Source: Takakia lepidozioides (lineage: Eukaryota > Plantae > Bryophyta). From it: a stretch of 64,000 bases of DNA. The first letter of the stretch is position 1. Every line of letters begins with the position of its first letter. The notes beneath the pieces are model-generated. The model saw only the letters and a program-made list of their open reading frames with translations, made no database searches and had not been told where the DNA came from. Below, piece after piece: positions 1 through 64,000 of this stretch. The stretch lies in assembly GCA_030704615.1 (NCBI GenBank), contig CM060732.1, positions 70,432,001 through 70,496,000 of the forward strand, in the 5' to 3' direction. A program made the translations under genes and the position numbers.

Positions 1-631
1 TAAAAGCTCCTTATTCCCCATTAGGGTGGTTGATGGATGGGAAACAATACCCCAACCCTTGCCAGGGGCACGCCAGGGGACATGAAGTTCAGTGGGCTCT
101 TCACTCAAAATTCACATGGTCCTGTTGTACCCCCTGGCTGCTTTGCAGTTTGACCCAGGGGAGTGGAAGTGGATGGACGACCAACAATCCTTTTTTTTTG
201 CCTATTATGTGAAGCTGGGTTACAAGTTGCTGAGGCCAACCACGTCTTTCCACTCAAGATGGGAGGAAAAGTTCCCAGGGCACGTACACCCTGACACAAA
301 TCAACTGGGACTTGGTGTGGAAAGAGATCTGGAGAAAGGAAAGACTGGAGAAAATCTCGGGTTTTTTGTGGAAACTTGTGCACATAATCCTACTTGTCCA
401 CGCCAAGACCCTCCTCAACAACACCTCCTGCATTTATGTAATGCTCAGCCAGAATCCATTGAGCATTGCTTGGCTGAATGCCACCTCTCCGCTAAAATCT
501 GGAGGGTGGTGTTGAGGTTTTACGCAAATTGGGCTTCATTTCCCCCCCCCCCCCCCCATCACGTGAAGGTAAACTGTTCATGAGGATTGCCTTGGAAGGT
601 CAGACCCATGCTATGGAGGTTCCTAATAGGG
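1..631 (+). mobile_element. L1-type LINE ORF2 C-terminal fragment (zf-RVT region), 5' part, interrupted
   Basis: ORFs 92-583 and 312-515 give EKISGFLWKLVH and C..QPESIEHCLAEC..SAKIW, typical of the plant L1 zf-RVT region. The frame reaches LWRFLIG near 631 and appears to resume at 20150. Confidence 0.7.
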
Positions 632-1899
632 ATTCAGTTCCAGAGTTGCTTGAGTTGCATCATTCTTCTGCTTTTTGCTGGTCACTTGGGCATCACTAAG
701 ACCTTGAAGAGGCTCCAAGAGAGTTTTTGAATATGCTGCCTGCTCACAGAACTTGTGTCTGCCCTGTCCGGGCCAGTCTAACATTTTTATGACTGTGGAT
801 ATCACTGCATTTGCAGTGATAAGTGTTGTTATGACTACCTCACTCTGCAGTGACAAACACGAAGTCAGTTCTACCATGACTACGGAGTGATAAGTGCGAA
901 GTCATGGTCGTCACCGAGGACGTGGCATGGGATAGTGATGCAGGGTTTGGTGATGTAGTCATAACAAATATGACTACACGACTGAAAGTTATGACTGAGG
1001 TTACGACTACATCACTACAATATTGCGCCTACATGGAGAGGCCTCTGCGTGACACGTGGGATCCTTGGGCATTGACATATGTAATCATCACTTGATGGTG
1101 CAGTGGAGTAGTCATATCTTTATGACTACACGACTATGGGTATGACTATATCACTACAGATGGCACGTGGTCTCGTTGGAGCAGGTGTGACTGACACGTG
1201 ATGATCATGTAGATTTTACAATTTATTAAATGTTATTTAATTTTAAATAACTAATTTAGATATTAAATTAAATTAAATTAATATGAAATTTAACTTTGTG
1301 GAGCTCTCATAAGCACAACAATTGGCAAAGAGGAAAGGCCATCTATACCAAGACACAACCCCTATGCAGGGAAAGAGAGCATGCATTAATCTTTCAATGA
1401 CCAATGAATCGACCCCCAACCCTGTTGGCAGTTGCAAAGAGTGGCAAAGAAAGATTCTACCACCAACCCTGTTGCATAGACTGGCAGAAACAACAACATG
1501 ATACAATATGAAAGACACAACTACCATCAAACATGTCATCCATAGAAACACCACAACACAACCTCAGAGGACATTGCACCTTCAAACGATATTGGATGTT
1601 AATACATTAGACACTGACATGGTATTTGAACCAGTCTGCCTATATACATTCCCAAAATATACTTCATTCTTCAAGCATGATGTTGCTAAGTACTACCGCA
1701 ACAAGAAATTGACCATCTACGCAGGTTTCTTGTAGCTATCATTCCACAGGGAATCATAGGTAATCTGGAGCTTGAAATCCAACCTTCTTGGATGTGTCAA
1801 GTTATCTTACCACTAGTGTGAAACTAGCTAGGAAATAGCTAGCTTTTACATATTGACATTTGGGATTGGCCCAAGTGTCAATCCAGGGGTCAAGGCAGC

Positions 1900-2330
1900 T
1901 TTTCTTTCACTCCAAGTGGAAACCAGCCCTAGACCTTCCATTCTAGCTCTCTAAAGCTTGAAAACAAGAGCCTCAATGGGCTGAAGGCATGCTCCACACA
2001 TGCCCCACTCTCACCATAAGAGAATCAGCTCATTTGCTTCATTTCTTGCACCCACAAACCTGAAAATACAAGCTTCAGCAGGCTGAAAGCATGCTCCACA
2101 TGCCCTACAGGGAAACCAGCCCCTTCCTTCCTTTCTTGCACTCCCACACCTGAAAGTACAAGCCTTCATCAGGCTGATAGCATGCTCCACACATGCATTG
2201 CCCTCACATAAGGGAAGTCAACCCTTCCCTCTTCCTTGCTTGCCCTCCAAGCTTGAAGATGGAAGCTTCAATGAGCTGAATACATGCTCCACACATGCAA
2301 CCTCTTCACACAAGAGATATCAGACCCCTA
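1900..2330. repeat. Degenerate tandem repeat, ~91-102 bp unit, ~4 copies
   Basis: Core GCTGA..(G)CATGCTCCACA(CA)TGC recurs at 1980, 2082, 2173 and 2275. Confidence 0.8.
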
Positions 2331-2749
2331 TCTTGGCTCCTTGGCTTATGTGAGTTGGGATTTCAACTTCAAGCTTGAAGGGAGCGCAACTCTTGAAGCA
2401 GCAGGTGTAGAGGGCTGGAATAGGCTCTAAGACATATGCTATGGCCAAGGAGAGTGCTTGAATGAGTGCTCACAAGGGCTGGGAACCAGCAGGGCTTGGT
2501 TGTTTGCCATTGAGTTTAGTGGCGTGTTTGGGGAGGCTAAGTGAGAAAGAAGGCTTGGTTTGTGGCAACCACCTCATGGCTTAGGGCTACTATGGTGGTG
2601 TGTGGGAGCCGAAAGAACAAGAATACCTTGCTGATTTCCTCACAGCCGCCATAGCTCGGTGGAAAGAAGCCTAGAGTCCAAGAGACACAAACCCTAGCTT
2701 GGCGTGGCTAAACCCCTTGGAGAAATGGCTAAACTGCCAGAGCGGCCAT

Positions 2750-3560
2750 GGATGGGGCTGTGACGGGCTGTCCCTGTGGCCTTGGGGGCTGTGACGGGCT
2801 GTGCCGGTGGCCTTTTGGGGCTGTGACGGGCTGTGGGCCCCAGGGCGGGCTTGGCCTTTGGGGCTGTGATGGGCTGTGAGGGGCTGCGCCGTGGCCTTGG
2901 GGCTGGGCTGTGAGGGGCTGTGACAGGCTGTGCCCAGTGGCCAGGCTGTGTGCTGTGCCAGTGGCTGTGGGGCTGTGAGGGGCTGTGAGGGGCTGTTGCC
3001 CTGCGGCCTGTGACAGGCCGTGAGGCCTTGGGGGCTATGACGGGCTGTGAGGGGCTGTGGCAGGCTGTGCCCAGTGGCCTGTGGGGTTGTGAGGGGCTGT
3101 GAGGGGCTGAAGTGACAGGCGTGCCCTTTGGGGCTGTGATGGGCTGTAAGGGGCTGTGACAGGATGTGCCCGTGGCCTTTAGGGCTGTGACAGGCCGTGC
3201 CTGAGGCCTTTGGGGCTGTGACGGGCTGTGAGGGGCTGTGTCAGGCCGTGCCTGAGGCCTTGGGGGCTGTGAGGGGTTGTGGCGAGCTGTGATGGGCTGT
3301 GAGGGGCTGTGACAGGCTGTGCCCAGTGGCCTGTGGGGCTGTGATAGGCTGTGCCCAGTGGCTGTGGGGCTGTGACGGGTTGTGACAGGCTGTGGCAAGC
3401 TGTGACGGGCTGTGGCTGGCCCCTGTGACAGGCTGGCGAGCTGTGACGGGCGATGAGGGGCTGTGACAGGCTGTGCCCAGTGGCCTGTGGGACTGTGACG
3501 GCTATGACCAGTGAGCTGTGTGGGCCTGTGCTGGTCTGTGGTGGCCCATGTTGACCTGTG
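2750..3560. repeat. GC-rich minisatellite with a ~10-bp unit (GGGCTGTGAC/G)
   Basis: Dozens of GGGCTGTG(A/G/C) units with higher-order variants. It produces the low-complexity minus-strand ORFs 2694-3611 and 3179-3688. Confidence 0.9.
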
Positions 3561-4002
3561 GACGGCCTGTTGACTCGTGGAGGCACTAGTGGACTGCCTA
3601 AGGACTGGCATGGTCTTGAAGGCCGAATTTTGAAGCTCGTGGAGGGCGGTTTGAGGAGTATCTTCATGATATTCCCATGGTCATGCAAGTAGAAGTGTAG
3701 GCTATGTTAGGAACTTAGTATTCCAAACCATAAGCCGCAACAGGTTCTCTACCCGGTTACCTTGTGGAGAGGGGGTAAGGGACATGTTCATGACCGGTTG
3801 AGTGTCAACACGGAGGTGCCACTAGTTGCTGGGGACAGTGCCGGTTCGAGCACTAGTGATACTAGTGGGTACACGAGACAAGGTGTGCGGTTTAGGCCAC
3901 CTTCACCTCCTGTGTCTTCTACGGAAGGTTCTGATTCGGATTGTGAATCAGGAGGACTCATACCAGCGGTGCAAGTTTTCTTTGCCATTGTTGTGGGACA
4001 CA

Positions 4003-5578
4003 ATGGAGGAGATGTATGGAGCTACCAAGGGGCCACGACGGTACTCTGGGGCGGTGGGCACCGTCGAGTTGGATGATTTTATCCAAGAGTTTGATAATTG
4101 GTGTGATTTGCAGCAAATGCGCAATCCACAACTATTTACGCATTTCATGGCATGGAAGGGGCTGTTTCAGCACCTTGAGGGGCCGCCTATGGATGATTAC
4201 CATGAGTTCAGGTGGGGGCATGTGGTTGAGATCGAGGAGTGGAGGATGTACTAGTCACCTGACTATGTCTCCATCACTAGGGGCACTAGAGCCACGAGGG
4301 CAGTGGCTACAACTGCCGCTGCACCGGCAGCTTCAGCGAGTAGCAGTGGGACTAGTGGGACTGGTGGTACAGTAGCTACGACGTCCACCCAAGCCACTAC
4401 CGCACCAGCACTAGTACCCGTGCCTGCCTTCAATCCTGTTGTGGAGTTCTTCGAAGAGTTGACAGGGAACTACCAAGGGGTGAGGACAGAGAAGTTGCGG
4501 AGCTTGCAAGAGTTCCAACGGAAGCCGACCGAGAGCTTGAGGGAGGCTTTCACTCGCATGAGGCGCTTGATAAATGTAACCCAAGGGTTACGGAAGCTCA
4601 GGCAGTCCAATTCTGGTATGGGATATTGGACAAGGAGCTGAGGAGACGGGTGCGGGATGCAACTCTCCTACAAGCGGCCCAACCCACCTTAGCAAATGTG
4701 TTTTTGCTGGCAGAGCGGATAGAGCTCAACATGGTGGAGGAACGAGTGGTCATGGTGGGATTTGCTAAGGAGACACCACGGGGTAGTGGTGATCCTAGCC
4801 AACCACTACCTCAATGTGCTCAAGGCAACAAGGGGGCTCAGGTGAAGCTTACGGAAGGGCAGAGAGGACCTCAGATGCAGGGGTCTCTCCCTTCATTTGC
4901 TGGCCAACAACGGGCGGATGTGGTGTGCTGGACATGTGGAGGACCCCATGTCAAGAAGGATTGCCCAGAGGGAGGCAAAGGGCCGGCACATGCACAGCCT
5001 GCACAGTTGCAGTGTGGGGCATTGTGGCAAGCACGGGCATGGAGAGGCCCAGTGTTATGGTTTGCATCCTGAGTTGCGCCCAGGCCAGTTCCGAGGGAAC
5101 AATGGTGGCCGGGGGCGAGGTGGAGCAGCCTAGAGAGGACGAGGTGGCCAGCCACGAGGTGCAGGCGAAGGGCAAGCTCAACATGGCCAAGGACGCGGAG
5201 GTCAGGGTGTTGACCAAGGCATGGCCAACCAGCTTCAGCAGCTAGAGCAGAGGCTCGCTGCCATGACTACAGCTCAGGTGGTACCGGCTCTAAGGCCGGA
5301 TCGTCCACCTCTTGCTCCTGAGGGAGGAGATATGGGAGGCATGGGATTCATGTGTGGAGCAGCACTACCACTAGTGCTGGTGGAGTCTGCTGCAGCCGTG
5401 ACTCGAGGAGCAGCACGAGTTCCTGAGCCACGAGGTACAGAGGTGGAGTTGGATCCACAGCGTGGGGAGGCAAGCCGTCAGGCTAGGCTTCCTCAGTCAT
5501 TCACATTGGCGGAGACAGTGTCGACGCCATCCATGGCACCTAGTTCTCGCCCGATTGTTACCGAGGAGGAGGTTACTA
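4003..5578 (+). pseudogene. Gag of the DNMT-Gypsy element (first copy), two CCHC knuckles, frameshifted
   Basis: ELDDFIQEFDNWC...LRSLQEFQRKPTESLREAFTRMRRL, then CWTCGGPHVKKDC and C(G)HCGKHGHGEAQC. Stops at 4252 and 5131. Confidence 0.8.
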
Positions 5579-6300
5579 TGTCGCGGCCCTTTGCCTTGAG
5601 GGCAGGGGGGTCGGGACACATGAGGGGTTGCCCCTGTGGTGGGGGCAGCGGCAGTGATAGGTATGGGGGGCTGAAATACCCTTGAGTGCCCAAGGCACCC
5701 AAGGAGGCGGAGGCGCTCACTAGGTGGAGCCCGCACACCGGGTTGCGGTGGGGGTGGCTCCACAAGGGGGGTGGTAGCTTAGCGGGACTTAGTGGGGGTG
5801 GCATGGACTAACCATGGGGGCGGAGACCTCGTGGTGGGAGTCGTGGGGAGTCTTGGGACTCATCACGGTCCATAGGGGCCGTGGTGAGTGGGCCAAGACT
5901 CACCGCGACTCATCGCCGGGAGTCGAGGGTTTTCGTGGTGGTTCGCCATAAAATGGCATGGTTGGTTGTGGAACCCCCGCGGACAGCTACAGAAGTATAT
6001 ATAGGGAGTAGTAACCCCGAGAACGGTGCAAGCCCGTTGGTGACCAAAAACTAGTGAGTAAGCGAGCGAGCCGGAAAGCGACCAAAGAGTGGGGAGCTGT
6101 TCCGGACTGCCATCTACCAAAGGGAATTCTCCTAGTCCCAATTAGGTGGAGGGTTTAGAGGGGAGCGAAGAGGGGACCGTTATGTCCGGTGAGCAGCCGA
6201 AGCTCCAAGTTGGCCCGGCGGCCAGGTTGGGAGTCAGGCGCGCGCATCAAAGCGAGTAACTATGACTTGAAGGGAGCTTACCGAAGTGAGGTGCGCGACA
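5579..6300 (+). repeat. 5' LTR of chromovirus
   Basis: Starts TGTCGCG and ends CGCGACA (7-bp terminal inverted repeat). TATATATA at ~5996. Highly similar to 11381-12108. Confidence 0.93.
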
Positions 6301-6302
6301 CT

Positions 6303-6314
6303 TGGTATCAGAGC
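6303..6314 (+). other. Primer-binding site (3' end of tRNA-iMet)
   Basis: TGGTATCAGAGC, 2 nt after the LTR end. Confidence 0.95.
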
Positions 6315-6356
6315 TTAGAGTTCAGTACGCGATCGTCCTTGGGATTGGCCTCATCA

Positions 6357-9300
6357 TGGGGTCGGGCAAGCCGAAGCGAAAGCGGAACGGCCCAAAAGAT
6401 GATGATCCCGGTGAGCCCGATGGGGGCGGCGTGTCACCGAGGCGGCCGTTTGAGGAAGCGATTCATGTTTCCAAAAACGAGGCCGCCCAAGAGCGGGAGG
6501 AATCCGAGGAGTCGGAGCCCGAGGAATCCTTGAGAGCTCCGACAAACCAAGAGATGCCTCCCATGCCGGCAGCCTTTTGGGAAGGGTTGTTGGCGCAGTT
6601 TGGCGGGACGTTGAAAGACGTGTTGAAGGCGGCTAATGCCACTTCCACTAAGGCAAAGTTTAAGGTGAAGCCTAAGGAACCCGGCACCTTCGAGGGCGTC
6701 CAAAATCGGAAGGCACTCAACACCTGGCTCCTGGAGCTAGAGCAGTACTTCCGGGCGGCCAAGTTGAGTGACGAGGATCGGGTGGAAGTGGCTCCCACCT
6801 ATTTGAGGGGCTATGCTCAACAATGGTGGCAGAAACGCCTTCACGACCGAGGTCCAAGCCCGGAAACCTTGAACTGGAGTGGGTTCAAGGAATTGATGAA
6901 GAGACAGTTTGTGCCCCTCAACGCGTCCTGGCTTGCCCGGGACAAGATGAGGAATTTGAAGCAAACAGATGACATTCGGGGGATGTCCAGGCTTTCAATG
7001 TGCTGTTGCTCGAAGTCGCGGACATGGCAGAACCAGAAATGGTCTTCAACTTTGTGGCGGGACTGGCCCCATGAGGTAGGCAACTATTCTTGTGAGTTGT
7101 ATCAGGAAACTGGCGCCCTGCGTAAAGAGAGTCAGTTATTGTTCATGGAAGGATAATATCCGGAACTAACGTGTCGTTGTTGGTGGACACAGGAGCGTCG
7201 CACTCCTTCATGACGCCGGCGGCGGCGCGAAAGTTGGGACTCCCGACAAGTGACGTGGGGGCCTCTATTGAGGTGCGTTCTGCCAAAGGAGAACCACAGT
7301 TGCGACAAGGTTGGCGTTTGATGTTCCTCTTCAACTGGGGAGTTGGGAGGGACGTGAGAACTTCACCATCTGCGAGATCGATGGAGTGGATCTCATTTTG
7401 GGGATGACCTTTTTGAGCAAATCCGGAGCGGTCATAGATGGCCGCAAGAGAGTAGTCACGCTGCCATGTGGGAATGGTGGTGAGGGTTACGAGTGTCGGA
7501 AACGCCCAAATCCGTGGAGGGCGAATAAACCTTCTGTCAGCAAGGGAGTGGGCCGTGGAGGAGGCACACGAGCCCCAATTTTTGCTTTACATTAGAGAAG
7601 TGAAAGGGAGAAGGCGATGGGGAGCCGAGCCCAGATTGGATCAAGGGGATTTTGGAGAAATACCAGGATGTGATGCCGGAGGATTTACCAAGCGGCTTGC
7701 CACCGCGAAGAGGAGTTGACCACAAGATTGAGGTGATACCGGGATCGGAACCGCCTGCCAAGGCACCCTACCGGTTGAGCCACAGGGAGTTGGTCGAGCT
7801 GAAGACTCAGCTCAAGGATCTAATGTCAAAGGGGTACATCCGGCCGAGTAAGTCACCTTACGGAGCCCCGGTGCTATTCGCAGACAAGAAGGATGGGACG
7901 CTGCGGATGTGTGTCGATTACAGGGCTCTGAATAAGGTGACTATCAAAAACCGGTACCCTTTGCCAAGGATCGACGACCTCTTCGATCGGTTGGCAGGAG
8001 CGAAGTATTTCAGCCGGATCGACTTGCGCTCCGGCTATCATCAAATTCGGGTGGCGGAAGGAGATGAGGAGAAGACCGCGTGCAGGACAAGGTATGGTTC
8101 ATATGAGTTCTTGGTGATGCCTTTTGGGCTCACCAATGCACCAGCGACATTTAGCACGCTGATGAACAGCCTTTTCCAGGAGTGGTTGGATGACTTTGTG
8201 ATCGTGTACATCGACGACATCTTGGTGTACTCGAAAACATATAAGAACAGCCTGGAGCACCTACCAAAGGGTGTTCCAAAAATGCGAAAAGGGAAGCTGT
8301 ATGCCAAGCTTCAAAAGTGGCGAATTCGGGGTCACAAAAAGTGGAGTTCCTGGGGATTGGATTTACACAGGATGGATCAAAAATGGATGAAGAAAGGTTG
8401 AGGGCGATCTTTACTGGGAGCCTCCGACTTCGGTTCCGGAGTGCGATCCTTCCTAGGACTCGCCTCCTATTACCGGAAGTATGTGAGAAATTTCGCCAAG
8501 ATCGTGGGCCGCTGTCGGACCTTCTGTGTAAATCCAAAGTCTGGGTATGTAACACATTTGTGGCCAAGCTTTTGCTGAATTGAAGCAGTGGATGGCGGAA
8601 GCTCCAGTCTTGAAAATACCGGAGTTCGATCGTCCATTTGAGATTCATACAGATGCGTCGGACTTCGCGATTGGGGGTGTACTTATGCAAGATGGACGTC
8701 CAGTGGCTTACGAAAGTAAGAAACTGAATGAAGTGGAGCGACGGTGGCCGACGCACGAAAAAGAGATGAAGGCGGTGGTGCATTGCCTTGAGCTTTGGCG
8801 CCACTATGTTGGTTCCAACCCAGTGAAGGTGTTCACGGACAATGTCACAGTGAAGTATTTTGCCACGCAGCCCAAGTTGTCCCCAAAACAACTTAGGTGG
8901 CAAGATACTTTGGCGGTGTTCGACGTGGATATCCAGTACAAACCGGGACGGGACAATGTGGTGGCCGATGCTTTAAGTAGAAAGCAGCAGCTCCTGTTGG
9001 TGTACAGGGGCGAGACGCCGCTCCAAAGGAAGATCTGGAAGGCTTGCCGGAAGGATGAGCTGGCGAAGTCCGTGATGCAGGACTTGAGGATGGGGGTTAA
9101 ATCGCAGTTCCACTTGCAAAATGGACTGCTCCGGTATAAGCAAAAAAGTCTCTACGTGCCAAAGGGAGGGATCAGAGATAGCCTCTTGAGAGAATGCCAT
9201 GATAGCCCGCTTGCGGGCCACGGCAGAGCCAAGCGCACTGCGGCACTCCTGAAGAAAGAGTATTTCTGGGCCCAAACTGAGGGAGGAGGCAGAGGAGTAT

Positions 9301-10475
9301 GTCAAGACATGCACCACATGCCAACAAAACCAGAGCGAGTACAAAAAGCAAGCGGGGCTGTTACAACCCTTGCCGATTCCAGAGGGGACTTGGGAAAGCG
9401 TCTCGATGGATTTCATGACTGCTATGCTGCTGTCAAAAGGATTCGATGCAATCATGGTGGTGGTGGATAGGTTCAGTAAAATGGGCCATTTCATCCCCAC
9501 CAAGGAGACGGCAACGGCGTAGGAGACAGGGCGACTTTACTTCGCCCACGTCTTAAAGCATCATGGAGTCCCGAAGGATATTGTCTCGGACCGCGATCCA
9601 AAATTTACGAGTAAATTTTGGAGGGCACTTTGGAAGAAGATGGGGACGAGGCTGAAGATGAGCACCGCCTTCCGACCTACGACCGACGGCCAAACAGAAA
9701 GAGTGAATTCCGTAGTGAAGCAGATCTTGCGGAATTACGTGTCGGCAGGCCAAACAGACTGGGTGGAACACTTAGACGCGGCAGAGTTATGTTATAATAA
9801 CAGAGAACACTCCGCAACGGGAGTTTCCCCTTTTGTATTGGTCTATGGAAAAGCACCTCTGGTGCCGACAAGTTGGGCCGCCCAGGACGTTGAGGAACCG
9901 GCAGTAGCGGCGGTACTACTGGAAGAACGCGAGCGTTTTTGAAGCTCGCAAAGTACAACATTGCCAAAGCTAGGAAACGGTATGAAAGGCAGGCAAATCG
10001 GAAGCGGAGGGAAGTGAAGTTTGAGGAAGGTATAGAGGTCTGGTTGAACATCAAGAATTTCCGACTACCTCCGGAAGTGAGTCCAAAGTTCGTACCTCTG
10101 TATGCGGGACCCTTTCGCATTCGCAAGGTTATGAATGAGGATGTGTATGAATTGGAGCTGCCGGCAAAAAGTAAGGTACACCCAGTATTCCATGTATCCC
10201 TTTTGAAGCCTTACTTCAAAGATGAAGCGCGTCCGAATCGGCATCAAGTGTTGCGTCCGCCACCTATGCTGTTGGATCATGAAAATGAACCTGAGTACAA
10301 GGTGGAGGCAATACTTAAGTCGAGGAGGTTCAGGAACCGAGAAACGGAGTATCTCGTCAAATGGAAGGGCTATCATCATGTGGAGGCATCTTGGGTGCGT
10401 GCCTCAGAAATGGGAAACGCATCCGAGGCGGTTGCAGCTTTCGAAGGGCGACCTCAAAAGCGGAAGAAACGTTGA
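6357..10475 (+). pseudogene. Chromovirus gag-pol with frameshifts and stops: Gag, aspartic protease, RT, RNase H, integrase, chromodomain
   Basis: Gag PGTFEG..WLLELEQYF; protease LLVDTGASHSF; [13 protein letters not shown]...MPFGLTNAP...YIDD; RNase H TDASDFAIGGVL; integrase H..PLAGH / DRDPKFTS / DGQTERVN; chromodomain EYKVEAIL...YLVKWKGY...SW. Confidence 0.92.
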
Positions 10476-11380
10476 TGGGGACATCAACCTTGGAGCGTGG
10501 GGGAGGAAATGCATGCTTAGCCCGGCTTAGCTAGCATAGGAATCCGATTGCAAAAACTTGTATTGTACAAAACGTGCTATAAATGAAATGGCTTCCAAAT
10601 GTTGTGCGTCCTATTTTGTTTGGAATGGTGATGCATGGTATGGTTGGCTAGTGTGTAGAATGCATGCTAGCTTATAAAAGTGGGAGAGGTAAATTGGCTT
10701 AATCGTGTGTTTGCGTAGTGCCGAAATCGGGTGACCCCCATCCAAGGGGCAAGGAAACTTGCGCCTTCTTTGGGAGTTCACGTGCTAGTGCACACCTGGC
10801 GTGTGCGCGTACTATAACTGCGCTACCGAGGGGGTTGCCTTGTAGTGCGGGCTAACGCGGAAGCTACGTGCTTCCGTTCACGTACTATAATCGTGTAGCC
10901 TCGGGACGAAGTCGTAGTGCGGCTTCGGCGTGTTCCCGTACCTCAGGCCAGCATTCCAAGGCGGACCCAATTGTAGTGATTGGGGCGCACGGTTGGTTCA
11001 ATATTATCTTCTTAGTCAAAGAGGGTTCCAGGTGAACCCTTGCTCAAGGTGATGCCAAAAGCGGCATCATGAGCGATCGCAAGCAATGTTGTTGCAGTAA
11101 GGCGATTCGATCCTCGGGGAGGATCGTTCCTTGGCCTTGAAGTAGGCCAAGAAGAGTGCACTGGGAGGAGCTGGAGAGGCTCCACCCTTGGCCAGGACTT
11201 GGAGGAAGTCGGCCGAACTAGCTAGTGGAGAGTAGAGTCAAGTGTGGGGTTTGGTTCTTTGCCATAGGACGCCATGGTACGGAAACAAACTCCTTGATGT
11301 GGGACGCCACAACTTGGATGTTCGTTTCTACAAAATGGACAAGTCGATGAGGACATCGACTCCCTGTTGGTAGGGGTGTG

Positions 11381-12108
11381 TGTCGCGGCCCTTTGCCTTA
11401 AGGGCAGGGGGGTCGGGACACATGAGGGGTTGCCCCTGTGGTGGGGGCAGTGGCAACGATAGGTATGGGGTGCTGAAGCACCCTTGAGTGCCCAAGGCAC
11501 CCAAGGAGGCGGAGGCGCTTACTAGGTGGAGCCCCGCACACCGGGTTGCGGTGGGGGTGGCTCCACAAGGGGTGGTGGTAGCTTAGCGGGACTTAGTGGG
11601 GGTGGCATAGGACTCACCATGGGGGCGGAGACCTCGTGGTGGGAGTCGTGGGGAGTCTTGGGACTCATCACGGTCCATAGGGGCCGTGGTGAGTGGGCCA
11701 AGACTCACCGCGACTCATCGCCGGGAGTCGAGGGTTTTCGTGGTGGTTCGCCATAAAAATGGCATGGTTGGTTGTGAAACCCCCGCGGACAGCTACAGAA
11801 GTATATATAGGGAGTAGTAACCCCGAGAACGGTGCAAGCCCGTTGGTGACCAAAAACTAGTGAGTAAGCGAGCGAGCCGGAAAGCGACCAAAGAGTGGGG
11901 AGCTGTTCCGGACTGCCACTACCAAAGGGAATTCCCGCTGGTTCCAAATCGGTGGAGGGTTCTTTGGGAGAACAAAGGGGGACCGTTATGCCCCGGTGAG
12001 CAGCCGAAGCTCCAAGTTGGCCCGGCGGCCAGGTTGGGAGTCAGGCGCGCGCATCAAAGTGAGTAACTATGACTTGAGGGGGAGCTTACCGAAGTGAGGT
12101 GCGCGACA
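11381..12108 (+). repeat. 3' LTR of chromovirus
   Basis: TGTCGCG...CGCGACA, preceded by hairpin GTCGATG-AGGA-CATCGAC and PPT-like GGTAGGGG. Unusually, it is followed by a second PBS. Confidence 0.93.
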
Positions 12109-12140
12109 CTTGGTATCAGAGCTTAGAGTTTAGTACGTGA

Positions 12141-13510
12141 TCTGGTATGGGATATTGGACAAGGAGCTGAGGAGAAGGGTGCGGGATGCAACTCTCCTAC
12201 AAGCGGACCAACCCACCTTAGCAAATGTGTTTTTGCTGGCAGAGCGGATAGAGCTCAACATGGTGGAGGAACGAGTGGTCATGGTGGGATTTGCTAAGGA
12301 GACACCACGGGATAGTGGTGCTCCTAGCCAACCACTACCTCAATGTGCTCAAGGCAACAAGGGGGCTCAGGTGAAGCTTACGGAAGGGCAGAGAGGACCT
12401 CAGATGCAGGGGTCTCTCCCTTCATTTGCTGGCCAACAACGGGCGGATGTGGTGTGCTGGACATGTGGAGGACCCCATGTCAAGAAGGATTGCCCAGAGG
12501 GAGGCAAAGGGCCGGCACATGCACAGCCTGCACAGTTGCAGTGTGGGCATTGTGGCAAGCACGGGCATGGAGAGGCCCAGTGTTATGGTTTGCATCCTGA
12601 GTTGCGCCCAGGCCAGGTCCAATGGAACAATGGTGGCCGGAGGCGAGGTGGAGCAGCTCAGAGAGGACGAGGTGGCTAGCCACGAGGTGAAGGCTAAGGG
12701 CAAGTTCAACATGGCCAAGGACGCGGAGGTCAGGGTGTTGACCAAGGCATGGCCAACCGGATTCAGCAGCTAGAGCAGAGGCTCGCTGCCATGACTACAG
12801 CTCAGGTGGTACCGGCTCTAAGGCTGGATCGTCCACCTCTTGCTCCTGAGGGAGGAGATATGGGAGGCATGGGATTCATGTGTGGAGCAGCACTACCACT
12901 AGTGCAGGTGGAGTCTGCCGCAGCCGTGACTCGAGGAGCAGCACGAGTTCCTGAGCCACGAGGTACAGAGGTGGAGTTGGATCCACAGCGTGGGGAGGCA
13001 AGCCGTCAGGCTAGGCTTCCTCAGTCATTCACATTGGCGGAGACAGTGTCGACGCCATCCATGGCACCTAGTTCTCGCCCGACTGTTACCGAGGCGGAGG
13101 TTACTATGCCATTGCGGAGAGCTACACGGGTAGCACCACTACCTAGTGTTGCCAAGGCTACGGCAGCTAGTGTGCTACTAGGAGCGGCCACATCTGTGTG
13201 CCAGGCTCCTCGGCTACCATGATTGCAACGCCGGGGGTAAGACCAGCTGAGGTGTTCAGGCTGGCAGCTACACTCTGTGAGAGTGGGGAGGTTACTTCAT
13301 CTTCTGAGGAAATAGTGGGAGGTGTAGTGCCGGAGGGATCCTCGGATTTGAGGGTCAAGACTGCCACGGCGGCGCCATGGCAAGCTGCAGCTGCCAAGGT
13401 TGATGGAGCTGCCAGCTAGGCCAGCCATTGAGCGCGCCATGGTGACACCTGAAGTTGTCATGTTAGACAACCAGGATGGCATTTTCTGTTTGAGTGGACC
13501 GGCAGGCAAG
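12141..13510 (+). pseudogene. Second copy of DNMT-Gypsy gag C-terminal region (12141-13106 duplicates 4612-5578), continuing into the linker
   Basis: Near-identical sequence and translation (WYGILDKELRRRVRD...CWTCGGPH...CGHCGKHGH). It runs uninterrupted past the site where copy 1 is broken by the LTR. Confidence 0.9.
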
Positions 13511-13519
13511 AGGTAACGG

Positions 13520-13900
13520 CCACTGCGGGTCTTGTTGGACTCAGGAGCTCAGCCATTGATGTTGGGCAGAGCTGCTATTGCAGGCTTGGGCCTCACGGAG
13601 GCGGATATGGAGCCTTGTCCTTTCCAGATACAGACATCTCTGGGAGGATCGGAGCAGGCTCAGGGCATGACACGACGTGAGTTGGCTATCAGACTATGGC
13701 CGGATCACCCTACAGATGGCTCAGTGATGCGAGCCAAGGCCATTGTGACAGATGCGGTCTCATACGATGTCCTGGTTGGTGGGGCAGTGTTGTACCCCCT
13801 GGGCTTCACCCTGGATTTTTGGGAGGAGTCAGCTTCATATAGGCCTGCATGGCAGTCAGGGGAGGGCCGGCGTGTGCAGCTCCCTGTGACGTTCATAGGA
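13520..13900 (+). pseudogene. Retropepsin-type aspartic protease of the DNMT-Gypsy element
   Basis: VLLDSGAQPLMLG ... YDVLVGGAVL (D-S-G active site and hydrophobic-G motif). Confidence 0.8.
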
Positions 13901-14239
13901 AGAGTTGCGATTGCCCTGCGAGGCAAGATGCCAACACTAGCAGCATTCAGAGCGGCAGTGAATTGGCCTAGAGAGTTGCTTGAGGGCAATGCTCATTCAG
14001 AGGATGTGCCACCTCCGGGAGAGCAGGATGACATGTATGGTATGGCGGAGTTACCTACCATGGTTGCTCAGACTCCATTGTGGGGCACGAGCAAGGATTT
14101 GCAGCGGGATGCTGATCAACGGGTGCAACAAGCCTGGGTGGAGGCTTTTGTACCGTCAGGAGAGGAGGAGAGTGCGGGGATTGCACCAAGACCACCTCAG
14201 TTGTCTCCATTGGACACCACACCTATTGTGTGGCAGTAT

Positions 14240-15190
14240 CCGGATGAAGGCATTTGTTGTTTGGCGGGATCAGCACCGGATTGGCTGCTATGTTACAGGC
14301 AGGTGTACGAATTCGGCGTAACCTGTATGTGGAGAGGGATGAGACTGCACGACGCATTTCACTTTGCCATGTTGCTCAGTTGGTGCAGTGGTACCTTGAG
14401 TTGTTGTCGGTGTCTGCAATTCGTGGATATCAGCAGACATTTCGTTGCTGGGGGCGCAGGATTTGGAGCGGGTTGGCTCCATTGATCTGGTAGTGGCAGG
14501 TTGGCCTTACCAAGGGCATTCATCAGCCGGGCATGGCAATGGATTGCGAGATTCGAGGTCGGGTCTGTTTTGGGAGATGGTGCGGGTTTTGCGCCACTTG
14601 CAGCTTCATCAAGCTGTATCTCCAGCATACATCTTGGAGAATGTGCCACTGATGGGCGATTCTTGGGCCAGGGTGATGGCCAGTGTGCATCAAGTCCGGT
14701 CATGGCTTGGGTCAGCAATGTTGCTAGATGCAGCTACAGTGGGGTCACGGGCTCATCGTCCACGGCTATGGTGGACTAACTTGATGCCACCCGCACTGCT
14801 CAAGCGTGCATTTGATGGGGTGCAGCGGCCAGCACATCTCACAGTGGATAGCATTCTGGACACAGGGAGGCAGTCTCAGCGTGTGAGACACGATGACCGT
14901 TCGCCTTTGGCAGTGGTCAACAAGGTGGGTCAACCACGAGCAGCATTACCTACACTGCTCAGCTTCCCAGGATCGCATGCTTTCCGGGATAGTGGACCTG
15001 GCCTCCTGTGGGATGCTTAGTTGCAGCAGTTAGTGGAGCCTAATGCTGACGAGCGTGAGTGGGCAATGGGTTTTACCACTGGTACCACGGCGGTGTCGTC
15101 TCTTTCTGAGGCATCACGTCGTCAAGTGTTAGGGCAAGCAATGGATCTCAATTGCTTGACCTGGATTATCAGCTTGGCTCTGGCTGAGCA
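14240..15190 (+). pseudogene. C5 DNA cytosine methyltransferase catalytic domain (DNMT3-like) embedded in the retrotransposon polyprotein
   Basis: Motif I LFGGISTG; II YVERD; IV DLVVAGWP[Y]QGHS; V GLRDSRSGLF; VI YILENV; VIII DAATVGSRAHRPRLWWTNL; IX EREWAMGFTTGTT; X RRQVLGQAMD. Frameshifts near 14255 and 14445, a stop at 15018, and the catalytic Cys position is TAC (14508-14510). Confidence 0.92.
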
Positions 15191-15559
15191 ACGCAGAGTG
15201 CGGAGTACACTTCCCTCGATGGTCTCTCTGCCTACCGAGACGGTACAGGCAGTGAGTGGGGGCGAGCATGTGAGGACCAGGGGGTGCATGCATCCATGGC
15301 ACACGTGGGAGGTGCTCGAGGTTCAGAGGGAGTTGGCAGCCAAGGCGGCTGTGATGGATGAGGTTGGGGATTCTTCTCGGATTGAGGAGGTCCTCAAGGA
15401 TGAGATGATGGGGTAGGATGAGGCCTTGTCATTGACTGAGTAGGCAGGGAGTACTGCTCAAGAGGTTGCAACATAGCAACCACTGGACGTTACGGAGGAC
15501 AATTGGGAGCCTGACATTGGACCCATTGTCACCGGAGGAGAGAGACGACGTATACGGCG

Positions 15560-16960
15560 GTTCCTGAGGGCTTACAAGAATTGCTTTGCTTTCAGTTTGA
15601 AGGACTTGGGAGCACTGAAGGGTCAAGAGATCCGTATTGAGTTGGTCACTGACACGCCAATCTTTCGGAGACCCTATAGATACAGTGACATGGGAGAGGT
15701 CTTTGATTCAGATGAGGACTCAAGATCTCTAAGAGGCAGGTTTGGTGGAGCTCTCTGGTGGAGAGTATGCTTCAGCCACAATGATGCCAGGCAAGAAGGA
15801 TGTCTATGGCAATTGGACGGAGAGACGTATGTGCGGTGATTACCGGCCTATAAATCGTCAGACCAAGTCCGATAAGTATGCCATGCCAACACCAGAGGAG
15901 ATCTTTGATGCCATCGGGCATGCTAAGGCCTTTAGCACTTTGGATTTACGATCCGGATATCACCAGTTGCCAATCAAGGAGGCGGACAAGCAGAAGACGA
16001 CATTCTGGGGGATCAATGAGCACGGCAAGGATTGCCTATATCAGTGGCGGTTCTTACCATTTGGGCTTAAGAATGCTCCTGCAGAGTTTCAGAGAGTCAT
16101 GGATAGGATTCTAGCAGGGGTGGACTTTGCTCGGTGCTACATAGATGACATCATCATCTTTAGTTTTACAATGGAGGAGCATGAGAGACACCTTTAGGTG
16201 GTATTGGAGCGCTTGAGAGCGCACGGATTGAAGTTGCATTCGGGGAAGTGCAAGTTTTTCCACAACCAGATTGAGTATCTGGGTCACATGATATATCCTG
16301 GAGGATTGGGGGTACAGCAGACTAAGGTAGAGGCCATTGCACAAATTCCACGCCCCACGGATGTGAGCCGAGTTCGAGCTTTCATGGGGTTGGCAAACTA
16401 TTATAGACGGTTTGTCAAGGGATTTAGTACCATTGCAAAGGCTCTAACCAAGCTGACCAAGGTGGACCAGGAGTGACAGTGGGAAGATGAGCAGGAACGA
16501 GCTTTTCAAGACTCAAGGCGAGGTTGACCTCGGCGCCTATCCTGAGACGACCCTTTCAGTTGCATACGGATTGGAGCATGCTGGAGCGGTGCTCACACAG
16601 GTGGATGATGAGGGGAGAGAGTTCGTAGTGGCTTATGCTAGCCGCTCGAGCAACGCTGCAGAGGCTAAGTACAGCTCATATGAGGGAGAGTGCTTAGCTG
16701 CAGTGTGGGCCGTGACACACTTCAGGTGCTATCTATACGGCAATCTTTTCACCCTTGTCACAGATCACCAGCCACTCAAGTGGTTGATGGAGTCAGACAA
16801 GCTTACGGGGAAGCTTGCACGGTGGGCCTTCATACTCCAGGAGTATGACTTTCAGGTTTTGCATCGACCGGGTTTGGTCAATCGGGATGCGGATGGATTG
16901 AGTCGCAATCCATGCATGAGCCAGCAGGATGACACCGGAGCTCGGTGGCATGATGAGACG
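15560..16960 (+). pseudogene. Reverse transcriptase and RNase H of the DNMT-Gypsy element
   Basis: RRPYR; RMCGDYRPIN; [10 protein letters not shown]; LPFGLKNAP; YIDD; FMGLANYYRRFV; GAVLTQ..VVAYASR..YSSYEGECLAAVW..TDHQPL..ADGLSR. Stops at 16195 and 16474. Confidence 0.93.
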
Positions 16961-17239
16961 GACGAGGAGATGGTGCCGGAATGGCACGCATCTCTATTTT
17001 TGTGTATCTTGGCATCGGGAGGTCAGGTTGGACCTACAACAGGGATGACTGTAGACGGAGTGTCTGAGGATCCTAAGGCTAGTGATGAGCCGGGTGGTGC
17101 CAGAGATATACATGAGGATTCGGCTTTGTTGGACTACCTCCGCACGGGAGACACGGCAGCCACTGTGACTGCCAGGGAGAGGGATCGGATCCTGCAATGA
17201 GCCAAGAGGTTCAAGTGGGAGGGGATACACCTACTTCGA

Positions 17240-18550
17240 GTGTGGGAGGATGGTCGGGTGAGGATTGTGCCTCACCCCACACAGCGTGCACGGTTAGTGC
17301 GGCATGCCCATGAGGAGTTGGGGCATTTTGGAGTGCGACGCACTCACAGTTTACTGCAGGGGCAGTATTGGTGGCGTGGTATGCATACAGAGGTGCAACA
17401 GTTCGTGGCTAGGTGCATGGTGTGTGACAAGGTGCGTGCTTCATTCAACGACCCTACACCACAGTTGCATCCTTTACCAATCATGGGATTGAGCTATAGG
17501 TGGAGTCTTGACTTCGCAGGACCGTTGCCACTGACTATGCGCCACCACAGATATGTGTTGGTGATGGTGGAGCACTTCTCCAAGTGGATTGAGTTGGTTC
17601 CATTGCTTGACAAGGCTAGTGAGGGGGCTGCGTATGCATTCTTGGATCGTGTGCTTAGCCGATTTGGTGCTCTAGCTGAGGTACTCACGGACCAAGGGAG
17701 AGAGTTCTTGGGGGAGATTCAGGCTTTGTGTGATAAAGCCTTGATAGACCACCGCACCACTTCTCGGGATCATCCTGAGGCCGATGGCTTAGCAGAGAGA
17801 GTTGTTCAGACGATGAAGAGGGGTTTGCGCAAGTATGGCTTGCAGAAGGGACACCTAGGAGATTGGGATCTTCAGGTTCTTTGGTTAGTCATGGGCTACA
17901 GGTTCAGCAAACAAGCATCACTTGCCTCCTTCTCACCATATTTCCTTCTCTTTGGCCGAGAGTCGGATTTGCCTGCAGCCATTCGTAGGGACACTGCTCA
18001 AGTCCTTAACCTTGACGATCCGGACATGTGGGTACATGCATGTGATCAGCGTGCAGAGTTATTCAAGAAAGTCATGCCCATGGCTTTTGATAACCTTGCC
18101 ATTGCACAGCACCGTGATACGTTGAGGTATGCCACTATACGTGGTGGAGGATATCGTCCTGGGGTTCGGAGGTTTAGCCCTGGTGACTATGTTTATTTGC
18201 AGCAGACTGCTCCTACGACTCTGGACGTTACTGCAGGGCATGTTATTCTGAGGGTTCGAGAGGTGTTGCCCTCAGGGGTCCTGATCTTGGAGGGTCGGGA
18301 TGGCATGACTTGGAAGGACCATATGCGTAATTGTGCGCCATGTCACCTTCCCAATGTCGTTGGCAGAGTTGACCCAAACTTGGCAGTGGTACCTGCAGGT
18401 TTGAGGTGCATGCTCTGTGGGTCTGCCAAAGGGGCAGCCACCATGCTGGTGTGTGATCGATGCTCAAGGGGTTGGCATATGGGATGCTTGACACCACCTC
18501 TTGAGAAGGTTCCTGACGGAGATTGGTTGTGTCCACACTGCTTGGGATAG
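17240..18550 (+). CDS. Integrase (HHCC + DDE) with C-terminal PHD finger, last segment of the DNMT-Gypsy polyprotein
   Basis: HEELGH...CMVC; WSLDFAGP; TDQGREF; AERVVQ; then C4HC3 CMLC..CDRC..WHMGC..WLCPHC (18407-18541) before TAG. The frame is open, but it belongs to a broken polyprotein. Confidence 0.9.
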   Translation: MWEDGRVRIVPHPTQRARLVRHAHEELGHFGVRRTHSLLQGQYWWRGMHTEVQQFVARCMVCDKVRASFNDPTPQLHPLPIMGLSYRWSLDFAGPLPLTMRHHRYVLVMVEHFSKWIELVPLLDKASEGAAYAFLDRVLSRFGALAEVLTDQGREFLGEIQALCDKALIDHRTTSRDHPEADGLAERVVQTMKRGLRKYGLQKGHLGDWDLQVLWLVMGYRFSKQASLASFSPYFLLFGRESDLPAAIRRDTAQVLNLDDPDMWVHACDQRAELFKKVMPMAFDNLAIAQHRDTLRYATIRGGGYRPGVRRFSPGDYVYLQQTAPTTLDVTAGHVILRVREVLPSGVLILEGRDGMTWKDHMRNCAPCHLPNVVGRVDPNLAVVPAGLRCMLCGSAKGAATMLVCDRCSRGWHMGCLTPPLEKVPDGDWLCPHCLG

Positions 18551-19179
18551 TGGCAGTGGACATGACTGGAGGCAGCTAACAAGACATGGGAGGCCAAGCT
18601 CATAGGAGTCAATACATGAGATCCCAAGTTTAAGTTCACAGGTTGCAAGACGGCAACTAACGATGGGGCAACTCTTGCACCCGGCCTCTTGATCTATCGA
18701 GTTTGAGTGTAGTAGGGATAGTGGTGGAGGACTTAGTGAGGCTATGGTCAGTCATCTTTCTCAAGTAAGAATCATAAAGCCATGCGGCACCGCTTCCCTT
18801 CACCTGTACTTGCACAACACACCACGTGGTCTCCCCTGTAACTTAATCTTTCTGAAACAGATCATCATAAAGAAAGAGGCAGCACCGCCTGCAGCCGCAC
18901 ATCCTACCAAGCATCGCCCCTTAACTGACTGCTGCACCGCATGCCACGATGTTCTCCCCGTAAGGTAATCTCCCAGAATTCGATCATTACCAAGAAGATG
19001 GCGGTACCATTAACACAGAGCTGAATTTGCTCTTTGTGTCCCTGCCTATTCTCCCTGCTCATTCCATTGCCCGCAGCAAAATCCACTGAGTGTTTTCCTC
19101 CCTACGCTCCCTGCTACACACACTCTTGCTCGTTCTTCTGCTCATAGCACCCCGTAGGGCATTCCCTGCCATCGCGCAC

Positions 19180-19760
19180 AAATGAAGTTTATTCATCTCC
19201 TGGATGAAAAACACACCTGGCCATACGTTCATCCTCATGGATGATAAATCATGGATGGATGAAAATCGCAGGTACTTAGGCTATATCCTGTCGAGCGTGC
19301 CAACGTTCCCATGATGTTCCTAGAACATGGATGAACTTCATTCATCCGGTGGATGAAAAATCCATTGTTTCATAGCTTACCCACTTCCATCCAGGCGAAA
19401 ATCCTTTTCTCAACTCTTGAAATAACCTAGAAAGTATAGAAGTACTCCGCCATCGTTGGGATGATAGATCAGGGAGAAAATCTGTCCATTCAATGGATGA
19501 AATAAACTCACAGGGATAGCTCAACTTCCTTCCTACTAGTAATCAGAGCCCCTGTCTTGTAGAAATGCAGAATTTGAACAAGTAACAACAAAAATTTCAA
19601 TGTCACTCCCCTGCATTCACACTACACTGTGTTCACGGCTGAACGTGGGCAACCCTAAAGCAACTTTTTGAATTTTTGAATTTTTTGCACTTTGTGTCAT
19701 TCCATTGACACAAGTACTTCGTTAAAGATAGATGGATGAGGACATCCAATGGATGAACCC
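19180..19760. repeat. Cluster of (T)GGATGAA / TTCATCC short repeats in both orientations
   Basis: Roughly 10-15 GGATGA(A)/TCATCC motifs, including palindromic arrangements such as TTCATCCGGTGGATGAA. Confidence 0.7.
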
Positions 19761-20149
19761 ATTTATGTATATGCGTTAAGATGCCACGTGTAGTGATGTA
19801 GTCATATAAACAGAGCTGTGAAACCTCCTGTAGTCATCTAGTCATAAGCTTCTATGGCATGTCATCAATGTGTAGTACTGGTGTAGTCATTTAGTCATAA
19901 GCTTATATGGCACATGTCTGACGTGTATTATTGTGTATGACTACTAGTTATATAACCCAAGCTTATATTCATGGTCAACAATGTTTGACCGCGGCTCCTA
20001 GTCATGTAGTAAAACATATGACTGCATTAGATTAAAATATATTAAAATGCGCCCAACAATGGGTTTCATCACCTCGTAGTCACATGTATAGTCATGGTTA
20101 CCAAGGTTTATATCACCCGTAGTCATAAAAACGTTAATCTGTAGTAGTG

Positions 20150-21013
20150 GCTCTTACATTGTGGAACCTGTGGAAAGCTAGGTGTTCATTCGTTGAAGGG
20201 AAATCCCCCAGGGCAGGTCTATTGTCTTTTGCATTTACCAAGACATGCTTACTGAGGGGAGGAAAGCATGGGGCATTATGATTGCAGTTGTTTCCAGATC
20301 TTCAGAACAATGCAGGAGAAAGTTCTTCAATGATTTTCAGCAGTCCTAGGCTAAAAATGACATTCTTGGAACTAATGTTCCCAACGGGCGATTTTGTTGG
20401 CAAGTCTCTACTCCCACCGCATCCAAGATGTCCCCTGGTGAGGGAGATGATGGGGGCTTCAACTAGAGGCACAAGAAGGCCCGGGTTACTGAGTTTAGAA
20501 CCTAGCTGCATTTTTAGATAGCTTACACTGGCAATCTTTCAGGCTCTCTGTGTTTTCAGATGGTTTTCAATGGTAGTCTTTTTTGCCCTCTTTCATTCTT
20601 GTGTTGCATCCTTAGCTGGACTCATCCCAGCCCTCTGCTTCCCAGCAGCCTGCTGGGCACCTACTCACATTTACTCTTGTAAGGTAGCTTAGCTGAGAGC
20701 TCCCCGTTATATTCTCGTCACTTTCTCTTATGCTAGCACTGTCCTTTCTCTTTAGGCTTGGTACAATTTTCTACTTAGCAGCATTTTCTTTTAGGCTCTG
20801 ACCCTAGTTCATCTCACTATGCAACGTTTGTCTTCCTCATTGTCATGTTTTCTCTATCTCTTCAGATAGCTGATATGCTACGGTTATGGGGAAGTTCCCC
20901 CGCAATTAGCCTTTCCGGCCTCTCGGTGGTTATTTTTTCCACCTTTTTGTGAACCTTTACTTAAATTAATTTGATTAAGAGGGCCTCTGTCCCATTTCTT
21001 TATAAAAAAAAAA
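20150..21013 (+). mobile_element. 3' part of the interrupted L1-type LINE, ending in poly(A)
   Basis: Immediately after the CACTA end the frame reads ALTLWNLWKARCSF (W..WK.R motif). A T-rich 3' UTR follows, with an A-run at ~21004-21013. Confidence 0.65.
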
Positions 21014-21560
21014 GAATTCTAAAGGTAGGATGTTGGCTTCAGTTTACTTGGGCATTGCTCTGCACATGTTGCTCGCTGAGGGTTTCAGAATCCCTTGAGC
21101 ACTGCCTCTTGCAATACAACATACTTTCAAAAGTTTGGCCCAAAATTCACTGGATGCTCAGCCACTGGCATGACCGTGCCTCATTGACTCCAATCAACAT
21201 GCTACTGAACTACGATCCCATCTCCAAGCAACCTTTATCCCAATGTCTAGTTTTTGACATGATCAGGGCTGTCGGGCTCTGGCACATCTGGAAAACCAGA
21301 TGCGCATGGACCCTAGGAAATACTAACTCGACTGTCTCATTGATGCTTGCTTTGATCTTCTTTGACATCCAAACTGAATCTTGGAAGGCTTGGGCCAAAC
21401 TTTCTGCAGACATCTGCAAGCATTCAGAAGCTCAAAATCAGCTCCATAGCGCCTTCATCACCTCATGGGCAATGCATGGAATCGCATGCTCGAGCCCTTC
21501 ACCAACAACCTGCATTTGGAGCTCAATCCCTTAAGGATGGAGAAATTGCAACTCGTCACT
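21014..21560 (+). mobile_element. Second L1-type LINE ORF2 3' fragment
   Basis: C..C...ESLEHCLLQ...FDMIRAVGLWHIWKTRC in ORF 20971-21534. Confidence 0.7.
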
Positions 21561-21986
21561 GCCCTGAATCGCCAGACTTCGACCGCGACATCAATTGGAG
21601 ACACATCAAGGGCAAGAGATCGGTGAAGCTCAACTTTGACCATTGATCACGTCGCCTCTTTTCCCGGGCTCTCCAGAATGCTCTTCAGGGTCCTCAGTAG
21701 GCAGGCAGTTACGATTTTTCGTCCTTACTTTGTAGGGGTACGTCACAACACTTAGCTTTTTGCATTTAGGCATCATTGAACTGCATGGGGGTATGACCGA
21801 CTATTGTCACCCGTCCTCTCATCCCCGGACCCTTTTGGTCCTTGTCATGGCCGATTCGGCCGTCTCTCTTGCTTATGTCTCGGGCTCATCCCTCATCCCA
21901 TGGATGTGTATCATGCCTCATGGCATCAATGGGGTTATTTTCAGCAAGTTCTAATGTAATTTTCAGGATTGATGTTTTACAGTATA

Positions 21987-22493
21987 CTAGGGTAGCCTGT
22001 GCCGTTGGCCCAAGTGTCCAGTGTCATCTAAGTCCAAGTGCAATCCCCTATGTATTCATAGAATTTTTCATACGCAACTTTTCATAATGTGGAGCCCCAT
22101 CTAAGCCCAAGTGCAATCTCCCATGTAGAGGCCCAAGTACGACCTCTAGGATACACTCCAGAAAAAATCAATTTTATTTATTTCATGAAGTTTGGGAGAT
22201 CTCCATGTCATCGTTCCAACAAAGCCCACTTTGCTATTTTTCCAAATCTCCCACATGAAGGCCCAATCATTGCTCCAAGAAAGCCCACTTTGCTATTTTT
22301 CCCGAATTTCGAGAGACCAAAAGTACTTGAAATTCCATATCTCCCACTCCGCTGGTCCAAAAAACATGAGACCAAGCTGGTGCACCCTCCTCATCGAGGG
22401 CTTTCCAACGGCACCAAGCACGGGCCGCGGTTTGGGCGACGCTACAAAATAAACAAACAAACAAACAAACAAATGTCTAGCTTCATATATTGA
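21987..22493 (-). mobile_element. Non-autonomous Helitron
   Basis: On the minus strand it starts TC (22493) and ends CTAG (21987), sits between A and T, has an imperfect GC-rich hairpin just before CTAG, and carries an (AAAC)n microsatellite and internal duplications. Confidence 0.7.
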
Positions 22494-22890
22494 TAATGTC
22501 ATCTTCAGAACGGATTACTACTTACAACTATCATCCAATGTTGTGAAATACTCAACAGTTTTCATCCATGCATGTCAGTAGGAGACGTAAGGCAGACAAG
22601 TGGGTCCGTGACAGTAATACACGCCTTGCAGCTTTATCGTATAGAAATTCTCCACGTGTAAGATGCACGTCGCCTCCTGATTGGGTGGGACCTTGGGGAA
22701 ATTAGTTTTAACTGAAATCTTAGTGGAAAAAGAGACAAGCTGCCCGAAGTAGGCGCGACTGCTTATTTCCGGTCAGTATAGGCGTGGAATTGCACATGAA
22801 ACCGGGTAATATCGGCGTTCTACCGGCGTGGCCGGTGTGTAATCGGGCAGATGGAAAACTGGAGCCTCCATACAGTTTTCACCCTGCCCT

Positions 22891-22898
22891 AAACCCTA
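22891..22898 (+). promoter_or_regulatory. Telo-box (AAACCCTA) upstream of the Alba gene
   Basis: Exact AAACCCTA plus a near-copy at ~22908, about 340 bp upstream of the ATG. Confidence 0.5.
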
Positions 22899-23236
22899 CT
22901 GCGCTCTAAACCCTGCCTGCACCGTTGCAACGAGTTGCAAGCAATTGAAGATCTGTGTTACGTTCTTGATCTGATCTGATCTCTGCGCTTCATCTGTTGT
23001 TGCTGAGGGAGAAGGCGAAGAAGGAGGGGCTTGGAGGGGCTTAGGAAGAAGGTGAAAGACAGGGACAAGTGAGAATCCGGAAAGGTGGAGGAGAGCCTGG
23101 TTTTGTATCTTTACTGAAGTGCGGTAAGACAGCGGGCAATAGACCGTTCGACGGATACGGAGAGGTGGGCAGAGAGATTCGATCTTGCAGCGTATGCTGA
23201 TTGAGGCGATCCATCGGGAGAAGAAAGCAAGACAGG

Positions 23237-26200
23237 ATGGAGGAGATAACAGAGGGGGTGACAAATCTGGGAGTGTATGATACACACAAGAAGAATCGTA
23301 TTCAAGTTTCTAATACCAAGAAACCGTTATTTTTTTATGTTAATCTTGCTAAGGTATCTTCTATCTCTGTCTCTATCTGCGTGCGTGTATCTGTCTCTAT
23401 TCTCTTCGTCATTTGGTCGCTGTTACAGGGTACGTCCTCTCTCAAGTTGGTTGAACATGTAATCAGGGTTTGGAATGATCTCGAACAGTACGAGAATCAC
23501 TCCTTACGATTTCGGTGTATATGTGATATCCATATCCATAGTCCTGACCTGTGCACGAAGAAGATATTCATTTGTCGTTTTTTCACTCCGGTTGGATGAA
23601 CCGAGAACTGTGAGGTTTTGGTGGGAATTTCGGATATTCTATCCCATCACATGCCTGTTTCGTTTTATCCAATGGAACCAGAGTGGCAACATGTAATTCA
23701 CAGATGTTCTGAAAGAACCGTTTTCTCATGCATCGATCTGATTGAGCTTTCTAGAGTAGAAAGCTTTAGGAAACTCTAGAGGCACATGTTAGTGTTGCAC
23801 CTGAGTTGATCATTTATGGCATTTTAGTCACTGCAAATTTAAAGTGAAGGATTGTGAGTCAGGCAATCTCGCATCACAATAGGCTTGGTAAAGGAGGAAG
23901 CGATTGAATTTTATCCGGTAGGGGTTCGGTTGCGCCTTGCGTTTCCTGTAGATCAGTGTCCTAGGCCATGCTTGCATCTAGAGTTCCTTCTCAAGTTCTT
24001 TCAAACGATCAGTGAAGCCTAAAATATGCTTTTGAGTTCAGTCTCATTCTTACATGCAAGTGTAGAAATCCATCCAATACACGGGCTTTTAGGTGCTTGA
24101 CTTGAGATTCCAAATTGGGTCTAGCAAACAGCATCATGTTCAGCTCTCTACATTTATGTACCAGGACTTGACTTTATTCCAGCTGACAGGAATGGTGCTT
24201 ACAAATGTCTCAAATGACTTTTTTCAATTGCATGTCAGTTCGGAGATTTCCAATTTTGAATGCTTAAAATTTACTGATGATGCCAAACAATAGATGCAAT
24301 AGACTCTGGAAATCCAACCACATCCATGGGAATGCATCAGTCCGGTATTCTCATATCAAATTGGGAAGGAGTTGCTGAAAATTGTGATGTATGGGTTCTT
24401 GGCGTGCAGAGATATATGCAGCAGCACGAGGAAGTTGAGTTGTCAGCATTGGGCATGGGTGTGTGGTGACATCCTGTTACCCCCTTTAGGTTACTGTCAA
24501 ATTGCACATGTCAGTGGGGTTGGGAAAGGGGGTTTTGAACAAGAGAATGGAAGGGGAACTAGTTTGAGGTCTGGATGGCTTGTTTTTGAAGATCATCTTG
24601 TCTGTGTTGTAACTGCTTCAGCATAGGACCTTAACAATGCAGCGGCTGATTCGTTGAACTCATGAATATTGTCAAGACCAGAGATCAGTAGTTGCAATGA
24701 GGGTGTGTGATAACTTTCCATATGTCCCTCGAATTTTGAACTTTGTGGATTGAAGAACGCGATTACACGTTGTATTTACACCAATCCTCTAGTGGCTTTT
24801 CTAAAGGCTGGCTGTGTTGTATCTTGTGTAGCTATTGCAACTGTGGTCACAGTTGCTGAAATTCTGAAGAATAATGGATTGGCTGTTGAAAGGAGTACGT
24901 CATCCCCCTCCCCTGTATTGTTATGAACTGCAAAGCTTGAAGCATGATTCTTCCACTTTTTACAGAATAAGTGTGTGGAGCAATGCTGCGTGGAGTATGA
25001 GTATGTGGATTTCAATTGGCTCTTGATTGATTGCAGGGATCTTAACATCAACAGTGGATATGAGAGATGAGGCCAGAGGTCGACCCATTCAGAAAGCTAA
25101 GGTATTTCACAGAAATCATAAGACTACCAAAGTCTCCACCTCTTAGGATGTCTTCTCGTTGCTATGTAACGACTCATTACCTGAGGACTAATTTTGTCTT
25201 TGCAGTTTATCTGTTTGAGTGATTTCTCTCTCTCTCTCTCTCCTTGTCTCCTTGTCAATGGCCACAAGGCTACGGCAAACAACGTCTTATGAGTACATTC
25301 TCTCCCTGTCTCACTCTAAGCTTTTCTTCCGTGTTTGTTTTTACCAAAATTTGACTAAGGTGCACTGGGTTACCCTCTCTCTCTCTATCTTATTAATCAG
25401 CTCCTTGCTGGGCAGCTCACACACAGCGGGGGGTGATGCTTATGTGAAGGGCTTTGTAGAGGATATCTGGAAAACCTGAACTAGTTTTCTCTTATCATGG
25501 TAAGTCAGACTACCAGAGTGAGCCCCTTAAAATAGGTAGCGACTGTTCCCTTTCGTTCCCCCCAAACTGGGCGTGGGGTCCATGACCACAAGGCTGCGGA
25601 AACAAAGTCTTATTAGTACATTAATCAGCTCCTTGAAGATGTGGAAAGCGAGGGATTTGGGTTAAAGGTGGGTGATGCCACCATATCAGCTCTTATATTT
25701 GCGCATGACTTCGCTGGCCTACGGAATACCTCATCCAATTTTCAGGAGTTAATTGATTGTGCGAATAGATTTTGACCTGTGGAGGCTAGAAGCACGGTGG
25801 TTGCCTTCAGTGATCGTGGAGGGGGAGGGGATCTGAAATGGACATGGGGTAGCAGTGATTTTTTTCCTGGCGAAAATCGCCAGACTTCAACCTGGAAAAT
25901 GGGTCAGCTACTTGTACAAAGGAATTATAGGGGGTAAAAATCAAAAAATTCGCCAGAAAGCGCCAGTAGTTATATCAGGAGCCTGGTTTTGCCTACATGG
26001 ACCTGTTAAAACGTGTCATCTGTCATACAGCCATTCTCTAACCCTGCGATCTCGTTATTATCACGAGTCTCCCTGGTAAATGGCTATGTTACTGTTGTAG
26101 CTTCTCGTCGATCTTAGTTTTGAGTAAGTATTATCATGCAACTTCTGCAGGTTGAGATTGTGTTGGGGAAGTCAGAGCAGTTTGACGAGTTGATGGCTGC

Positions 26201-26249
26201 TGCTGCAGAGGAGCGAGAGGTAGCCCCTGAGGTTGACGATCACACTTAG
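23237..26249 (+). CDS. ALBA: Alba DNA/RNA-binding protein (small plant Alba); exons 23237-23353, 24410-24458, 24832-24894, 25037-25101, 26151-26249
   Basis: Spliced product MEEITEGV...KKNRIQVSNTKKPLFFYVNLAK|RYMQQHEEVELSALGM|AIATVVTVAEILKNNGLAVER|RILTSTVDMRDEARGRPIQKAK|VEIVLGKSEQFDELMAAAAEER*. GT-AG junctions are in phase. Confidence 0.93.
25408..25619 (+). mobile_element. 5'-truncated non-LTR retroposon insertion with a 16-bp target-site duplication
   Basis: ATTAATCAGCTCCTTG at 25392-25407 and 25620-25635. The 3' tail motif recurs at ~25258 (+) and ~42566 (-), and the 5' part resembles ~57477-57600. Confidence 0.65.
25620..25855 (+). mobile_element. Non-LTR RT fragment (RTE/RTEX-like) in Alba intron 4
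   Basis: Translates INQLLEDVESEGFGLKVGDATISALIFAHDFAGL..FQELID, a degenerate L-FADD motif. Confidence 0.55.
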
Positions 26250-28176
26250 CCCTCTGTTTGAACAGATTCAAATTAGACATAGGCTCAATTTTTTGTCTCA
26301 ATAGTACTCACTTTCTGCTTTAGCCAACAATGTAAACGACATTCCAAACTCCCTGTTGATTACAAGTGCTGTGAGAGGTTTGCAGCCAATCGTATTTTTT
26401 GTATGTACTCCTAGCGGCTCACCTTCGCCTGAGTGTAAGTTTGTTCTTTGTATTGGAAGTTTGTATACGGGAAGAGTCAGGAGACAAAAGGTCATTTCCT
26501 AACCTCCTTACTGGAGTGGCTTCTAAGACGACCTCCCCCCAGAGACTGGATGCCAGTGAATATGCCGTTCTTTGGGTGTTGTTGCTGCATGGCCCAGTGA
26601 TGCCGGGTACCAATTGATGGTTGCCAGCATTACAGAGCCTGACTCCAGTCTTGGAGAACTCCCGCGCAAAAGAGCACCACAAGAATGGGTCTCAGGGCTT
26701 GTCGGCGATGAATCGAAAACATATGGATTGATACTCCAGGGAAATACATGCTAGACGTTCCTGTCAGGGCTTTCATGATGATTTTCATGGCTGCTCACAG
26801 ATTGCAACCTACACTTTCTGTTGCTTTATTGAACACTCTTGTTTGTTGGAGTGGCATGGCAATCTCCACAGTCGGTCTTCCCAGGAAATATGCAGCGAAA
26901 GAAACTGTCCACAATTCTCTAGCACTTGACAGTCTGCTTTCATGGATTTTGTTAATGAAACAGCTGAGAAAGTCACGTTGATCCTTTCTCTATGTGAAGC
27001 TGTGTGGAGGTGTAATGGCCAGCATTCTTCCAAGGACTTTTATCACCCGGCCGGGATACAGAGTTTTCTGGTTTGCCAGTTCTGTCATTGTTTCTCCATC
27101 TCTCTCAAGTGGCGTACACTCTTCACTTCATTCTTGCAAAGCTTTTGTCTTGAAGAAGGTGGACAAACAACACAGCTCTTACAGTCACAGCTCTACTCTC
27201 ATTGCAGATGCACATATTGTGTCAAATTCAAAATTTCTGCCCAAACCCTTGACTGGGCAGCAATGAAACGTCTGATGTATGTGGGAAACTCCCGGGCAGC
27301 CACTGAGTTTATCCTTGGGCAACCCTCGCCTTGCCCGTAAGGGGCTGCCCAAGGTGACGGGTGCGAAGCAATCAGAGTGTGTCGTGGTGGTAAAAACTGC
27401 AGTCTTCAAATTTGTGGGATTCTTGAGCGAGGAAGGCAGGGGCTTGTCTTGATCCATTTCTTGACCATTTTCTTCCTCACTGGACGTGTCTGTGGAGGTT
27501 GATGTAGCCCTGCTACATTCCCCAAGTAGTGGAAGAAAGCGTCCATTGCAATCTGTTCTGGTCTTTGTGATTACAACAGCTTGCGAATGCATAGAGCGCC
27601 TATATCTCTCTGGTCAAAATCAAGATTGCGACAATCAAAGGGGTAAGCTGTACGGGAGTGATCTTACCACCTACCATGTGAGAATCATGCCAGGAAGGTG
27701 TTTGTGGGATACATGAGAAAACGAGCTGTCATATTGCCAGAGTAAGAGAGAGAGAGATTTCCGGATGCCATCATCTTGCAGGTAAGTTGACTCAGATTAA
27801 TTTCAGGCTAAAAGTCCAGGCATGCGCAAGTTCGCGTGCATGTGGATTGAATCCAAATGCATGGAAACTTTGTAGTATGTACGTTGGCGAAGCTAATAAA
27901 AGGACAGATTAATTGCTTGAACGTTTGGAGTTTTTCTACAACTGGAGTCTCTCTGGAACTTGTGCATGTATCGAGACATGAACTCTCACATCTGGTAGTA
28001 ATTATGCAGACCATGTTTGAGATTGTGAGATTGCGTTCTGGATGATCGATCAGGAGGGGCGAAATGGTCGATTGAGCGACTGAGAGGATATACGAAAGTA
28101 TGAATAGTATTAGCATCCGCGAATGGTAGTAACTTGCTGAAGGGGGGAAAGAAACGGCCATTTGCCAATTTTAAAT

Positions 28177-31100
28177 ATGGATCAAGCATCTGGGAAGAGC
28201 TTATCACCAGTTGCGGGTGGAAAACCAGATCCTAATGAAGCCACAGAGGCTGAATTACTTCAAGCCTTCTACGCAATCCCAAGCATCGATAAGGCATGGA
28301 CTAGTGCATCACGCAAAGGTGAGCTCTGCATTACCCCGATTGAGTTGCCCTTAACTCAGAATTTAGGTTCATTTGTTGCGCGACCTCAAACTTTTCCTGA
28401 GACTCACCTCTGCTGTGGCGTTCAATTTTGACTTCCAGTTGTTCTTGCGTGAAATCGCACCCTTTTCCTTCTTTTGGCGTCACTTGTTAGCAATTATACT
28501 CTACATCTCCAATTTTTAATACTCTCGACTATGCCATATGCTATTTTGCAGGAAATGGGGGTATTGATGTTGTGGTGGCAATGAGCCAGATTAACCTTCC
28601 AGCGAATGCCAAGCGGACTTTCATGTCGACAGTCTATATTCCAGATGCAAGTGCTAACATTTCAGACTACCACTGGTCGCCCTTTCCATTCGAGCTAAGT
28701 GGGGCCTCCCTCATCGTCCCGTCTGCTTCTGGTGCAAAGCTTCTCATAGTTCGGAAAGCTGATACCAATGTGAAGGATGGATTGAATGCAGTGAAGCTCG
28801 AGATATGGGGTCCTGGGCAACTGCTGAAGGAGATATTTGTCCCAGCCTCAGTGCATGGTCCTATCTACGCAGATGGATGGTATGTGTGGGCTCGCTGCTC
28901 TATCATCATTGCAGGTTATTTGCATGTTGGTGTTCAAACGTTGTGTGTCCTGGTGGTTTCAGTCAATCAATTGAACACTCTGTCCTGGTAGAGTCAAGAT
29001 GACCGCCTTCTGCCATGTGGGTGTGTAGTGTTGCATGTTGATGTACTTGATTTAAAGACATCTTCACCACCAGATCAGAAATTTGTTTGAGGAGTCTCCA
29101 AGTTCAACTTAGATCTAAAGGCAGGAGTTCTCACAAAATGGACACCTTCAGTCCCTCTTTCCTGTCTCTCCATGTAATTGTAAAAGATCACATTGCTGCA
29201 ACTGTGCGCCCTGAATTAGAAGTCTACAGAGCATTTTCACTTAAAGCTGTCCACTGCAAGATCTTCCAAAAGCTTCCAGGCGAGGAACTTGAAAGGCACT
29301 CAACTCCCACTTTGTATAGCTTGGCGGTGTGGTCCAGGGCCTCTCAGTGGATGCTTGATAATGTTGGTGGCATATTGAACAGGTTTGAAGGTGTTTCTTG
29401 GAGCCAAGATGAGGAGTTCATTGCCTATGTGGCAGAAGAGCCAGGGTTATTGCGACCTGTATTTGGGCAGTCCTCATCGCTGTCAGCCCAAAGCAGCAAT
29501 GGGACCCTGGAAGTGGGAATGTGGAAAGGGCAAGGAGATTGGCTAGAGGACTGGGGAGAATCTTACTCTGGAAAGAGGAGACCGGTGGTCTTCGTGGTCA
29601 GTGTTGCCAGGTATTGGGAGTCTTTGCAGTGTTATTGAGGATTTTGAGGTACTAGAGTGGCACGGGTGGACAATAATGAAAAGTACATACGAAACGTCTG
29701 CTTTGCTTGCAAATGTTGTGGATTCTGGTCTGAAGCAATTCTCGCCAAAGAATTAGAACAATGCAACAGTTTTTTTTTGTCATGGTGCTGCAAGGAGGCT
29801 CTCAGGCAGCCATCTAGAGAATGCACACTGCCACAACCTTCTTGTTAGTTGACACAAGGCCCCAAGGCGGCTGATTTCTGTTAGCAAACAACTGGTGTGG
29901 AGCTTTGTCCCTATTTTGTCTGAGACAACCCAGAAAGTAATCTGTCCATGGGAGGTCTTAAAGCCTCAAAGGGACAAAAGAACGACAGGCACCAAACAAC
30001 AATCAAATCCAAATGGTGCACAAAGGAGGAGTGCCTTATGCAGGTAATGCTAAGCACTTCATCCTCAGGGAGCTTGTTATTTTGGGGTGAGCGAATCAGA
30101 AAATGAAAATTTAATGCTAGATTAGTCCTCAGTGGGATTGTGCAGGTTGTGGAAGGCATTCCCAAGGATATCAGTGCAGGGCAGGTGGTGTGGGCCCCTC
30201 ATCCCCAGCCTCCTCATTTGGAACATGAAGGAACACGGTTACTGGTGTTTGTGGGCTGGTCCTCTTTTGCCAACAATTTCAGCACCCCCAGGAAACTGGG
30301 AATGAAGTATTGCTATAACAGGCCGTGTGCTCTATATACGGTTGAAGCTCCAGTACCTGGCAGGTGACATCATTATCGTGTCCTTTTCTGCTTCAAAACC
30401 TCAATCTTGAGTTTGTTAATAGGTCCTTCACAGCGTTATGTGGAGGACCACCAGTCAATTACACACCAGAGGATATCCATGCCATGGACTGCTCAATAGT
30501 GTGCTCTGTAAATTGCAAGAGTGTACCAAATTGGAATCTCTGTCCAAAAACATGGTTCTGCTAACTAGCTGCTGTGGCACCCTTGTATATTGATAGGATG
30601 ACTGGTGTAGTGCTGGTACAAGTATCAATCCTTTTTGAAACAAATGAATGGTTCGAGCTTCTTGTCATATCCTTTCAATCACATTGAGCTAACAAATCAA
30701 ATGAACACATGTATGCAGAGAGTTCTTTGTCTGGGATGGCATGACAGGGTCAAGGCTTTGTGGCTTATTTATGGTTGTCCAGGGACACATCAAGACCATC
30801 AACAGTTGCAATGAAGTTGACCGATGACATAAGCAGTGCAATATCACCTCGCTTCAGGTTGTTTGATCTCAATACTTTCTTGGGAGTGGAGGCCAGGTAC
30901 AGCAGTTTGAGACTGCTTGTCTTGACAGCACGACATATTGCTGTTCAGCTAACCCTCGTCCTACCTGACCCAGATCTTACTATATAGTATATTGTATTCA
31001 CATGCTGCCATGATCACTATCCCAACCAGGCGCTACACTCAAAAAGAGAAAAGTATGCCCCACTAATAACTGTTCTGATGTCTTGGATTGTGCGGAGCAG

Positions 31101-34100
31101 TCAGATGGCAAAAGATTATGTGTAGATTGACTTCAACAGAGGGGAAAAGAGAATTCCAATAGACCATGTGCCCAGTTTGAATAGAGCAAAAAAAGGGGCA
31201 AGGAGAGAGCAGAATTCAGCACAAAATGCTCACTCCAATTGTGGGACTGAGGTCAATGAACAGTTGCTTTTGGTCTTCTAGATTTGTTTGGAGAGCTGTC
31301 AATGGTAGGTAGCGTCATGTTGACAGCTTCAAGCTTCCCCGGACAGTCCGTGTGCTGGTTTGGAAGAGGTTCAGCTGACTACCTGTTTGAATGCATCAGA
31401 AAATGTTGCCTATCCTTACCATTGGCATCCAGATGGGACATGTGTACGCCTTCCCAAATGAATGCTTTTCCATTACAGAAGGGAGCACATGAGCGGAGCC
31501 ATTTCACCTCATCCTGTCTCCGGTTTTGTATATGCAGTCCAGATGGCAAGCTGTTGGTGTTCTTGTCTGCCCAGGCGGCTGTCAATAGTGGTGCTCATGG
31601 TGCCACCAATTCTCTTCATGCCATCAAGTGGCCAGCAGATGGGGTCATGAGTTCTCACATGCAAATCAGAGATGTGGTATGCAGTTTCTCTTAGACATTG
31701 CTTGTCGGCGCCATGGGGTTAACGTCTTGCATGAGGTCTTGGTCTCAAATGGTTAACTCCCTTGAAGCTACAACCATCTCCACCTGCTGACTGAAGTCTT
31801 ATCTCATCTCTGGCTTTAATTCTTTCCGTGAGTCAGATGCAAGCCCGTATGATATGTGGTGGAAATGAGAAGCTTCACAAACTGGAAGTATGTGCCATTA
31901 CTTGACAGGTTCCGGTTGTGCAGCGTACTGAAGTGGGCGGCTTCCCAGGGCTCTACTGTTCAAATTTTATTACTAATCCATGGTTGCCTGACGGCTCAAC
32001 TCTGTTGCTCTCTTCATCTTGGCGGAGCCAGCAGGTTATCCTGAGTATAAATGTTGAAAGGTTAACCTCGTTTCAAGCACCAAACCTGTGTCTTCAGAGT
32101 TCATGTGATTGATCCAGCTGATTCTTTGAAAACTGTTAATCCAACTTAGGTTACCACGGGTCAGATGTAGGATTTGGAGTTTTGTTTTACCCTTTATAGT
32201 TGTCTTTTTAGAAAAGGTCATGACAGATGTGTTTTCTTCTCTTCTCTGAACTACTTAAGTGTTAATTTTAAGTGCTCATTGTTTAAGAACATGGAATGAT
32301 CAAAGCCCTGAAAGATCACATCCATGAACTAATGCCACTAGTTATAATGTATGTGCTTTGTGAAGTCTGGCTTAAAAAAGGAACAAGCTTAGGGTTTTAG
32401 AAAACGATCAAGCCTCAAGCAAAAGGCAGTGTGGTAAGGAGGTTTTTGCCCTCGGTGTTATGTCTGTACTGATAATCCCTATACATGATAGTGTTATCCA
32501 TTTCTTCAAGGTGATTATCTGTAACTGAGGCCATCAAGCAATAACTTTTGTGTGTTGCAGCGGGATTGTGACACGGGTCAGCCCCTCTGATTCACAATCA
32601 TCATGGAATCTCCTTGGATTGCAACACAATTGTGTTATTGCAGGTGTATTGGCCCCACCTCTCCATCTTCTATTTGGGGGATAGGGTGAATGTCTGCAAG
32701 GGCTGATTTATAGCGGCAAACTGTTACATTTGAAAGCCAGGAGACTGAAAACAATTAGCCTGCTCTTGGAAGTTATAACTTTCCCATCTTGGAGATTCTG
32801 GTTTAGGATCCTGACGATTCCTTTGAGTCTAGAGTTTCACAAGGCAACATAGGAGATTCAGGGTGAACCTTGCACAACTTTGACCAGGCCTCTAGTCAGC
32901 CTTAGACAAAGAAAGGGGACTATAGAAGTACCTCAAGGCCCTTCAACTTGGGGATGACTTGCGAATGAGCTGAATCTATTTAATCAAGAGAAAGCCATGA
33001 GCCAGATTTCTGGTAATGTGTTGAGGATAGGATCTATCTTTTGTTGCATTCCAGACTTAGCTAGTCTAGGGGCAGAATTTCAGGTTCACCTCCTAGTGTC
33101 ATAGGGCTGTCTAAAAACCCTCGGCATGTTACACTCCCTTCCACACTTCCACTCCATTCTCTGCATGCAAATGGATAGAACTAAAAGGGGCTTGTGCATG
33201 GCGAGGTAAAGTTAAGTTGGAGGTGCTGTTCTCTCTGGAACTGAGGCTATGGCACATTGTTGGTGGGTGATGAAGTGATTAGCTCCCCGATCAGACCTCA
33301 CAGCTTGAAGCTAGGCCATTTTGCATCACCTGGCAACCCTATCAAGTCTGGCAAGGAATGCCGCTGGTTCAACATCTCTGTTCCCTTGCTCAAATATGCC
33401 GAGAAGGTGGAGACCTTTTGTTTTCCAAACTTTCAATTATGAAAAAATGCTACTGTACAGGTCTGTCAAATTTTGTCATAAAAGTGGTGAAGCAGAAGGC
33501 ACCTAGAATGAAGTGAATCCACGTTTAATTTCCACTTCTGCGGTAATGCAAGAAGGCTGCATCAAGAATGATCTTGTGAGTCTATCTTTGAATACATGAG
33601 AGTTTTGAGCAAACGTTTGAGGTTGGATAGAAATGAGATTCGGAATAAAGTGAAGAACTGACCTAAAACATGTTGCCCCACTACTGGACTGTTCGAGTGT
33701 GTCTGGGAGCCCTTTCCTGATGATTTTGTTTGGAATGTCCTTTGAGTTCAGCCATATTGACATTCATAACCAACCAGAGTTGGCCCTCAGAGAAGAAAAA
33801 GAAGAGAAAGTAGGCCATAGAGACCAAAGTAGAAAAACCTAGTGGGAAGGACAAAGCCCAGGTTTGATTGCACGTAATTCACCTCTTGCAGGTGGAAGCA
33901 GCGATGGGGGCGTTGAGATATGAAGTCCTACAAATTCCTGTCCCTCCTCCAGAGTCACAGAGGAACCTTTCTGAAGGTATGTAAAGCCATTGTTTCTCGA
34001 CACCACTTGGGGTGACCCTTTGATGAGTTCCAACTGGATTTCCCTTCCAACTAATTGTCAGTTGATCACATACGCTTCCATTTCCCTTTTTAGTTGCAAG

Positions 34101-37100
34101 AGCCAGCACAGTAATTTGTTCACTGATCATTGCGAGCTGTAATCTAAAGTTTCCAGTTCTATATTCTCCAACAGTTGCATTTTGCAACAAACAAAGTGTC
34201 GTAATGTACAACCACATTGGTCAGTTTCTTTTGGAGTTTATCATACAGTTCTACATCTTCTGATACCCTCAGGTGCCAGGCAACCACTTGAGGCCATTTT
34301 TATTTCTCCAAAGGTTTCAAACAACAAACCAGCTGTTGGAGACACAAGCAGAGTTGAGATTCCCCCACTTGTTGTAGTTCTGCATGGAGGGCCGCATTCA
34401 GTTTCACAGACAAGCTTTTCAAGGACCACAGCCTTCCTCTCCGCCTTGGGCTTTGGTCTCCTCCATGTCAACTATAGGTGTGGTGTTAGTCAACCAGAAC
34501 CTTTGTAACCATGCTATGGGAGGGTATTTGACTACCATGAAAGACATGCTGAGAGATACCAATGTCTGGGCCTGTATACTCAGAGATTGATTGAAAACAA
34601 ACCTTTGAGGTACACACAGAGACGTGAGCTTCAATTGTGAGAGGCCTTTTTCATCTTGAGACAAAATGAACATTGTGATGTCTATCTATCTCTGTCTTAC
34701 TTTTGAGCAAGCATGAGAGGCTACATTTACTAGACCTGCCCTGTCGTCACTTGGTGCAGGGGTTCATTAGGCTATGGAGAGGAGGCGTTGCAGTCCTTAC
34801 CAGGCAATGTTGGCCGCCAGGTAATGAATTCCTAGCACATGAAACTTTGCATGTCCTCTTACATGTTATTTAGATCTGCTGGTTGAGCGCCCAAGCTTTG
34901 TGAACTTGGAGCACATCAACCCCACCCCATTTGCAGGACTTCAGATTGGACTGTCTTATAAGGAGCTGCAAGCAGTCGGTGAAGTAATTCTAAGAAAGAG
35001 ATCTTAAAATTAAGAATGCAGACAGTACGTTTTGAGAAGCAATGTCACATGGAGTTCACCGACAGTGGCTAAAATGAAACTAAACTGAGAAAATGACCTA
35101 TGTCGGGCTCATGGTGCTATGGTTCCATTTGGAGGGCCATTCACAACTCCTCAGTCTAGTCTCCCCAAAATCCCCACATTATCTGTTAAAATAATTCAAT
35201 GACATGACTTCCACAGGCGCTAACTTCTGAAGGTTGAACATCCATATCAAAGATAATCGCTGGTTCAGTGTGGGAGGGTTTGATTGTTACCTTTGAAAAT
35301 TTGCAGGACGTGGCAGATGTATTAGCTGCCCTTGACCAAGTGGTTGATAGGGGGCTGGCAGACCCAGCAAAGGTTGCAGTTTTTGGGGGCTCCCATGGGG
35401 GGTTCCTTGCATCACATCTTATTGGACAGGCAAAACTTCTTACCAACAGCACGTTTCACTGAAGTTGTACATTGTGCTATCTCCCGAGCGGTGTTCAGTT
35501 GGCCCTTTGGCGGCAATCTAGGTAGGTTTGACGTGATTGAGCTTTCATTAGAGGTCCAGAAGTGTTTGACTTTCAGTGTCGGTTCTCTGTAACCAGGCAC
35601 CTGACCGCTTTACCACGGCCATACTCAGAAATCCCGTGTGCAATGTGTCATCTATGGTGGGGGTCACTGACATCCCCGACTGGTGCTATGTGGAGGCCTT
35701 TGGCAAGGAAGGATTGAGTTCTTACTCAGAGGCACCCTCTGTCAATGATCTCAGCTCGCTTTATCAATGCTCCCCCATCTCTCATCTGTATAAGGTTTCG
35801 CGCCTGTCCTACAATTGCACTTTTGATCCTTTGTTGAAGCTTTCTCCCCTTGTACACATGCTTTTGTGTGCATTTGTCTTCATATGTATTTATGATGTGC
35901 GCATGTTATATGACAAACTTTGAATTAGAGTAAGGGTCATTGCAGGTGAAGGTGCCAACATTGTTTTTCCTGGGAGCTCAAGACCGGAGAGTGCCCGTCT
36001 CCAATGGCTTCCAGGCAAGTTTGCTGTGGAACTTTCAAACAGATCACATATAACTTGCAGCCCGGTTTCTTGGTGTGCAGAGAGCTTGAAATGAGCTTGC
36101 ACTTGAAATATTTGTCATAAAGCTCCAATAGTGGACAGTTAGCATTATGTACGACATTTAAGGTCTTCATGGTCAGATTTAGTGTTAAGAGATTCTGGTG
36201 ATTTTGTAGAGCTAGGGCTTTTGTCATTGATATGAGAAGTGGTTAGGTAAATGTTTGAGGGGCATAGGACTAATAGATTTTTGGCCTTGATTGGCAGGGC
36301 AGAGTCTATGAATTGAGTTCCTTAGTTGAAACTAGAAATATCGTTAGTGCAATTACTGGGAATCAGGTCCGCTCATTAGAGTAGTGAATAGTCCGTATAA
36401 ACTTATTCCTCAGGGTAGATGGCGCTCATGTTTAAGCATTGGAACTTTTGGCTTCTCCTGTTTGGCAATATAGCTTCTGGTTGCTTGATTTGCCTGAGAC
36501 ACATGTACTGATTCATCCTCTATGTGTTCTCTTTGAAGTAATTTATGTGAACTACTGCTTGTAGGCAACTAAAACAGAGTGGCTCTGCAATAAATATGAG
36601 AAATACATGGAACACCTCTGAATAACATCTTGAGTTTTCTGAGATATTTCTCCATTGTTAAGTTATACATCTCATCAGGATTAATAGTGACAGCATCAGC
36701 TGCCTGATTAGACCACATGTTTGTTATGTGTGCAGTTGTCCATCTTTTACATGGGCCTTGCAGCACTTCCAAAAGTGAAGGGCCCATCCTTAGCATGGAT
36801 TCAAATCCACTAATGTCTGTGAACCTTATTTTCCTACTGTCTAATGATTTCTGGCAGAGAACAACTATATGTGCTGCAACAAGTGAGTAGAACCTCGACC
36901 CACAGGTTGGAGCAAGTACAGGTGGATGTTAACATGACCACCATAAGGTGTATTGTTGAAGTTGAGAAGCAAAAAACTCAAGCATCCAGATTATGTCAAA
37001 AACATATTAGTTTGGTGAATGGGATTCTGAGGAAGGGAATGGTGGATGCAGGCCCCAGTCTGAGTTCGAGAGCTTTCTCAACACTGGAACTTGGCTCAAG

Positions 37101-37112
37101 AGATTTCTATAA
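28177..37112 (+). CDS. AARE: Acylamino-acid-releasing enzyme (acylpeptide hydrolase, peptidase S9C), ~16 visible exons; catalytic-His exon not found
   Basis: FYAIPSIDKAW; SVHGPIYADGW|FEGVSWS; DWGESYSGKR; KLGMKYCYNRPC; LHGGPHS..VNYRGSLGYGEEALQSLPG; GGSHGG (Ser); GAQDRRVP (Asp); last exon PQSEFESFLNTGTWLKRFL* at 37052-37112. Confidence 0.88.
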
Positions 37113-38894
37113 TAATGCCTGTTTCTTAACAACGAGTTTTTGGTTTTGAAGCTTTGATACTCCCTGAAGTCAATCAGTCTGTAAGTTGTCCAGATGCATG
37201 ACATTGGTATTTGAAATTGAAAAGCGTCGTTGTAGGCCATTTTTGTGCAACATGCCAAACGAATTTGGTGACAATTCTGATTCAGACAACAAGTTTTCAG
37301 AACAATTCATATAATTCATCATGATTCTTCACGTCAGGCTGTTTGCCATCGTTCTTTTCTGTTCTCTTCAAGCAAGTGGCTAGGGCACAAATCTGCTTTA
37401 CAAGTGGTTATGGGTACCACCAAACTGATGAGTAGAGAGCATTGCCAAACGACTGCTCTCCAAGAGATTCTTCCATTTACTGTCCTTGGAATGCTACTTG
37501 CCCCATAAACTTCTTGTATCTTACCAGACCCGAGCAGATTGGAACCTGCTCTGACAGAGGAGAAATGAAGCTGAGCCACGAAAGGCAAAATAACCCCACA
37601 AAGGAAGGTAAGCACTCGTATGATGTGCTGCAGGGGCGGCTGAACACATGTGGTGGAAACTGGAAACCTTCGCTGGTGAAATTGGTGGTTTGTAGTTATA
37701 CTGTCAGATGGATTGGGGAGTCCGACTCCGAGCCAACAAGTGGAGGAGCGCATAGGCTTGTGGGAAGCAAACACACTGCACGCAGAGAAGGCCAACAGTG
37801 TGCGGAGTGCAACAGATCTGTGCATGTGGCATTATTTGAATCATCTCTCACACTGAGACTGTTGCGAGCCAACAGCCCTCTGACATGGCCGTTGTGCTCC
37901 GAGCATACACAGCCGCTTCTCTACACTTGAAATGAACACTCATCTTCAAAGTTGACCTAAACTCCTCCGAAAAGGTTGGGACTAATAAGGACGAAAGGGT
38001 ATGACAACACTGCGCAGACTGTCAGTGTTGCTGGAGGCTCTGCTGGAGCCTGTCGAGCATGCCAACCTCACCGCGTACTACCTGCCCTGCATCCTCACAG
38101 ATATGGCTTTCCTTTTGTGCTGTCGATTACTTCTATCAACCTGACTCGACTCACCTGTGCTTTATACCGCCTCTGTGTGACTCTCTTGCGAGATCTGTGG
38201 ATGACGCGCATAGGTCCAACGGTTGACCGTCATCGTCATCATCATCGTCATTGTCGATACTTGGGATGCTTGACAGTCAGCACTGCTTTCTATCTACCGA
38301 GGCGGGACCCATCATCTCCCCCATTTTCCCGCGCAGACAAACAAACAAGAATGATGAGCTCAGACCAGCACCGAAAACAGGCCAAGAGTTATGATGGGAC
38401 GGATGGACTGATGGGACGGATGGATGGAGGAAGCAAGAAGATGGCTTGATGGCTGTGTGGTTAGATGAATGAAAGAAGAGCAAACGGATGAGCCTGTCGA
38501 TGGGGAACGACACGTGGAGGTGTGGCAGGTGTGGCAGGTGCGCCTTTATGAGAAGCTCCGTATTTCACTGGGCACTTCCACCGATGCCACCGGCAGTGGG
38601 ACCGGCCACTCCCGGTGGCACTGCAGCAGCGCAGCCAACACTCGCTCGAGAGAGAGAGAGGGAGAGGAAGAAGATAGATAGATATATAAAGAGGTGAGAG
38701 AGAGACAGAGACAGAGAGAGCTGCAAATGCGAGGCGTACAGAGGCCAGGCGAGTGTTGATTGATCACTCATTGTACATTCTTTCAGGCCACACCAGGATC
38801 CGGGTCACAGAAATTTTCCAGGGACAGAGGGAGAAGAGACGGAGCATTTGGTGGAGGGAAGTGGAAACGGGATTGGTTTCCTTTTTCTTTCTCC

Positions 38895-41800
38895 ATGGGG
38901 CAAGTGGAGCGCTTCATTGTGGAGGTAGAGGCTGCGGTGGCCGGCGGGGATGGAGTTCCATCCATGGGGCCTGTGTACAGAAGTGTGTATGCGAAGGACG
39001 GATTTCCACCTCTTCCGGAAGGGCTTCAAACTCCTTGGGACTTTTTTGCGTACGTGCATTCATCTATGCTGTGTGCGATTTGTTCTTTTTCTTTTTCTTG
39101 TACGGTTTTAAGTAGGCGTGATTTCTCGCTCAGCGTGAGTTTTTAGATTACTCCATTGCTTGTTGGATGTAGTCTGATACACCTGTAAGACTGGTGAGTG
39201 GAGGTGGGTGAGGGTTCAATGCCAAACTTCGGAACAAAATCATGGAAACCAGATTTCCAGTTCATTGCAGTTAATGCTTGCGTGCTTTTTATTATGCGCC
39301 GCATCTTACAGTAGACATGGAGTCTGGAAAACCAGTGCAATTTTCACTAGTTAGGTTCCTCATCAGTGGACATTCAGGGGAGCGCCTTTTGACGACTAGC
39401 TGATTGTTACATTCAGCTAATATCTTAGTCTTCTTGTTTCTTTGTGTTCGTAAGTAAGAAACATCTGACAGGAAGACCATAGGTTCTCTGGGACAGTCAA
39501 GTGCAATGCAAAATAAACTCGTGAAATTAAATACTAAGTTGCCCTAGGGACGAGGACTTGATGTAACTCGGCTTCTACCTCTTGGCCATTCCAGATGCTG
39601 GAAGTTGTCATATATAACCTTGCCTAAAGGCAATGAAAAATCAACCATATCTGACAGAAAGAACAAAAACCATATTGAGAGATTCATCGAGCATGGGACT
39701 GTGTTGATATTGATCGGCGCTAGATACAGTCAGTGAAGTTGGCCATCGGCACCCTTTTCGTCTGTCGAAGGTTTCACCCACACTACTACGGTGGTGCTGG
39801 GCCCACCTGCTGGCCTCTGAGGCACAGGAGGCAAACACATGGGCAGAAATTCACAGTGGACCTCTTTCCCGGCTGTTGCTACAGGCGCATATGGGTGAGC
39901 GCTTTTGACCTTTTAAGCAACTGCAAAAAGGGTGGTAACGAAACTAGGGTTGTGAATCCACTGTGGCGGGCTTCGTGGACCGTGAAGATAGGTACCCTCG
40001 CTTAACAAGGATCAGCCCAGTTGGCCTACACCGCCCGAGTTAGGTCACTTTGGATGCAGATGTACCTGTGGGGAAGTTTGATAATGTAGATTTGCTTGGA
40101 CGCTGTAAAGGCCCAGCTGGGCTACCCAGCAGGTGAAACACACCCAGTGAGACAAGAAATCACATGGAAATCCTTGGGCATCCCAGTTATCTGTAACTGT
40201 ATGGCCAGTTTACTATTGGTGCTGAGAGCCTATGTCTCTACAGGACAAAGAAACTGTTTCTGAAGGACTAAAGCAACAATTTGGAAGGCCACATTTCGTC
40301 CTTCCGTCCACGTGCGAAATGTCCATCTCTTATTACACTTTTTGGCAAAAGAAACCCCGAGGCAAAAGAAACCTCCAGGCGGAGCAAAAAGTTAGAATGT
40401 ACTCAAGAGATATTGTTTGCCATAGCCCTGTGGCCTTAGATCCCGTCTGAACAACAGGGAACAGACACTACCTTTGTGAGGGACTCACTCCAGTAGTGGG
40501 ACTCACTTTGGTATAAACAATTGATGAGCAACAAGATAGAAAAGGAAGGGATATGAGGTGATTGATACTTTATATCATCCGCGGAGATCTCAAAGAGCTT
40601 ATGGGAAGAGAGAGAGCATGAAACAAGAAAGAGAGAGGCGCCCTCCATGAGCAACCATATGCATATAAACTGCTAAGCATTTCTGAACCCTCGAAGTGGA
40701 AGATCTCTGTGAGAGTTTCGGTAAATCACAGAATAGACGATAGAATCTCTCACGGATCTCATAGTAGAGAGGACAGTGAATAAAGAAATGTTCTTCACTT
40801 TCAAATTCCCTGTTGTTTCCAGCGCAAGCGGGGCACAGGCGGTTCTCATGTTGCAGGCTGTCCCACCTACCAGTCTCTATCCGCAGACTGTGGGAGCAAG
40901 TTACAAAGAAGACCCCTTACTGAGAGCTAGAAGAGAGGGGAGATTTGAGGGAGAGATGCAGACTAACAAGGAGAGGAGGAAGGAAGAAGAAAGCTTAATT
41001 CCGACAGCTTACCACACACTCCAAGAGTGGTCTATGCACAGCCCAGAGGACCAATGGACTGTGTCTTCACTGGAAATGTAGCACTGAACCACCTGTCTGT
41101 GTGCTCAGTGTACAAGGGAAGGCAATGGAAGAATGTAGCAGTCAGTTAATTGGGCGAATGCTTGGCCCTGCTATTGGAGGTAAAAATACACTGTGGCAAC
41201 TGCACTAAGGGCATGGGTCTTTATTATGTCTCTGTCTTCTCCATCACACATGAGCACACAGACCCCCCCCCCTTTAGACCATGGAACGAGCTCGTAAGTA
41301 AACAAGAGTCTGGAAGCACGATCTCTATTCCAGTAGCTTAGAAAATGAAATTAAAGTTCGTTGCATAGTTGCTGCATTGTAGATGGCGAAAACATGCTTA
41401 TGCTAAATTTGGCATGAAGGCAAGTTTTCTGTAACTCAACATCCAGTTGACATGGAATGTCACGTCCGTGTAAACCAGCATGTAAGACTCTATCAAGTTG
41501 GCAATCTGTACACACTGATTTCGCTATTCAAGGTGTCCAAATCCAACAAACAATAATTCCTTAAGGTGTTTACCAAGAGGATTATCCAACCCCGTTTCTT
41601 TTTGAAGTTGGATTATGACCTGCAATCGACTCTCTTTCATAGTAAGGAGTTTTGTCTATCCAGAGAAGTGTGGCTGAACTTTGTTATAAATCATCTCACA
41701 TTCAAAAGACAATTAGTACCTAGTTATGTTCCAGTTCGCAGATGCAGGAACAGGTTATGTGTCTTACTTAGCGTTTGCATATTAAAGCAGCGTTACTCTG

Positions 41801-44800
41801 ATAGAAGGTGGACTCCTACTGAAGCAGGTGTAAGTTATGGTGTCTCTTCACGCTACTGCCTTTCATCCACTATGATTGAAAAAGGATGGTCGATTCCACT
41901 ATGATCCCCTTCCTTCAATGGCTCTGTCCATTTCAAGATTAGTCAACATTTTTCCTCCTGCAAATTTTTATGGGTGCATGACTTGGTTATAATGGCTTAC
42001 TTGCTTGGGATTCTGTCATTAGCAAACAGAATGTCATGATAGTCAGTTGCAGTAAAACGTTTCCTCTGCAGCTTTCAACCTCTGATGAGAGGACTTTAAA
42101 TGGACCCCACATGTTGAGGCCCTTCTATGGAGGCTTCTGCACAATTACCTCCATATCAGTGCCGTTGACGTTGAAGGAGACTATTATGTTCAAGGGATAT
42201 CTGAAGTGTGAAGTGTTACCCAAAATCAGTGTTAGCATGGTTGAGTACTCACTTTTATTGCATTTTTCTGCCTTGTTCTTGGGATCTTGGAGCCTAGCTG
42301 AGATTTGCTCTGCTAGTGAATGGCCTTTTTTCTGATATGTACATGGCATGAAGGTCTGTTGTGCCTACTATCATGTGTGGTTTTCGTCTTTCCAGTGCGA
42401 CAGTTAAAAAGTTTCCGACAAGGAGGATGCTCGGGGCTCGCGAGATGAAGAATGGAGTTGTAAGTGGTGCCCCTGTAGCATGCTTCGTACTGTCAACTTG
42501 AGTTTGAGTCAAGCTACATATCCTTTTGCACAAAGTTTCCGCGGGAGAGCCTTTTGTGAAAAGATTGTACTCATAAGACATTGTTTGCCGTAGCCTTGTG
42601 GCCATTGAAAAGAGAAGAGAAGGAGCCTAAGTCTATTGAAGGATTCAAGTTTTTGTGGATGGATATTCAGCCCAACGGTAGGAAACCACCTTGAAGACAT
42701 TCTCAAAACCAAGTAGATTTCACTGTGCTGTCCTTGTGGTATCCGAAGTTTGGATTATTTACTTTAAGTATGCCTTTGGAAACTGCAGGCGGGGAAATAT
42801 GTGTGGCAAACTTATCAACAAGTCCACAATAATGTTCTTCTGCTTGGGTCTGCCATGCGGCATGTGGGTGTGGAACCTGTATGTTTCTTCCCTTACACAA
42901 AGGCTTCACTGCTGACATTTTCCTTGTACACAGTTGATGAGAAAGTGGAGTGCTGGAGAGTAGAGGGCTACATATGATATGCATAGGTATGAACATAGAT
43001 GCAAGTAGTGGGTCAACCATGTGTCTAGATGGAGAATCAGAGTGTGTGAAGGACTAGAGATACTTGTCCATGGGTGGCACAATTAGAGAGGTAGGGACAT
43101 AAGCAGACAAGACAGGACCCGGGTTTTTGAAAGGCGCTTAACAGGAGTATGTCATCTGTTGCAACTGCATACTCTCAGAAAGGCCGCTGTGGAGTCTATG
43201 GAGCAAATTGTCCAGAATGGTTCATTGCAATGGAGGTGTGCCATTTTTCTATCCTGTGCTATGTCCAACCTTTTTGACCTCTTATTTCAATGGAAGTGGG
43301 GTCGGACATGTTTGTAGTTGGATGCTGTATTGATGGTATAGGCTTCTAGCTGTTTGCAAGGCACTATGTTAATGCCGTTGAAAGCATTACTCGATTGTTT
43401 GTCGCCATGTGTGACACAGGCATGCAACAGCCACAGCATAGTGTGTGTTCCTCTATATGACACTCTTGGTAATCCTCATACTCACATATTTCATATGCAT
43501 TTTCAGTTTTGAGTCAATTCGAGTGTGGAAAGTGAGCTTACTGATGACAGAACTATTCAAGGGACATAAGAAGACATGTTCCAAGCAAAATCTGGAGGGC
43601 CAAATGGCAATTTACAGCCCCCAGCTTGGAATCTTGTGTAGTTGAAATCGTGTATAGGGGTTATGATACAACTTCCATGTCCTTTGCAGATGGCATGTCT
43701 CATATGGATTTCCGAACTCCTATGATTGACAGACAGGTTGATCACCTGCAGTGTATGAAGTGCTGATTGTTAGGTCTATAAAGTCTTTTTGAAGTCCCAC
43801 AATGCTATCAACACCTTCCAAATTCAAATGGTTCTCTGTAATTCAGGAACGGACGCCGTGGAATTCATTGTAAATCATGCAGAGGTTCAGATAGCATTTG
43901 TGCAAGAGGCCAAGCTTCCCCTGGTATCTCCCCTTGCTCTTCCCCTGCATACATCGACAAACACTTTCTATTCAATCTCTGTATGAGGTTCAGAATGTCC
44001 AGCTCCCTGTGCCACTCTGTTCGTTTTTTTGCCTTCAAATTTAAAGGATTTTATGACTTTATTATTGGGTAGATGAGTTCTTGTGAAGTCTATCTTTCTC
44101 TTTTACTCAAATTTGCTTCAAGACATGCCCTGTTGTTGCCCTCCTTTTCGTCTTCAAGCTCCACCCCCCACCCCATCCGTCCATTGTCTATCATCCTGCA
44201 ATTGAGTTTGTCATAAGGAGATACATATGCACGAGGAGAAGAGCAGTGATAGTACATGGGGTGGCTATCATATGGGGTATGGCTGCAAGAGGGAGGCTGG
44301 ACACCTAACTGTCATGGATAAATCTACCTCCCTGTTTGTGTTAATTATGATACAATGTTGCTGTACAGATGATAGCATCCCTGCCCAAGTGCACCAAACT
44401 GACAAGTACGTCCTCTTCTGTCCTTTGTTATTAGCTGGCTGCGGAGTGTAGGGGTTTTGGGGTCAATCCTAATCAGGCCACCTCAGTAGACTTTTGCAGG
44501 AGGTTTACATTGCCGTGGTGAATGAGGGCTCAATTGAATATGTGGCTGTGATGTTAGTTACCCTTTACGCCAAATTGAGGATGCATGTGGAATGTGATGC
44601 TCAAACAACAGTTGTCAACTGTGTGGTTGTCAAACAAGCCTTAAATTCATCTTCACTTTTTTTTCTCATAGTAGTTGATACTGAAGCTGTGGATGTGCAG
44701 CATTGGTGAGCTTTGGAGCTTTAACAAGCGAGCAGAAAGCTGCAGCTTCAAAAGCTAATGTTGCAGTCTACCCTTGGCAAGATTTCATGGAGCTGGTGTG

Positions 44801-47800
44801 TATTTTTCTGCCTTAAATGGCTGCTTTTTTGAAATCTTGCCATGTCCCTGTCAGAAATTGATAGTCAGCATCTCCATGGATGATAATACATATCTGGTGT
44901 GCTTGCAGTCTCTTCTGAAAATCCCTCTTAACCCGTCGATCATGCTTTCTCAGTACTTCTTTTCTGGTTACCTTCAATTGTAAGTATGGAGATATCTTGA
45001 TACTTGTAAGGATATTGCAGGGGAAAGGTGGGCTGACAAATCTACCTCACAGCTTGTGTTTGTTTGTTCAGCGCTGTAAGAGTCTACTACTTGTTGTAGA
45101 AGTCACCCGTTATTTTAATTGTTTATATCTGTGTATTTCATGCCCTGTAGTATAGTTTGATCTTTGATTTCACACACTTTTTTGGGACTTACAGATGTTA
45201 GTAGCCACTGTAATTGCATCCTTCAGGGTAGGAAGAATCCAGTGGATCCATCGCCTCCAGGTGCAGATGATCTCTCGACAATCATGTATACGAGTGGCAC
45301 CACAGGGGAGCCCAAGGGAGTGCTCCTCAGCCATGGAAGTGTCTCGAGCTGCATAGCTAGTCTTGACTACTTTCTCAAATGCCGGAATGAAGTGGTGGGG
45401 CTTCTATCTGTTGGTCTTTTCAAACTGCAGTTCAACTTGAATGGAAGTTTGAGATTCAAAAGTTCTTTTCGTGCTCTATACCAATTCAGTGACCTGATTC
45501 TGCTCATATCTCAACTGTGAGCGAGTGGCTCTCTTCGTGTGTCCTAGAGTACGCCTTTGAAGCTAGTTTTTATTTTGACAAATTGCAATTTTCCGATTTT
45601 GGTAGGTAAATGGACAGCTGTTTCTTTTTGTTAACCGTGGGGGATTGGAAGTTTGTCTACATGGTTATCATCAGCAGTCTTGATGATGGTAATGGACAGA
45701 TGAAAGTGCATCAAATCTGGCATCAATGAAATAGTTGCAGCGTCTCTGCATTATTTGGTAGCCATATTGTTAAATCATAGATGCCAGAGCATTATTTCAA
45801 TTGTCACTAGACACAATTGACAACGTCATGACATTCTGATTGAAGTAGATCTTTGGTATTTTGCACATTGACTTTTGAGAGATTTTCTGCAGATTGATGA
45901 GACGGACACATACTTTTCTTTTCTGCCTTTGGCACATATATTTGATCGTGTATCTGAGGAGTTTTTTGTCTTTATAGGCGGCTCGATTGGATTCTGGCAA
46001 GGGGTAAGTTTGATGATGCATTCGCCTCCACCATATTGTTTTGTCGACTGAGGAAAATAAGCAAAAGATAGTTAGAATCAGTGTTGAACACATTTACCAA
46101 CTTATTTATCTTTCAACCTCAGGTGCATAGGGTCAGAATCAGTAGCTGTTGCATACAGGTATGGTTTTGCCATGGCACATGGTATTAAGCAACCTGGAAG
46201 TCATTAACATTGACACATGAAGATTGCCACTTTTGCATGTTGTATGCGCCTTTGGATGAGCTAGTGAGTGATTTTTGAGTTAGAGTGATAGCTGTTCATA
46301 CATGCAGTATGATGTGTGATTGTTGGCATAACTTTCATCCTTGTTATCTCAATTGCATGCAGGACATTAAGAAGATAACAGAGGACATTGCGGAATTGAA
46401 ACCTACTCTCTTTACTGCGGTTCCTCGTGTCTATGACCGGATTTTTACAGGTTAGCCAAGTTGCATTTGACTCACCAGACAGAGTTGGGTTACCATCGCA
46501 TAAATCTAATCTGGATAATTTTTTTCCAGGAATCACCACAAAGGTTGCTGCAGCTGGAGGAATCAAGAAGTGGTTGTTTGATTTTGGTTACTCTATGTGA
46601 GATCCATTTCCTTCAGATGTAGTTTCTAGTTCTGGCTGTTGAATTTTACTGTCCAAGGATGGAGTTAGGTATATGTTGATTTCCTTTTCCTGCACTGGTA
46701 CAAGCCAGAGGTTGTTAATATTTATAATGCTATCTTAATAAGGTCGATTGCTCTAGTTTTTCTCACTAGAGTCATCCCTGATAGACAACCTTCACGTGTC
46801 ATGATGTAATGATTCTTCATAAGATTGTGTCTGTTGAGCGTTCCCACAAACATTTTGCTGGAAATCTGGAACCAATTTCTAGTATTTGGATGTTGATTTT
46901 CCTTAAAACTGGGTGATGGCAGCAAACTGAGGTCATTAATGAGGGGTGTGAAGTATGATAAGTCTTCTCCGCTATTTGACAAGCTTGTGTTCAACAAGGT
47001 CGGTGCCCTTATTGTGTGTTAGCTATCCCAGTGATTCAAATGTTTTTGTGGCCAAGTTAACTATCTGCAAGGCATGTAAGCAAAGCACAACTTGGGAGGA
47101 TGATTAGTGCTATGGACCTCAAGTTGGTCAAATTTGAGAGGGATTACTCTACAATTTGCAAGAACACTGTCCAGCTAGCAAATTTTTGGAAGTTAGTCTT
47201 GGCCTCAATCAACTTATGTAGCGCTTACACCCTGTTGTTTCATGCATAGCACCAGGAAGCTGAGCTCTGTCCCGTGGGGTTGGCTTTTGGGGGCACCAGG
47301 TGAAGACGAGCCTAGGCGGGCAAGTAAAGCTTGTGATATCTGGGGCCGCACCCCTTGCCGTCCATGTTGAGGAGTTTCTACGAGTAGTAATGTGCGCCCC
47401 TGTCACACAGGGCTATGGTATGGACCAGGAGCCCCTTTTGTTCCCCTTCATTAGTGTTTGTATCACAATGGACACTACTGCACCTCTATTTGCTCTGGTA
47501 ACCGACTCTGACAGTTTTGACTCTTTCTTTGGTATGATTTCTGGTAATTTGTCCTTCCACCAATACTATGTTAAGTACTAAGTGGAGGATATCTGAAACG
47601 CCTGAACTGATTCTATATGCTGAGAAAAAATGTGTTTCTTCTATCCATAGTAGCTAATGCATGCACGGGTTTGCCAGGGTTGACGGAGACATGCGCTGCA
47701 AGCTTCATTCAGATACCAAATGTGATCTCCATGCAGGGGACAGTAGGACCCCCCTTGCCCTGCATTGATGTGCGGCTTGAGTCTGTTCCTGAATTGAGCT

Positions 47801-49583
47801 ATGATGCATTGGGGGAGATACCTCGTGGAGAGATTTGTGTCCGTGGTAAAACGTTGTTTGATGGCTATTACAAACGTGAAGATCTCACAAAAGAGGTTTT
47901 TGTTGATGGCTGGTTTCATACTGGTAAGGCTTTTTTCTTGCAGGAATTGTCATGGGTGGATTGCATGACTGCGAAGAATTTGTTACCTACAATGACTAGT
48001 CTGAGCTGGCGAATTCTAGCACTTCTACGAGCATATTGTTTGGTTTTGTTGACACCATTAATAATAAACATCTAGATTAAAATGGTTATACATGAAAGAT
48101 GGTATGTCATGCCGCTCTCAAGTTATTATTCTCTTGTTACTATTGGCACCCCCTCGGGCCACAAAGGGCTGCATGGTAATGAAAGAACATCGCATGTGAA
48201 AGGTGACATTGGGGAGTGGCAACAAGATGGGGCCTTGAAGATTATTGATCGAAAGAAGAACATCTTCAAGCTCTCTCAAGGGGAATACGTTGCAGTGGAA
48301 AGCCTTGAAAACATCTATGGACAGTGCTCTGTTGTGGATGCGGTATGCCATACTTCCACTAAAACATTTGAGATTAGAAAAAGTCTGCCTGGATATGCTC
48401 TTCCCTCAAGTGGTCATTTCGCCCTTCTACACTTGACAAACATGAAACAGCTCCGTCCTTCCCACTTGATCACTATTCATCAATATTTGTATCATGGTTG
48501 TGTTTGTTGATCCCAATCCGTTTCAGAGTTGCAAGGGCTGTTCATTCACAGTAGAGTTGTGTGTGCAGATCTGGGTGTATGGTAACAGTTTGGAGTCATC
48601 ACTTCTGGCAGTTGCTGTTCCAAACAAAACTGCACTAGAGGAATGGGCCAAATCCGAAGAGGTGGCAGGGGACTTTAGGGCTCTATGCCAAAGCCCTAAG
48701 GCTCGGTCCTTCATCCTCGCAGAGCTGAATGCTACTGGTAAAAAGAATCGGGTGAGTGCCGGCTTTAAAAAAAAAAGTGCAGTTTAAACTTCAGATCAGT
48801 TTCCAGATAATATTAGAAGAGAAGTGTATTCGAAAGTTGAATAGTAACACTGGTGTACGTGTTTTAGTAGAGACTTTACACGAGTATTCTGTAATAGACA
48901 TATTCTATTTTTTTCGTATCTGTGGCAGACAGGCCGTTGTAGATTTGAAGTTGTAGATTCATTCCTGGTGCTCATTGTCGTCTGATCATGCTGCTACCCA
49001 TTGACGTCAGCTTGCAGACGTTCTATAGATGTCAATTTAATGTCCAGGCCTTTTAGCAAGTTGTCTGTTACTTGTGTTGGTGCGAAAACCAGTGAATTCA
49101 CATTGAACATAACAGGTGAAAGGCTTTGAGCACATCAAGGGTGTTCATCTAGAAGCACAACCATTTGATATGGAGCGTGATTTAGTAACTCCCACCTACA
49201 AGGTCAAGCGACCGCAGCTTTTGAAGTACTACAAGGTAAGTCCTATTGAGAGTGCTTGTAAGCTTTATGCCTTGACAGAAAACACCAGGGGACATAATAT
49301 AACCATAATCCAGGTGATGCAAGCCCCAACAGAAACGGTGGATCTGTCAGTTGGCTCTTGGGGTTGAAAATAGACATTTCTTTGCTCATGACCACTAGTA
49401 ACTGAGATTAGAAATAGAGTTAGCCACCAGTGTGTGGTGGGTTCCTTTATATGTATACTTGCCGATATTGGGACATACATTTGAAGACGCTGTTTGATGG
49501 TCAACTGAATACTGAAGTCACATGCTTCTTCTTTGGCTGTGCAGAAGGAGATCGATGATATGTATGCAAGCTTAAAGCAGTGA
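38895..49583 (+). CDS. LACS: Long-chain acyl-CoA synthetase (LACS1-5/LACS4-like), ~19 exons
   Basis: [17 protein letters not shown]; AMP-binding motif [14 protein letters not shown]; [11 protein letters not shown]; SGAAPL; QGYGLTETCA; DGWFHTGDIGEW; [20 protein letters not shown]; ends [12 protein letters not shown] at 49583. Confidence 0.95.
40233..41300 (-). mobile_element. Possible LTR remnant with polypurine tract in LACS intron 1
   Basis: The minus strand reads ...GGTCTAAAGGGGGGGGG-TC-TGTG at ~41280-41257 (PPT then TG). The other boundary is a guess. Confidence 0.35.
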
Positions 49584-51241
49584 TTGTCTCCACTTGAAAG
49601 GGGTTCAGATTGCCCACCAACAGCGGTTCTGCTTTTTCATCAGATACAACAAAGCACTCCCTGAAGGGACAGTTTTCTTGCTGTCACTTTATAGAGGCTT
49701 TCATCACTTAAATAGACTACATTTTTCCCCTATTAGATTTGCTGAAGAGGGTTGGTCATTTGTATGACAACATTCCTGACAGCCCTTGTAGGTTGTCACA
49801 TAGGACTGGAGTCTTCCTCTGTACAGGAAAGTATTTCAGATGGCACTCTGGATGGATTGGCGAAAACACTTTGCTGAGGGACATGAGATAATTGAATACC
49901 TCACGTTATTGGGTTGTCATGGCATATATATTCTGGAGTTGAAGGACACTCTTTGTCGGGCATGAATTGGATTACGACCTTGCTTTAGCCACAGACGGAT
50001 CCCTGTGTGCAAGAAAAGCAGAGCATAGGACAAAGAAGAAGAGCACAGGAGCTGCTTTGTTAGCACTCGGCCTTTTCTTACAACTTCCCTTGCGAAGGTT
50101 GTTCTCATTCTATAGTTGAATGAGAGTCCATATGTGCGTTTGAGGATTCAAGAAATCATGTTATCTTCTCAGCATGGTACGTTTGGCATGCACTCCCACA
50201 ATGGAGAGCTTGATCCAATAGCAATGTCCTTGATTGACTGCATAAGAGACTGGAAGGTCTTGTGTAGCAGTTTCTGTGGTGGCTCTTTCTACATTCGAGG
50301 AAGAGGGCTCTTGCTCGAAATTGAGTGCCATTCTGATGATACCTGGGGATGAAATAGGATGTTGTACCCTTCAGCCTCATGATATTTCATGATGAAATCG
50401 AAACCCCCAAGCCCAATACGTAGCAGAGACCTAGTGTTGGGCGGGTATATGGATTAGGTTATACCTGCCAGGCTTTGGGATATTCTTTACATCTTGATGT
50501 CCTTCTGCCCTGGTATAGAAGATTATTAGAAATCTACATGCCCCAAGGATAGATTTTATTCATTTTAGGTGGGGTGTCCTACAGGTATTGAAAGTGAAAT
50601 ATCAAAGATATGCAGCAATTGAAGATTTGCATAAGTGTCCTGCATGTCCGGGAGTAATGTGATCCACCTCTACCAAATCCCAAATCCCCGACAATAGGCT
50701 TCGGCATTGGTTAAAGAGGCCTCCCTGCACCTCCTCCCAAGAGCCTAAGCACCCGTTGATTCAGATATTTCCCGCAGGCACTCAGTACATCATATCACCA
50801 TCGAACAGTTACCCAAAACATAAAAAATAAAAATTAAAAAATTGTTGGCTGAACTGAGGCCAAAGTGATCTGCGACGCATGGGTTGTGCACCTCTATCTA
50901 ACTGCAATGTTTGCACCATCTTCGATCTCGACTCTCCGATGGTGGTATATAATATTATTGTCCACCCTGCCGCCTGCCTTTGTTTGACGTACACCACGGG
51001 TATCCATCCGGCCTATACTCCAGCCATTAGCCCTCTTGGAGTGCCTGCATTTTCCCATGGTATCACCAAGTAGAACTTGGATATTCCACAACAACATAAA
51101 ACATATCGATTCAGCATTTTTGTCATGTGACTAGGGCGGTGAGGATACAGAACTGGAATTCCACCAAATTCCGTGGGTAAAATGTGGAATCTGGAAACTA
51201 GGCGATTGCACTACTCCCCCATTTTTACAAAGGAACCAACA

Positions 51242-51330
51242 GTTAGTAGCTCAGTTGGATAGTGCACTGGGTGCCACCCACATCATTCTGGGGTCAAATC
51301 CTGCTACCTTGATGGCTGGTATGTTCCAGT
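51242..51330 (+). mobile_element. tRNA-derived SINE-like repeat (copy 1)
   Basis: A-box TAGCTCAGTTGG and B-box-like GGTCAAATCC. Shares its downstream sequence (CCTTGATGG..GGTATGTTC) with the copy at 58004-58165. Confidence 0.6.
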
Positions 51331-51889
51331 CTTGTAAGTACTGGTATGGCTATGGTAGGCATACCAGACTGTCTTGGTAGGTCCAACGTGGCTGTTGGGT
51401 CCAACTGGTAGGGCCCAGTGTAGATTAGGTCAAGCCAGGGTAGGTTATAGGATGGGTATGGGTATTTTCAATTTTGAGATATAGGCATGGGTATGGCAAA
51501 ACCTCAAATGACATACTGGGGTAGTATGTACAATGGTATGGTATACCCCAACAGTCATCATACTGTATTCAAAGCTGAAAATAAAACCTGATTGAGGGCA
51601 ACACACAAAAGGTAAAAGAAAATTGCAATCACACATGCCCATGCAAACTAATTTGTATTGCTCATAAATTAGTGAAAGTTTTTTTTTGTTTTTTAATTTT
51701 TAAGGACCTTGAAATTCATGAGGAAAAAGTAACCTCACATGACATGCCATGGAGGCTGATGAAAGGGACGCCGCCCCGTAACCAGATACTACAGGGAACA
51801 AACTACGATCAAAGTCCAGGGACGAACCAAGATCAAATCTAGAGACAAATCCAGGGAATTCTCTAGAGTAATGCAAGCATGAGAGAGCT

Positions 51890-53100
51890 CAGGGAACTCT
51901 GCGCTTCCGAGAAGAAGGCTCGAAGGAGAGTGGGGCCTTGGACTTCCCTTTTCTGAAGCTTCTGCGGTGACGGTAATTTGTGTCAGAGTCTTCTTCCTCG
52001 ACAGGAGATAGTCGGGTGCTCATGGAGCTACCAACCCTGCGGGAGGGTGTCATTCCACCTGACGTTGGAATCCGAGATTCTCCTGCACAGTCGACCACCT
52101 TTTGCCCAGGTGGTATCAAAGCCAAAGAGAAGTTGTTCTCTTCTAGCCTAAGAGCATCTTGAAAGAGCTGCACACACAACACCCCAAGCTTTTCTTGCCT
52201 CATTCATCATGTCTGAGTGAACCCAAAACAGAACAACTTTGGCACAGCTTTTTTTACCTTCATAGTACCAGGTGCATCTATGTCTCCATACATTCCAAAG
52301 GGTGTGTGCCCTCAGAACCGCCCATACTGGGCAGGTGCTTACGAGCCCTGTATCACTTGCATTTAGCAGTAGAGCAGCCGGCTGGGCGTAGGGTTCCAGA
52401 AAAAATAAAAGGAAAACACTTTTCTCCAGACATGGACAGGGACATCGCAAGACAACAAACAGTGCTCGACAGTTTCAAGAGATAGAGATAAGCAAGCAGT
52501 ACACGCATTGTTAGTGTCTGAAATGAAAGCCGAGACAGGCAAGATCCGGTTGGCGATCTTCCAAAGGAACCCCGCAATTTTCGCTGCTCTAACCTTCCTC
52601 CAGACAGCAGTCTATATGGACTTCCATGGCAGCACATGGCTGGTTATAGGTAGCCAATTTGCATCCCACTTTGAATTCATCATCATTGGAGGCTTCATGA
52701 ATGCATCAGGTATGTTACCAGAGATAGTGCTCAGAGCAACCACTCTTCTACTTGAAAGGGCTGGCTGGAATTTAGCAGGAGAGCAGAAGGAGCCATTTAC
52801 CCAAAAGTGAGAAAAATGGGAGAAGCCCGCTTTGTATATTTAAGGCTGGATTATAACAAATGGGAGAAAAACTGCCAGATGCCATGACAAAAACTGAAGA
52901 AATCCTGCATATTATACCTTGTATGCCATACCTTGTACGCTGACCATTGTACGCCATACCTTCTAACCCCTCCCATCTCCAAACACTCTCCCCTCAGTAC
53001 TGTTGCCAATTGCAGTATTGCTCCGCCAGCTCCCCTCCCTTGGGCATTGTCCAATGCAAAAGCCTTGACGGCGAGGTTATTGTGAAAGAGGTTATTTTAT
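51890..53100 (-). mobile_element. L1-type LINE ORF2 3' fragment (zf-RVT), degraded
   Basis: Minus-strand frames give WKIANRILPV, ETVEHCLLSC and VWAVLRAHTLWNVWRHRC. Confidence 0.7.
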
Positions 53101-53612
53101 TTTCCAGTGTAGTAGCTCCCAGGTGTTTCCCTTTTAATTTTCAGCCATTTCCTAGGCATTTGTAAAAAGCCTCCCTATGAGATTCTTGAAGGCCTCTACA
53201 CTTCTACAAATGTGTCAGAACTCTTGAAGAAATTTGATGAATGTGAGGAGCATGAGGATTGAAACAATGAATGAATGAATGATTGTTGCACTGTAGCAGT
53301 GAGTTGATATGATAGTATTTAGTAAACAAGTGTGAGTGCTATCCATTTCCTTTCTTGCCCATCTACTTGGACTCCGTGGCAGGGGATGATTGGGTGAATG
53401 CTATCTTATCTGATTGCGCTTTGGATAAGGGTGGCAGGAGGGTTTTAGAGTGTGGGCAACACATGGGCAGTGATGCATTCAAGGCCAGTAAAACCCTGAG
53501 AGTGTGCAACAAGCAAGACTGTCTTCTCCTGCAAGTCCCTGGTTTTTGTTTCTCTGCTTTCTGTGGAAGATCGAGCTTGTGTGTGTAGAGGAGGTTCAGA
53601 GGTGACTGCTCA

Positions 53613-56209
53613 ATGGCAACTTGTGCTCACCCAACCCACCTTGCGGTTTCTGCCTCGAATGTTGTGACTCATGAGGTTAGTTTTCGTGTCTTTGTGTGAG
53701 AGGGGGTAGGAGGAGAAGGGGGAGCTGCGTTCTTTGGAGATTCGTTGACTGGGTCGGTGGAAAGAGGGTATTTTGGGATCGGGACTCTGTAATTCATAGA
53801 TTGCATGAAAGAAATGTTGTTGCCGGGTGTGGCCTGAAGCTGGCTTACTCAGAAATGTTGCCATTGTGTGGCTGCGTGAACAACACCAAACCACTACTCC
53901 TCTCTGGCGAGTTCTGCATGGCTTGTCATGCATTACGTCCTTTGAAAGCTGTCTTCTCCCTTCTATGCAGAAATCATGACAGAATAGAGCGAATACTGAT
54001 CCCTACGATGGTGATAATAGCATGCTGATTTGGCTGACGATGAATTGAGTGTCTTTCCTTTCGCAGAAGTCGGCCGGGTTTGCCACAAATGTGACGGCAT
54101 CCACTTTTTTGGGAACCAGGGTCTCCCACCAGAAGAGAGAGACGTTGCTGTCTTCCAGAAAGATCACATCCGTAAGTTACTGGACACCTCATAGCTAGTA
54201 CTCTCTGCAAAGAATCACACCACTTTTTTCTTGTGAGAAAATGCTGTTAGCTTCCGCCACCTACAGCGGTGTGATTTCCCGTATGCGTGGGAAGAGTTTC
54301 TAGCTTTACTTTAATGGAGAGCTTGGTGGTTTCTAATCCCTTGGTCCATGAACTTATGTGTCTGGCACATCAACCAGGTTACATATAGTTCAATTCATGC
54401 GAGTTCTAAGTGTGAACTGCAGAACAATTAACTGTGGGGTGCTCAATGCCATGTATAAAATAAAATCCTGCCCCTTGTCTCTCTTTAAGGAACACTAACA
54501 TGTGACGTCTGAACGCAGGACTCCCAGAGGCATGGCTACTCTCTCACTCCCAAAGCTCAAAGTGTTGCGGCCCCTGTTGAGACCAAGAGACCAGAGAGTG
54601 CCAAAAAGACTGAAACGAAGTCCACGGTGATTATCACTGGTGCTTCATCGGGTCTGGGCCTCGCCACAGCAAAGGCTCTCGCCGATTCTGGAGAATGGCA
54701 TGTCATCATGGCGTGTCGCGACTTTTTGAAAGCAGAAAGAGCGGCCAAGTCAGTGGGCATGCCCAAGGGCAGCTACACTGTGATGCACTTGGACTTGGCT
54801 TCCTTTGAGAGCGTTAAGCAATTTGTGGACAACTTCAGGAGGTCTGGCATGCCCTTGGATGTCCTTGTTTGTAATGCTGCTGTCTATTTCCCAACTGCCA
54901 AGGAGCCGCACTGGACAGCTGAAGGGTTTGAGCTGAGCGTTGGTACCAACCACCTTGGCCACTTCCTTCTTGCTCGTCTTCTCTTGGAGGATCTTCAGCA
55001 TGAGAAGAATACCGTGAGTCGAAGGATGATCATTGTGGGATCCATCACAGGTATGACCCTTGTGTTTCCTGCTCTGGTTTGGAGCTTTGATGTGGCAACA
55101 AATTTGTCATTGTTGGCATAGCACTGGGTCCAATGAAATCTGACTTTCAAAACGATGGTGAAGTTCCATACTCCTGCTTGCAATTGTGTTCTGACTCTGT
55201 CCTGGGCACTGACTACAGGAAACACCAACACCCTGGCTGGCAACATTCCTCCCAAGGCCAACTTAGGTGACCTTAGAGGGCTCTCAGGGGGTCTTAATGG
55301 GGTGCAGTCCTCTACCATGATAGATGGTGGAGATTTTGATGGAGCCAAGGCATACAAGGACAGCAAGGTGTGTAACATGCTGACAATGCAAGAGCTGCAC
55401 CGGCGCTACCACGAGGAGACCGGCATCACGTTTGCCTCACTGTACCCTGGCTGCATTGCCACCACGGGTCTGTTCAGGGAGCACATCCCTCTTTTCCGGA
55501 CCCTCTTTCCACCATTTCAAAAGTACATCACCAAAGGGTATGTCTCAGAGGAGGAGTCAGGCAAGAGACTTGCTCAGGTACATTTCTTCTCTACACCGTG
55601 TTTAAGTATTACCTGGACTCTACAAGTGCTCTAGCTAGTCGATTGAGACATGGACCACCGTGCAGTGTCATTTTTTTGTTGGGATGGTATCAGAGACTTG
55701 CTCAGGTACATTTCTTCCGTACACCATGTTTAAGTATTACCTGGACTCTCCAAGTGCTCTAGCTAGTCGATTGAGGCATGGACCACCGTGCAGTGTCATT
55801 TTTTTGTTGGGATGGTATCAGCAGAGTAACAAATCTGAGTGCCCCTGCACTTGGGAACTTCTGGTAGGTACTCCCAAGGTCCTCAATGGCTTCTGTTCCA
55901 TGATATCTCATGCCAGAAGCCTTGCTAAGATCACTTGCATTGGCCTTCTAGACCCCTGCTCTCCCAATTTGAGTCCATGAGACACTTGAGAGGACGTTTG
56001 GTAGATTGGAGAGGTATGAAAAGCATGGGTTCATGTCTTGTCATCTTATGCAGGTAGTGAGTGACAGAAAGATGACCAAGTCAGGGGTATATTGGAGCTG
56101 GAACAATGACTCCAATTCGTTTGAGAATCAGCTGTCTGAGGAAGCTAGTGATGCTGATAAGGCAAGGCGGCTATGGGACATCAGTGAGAAGTTGGTGGGG
56201 TTGGCCTAA
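53613..56209 (+). CDS. POR: Light-dependent NADPH:protochlorophyllide oxidoreductase, chloroplastic; exons ~53613-53675, 54067-54171, 54519-55050, 55219-55577, 56053-56209
   Basis: Transit-peptide-like N-terminus; TGASSGLG; MACRDF; [10 protein letters not shown]; YKDSK; [19 protein letters not shown]; SGVYWSWN...SEKLVGLA*. Confidence 0.96.
55564..55820 (+). repeat. 128-bp tandem duplication spanning the POR exon 4/intron 4 junction
   Basis: AGAGACTTGCTCAG|GTACATTTCTTC...GGGATGGTATC at 55564 and 55692, near-identical. Confidence 0.93.
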
Positions 56210-57894
56210 TTCAAAGGGCAGTATTCATCCCAGAATTTTGCAGTGTAACCAGATGGATTGGTCAACTGCTACATCCATTTGCGATGCTCCAGTAGACCAG
56301 AAAGTGTGAGAAATCTACATAAGTGAACACTTTGTGGTGACCTCTGAGTTTCCGGTAGAGTCGCAAGCAGGCAAGCAGGCGAGGAGGCGAGGAGGGTGAA
56401 AGAAATACACAGTAAAAGTAAGTGCTCCACCTTATGATACGTTGTGTGACAAGTGGTATAGCAGTGGTTCTCAGGGACTGGTGTACACAAAGCTTTTTGC
56501 AGAATTAATTAGATTGGTTGGAGGGTTGGTACTTGATACTTAGCTAACTCATGGCAGTTGGTTAACCATTTGGGAGTATTTGGAGAGTATATCAGTGGGA
56601 AAGAGCATGTTATGCCTCGCCCCTTTCCTCTCTGGTTCGTTAGTATTGCCTTTAGTGAGGGTTATATGTCTGGTATGATATAACAAGGTAGTTGAGGTCA
56701 GCATATTTAGATGTCTAACACATATTTTGGTTAGTGGTTGGATTCTCAAGTAAGAAATTTGGTTTCTATTCGTGGGGGAAAAGTGTGTTTTCATCAGACC
56801 TCAGCCCCCTCTGCCAAAAGCCCCTATTGAGTTTTCTCAATGAGAGTTTGTGCGGTGGACATGGTACTGTACCTGAAAAGGTGAGATAACAGTTGAAAGC
56901 TTTGTGATCAAAATATCATTAATACACTGGTGCATTGTACATTCAACTACGAGGTAGTGAATGTTTTCTTCATGTCTCTTTTGGTCTCCACCAAGGATGT
57001 GACTGCACTGTTAGTAGCTTCAGTACGTATTGCACCCGTAGTTCGTTTTGCATGCATGTTGTTCTATCTCACGAAAATCTGTTCCATTCTAGAGCCAACT
57101 GTCCATAGATGTTAATGTGGCCTGAAGGTTCTGTTCTTAATGCAAATTATGCCAAATCTTTAGTGCAGGGTTCCGACCATCCTACCGAATGCCCCTCATG
57201 ACCTCTTTCACTAGTTCCAGACATGTTTCACACCGGGAAAACTAGTGGGAGACTGCTGGTGGCGCCTTGATCTCCAAAGTACACAGCCACAAAACTGCCT
57301 TAATTGGCTACCGACTGAGTGAGAGTTCAAGAATATATTATAATTTTTTTACCTTGCAACCTACTCTTCTGCAAGGTAAAAAGGAGGTTCATCAAGAACA
57401 TAGTCCCTGCACCTCTGTTAACGAACTTTCAAATCTTGAGGCCGAGCCTAAAGCCCTGGCCCTGTTGGGGTCCAATTGCTGGGCAGCTCACTCATTGATG
57501 CTCATGACATGGGATTTATAGAGGAAATCTGGAAAGCCCAACCAATTGGTTATTCCAAGCTTAGTCCCACTACTGGATTGAGCCCTCAGAAAGGTACCCT
57601 TCTATCATTTGTCCACCGCAGATACATGTGGCCAGCAGAATGTTTCTTTGTATTACCAGACACCAATCAAATTCGCTGAAAGGCTGGTCTCTGTACATTA
57701 CAATTTCAAACAAATTTGTGATTTGTTTCCTACCCTGCAGAGGTTGCAGAATTTTTTTCAAACCAATCCTGTCTGCAAAATGCCATGAAATGAAAGTTAG
57801 ATGAAGGTATGACTCATCATGTTTTTATTATGAGATTGGCCTTGTACATTAAGTTCTTTCTTAAGTTTTCCCAGAAAAATCTGGTTTAACGACC

Positions 57895-57950
57895 AGTCAG
57901 TAGCTCAGTTGGATATGAGTGCCAGCCAGATGATTTGGCTTGCTACCTTC
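57895..57950 (+). mobile_element. tRNA-derived SINE-like repeat (copy 2, truncated)
   Basis: CAGTAGCTCAGTTGGATA..GAGTGCCA...TGCTACCTT. Confidence 0.5.
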
Positions 57951-58003
57951 TCATTTGTTCTGGGGCGTTCTGATATAGGGATAAAAATATTGAGTGCTTA
58001 CTA

Positions 58004-58165
58004 TTTTTTTTTTTCTTGATAAATTGCAGAGGAAACACCTGGGAGCGACAGCTCACAAATCAGGCCCCAAAATTAAACGGCACGGTGTCCACCCAAGGGA
58101 AGGGGAAGAAGAACATACCACCGCCATCAAGGTGGCACTCAGCGCATTATCCAACTGAGCTACTG
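58004..58165 (-). mobile_element. tRNA-derived SINE-like repeat (copy 3) with poly(A) tail
   Basis: Minus strand CAGTAGCTCAGTTGGATAATGCGCTGAGTGCCACC...TCAAG followed by an A-run (T-run at 58004-58014 on +). Confidence 0.6.
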
Positions 58166-59223
58166 TAACTGCTGTTGAGACTTGAGACGTCAGCTTCTTT
58201 TAAAATACATAGTTTAATATTTAAATAACCAAAGTGCAGGGTGAACTTCAAGAAGCACCATCCATCGCAGGGGAGGGAACACCAACACAGTATTTTAACA
58301 CTTGTGATAGAAACGGTGATGGGTCCTCTGTAGGGTCCTCCAATTTTAGATGGGCGGAGTCGCTGGGTGCTCCACTGGGCGATGTCACCGGGTTGATAAG
58401 ATGGGAGATAATGACTCTGATATTTAGTGGGAAGCGGTGGAGACCCTGCCACATCAATTATTCGTCTCAAATGTCCATTCACAAGTCGTCTTGTCCAATT
58501 CGGAATGCGATTTCATAAAATAAACTAGCGGCAACTGAGCAGGTTGGGGAATCCATTTTTTTTTGCAGGCAGTTTGGATAGAGACCTCTAACTTCCTACA
58601 ATTTGCGATTAGCTCAATCATGACGCACAATAAAAACCTCATCCACTCCAAATAAAAATGAGCTCTTCAAAACTTGACAAGTGCTGTCCAAAGCCCATTG
58701 AGTGACTGATGATCTAATCTTTGAAACTACATGCCACTAGTTTGTGTGTGAAATCTATGGACATGAATTACATGCGTCTTTCCAGCAAAATTTGTTGAGG
58801 ATTTGAGGCGCAAAGCAACATAATAATTATCCCGTGCTGACTCTTCAAGCTACACTTAGACCCTCCTTTCCTGCGCATGAATTAGCCCAATCTACAAGCC
58901 ACTAATCTACAACAGCAGGACTAATTTTTAAACTTCAAAATCTCAGTGTTGCTCAGGAGGTATGAGGAAGAGTATTTTCAAATTCAGAACAGATCTATGA
59001 AAGCCCAGTGAAATCCTCTTGTAAAATTCGCAGAGATTTTTCGAATATTCGAATGAGCCACTTGCTTAAATTGAGCGGAAGCTCTTTGGATCTTTGTTTC
59101 TCTCTCCCCGGGGCGCTTGTCATCTGCCGCACTTGGGAGATCGGGATTTGTAGGTGCAGCATTTGTACTCATAATTCGGTAGTCTCTCGCTTGCTCTAAG
59201 ACTCTTTCTCCCATTTAATCGCT

Positions 59224-59700
59224 ATGGCGGATCAGCGTAGCAACATGAATGCGGACTCTGACAACGATCAGGTGTGCCCAATTTTCTTCTGGCTAAGATA
59301 GTGGCTAGATTGCCAATGAAGAAAGTGATGCAATTCCTTTCGGTATTGAAAATTTGGAGTAAGATCCTAGCAACTTTTGAATTCCTTGATTACTATAGTC
59401 TTGTGGCAAGCAGGGATGCGCAGGAGGCCACTGGGTTCAGGAGGGTGGAGAAGATATGGTTTCATTTATGAGTAAAGCCATTCTGGGGGACTGGAAGGGG
59501 AGAGTTATGACTCTCCCACCTGTATCAGACATGCAGGAAGCGCAAGTACCTCCGAGACTGTGTATACAGGGACGGACTCTAGCACCTCGGAGATTTATCG
59601 GAGGTATTGTTGGAGATGGAGGCTGAAGACTTGGAGTGGGTAATAGTGGAAGTTCTTAGATCATCCTCTGAGACAGATCAGGGTATTGATTATCCTTGTG
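59224..59700 (+). pseudogene. F-box protein pseudogene fragment
   Basis: PNFLLAKIVARLPMKKVMQFLSVLKIWSKIL..FEF resembles an F-box. It is out of frame with the upstream ATG and has a stop at 59469. Confidence 0.5.
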
Positions 59701-60639
59701 CCAAACGGCCACGCCGGCCTCATGTAGGAATCGGTATCATGACAACTTAGATGTTGAAGATGTCCAACGGAGACTTCACTGCTGGATGAGAAGTCCTGTT
59801 GTAGAAGAAGCTAACCGACCAGTATACCTGCTGATTTAAGATGTGTACTCTTCTATGTAATCACAGATGAGGCCGGATGACTTCTGCTAGAGGTCTTCCT
59901 CTTCCAGCTTACTTACCTATTATGCCCTCTGGGCCTCCTGGGGATGTCCTAAATTTCTCGACATTTACTTGGAAGCTAAGTTATGACACAATCGTGTTCA
60001 TGGCTAGGGGTGGGACTGTAGTGAGTTGTAGTCAGAGGGAAAGCCTCAAACTTGAAGCCAGAGAGCTAATTATGAGGTTCAAAATGTCGCCTTTCTGTGG
60101 ACTTAGATCAAAATAAGATGTTTGATATGTGTCCTCCGATTGGAAGTGAATTATAATACAACTATGATTGTCGTGAAGGAATTACACAACGGCTAGGTTT
60201 AGAACTCTGCAAATCCGGTGTAAATGTATGTGGCCAAGTATCAATATGTACTCTTTCCAGTGTTGTATAGTAAGATTTCTGACTGTTAGACAAGGTGGAA
60301 TGCTTCTGGATGATCAAGTGATAGTTTGTGCAATGCAATGGGGGTTTGATGGACTGTTTGGTGCAGGTACCCTGGACACGATTTGGGCCTCGTGGGCATC
60401 TGAGGACAATATAGCACCTGAGGCGCATGGGTTTGATCAGTTCCATCCTTTGTATCCATGGACCTAGCTTTCCCTAAAGGAAGGGATGATCGTGTCAAGA
60501 GAATGATGGGAGGATCTTGAGAAAGAAAGCAAGACTGATGTTTTAAAATTCTAGAATTTGCAGCCTAAAAACAGAACCGGTCGCAAGAGAAAGGCTGACT
60601 AGTTTGCTAAGCCACCCCACGAAACCAGGAGCAGCTACG

Positions 60640-60805
60640 GAATATGCTAACCAACAGAATATGCTAACCATAATTAGCTAGCCACGACCTGTTTAATATT
60701 CGAAGGTGCTACAAACTAGGATGAGGCGAGGATGACCATCACTGATCCCCGCGAGACCTCCTTTCAACGACAGTTGCGCTCTCTATCTATAGAATATGCT
60801 AACCA
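60640..60805 (+). promoter_or_regulatory. Three identical GAATATGCTAACCA motifs (P1BS GNATATNC overlapping a MYB-type TAACCA)
   Basis: Copies at 60640, 60657 and 60792, upstream of TATTTAA (~60984) and ATG 61112. Confidence 0.55.
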
Positions 60806-61111
60806 GGCCTCGAGCAAAGATATTGTGAGGTAGGGATCTCCAACCGTCTATCCACTTTGAGTGCTAATCGGACGATCCACGATTGATCTACCTTACCTTA
60901 TCTATCGGTCTACCTTACCGAGAGTGCTTCGCTGCTACTTCTACCACCGAGCCCAGCTGCTGATCTCCTGCAGACTTAGAGCCTATTTAAGAGCGGTACT
61001 GCTAGAGTGTGTACATGTATTGTCTACAGGTCTCCTGCAGATTGTTTTGAGTGTCTCAGGAGTGTCTCTTGTCTTTAAGTGTTTAAGGACGCTTGTTGCT
61101 CTTCTGAAGCC

Positions 61112-61720
61112 ATGGCTTCTTCTCTTTGTAAGAGCACTTCTGCAGTGACCAGCGGGTCTCTTGGATGGGTTCTGTACTGCATGATGTTGGGGACAGTTGT
61201 TCTTTCTTTGAAACTCTCTCCAGTTGAGTCGCGGTCCCTAGCTGTTGAAGGGGTTGGTGGTTTGGATGCAAAGGAGGCCATCACCACTGCACACCTCCAG
61301 GAGTGGAGGACTGACGTAGCGCAGGCAGCTAGCACAGTCAGGGTTGGGAACACTCTCAGCAACACTCAGGAGATCCAGGATGGTGAGGGGAGAAATTTGG
61401 CTGGATTGCGGTGCAATAAGAATGACATCAGAATCTCTCAACGGCTTGCAGGTTCTGGCATGTTTGGGCCCGAATTCAGTGTGCAGATTTCTAATGTCTG
61501 TCCGGTTAGAAATTCTCTAATCAGCAACATTCTTGTGCGCTGTGGGATGTTCTCCTCTGCAGTTTTGGTGAACCCAAATGTGTTCCGAAGAGTATCCCCT
61601 GGTGTTTGTTTGGTTAACAATGGCCTAGCGATGGCAACTAGTGACACAATCAACTTTGAGTATGTCACTACATTCTTATATCCAATGCATGTAATCTCTG
61701 CCACAATACTACGCGTATAG
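61112..61720 (+). CDS. TPD1 (TAPETUM DETERMINANT 1)-like secreted cysteine-rich protein, intronless
   Basis: Hydrophobic N-terminal segment, then RCNKNDIRISQ..PEFSVQISNVC..CGMFSSAVLVNPNVFRR..CLVNNG..INFEY..YPM. Confidence 0.85.
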   Translation: MASSLCKSTSAVTSGSLGWVLYCMMLGTVVLSLKLSPVESRSLAVEGVGGLDAKEAITTAHLQEWRTDVAQAASTVRVGNTLSNTQEIQDGEGRNLAGLRCNKNDIRISQRLAGSGMFGPEFSVQISNVCPVRNSLISNILVRCGMFSSAVLVNPNVFRRVSPGVCLVNNGLAMATSDTINFEYVTTFLYPMHVISATILRV

Positions 61721-62444
61721 GTCTTGTGTGAGATCAGAGTTGATCTCAGATCTATTGAAACTGCATGCTTGGTGTAGAGACCAGTTTTGCGGTTACTTTT
61801 AAATGGACTCTTCATCTCCCAAACCTGTGTTACAATGTTTCTCTCGTTTGTGTGCCCACTTTGACATAGGGCACTTATCAATAAATCCTTCTGGGCAGTG
61901 ACCTTTTATGATGTATCTCTTTTTCACTCTCATTCACTTTTGATATGGCATGCCTTACTAGTTATATTGAAGCACACATCTATACATGCTTTTCATTGAG
62001 TTCTTTGGGCGAGGACTGAGTTGGATATCGTTAATCATTGTTTCTCTACGAACTAGTTTCTGGGAGGCTGTGGAACATTTATCCGTCATGTTTGCAAGCC
62101 TACGTAGTAAGCTTCGCACTAAGTAGCATGTCTTGCCAATAAAAACAATGGATGGAGTGGGCGTGCTCATGATGATGCCATCTCAATTCAAAAACATACA
62201 AATTATACATATGATGCGCTACTCCCCCCACAGAAATCCACTTAACGTGTGGATCACTGGACTTGGCCTTCCATCCATCAAAAGAGCAACTATCTAGGTA
62301 GCTCGCAGATTGTAATTGAGAAGGAGACAAATTTTACGTAGCGCAAAGACAGAAAATAGACTGACGTATTATGTTCGAAGGTCAGACAAACAAGCTGCGT
62401 GTTGTTCCCTTCAAGGTATAAGAAGATCAACGTATGGAGGTAAA

Positions 62445-64000
62445 TGTTGGAGTTACAGTTCGCCCGTTAGTTACTAATTACTTACTGTAGAGAGTAATCT
62501 CTGATGTGACTAGATAGAATGATTAGCTAGACAGGCTACAACTATTCTGCATGACCCATGGGTGACTGTTGACATGCCGCCTGGCAATTGGTTTTTGAAC
62601 TGCTGATTCAAAGTGGGCCGCCGCCACTATTTTGAGTATATAGGGTGGAGGCTGTCCAAAGTACGATGATGGATGCATAGGTACACACAGAGTGTAGTAT
62701 CAAGGGTTAAGCATCACAGTGTCTTCTCAATGATCAATAAAAGTACTCTAGCTTACTCCAACTAAGTCTTGTGGTTGTCACTACTATGATACAGTAGCGT
62801 TGTTTTCCTAAAGGTTATGGGCCCACGTTTGCTGAAGCTGTAGGAATTAGTGATGACGTCCAAGGGCATAGAGATCAAGGAGTTGAGTAATATTGAGAGG
62901 TTTGATGGAGATAACTTCCAACTCTGGAAGTTCCAGATGCAGGTGGTTTTCAGATCGAAGAAACTACTTAGTCTAGTCGAGGGAGTGGAGACTAGAGCGA
63001 CAGCCGAGAATGAGGAGGTATGGGATGAGAGAGACAATGCAGCTACTATGCTCATATGTTCAGCAGCAAATAGGAAATACTTACAACAGTTGATCAATTG
63101 TAAATCTGCTGCGTTCATGTGGAACAAGTTGAAGTTAGTACATGAGCAGAACATGAGTTAGTACATAAGTGAGAACATCCATATCCTTCAGCAAAAGTTC
63201 TTTGAGTACAGAATAAGAGAGAACGATGATATTTCGACTCATATTAGTACCATTGAGTCTATGGCAAACAGATTGAGTGACCTAGGAGAGGCCACTTCAG
63301 AGAAAGCCGTGATTACAAAGATTGTGTGTAGTCTGCCGCCTAGTTACAGGCATCTTTTATCAGCGTGGGATAGTGTACTTCCTGAGAATAGAACATTGGG
63401 GAATCTAACATCGAGGTTCCTGAAGGAAGAGTCATTGAATAAAGAACGAGGGAATGCCGATGAGCAAGGAGATAGAGTTTTCTTCGCGAGAAAGGGAGGT
63501 AACCGAGCCGGTGGAAGTAGACTGCAAGAGAGACTGTCTGAGGAGCAGAAAAAGCAGCGCAATGAGAGAATCAGTGAGCTTAAGAAGAGAACCAGATGTA
63601 ATAATTGTGGAGAGAAAGGCCACTGGGAGAGGGAGTGTCCAAAGAAGAAGAGGGAGATCGATCTTGGAAGTAGTAGTGAGGTCAATCAAACTTCAGCCGA
63701 TGCAAGCACAGAAGAAAGAAGAGCCTATATAGCAGTATCCAAGGTTTTTGTTGTCATCAATGATAGAGATGACAGTTCAAATATCAAAAGAGAGTCTATT
63801 GTTGCACTCGCTTATGATGAAGGTGACAATATCTGGTATGCCGACGGTGGAGCAACCGAGTACATGACAGATAAGTTGAGATAGTTCAAGAATCTCAAGA
63901 GTGTTGAAGAAGGTCGATGGCCTGTGGCTGTTGCTGATGATCGACAAATTTGGGTTAGAGGAGTTGGTGACATTGATGTCAAGTGCTACGTACATGGCCA
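62445..64000 (+). mobile_element. Ty1/Copia LTR retrotransposon, 5' part (LTR ~62445-62812, PBS, gag, protease), degenerate; runs off the window
   Basis: TGTTGG start; TATA and AATAAA inside the LTR; PBS GGTTATGGGCCCAC; Gag RFDGDNFQLWKFQM and knuckle CNNCGEKGHWEREC; protease WYADGGATEYMT. Stops at 63159 and 63882. Confidence 0.88.
62813..62826 (+). other. Primer-binding site complementary to the anticodon arm of tRNA-iMet (half-tRNA priming)
   Basis: GGTTATGGGCCCAC is the reverse complement of GUGGGCCCAUAACC in plant initiator tRNA. Confidence 0.85.

Follow-up and report, generated by a model that had tools for sequence, protein, structure and literature searches.

A Decayed Moss Gypsy Retrotransposon with a DNMT3-like Methyltransferase between Protease and Reverse Transcriptase

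Results

A Gypsy element interrupted by a chromovirus

The window, by which we mean the whole 64,000-nt stretch of Takakia lepidozioides DNA that was analyzed, contains a Gypsy retrotransposon of the green lineage, present as a dead and decayed copy. Its features are listed below together with those of a second element nested within it.

3711..5578, +, 5' portion of gag in the outer element (broken; no leader or 5' repeat), by tblastn to the Gag of Marchantia P0007 at 4003-4949
5579..12140, +, nested chromovirus, separate from the DNMT element: LTR 5579-6300, gag-pol-chromodomain, LTR 11381-12108, second PBS remnant
12141..13108, +, duplicate of the gag segment 4612-5580 (97.7-97.8% identity), continuing into the remainder of this element
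13517..13903, +, aspartic protease (LLDSGA 13532-13549), by tblastn to the P0007 protease; Pfam match weak, E 0.024
14248..15176, +, DNMT3-like C5 cytosine methyltransferase domain, pseudogenized here (PF00145 E 4e-10; family profile; model of a relative)
15474..15482, +, in-frame stop TAG then CAA CCA, which ends ORF1; predicted readthrough site (conserved in aligned rows and host-family contigs)
15477..16473, +, reverse transcriptase (RT; YIDD 16138-16149), broken (PF00078 E 4e-21)
16577..17197, +, RNase H and linker (PF17917 E 3e-31)
17201..18370, +, DDE integrase with H2C2 zinc finger (PF17921 E 3e-16, PF00665 E 4e-11)
18407..18541, +, C-terminal PHD finger of the integrase (PF00628 E 1.5e-10)
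18551..18750, +, 3' untranslated part, with a 42-nt motif (18652-18693) common to moss copies

A preliminary description had treated 3743..18672 as one retrotransposon. A DNMT-bearing element does lie there, but the interval is not a single element: the chromovirus at 5579-12140 sits in the outer gag, part of which is duplicated. The two chromovirus LTRs are 96.9% identical, a PBS follows both, and the Pfam domains are Retrotrans_gag, protease, RT, RNase H, integrase, and Chromo. The CpG ratio is 0.51 in the outer element, 0.86 in the chromovirus, and 0.43 in the flank, a comparison that is confounded by age and was given no weight.

The outer element has the Ty3/Gypsy order Gag-PR-RT-RH-INT with a DDE integrase, and Pfam recognizes the RT, RNase H, integrase, and PHD finger downstream of the DNMT on the same strand. 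The frame at 3711-4076 resembles the upstream frame of the moss copies and P0551. The predicted fold of a Marchantia Gag ranks retroelement capsids first with a weak match (best E 0.02), and the protease gives a stronger Pfam match in relatives than in the window copy. The copy ends abruptly at 18750, where depth drops ∼1000-fold and loose ends occur; a purine tract is absent from 18551-18750, and relatives continue past the corresponding point into a polypurine tract and repeats. For the outer element, the window yielded neither an LTR nor any other repeat at its termini, and upstream of its gag there was no self-priming site or 5' repeat; a search of the window for inverted-repeat (DIRS1-type) ends gave only short chance pairs.

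The domain between protease and RT is related to DNMT3

The C5-methyltransferase motifs reported in the preliminary description are present in the order given there, at 14257-14280 (LFGGISTG), 14326-14340 (YVERD), 14484-14507 (DLVVAGWP), 14637-14645 (ENV), 14751-14783 (AHRPRLWWTNL), 15036-15059 (IX), and 15129-15146 (X). The PF00145 match spans 14400-15017 and scores 40 bits (cut-off 22). The segment of ∼307 codons is intronless and on the same strand, as had been stated, but it is not colinear in a single frame, being broken near 14256, at 14431-14436, and by a stop at 15018. Its catalytic motif reads PYQ instead of PCQ.

A profile of the family DNMT matched DNMT3A best (87 bits), compared with 47 for DRM2 and 40 for HhaI, and the modeled DNMT of the relative L032 (pLDDT 96) had DNMT3A/B as its best PDB matches (TM 0.74). 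Among solved structures, the mammalian DNMT3A/3B catalytic domain matches best in both sequence and fold, and it shares with the element an unpermuted motif order, unlike DRM2; it differs in that identity is only ∼21% and the element has no PWWP or ADD domain. The intronless domain between protease and RT is a real DNMT3-like methyltransferase. The proposed bearing on the origin of plant DNMT3 found no support in the published tree (PMC5890265), where the multi-exon Dnmt3 of Klebsormidium nitens clusters with genes of metazoans and bryophytes and the Gypsy-borne domains stand separately. A viral donor was rejected, as 61 IMG/VR loci match at only 21 to 36% identity over part of the domain; seven IMG/VR sequences were used as the outgroup of the DNMT tree. 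An Atlas search returned generic DNA_methylase clusters only.

Comparison of the window with family loci gave pN/pS values of 0.25 for the DNMT (63 loci), 0.20 for RT (46), 0.15 for RNase H (40), and 0.23 for integrase (17), ratios that are rough because synonymous sites are saturated (pS 0.79) and the loci are decayed and non-independent. Over motifs I-III of the DNMT, the median dN/dS was 0.18 in the 71 unsaturated of 72 pairs. By these values, the DNMT is under a constraint similar to that on RT and integrase.

The family possesses the catalytic Cys, ENV, and RxR motifs. The Cys is retained in 41 of 42 correctly read loci and also in the forms in which ECQ replaces PCQ (73 of the 209 stored proteins in which motif IV could be read), and motifs VI and VIII are nearly invariant. 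Stop-free full-length DNMT stretches make up only 3/42 in the moss loci. Five further Marchantia ORF1 models (P0486, P0487, and P0493-P0495) retain PCQ. The related domain from K. nitens was without methylation activity in yeast, a result that its authors call inconclusive (PMC5890265). Intact members are probably catalytically active.

DNMT-bearing relatives occur across green plants

Relatives were found in Marchantia, Calypogeia, Sphagnum, Klebsormidium, and chlorophytes, in support of the lineage proposed in the preliminary description; the first three are land plants. There were 40 longer homologues, including ones from Marchantia, Calypogeia, and Sphagnum, and the best 80 of 211 matching metagenome stretches were taken for analysis. 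On host contigs, the DNMT is covered at a depth similar to that of RT and integrase, ∼1000-fold above the flank. In the chlorophyte relatives the DNMT sits between RNase H and integrase, and at both known positions it lies within the protease-processed polyprotein.

In the RT tree, all DNMT-bearing RTs fall into one clade of 70 (aLRT 99), which includes one protein without a DNMT and is set against a thin outgroup. The RT and DNMT trees place the family congruently; K. nitens is not sister to the bryophyte group, and deep nodes are weak. By these trees, the DNMT-bearing elements appear to form one clade that extends over the green plants. That one dead element took up a host DNMT3 in an isolated event, or that the DNMT is a neutral passenger, would fit the pseudogene in the window and the few stop-free moss stretches, but it is highly improbable given that the DNMT occurs family-wide, in frame in relatives and in open Marchantia ORF1 models, with constraint (pN/pS 0.25) like that on RT and integrase and with congruent trees.

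The kind itself was already described as KnitGypsy-Dnmt3 from K. nitens (de Mendoza et al. 2018, PMC5890265). The papers searched describe Gypsy elements with a DNMT from this one alga only, and the capture was deemed specific to the K. nitens lineage (PMC5890265). Neither Marchantia nor Sphagnum is mentioned in the supplement files of PMC5890265 that were searched, and no report of the lineage in land plants or chlorophytes was found in the literature searched (Repbase and subscription journals were outside the search).

According to the text of PMC5890265, KnitGypsy-Dnmt3 likewise joins Gypsy domains to an intronless Dnmt3-like domain and has DIRS-like repeats, with A1, A2, and two B repeats flanking A2. 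The order PR-DNMT-RT-RH-INT recurs in KFL_009030040, the DNMT is under purifying selection, and its RT belongs to the same clade as that of the window element. The present branch differs in its land-plant hosts, in the identity of only 43% between the K. nitens and Marchantia domains, and in the reading frame: the K. nitens DNMT is within the RT ORF (PMC5890265), whereas here the two share a frame that a conserved stop splits, for which reason we count the land-plant branch as a variant. The window element probably belongs to a land-plant branch of KnitGypsy-Dnmt3. Relative to the text of PMC5890265, what is added is the conserved stop, the apparent permuted-LTR repeats with 4-bp duplications, and the chlorophyte position of the DNMT between RNase H and integrase.

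A conserved stop follows the DNMT

The preliminary description had put the DNMT inside Pol. In L001, L003, L007, L008, L028, and L056, Gag, PR, DNMT, and the RT start do share one frame, but a family-wide stop, at 15474-15476 in the window, separates RT from the rest. A stop followed by CAA (TAR-CAA) is found in 47 of 51 rows, in contrast to decay stops in ORF1, any single one of which occurs in at most 30% (11/37). The window stops at 15414 and 15441 are private to this copy, and that at 15474 is common to the family. Host-family contigs show no variant at ≥5% over 15451-15523, so the stop is invariant, and they carry a net 39-nt (in-frame) longer stretch 3' of it. The window context, TAG CAA CCA, fits the CAR YYA consensus, and the moss context, TAG CAA CCC ATG, is an incomplete match. 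Within a DNMT clade of 22 sequences (aLRT 100), every member whose end was covered closes its ORF after the DNMT, apart from one gene model that bridges the gap. Open proteins of 1319 aa (Gag-PR-DNMT) and 1040 aa (RT-to-PHD) are recorded on contigs that are both 8781 long.

Because this in-frame TAG-CAA stop follows the DNMT, the DNMT terminates the Gag-protease ORF and RT-integrase expression likely needs readthrough. ORF1 would thus comprise Gag, protease, and the DNMT3-like methyltransferase, and ribosomes reading through the stop, which we consider likely, would produce RT-RNase H-integrase-PHD. The RT-integrase could instead be made from its own start, by reinitiation past the stop, or from spliced RNA, and the DNMT would still be made at Gag level as long as splicing does not take it out. 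An AUG 6 nt 3' of the stop in 46 of the 48 moss-type rows where the site was read fits reinitiation, but the window family has an invariant CTG at that place, L017 and L020 have GTG and TTA, and the Calypogeia RT models begin at a Met within the conserved RT N-terminus. Splicing between protease and RT occurs in Ogre elements, and a pyrimidine-rich, acceptor-like tract with AG lies shortly after the stop; the four bridging gene models (P0008, P0016, P0021, and P0262), however, use four different junctions. Retention of CAA directly after the stop in both host groups speaks against either variant, which we regard as unlikely.

With readthrough at a stop located after the DNMT, the methyltransferase would therefore be packed at Gag-like abundance. 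The protease would free the DNMT, and we think that its release and packaging into the particle are probable. The conserved stop predicts that the methyltransferase is an abundant particle component.

Repeats of the moss-type relatives resemble a permuted LTR

Repeats, PBS, and purine tract were examined in moss-type relatives, the window copy being without them. The layouts are A1...B1-A2-B2 (long) or A1...B1 (short), with B1-A2(-B2) present in 10 loci, 8 of them distinct. An ordinary B-A LTR, and with it a pair of direct LTRs, was seen at 0/18 distinct 5' ends. TG...CA ends, a target-site duplication, and a polypurine tract just before B1 are present in these relatives; the 4-bp duplication is exact in four of seven copies with both ends, has one mismatch in two, and has a damaged end in one. 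The end of A falls exactly at the predicted primer site and the start of B exactly behind the purine tract, so A2-B2 reads as a right-end-to-left-end join.

A candidate self-priming 12-mer lies 31 nt downstream of TATAAA and matches at 10 to 12 of 12 positions in 10 of 20 A1 repeats, compared with 1 of 343 control 12-mers that reaches 10 matches and none that reaches 11. Of the 10 A1 repeats without the match at the expected place, four were mis-anchored by the search pattern and the rest are mutated or matched elsewhere. The predicted leader fold is no more stable than shuffles (z -1.2). Overall, the repeat arrangement resembles a permuted LTR and includes a predicted self-priming site.

In such a scheme, the true LTR would be B-gc-A. 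The first 12 nt of the transcript would prime the minus strand in a Tf1-like manner, plus-strand synthesis would begin from the purine tract preceding B1, and joining of the two cDNA ends would create the A2-B2 junction. Integrase would then open the molecule at the internal CA-GC-TG site where B meets A, which would leave the order A1-ORFs-B1-A2-B2. We hold this route of end-joining and internal opening to be an even proposition. A competing proposal, modeled on that for PAT-like tyrosine-recombinase elements, is that a transcript running through B2 serves as the template for the split repeats, with no end-joined two-LTR intermediate, and that short A-ORFs-B copies arise later via B1-B2 recombination or assembly collapse. 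It accounts for the constant A2-B2 junction in long copies and for the mirror form A-B-A-ORFs-B, predicted by a symmetric two-LTR circle, being seen at 0/18 distinct 5' ends. It also agrees with ∼85 nt of 3' flank common to L014 (short) and L071 (long), from which the short form can derive from the long one. The exact coincidence of the A end with the primer site and of the B start with the purine tract argues against it, as does the DDE integrase that makes 4-bp duplications; scans of 20 window frames and of 12 relatives gave no match to a tyrosine recombinase. This proposal is somewhat less likely than not. Integration of a one-LTR circle as the origin of short copies is unneeded because of the shared flank. 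Identity of B within elements (0.924) is slightly above that between elements (0.90-0.92), a weak signal.

A possible role for the packaged methyltransferase

A packed DNMT would methylate new cDNA ahead of integration, and we find it equally easy to credit and to doubt that cDNA is its substrate. PHD fingers in general read histone H3, and that of the element would likely steer insertion in this manner. The DNMT may instead act on chromosomal DNA (its own promoter, the insertion site, or host loci) or be a non-catalytic DNA/RNA binder. Gag-level synthesis would provide far more enzyme than one cDNA needs, which favors these roles, as do the K. nitens result in yeast and the frequent ECQ. They are at odds with the retained catalytic Cys, the near invariance of motifs VI and VIII, and the location of the domain within the processed polyprotein, and appear somewhat doubtful.

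On balance, we lean toward a decayed Gypsy copy whose family makes a Gag-PR-DNMT ORF1, reads through its stop, and packs an enzyme predicted to methylate cDNA before integration. A broader and more speculative reading is that one ancient Gypsy lineage, whose hosts range over chlorophytes, liverworts, and mosses, acquired a DNMT3-like enzyme a single time and moved it so that it now occurs at two polyprotein sites, with Gag-level readthrough packing in bryophytes, self-priming, end-joining, DDE integration through an internal site, and pre-methylated cDNA. If true, a DDE route would yield DIRS-like repeats and cDNA would arrive in the genome already methylated.

Comparison with other elements

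SymbioDIRS-Dnmt3 of Symbiodinium resembles the present family in its retrotransposon-borne Dnmt3-like domain and split repeats but has an unrelated RT lineage, and it carries the only such domain shown, according to PMC5890265, to methylate CG de novo in yeast. The presence of an rve (DDE) integrase, with no tyrosine recombinase found in the frames and relatives scanned, led us to reject a DIRS/PAT order. DIRS elements have their own domain order with a tyrosine recombinase.

The predicted self-priming by the transcript 5' end is shared with Tf1/sushi and Tcn1 chromoviruses, and in-frame stop readthrough is described for Tj1, Tosmo, and Tcry1 (PMC10085805, PMC6317226). Those chromoviruses have chromodomains, ordinary LTRs, and a stop between Gag and protease (PMC10085805, PMC6317226), unlike the DNMT element with its PHD finger, apparently permuted repeat, and stop after protease and DNMT. 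Troyka, also an unusual Gypsy-like lineage, was rejected, since it is described from animals only, with ordinary LTRs, CG ends, and 3-bp duplications (PMC12440569). A PHD finger in Selgy elements found no support in the literature searched; PHD, methyltransferase, and Marchantia have 0 occurrences in the main text of PMC6317226.

None of the papers searched describes for DDE elements the replication route that a permuted LTR would represent, and elements of this sort would likely escape LTR-finding tools. In 2018, retrotransposon-borne methyltransferases were known from hosts that lend themselves poorly to manipulation. The occurrence of the lineage in Marchantia, Calypogeia, and Sphagnum brings it into a genetic model with methylation mutants, and with several open ORF1 models in Marchantia, self-methylation by a retrotransposon becomes testable in a land plant. 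Several Marchantia gene models represent ORF1 of the DNMT element under the labels hypothetical, CCHC, or DNA methyltransferase, so counts of host methyltransferases can be inflated.

Domain structure and decay of the window copy

The preliminary description had read 3743-18672 as a single Gypsy retrotransposon encoding a cytosine methyltransferase (DNMT). All of its quoted C5-MTase, protease and RT motifs were found in place. PF00145 matches 14400-15017 (Pfam, E 4e-10); the RT, RNase H, integrase and PHD domains all lie 3' of the DNMT. The span also holds a chromovirus and a duplicated gag segment. The 3' limit of this outer element is at 18750, and none of its terminal repeats were found in the window. 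Features in and around it are as follows.

1918-2327 and 2736-3570, two degenerate tandem-repeat tracts 5' of the window gag
5579-12140, chromovirus in which each of the two LTRs is followed by a tRNA-Met-type PBS (tandem remnant)
20965-21534, open stretch of 189 aa, similar by eye to a LINE ORF2 3' end (no Pfam match)
55564-55819, tandem duplication of 128 bp where an exon of a protochlorophyllide reductase-like gene ends
63162-63884, beginning of a gag of Copia type (PF14223)

The chromovirus abuts the duplicate of gag segment 4612-5580 through a 2-nt microhomology, and no second target duplication is left there. The repeat tracts match neither moss leaders nor outer-element domains. The genes present in the flanks include one of the TPD1 family, which agrees with a land-plant host.

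The window copy is dead. Its DNMT frame is broken near 14256 and at 14431-14436, a stop codon lies at 15018, and motif IV reads PYQ. Both frame breaks read differently in other host copies, as seen in host contigs (four sequencing runs, at most three samples); the 40 of 760 differences listed from these contigs do not include motif IV. Summed contig depth was ∼1e6 over DNMT, RT and integrase versus ∼1e3 in the flank, which shows that the host repeat family includes the DNMT, although depth gives no copy number.

Enzyme domain, family and constraint

The top solved-structure match of a 22-member family DNMT profile was DNMT3A (87 bits, against 47 for DRM2 and 40 for HhaI). A structure predicted for a stop-free moss domain (L032; 58-row alignment, pLDDT 96) matched DNMT3A/B with a TM of 0.74. 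Motif IV could be read in 209 proteins, as PCQ in 117 of them and as ECQ in 73.

The DNMT search returned 1653 representatives at E 0.001 (150 of them listed) and 40 longer proteins, with Marchantia polymorpha, Calypogeia fissa and Sphagnum at the top. Related stretches in metagenomes numbered 211; proteins of the best 80 of these cluster with Sphagnum models. Among the matches, liverwort and moss proteins are the closest named relatives. Hornworts, lycophytes, ferns and seed plants contributed no named member to the matches, an absence made weak by annotation masking. The metagenome copies are decayed, with stop-free full DNMT stretches in only 3 of 42, and in six of them the start of RT shares one frame with Gag, PR and DNMT. 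Between the window and these loci, pN/pS was 0.25 for DNMT, 0.20 for RT, 0.15 for RNase H and 0.23 for integrase, at saturated synonymous sites.

A conserved stop codon between DNMT and RT

ORF1 (Gag-PR-DNMT) ends in the window at an in-frame TAG (15474-15476). In sequences with an RT N-terminus after a DNMT, TAR-CAA occupies this one site in 47 of 51 rows (31 TAG, 16 TAA) and shares the RT frame in 46; the remaining four comprise one GAG-CAA and three unreadable rows, of which two contain an insertion and one is a divergent element. The highest hotspot of decay stops in ORF1 reached 30%. The 57 loci that span the site in an independent search by pattern form 50 clusters at 97.5% identity, and most are therefore distinct copies. 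The host family has no variant of at least 5% in 15451-15523, and the window copy alone carries the stops at 15414 and 15441. ORF1 models of Marchantia and Calypogeia terminate 80-84 residues beyond the DNMT, and related metagenome proteins ∼60-190 residues past it. Klebsormidium-type proteins are mostly DNMT-RT fusions without a stop, P0228 being an exception.

The window context, TAG CAA CCA, matches CAR YYA, described in PMC2754532 as the TMV readthrough signal. Moss copies read CAA CCC ATG, a poorer fit whose sequence would allow reinitiation as well. In-frame gag-pol stops are known from fission-yeast elements (PMC10085805); there the stop lies 5' of the protease, whereas in the window lineage it lies 3' of the DNMT.

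Split repeats in moss relatives

Moss copies open with a 330-bp repeat A, and all 21 available 5' ends (18 distinct) begin at A. Their 3' ends read B1-A2-B2 in 10 loci (8 distinct) and B alone in 12 (11 distinct), with three undecided. Of seven copies with both ends, four show an exact 4-bp target duplication, two show one with a single mismatch, and one has a damaged end. A purine tract directly precedes B1, and B1 and A2 join at CA-GC-TG. Within A, TATAAA is followed 31 nt downstream by a 12-mer that is the complement of the 12 nt directly 3' of A1, and no tRNA-type TGG follows A1 in moss copies. The predicted leader fold pairs the 5' end with this 12-nt site, with a stability no greater than that of shuffles. 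Read together, these features suggest that B-gc-A acts as an LTR and that A2-B2 would be the junction of both cDNA ends. The mirror form, with B ahead of A, is missing (0 of 21 5' ends, 18 distinct), and the process is therefore no symmetric circle. According to the text of PMC5890265, KnitGypsy-Dnmt3 of Klebsormidium nitens has the same repeat layout.

In one moss copy (L064), repeat A contains a hairpin at ∼153-180 of the repeat; its right arm is the predicted self-primer, and its left arm, immediately 5' of where the transcript is predicted to begin, repeats the primer-binding site.

Proposed mechanism

In the most likely scheme, of which anatomy, conservation and constraint are the observed part, the Gag-PR-DNMT product would assemble the particle and a minority readthrough product would supply RT and integrase. 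The DNMT, once released, would methylate the cDNA, which integrase with its PHD would insert. Methylation of cDNA was previously suggested in the discussion of PMC5890265; the sole Gypsy-borne DNMT domain assayed, reported in the same paper, had no activity in yeast, an inconclusive result.

Relatives and a second architecture

Gypsy elements with a DNMT3-like domain are a kind already known from K. nitens. In the literature searched, the lineage is not reported for land plants or chlorophytes, and neither is the conserved stop or the self-primed permuted LTR; the consulted portions of 10.1101/363937, PMC8616336 and PMC11982613 do not mention a DNMT-bearing lineage.

Window, Marchantia, Calypogeia and Sphagnum-type sequences form one group in the DNMT tree (aLRT 98, 89 rows) and in RT trees (210 and 77 rows). 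An RT-INT-PHD protein of Coleochaete scutata is sister to the 12-sequence group holding the window and bryophyte sequences (aLRT 88). A second order, RT-RH-DNMT-INT-PHD, is common among relatives, its named members all being chlorophyte (Scenedesmus, Chromochloris, Hariotina, Monoraphidium). It forms a single DNMT clade (30 rows, aLRT 95), which a root on phage enzymes places inside the PR-DNMT-RT forms. In this tree, which has a long root, low deep support and mostly unnamed rows, with host DNMT3 not among them, the simplest reading would be that the DNMT was captured once and then relocated.

Two clade members carry prokaryotic labels, P0391 (CAA9586175.1, uncultured Synechococcales) and P0236 (Minisyncoccia MAG), probably through binning contamination. 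In the Marchantia ORF1 cluster, 4 of the 15 members listed lie on the male V chromosome (P0486, P0487, P0488 and P0491; Mp_Vg00370, Mp_Vg00540, Mp_Vg00690 and Mp_Vg00480), two of them full 1281-aa models with PCQ. Separately, 61 IMG/VR loci (L081-L141) encode small DNMT3-like methyltransferases with an HRxRxxWxN motif and 21-36% identity to the retrotransposon DNMT family.
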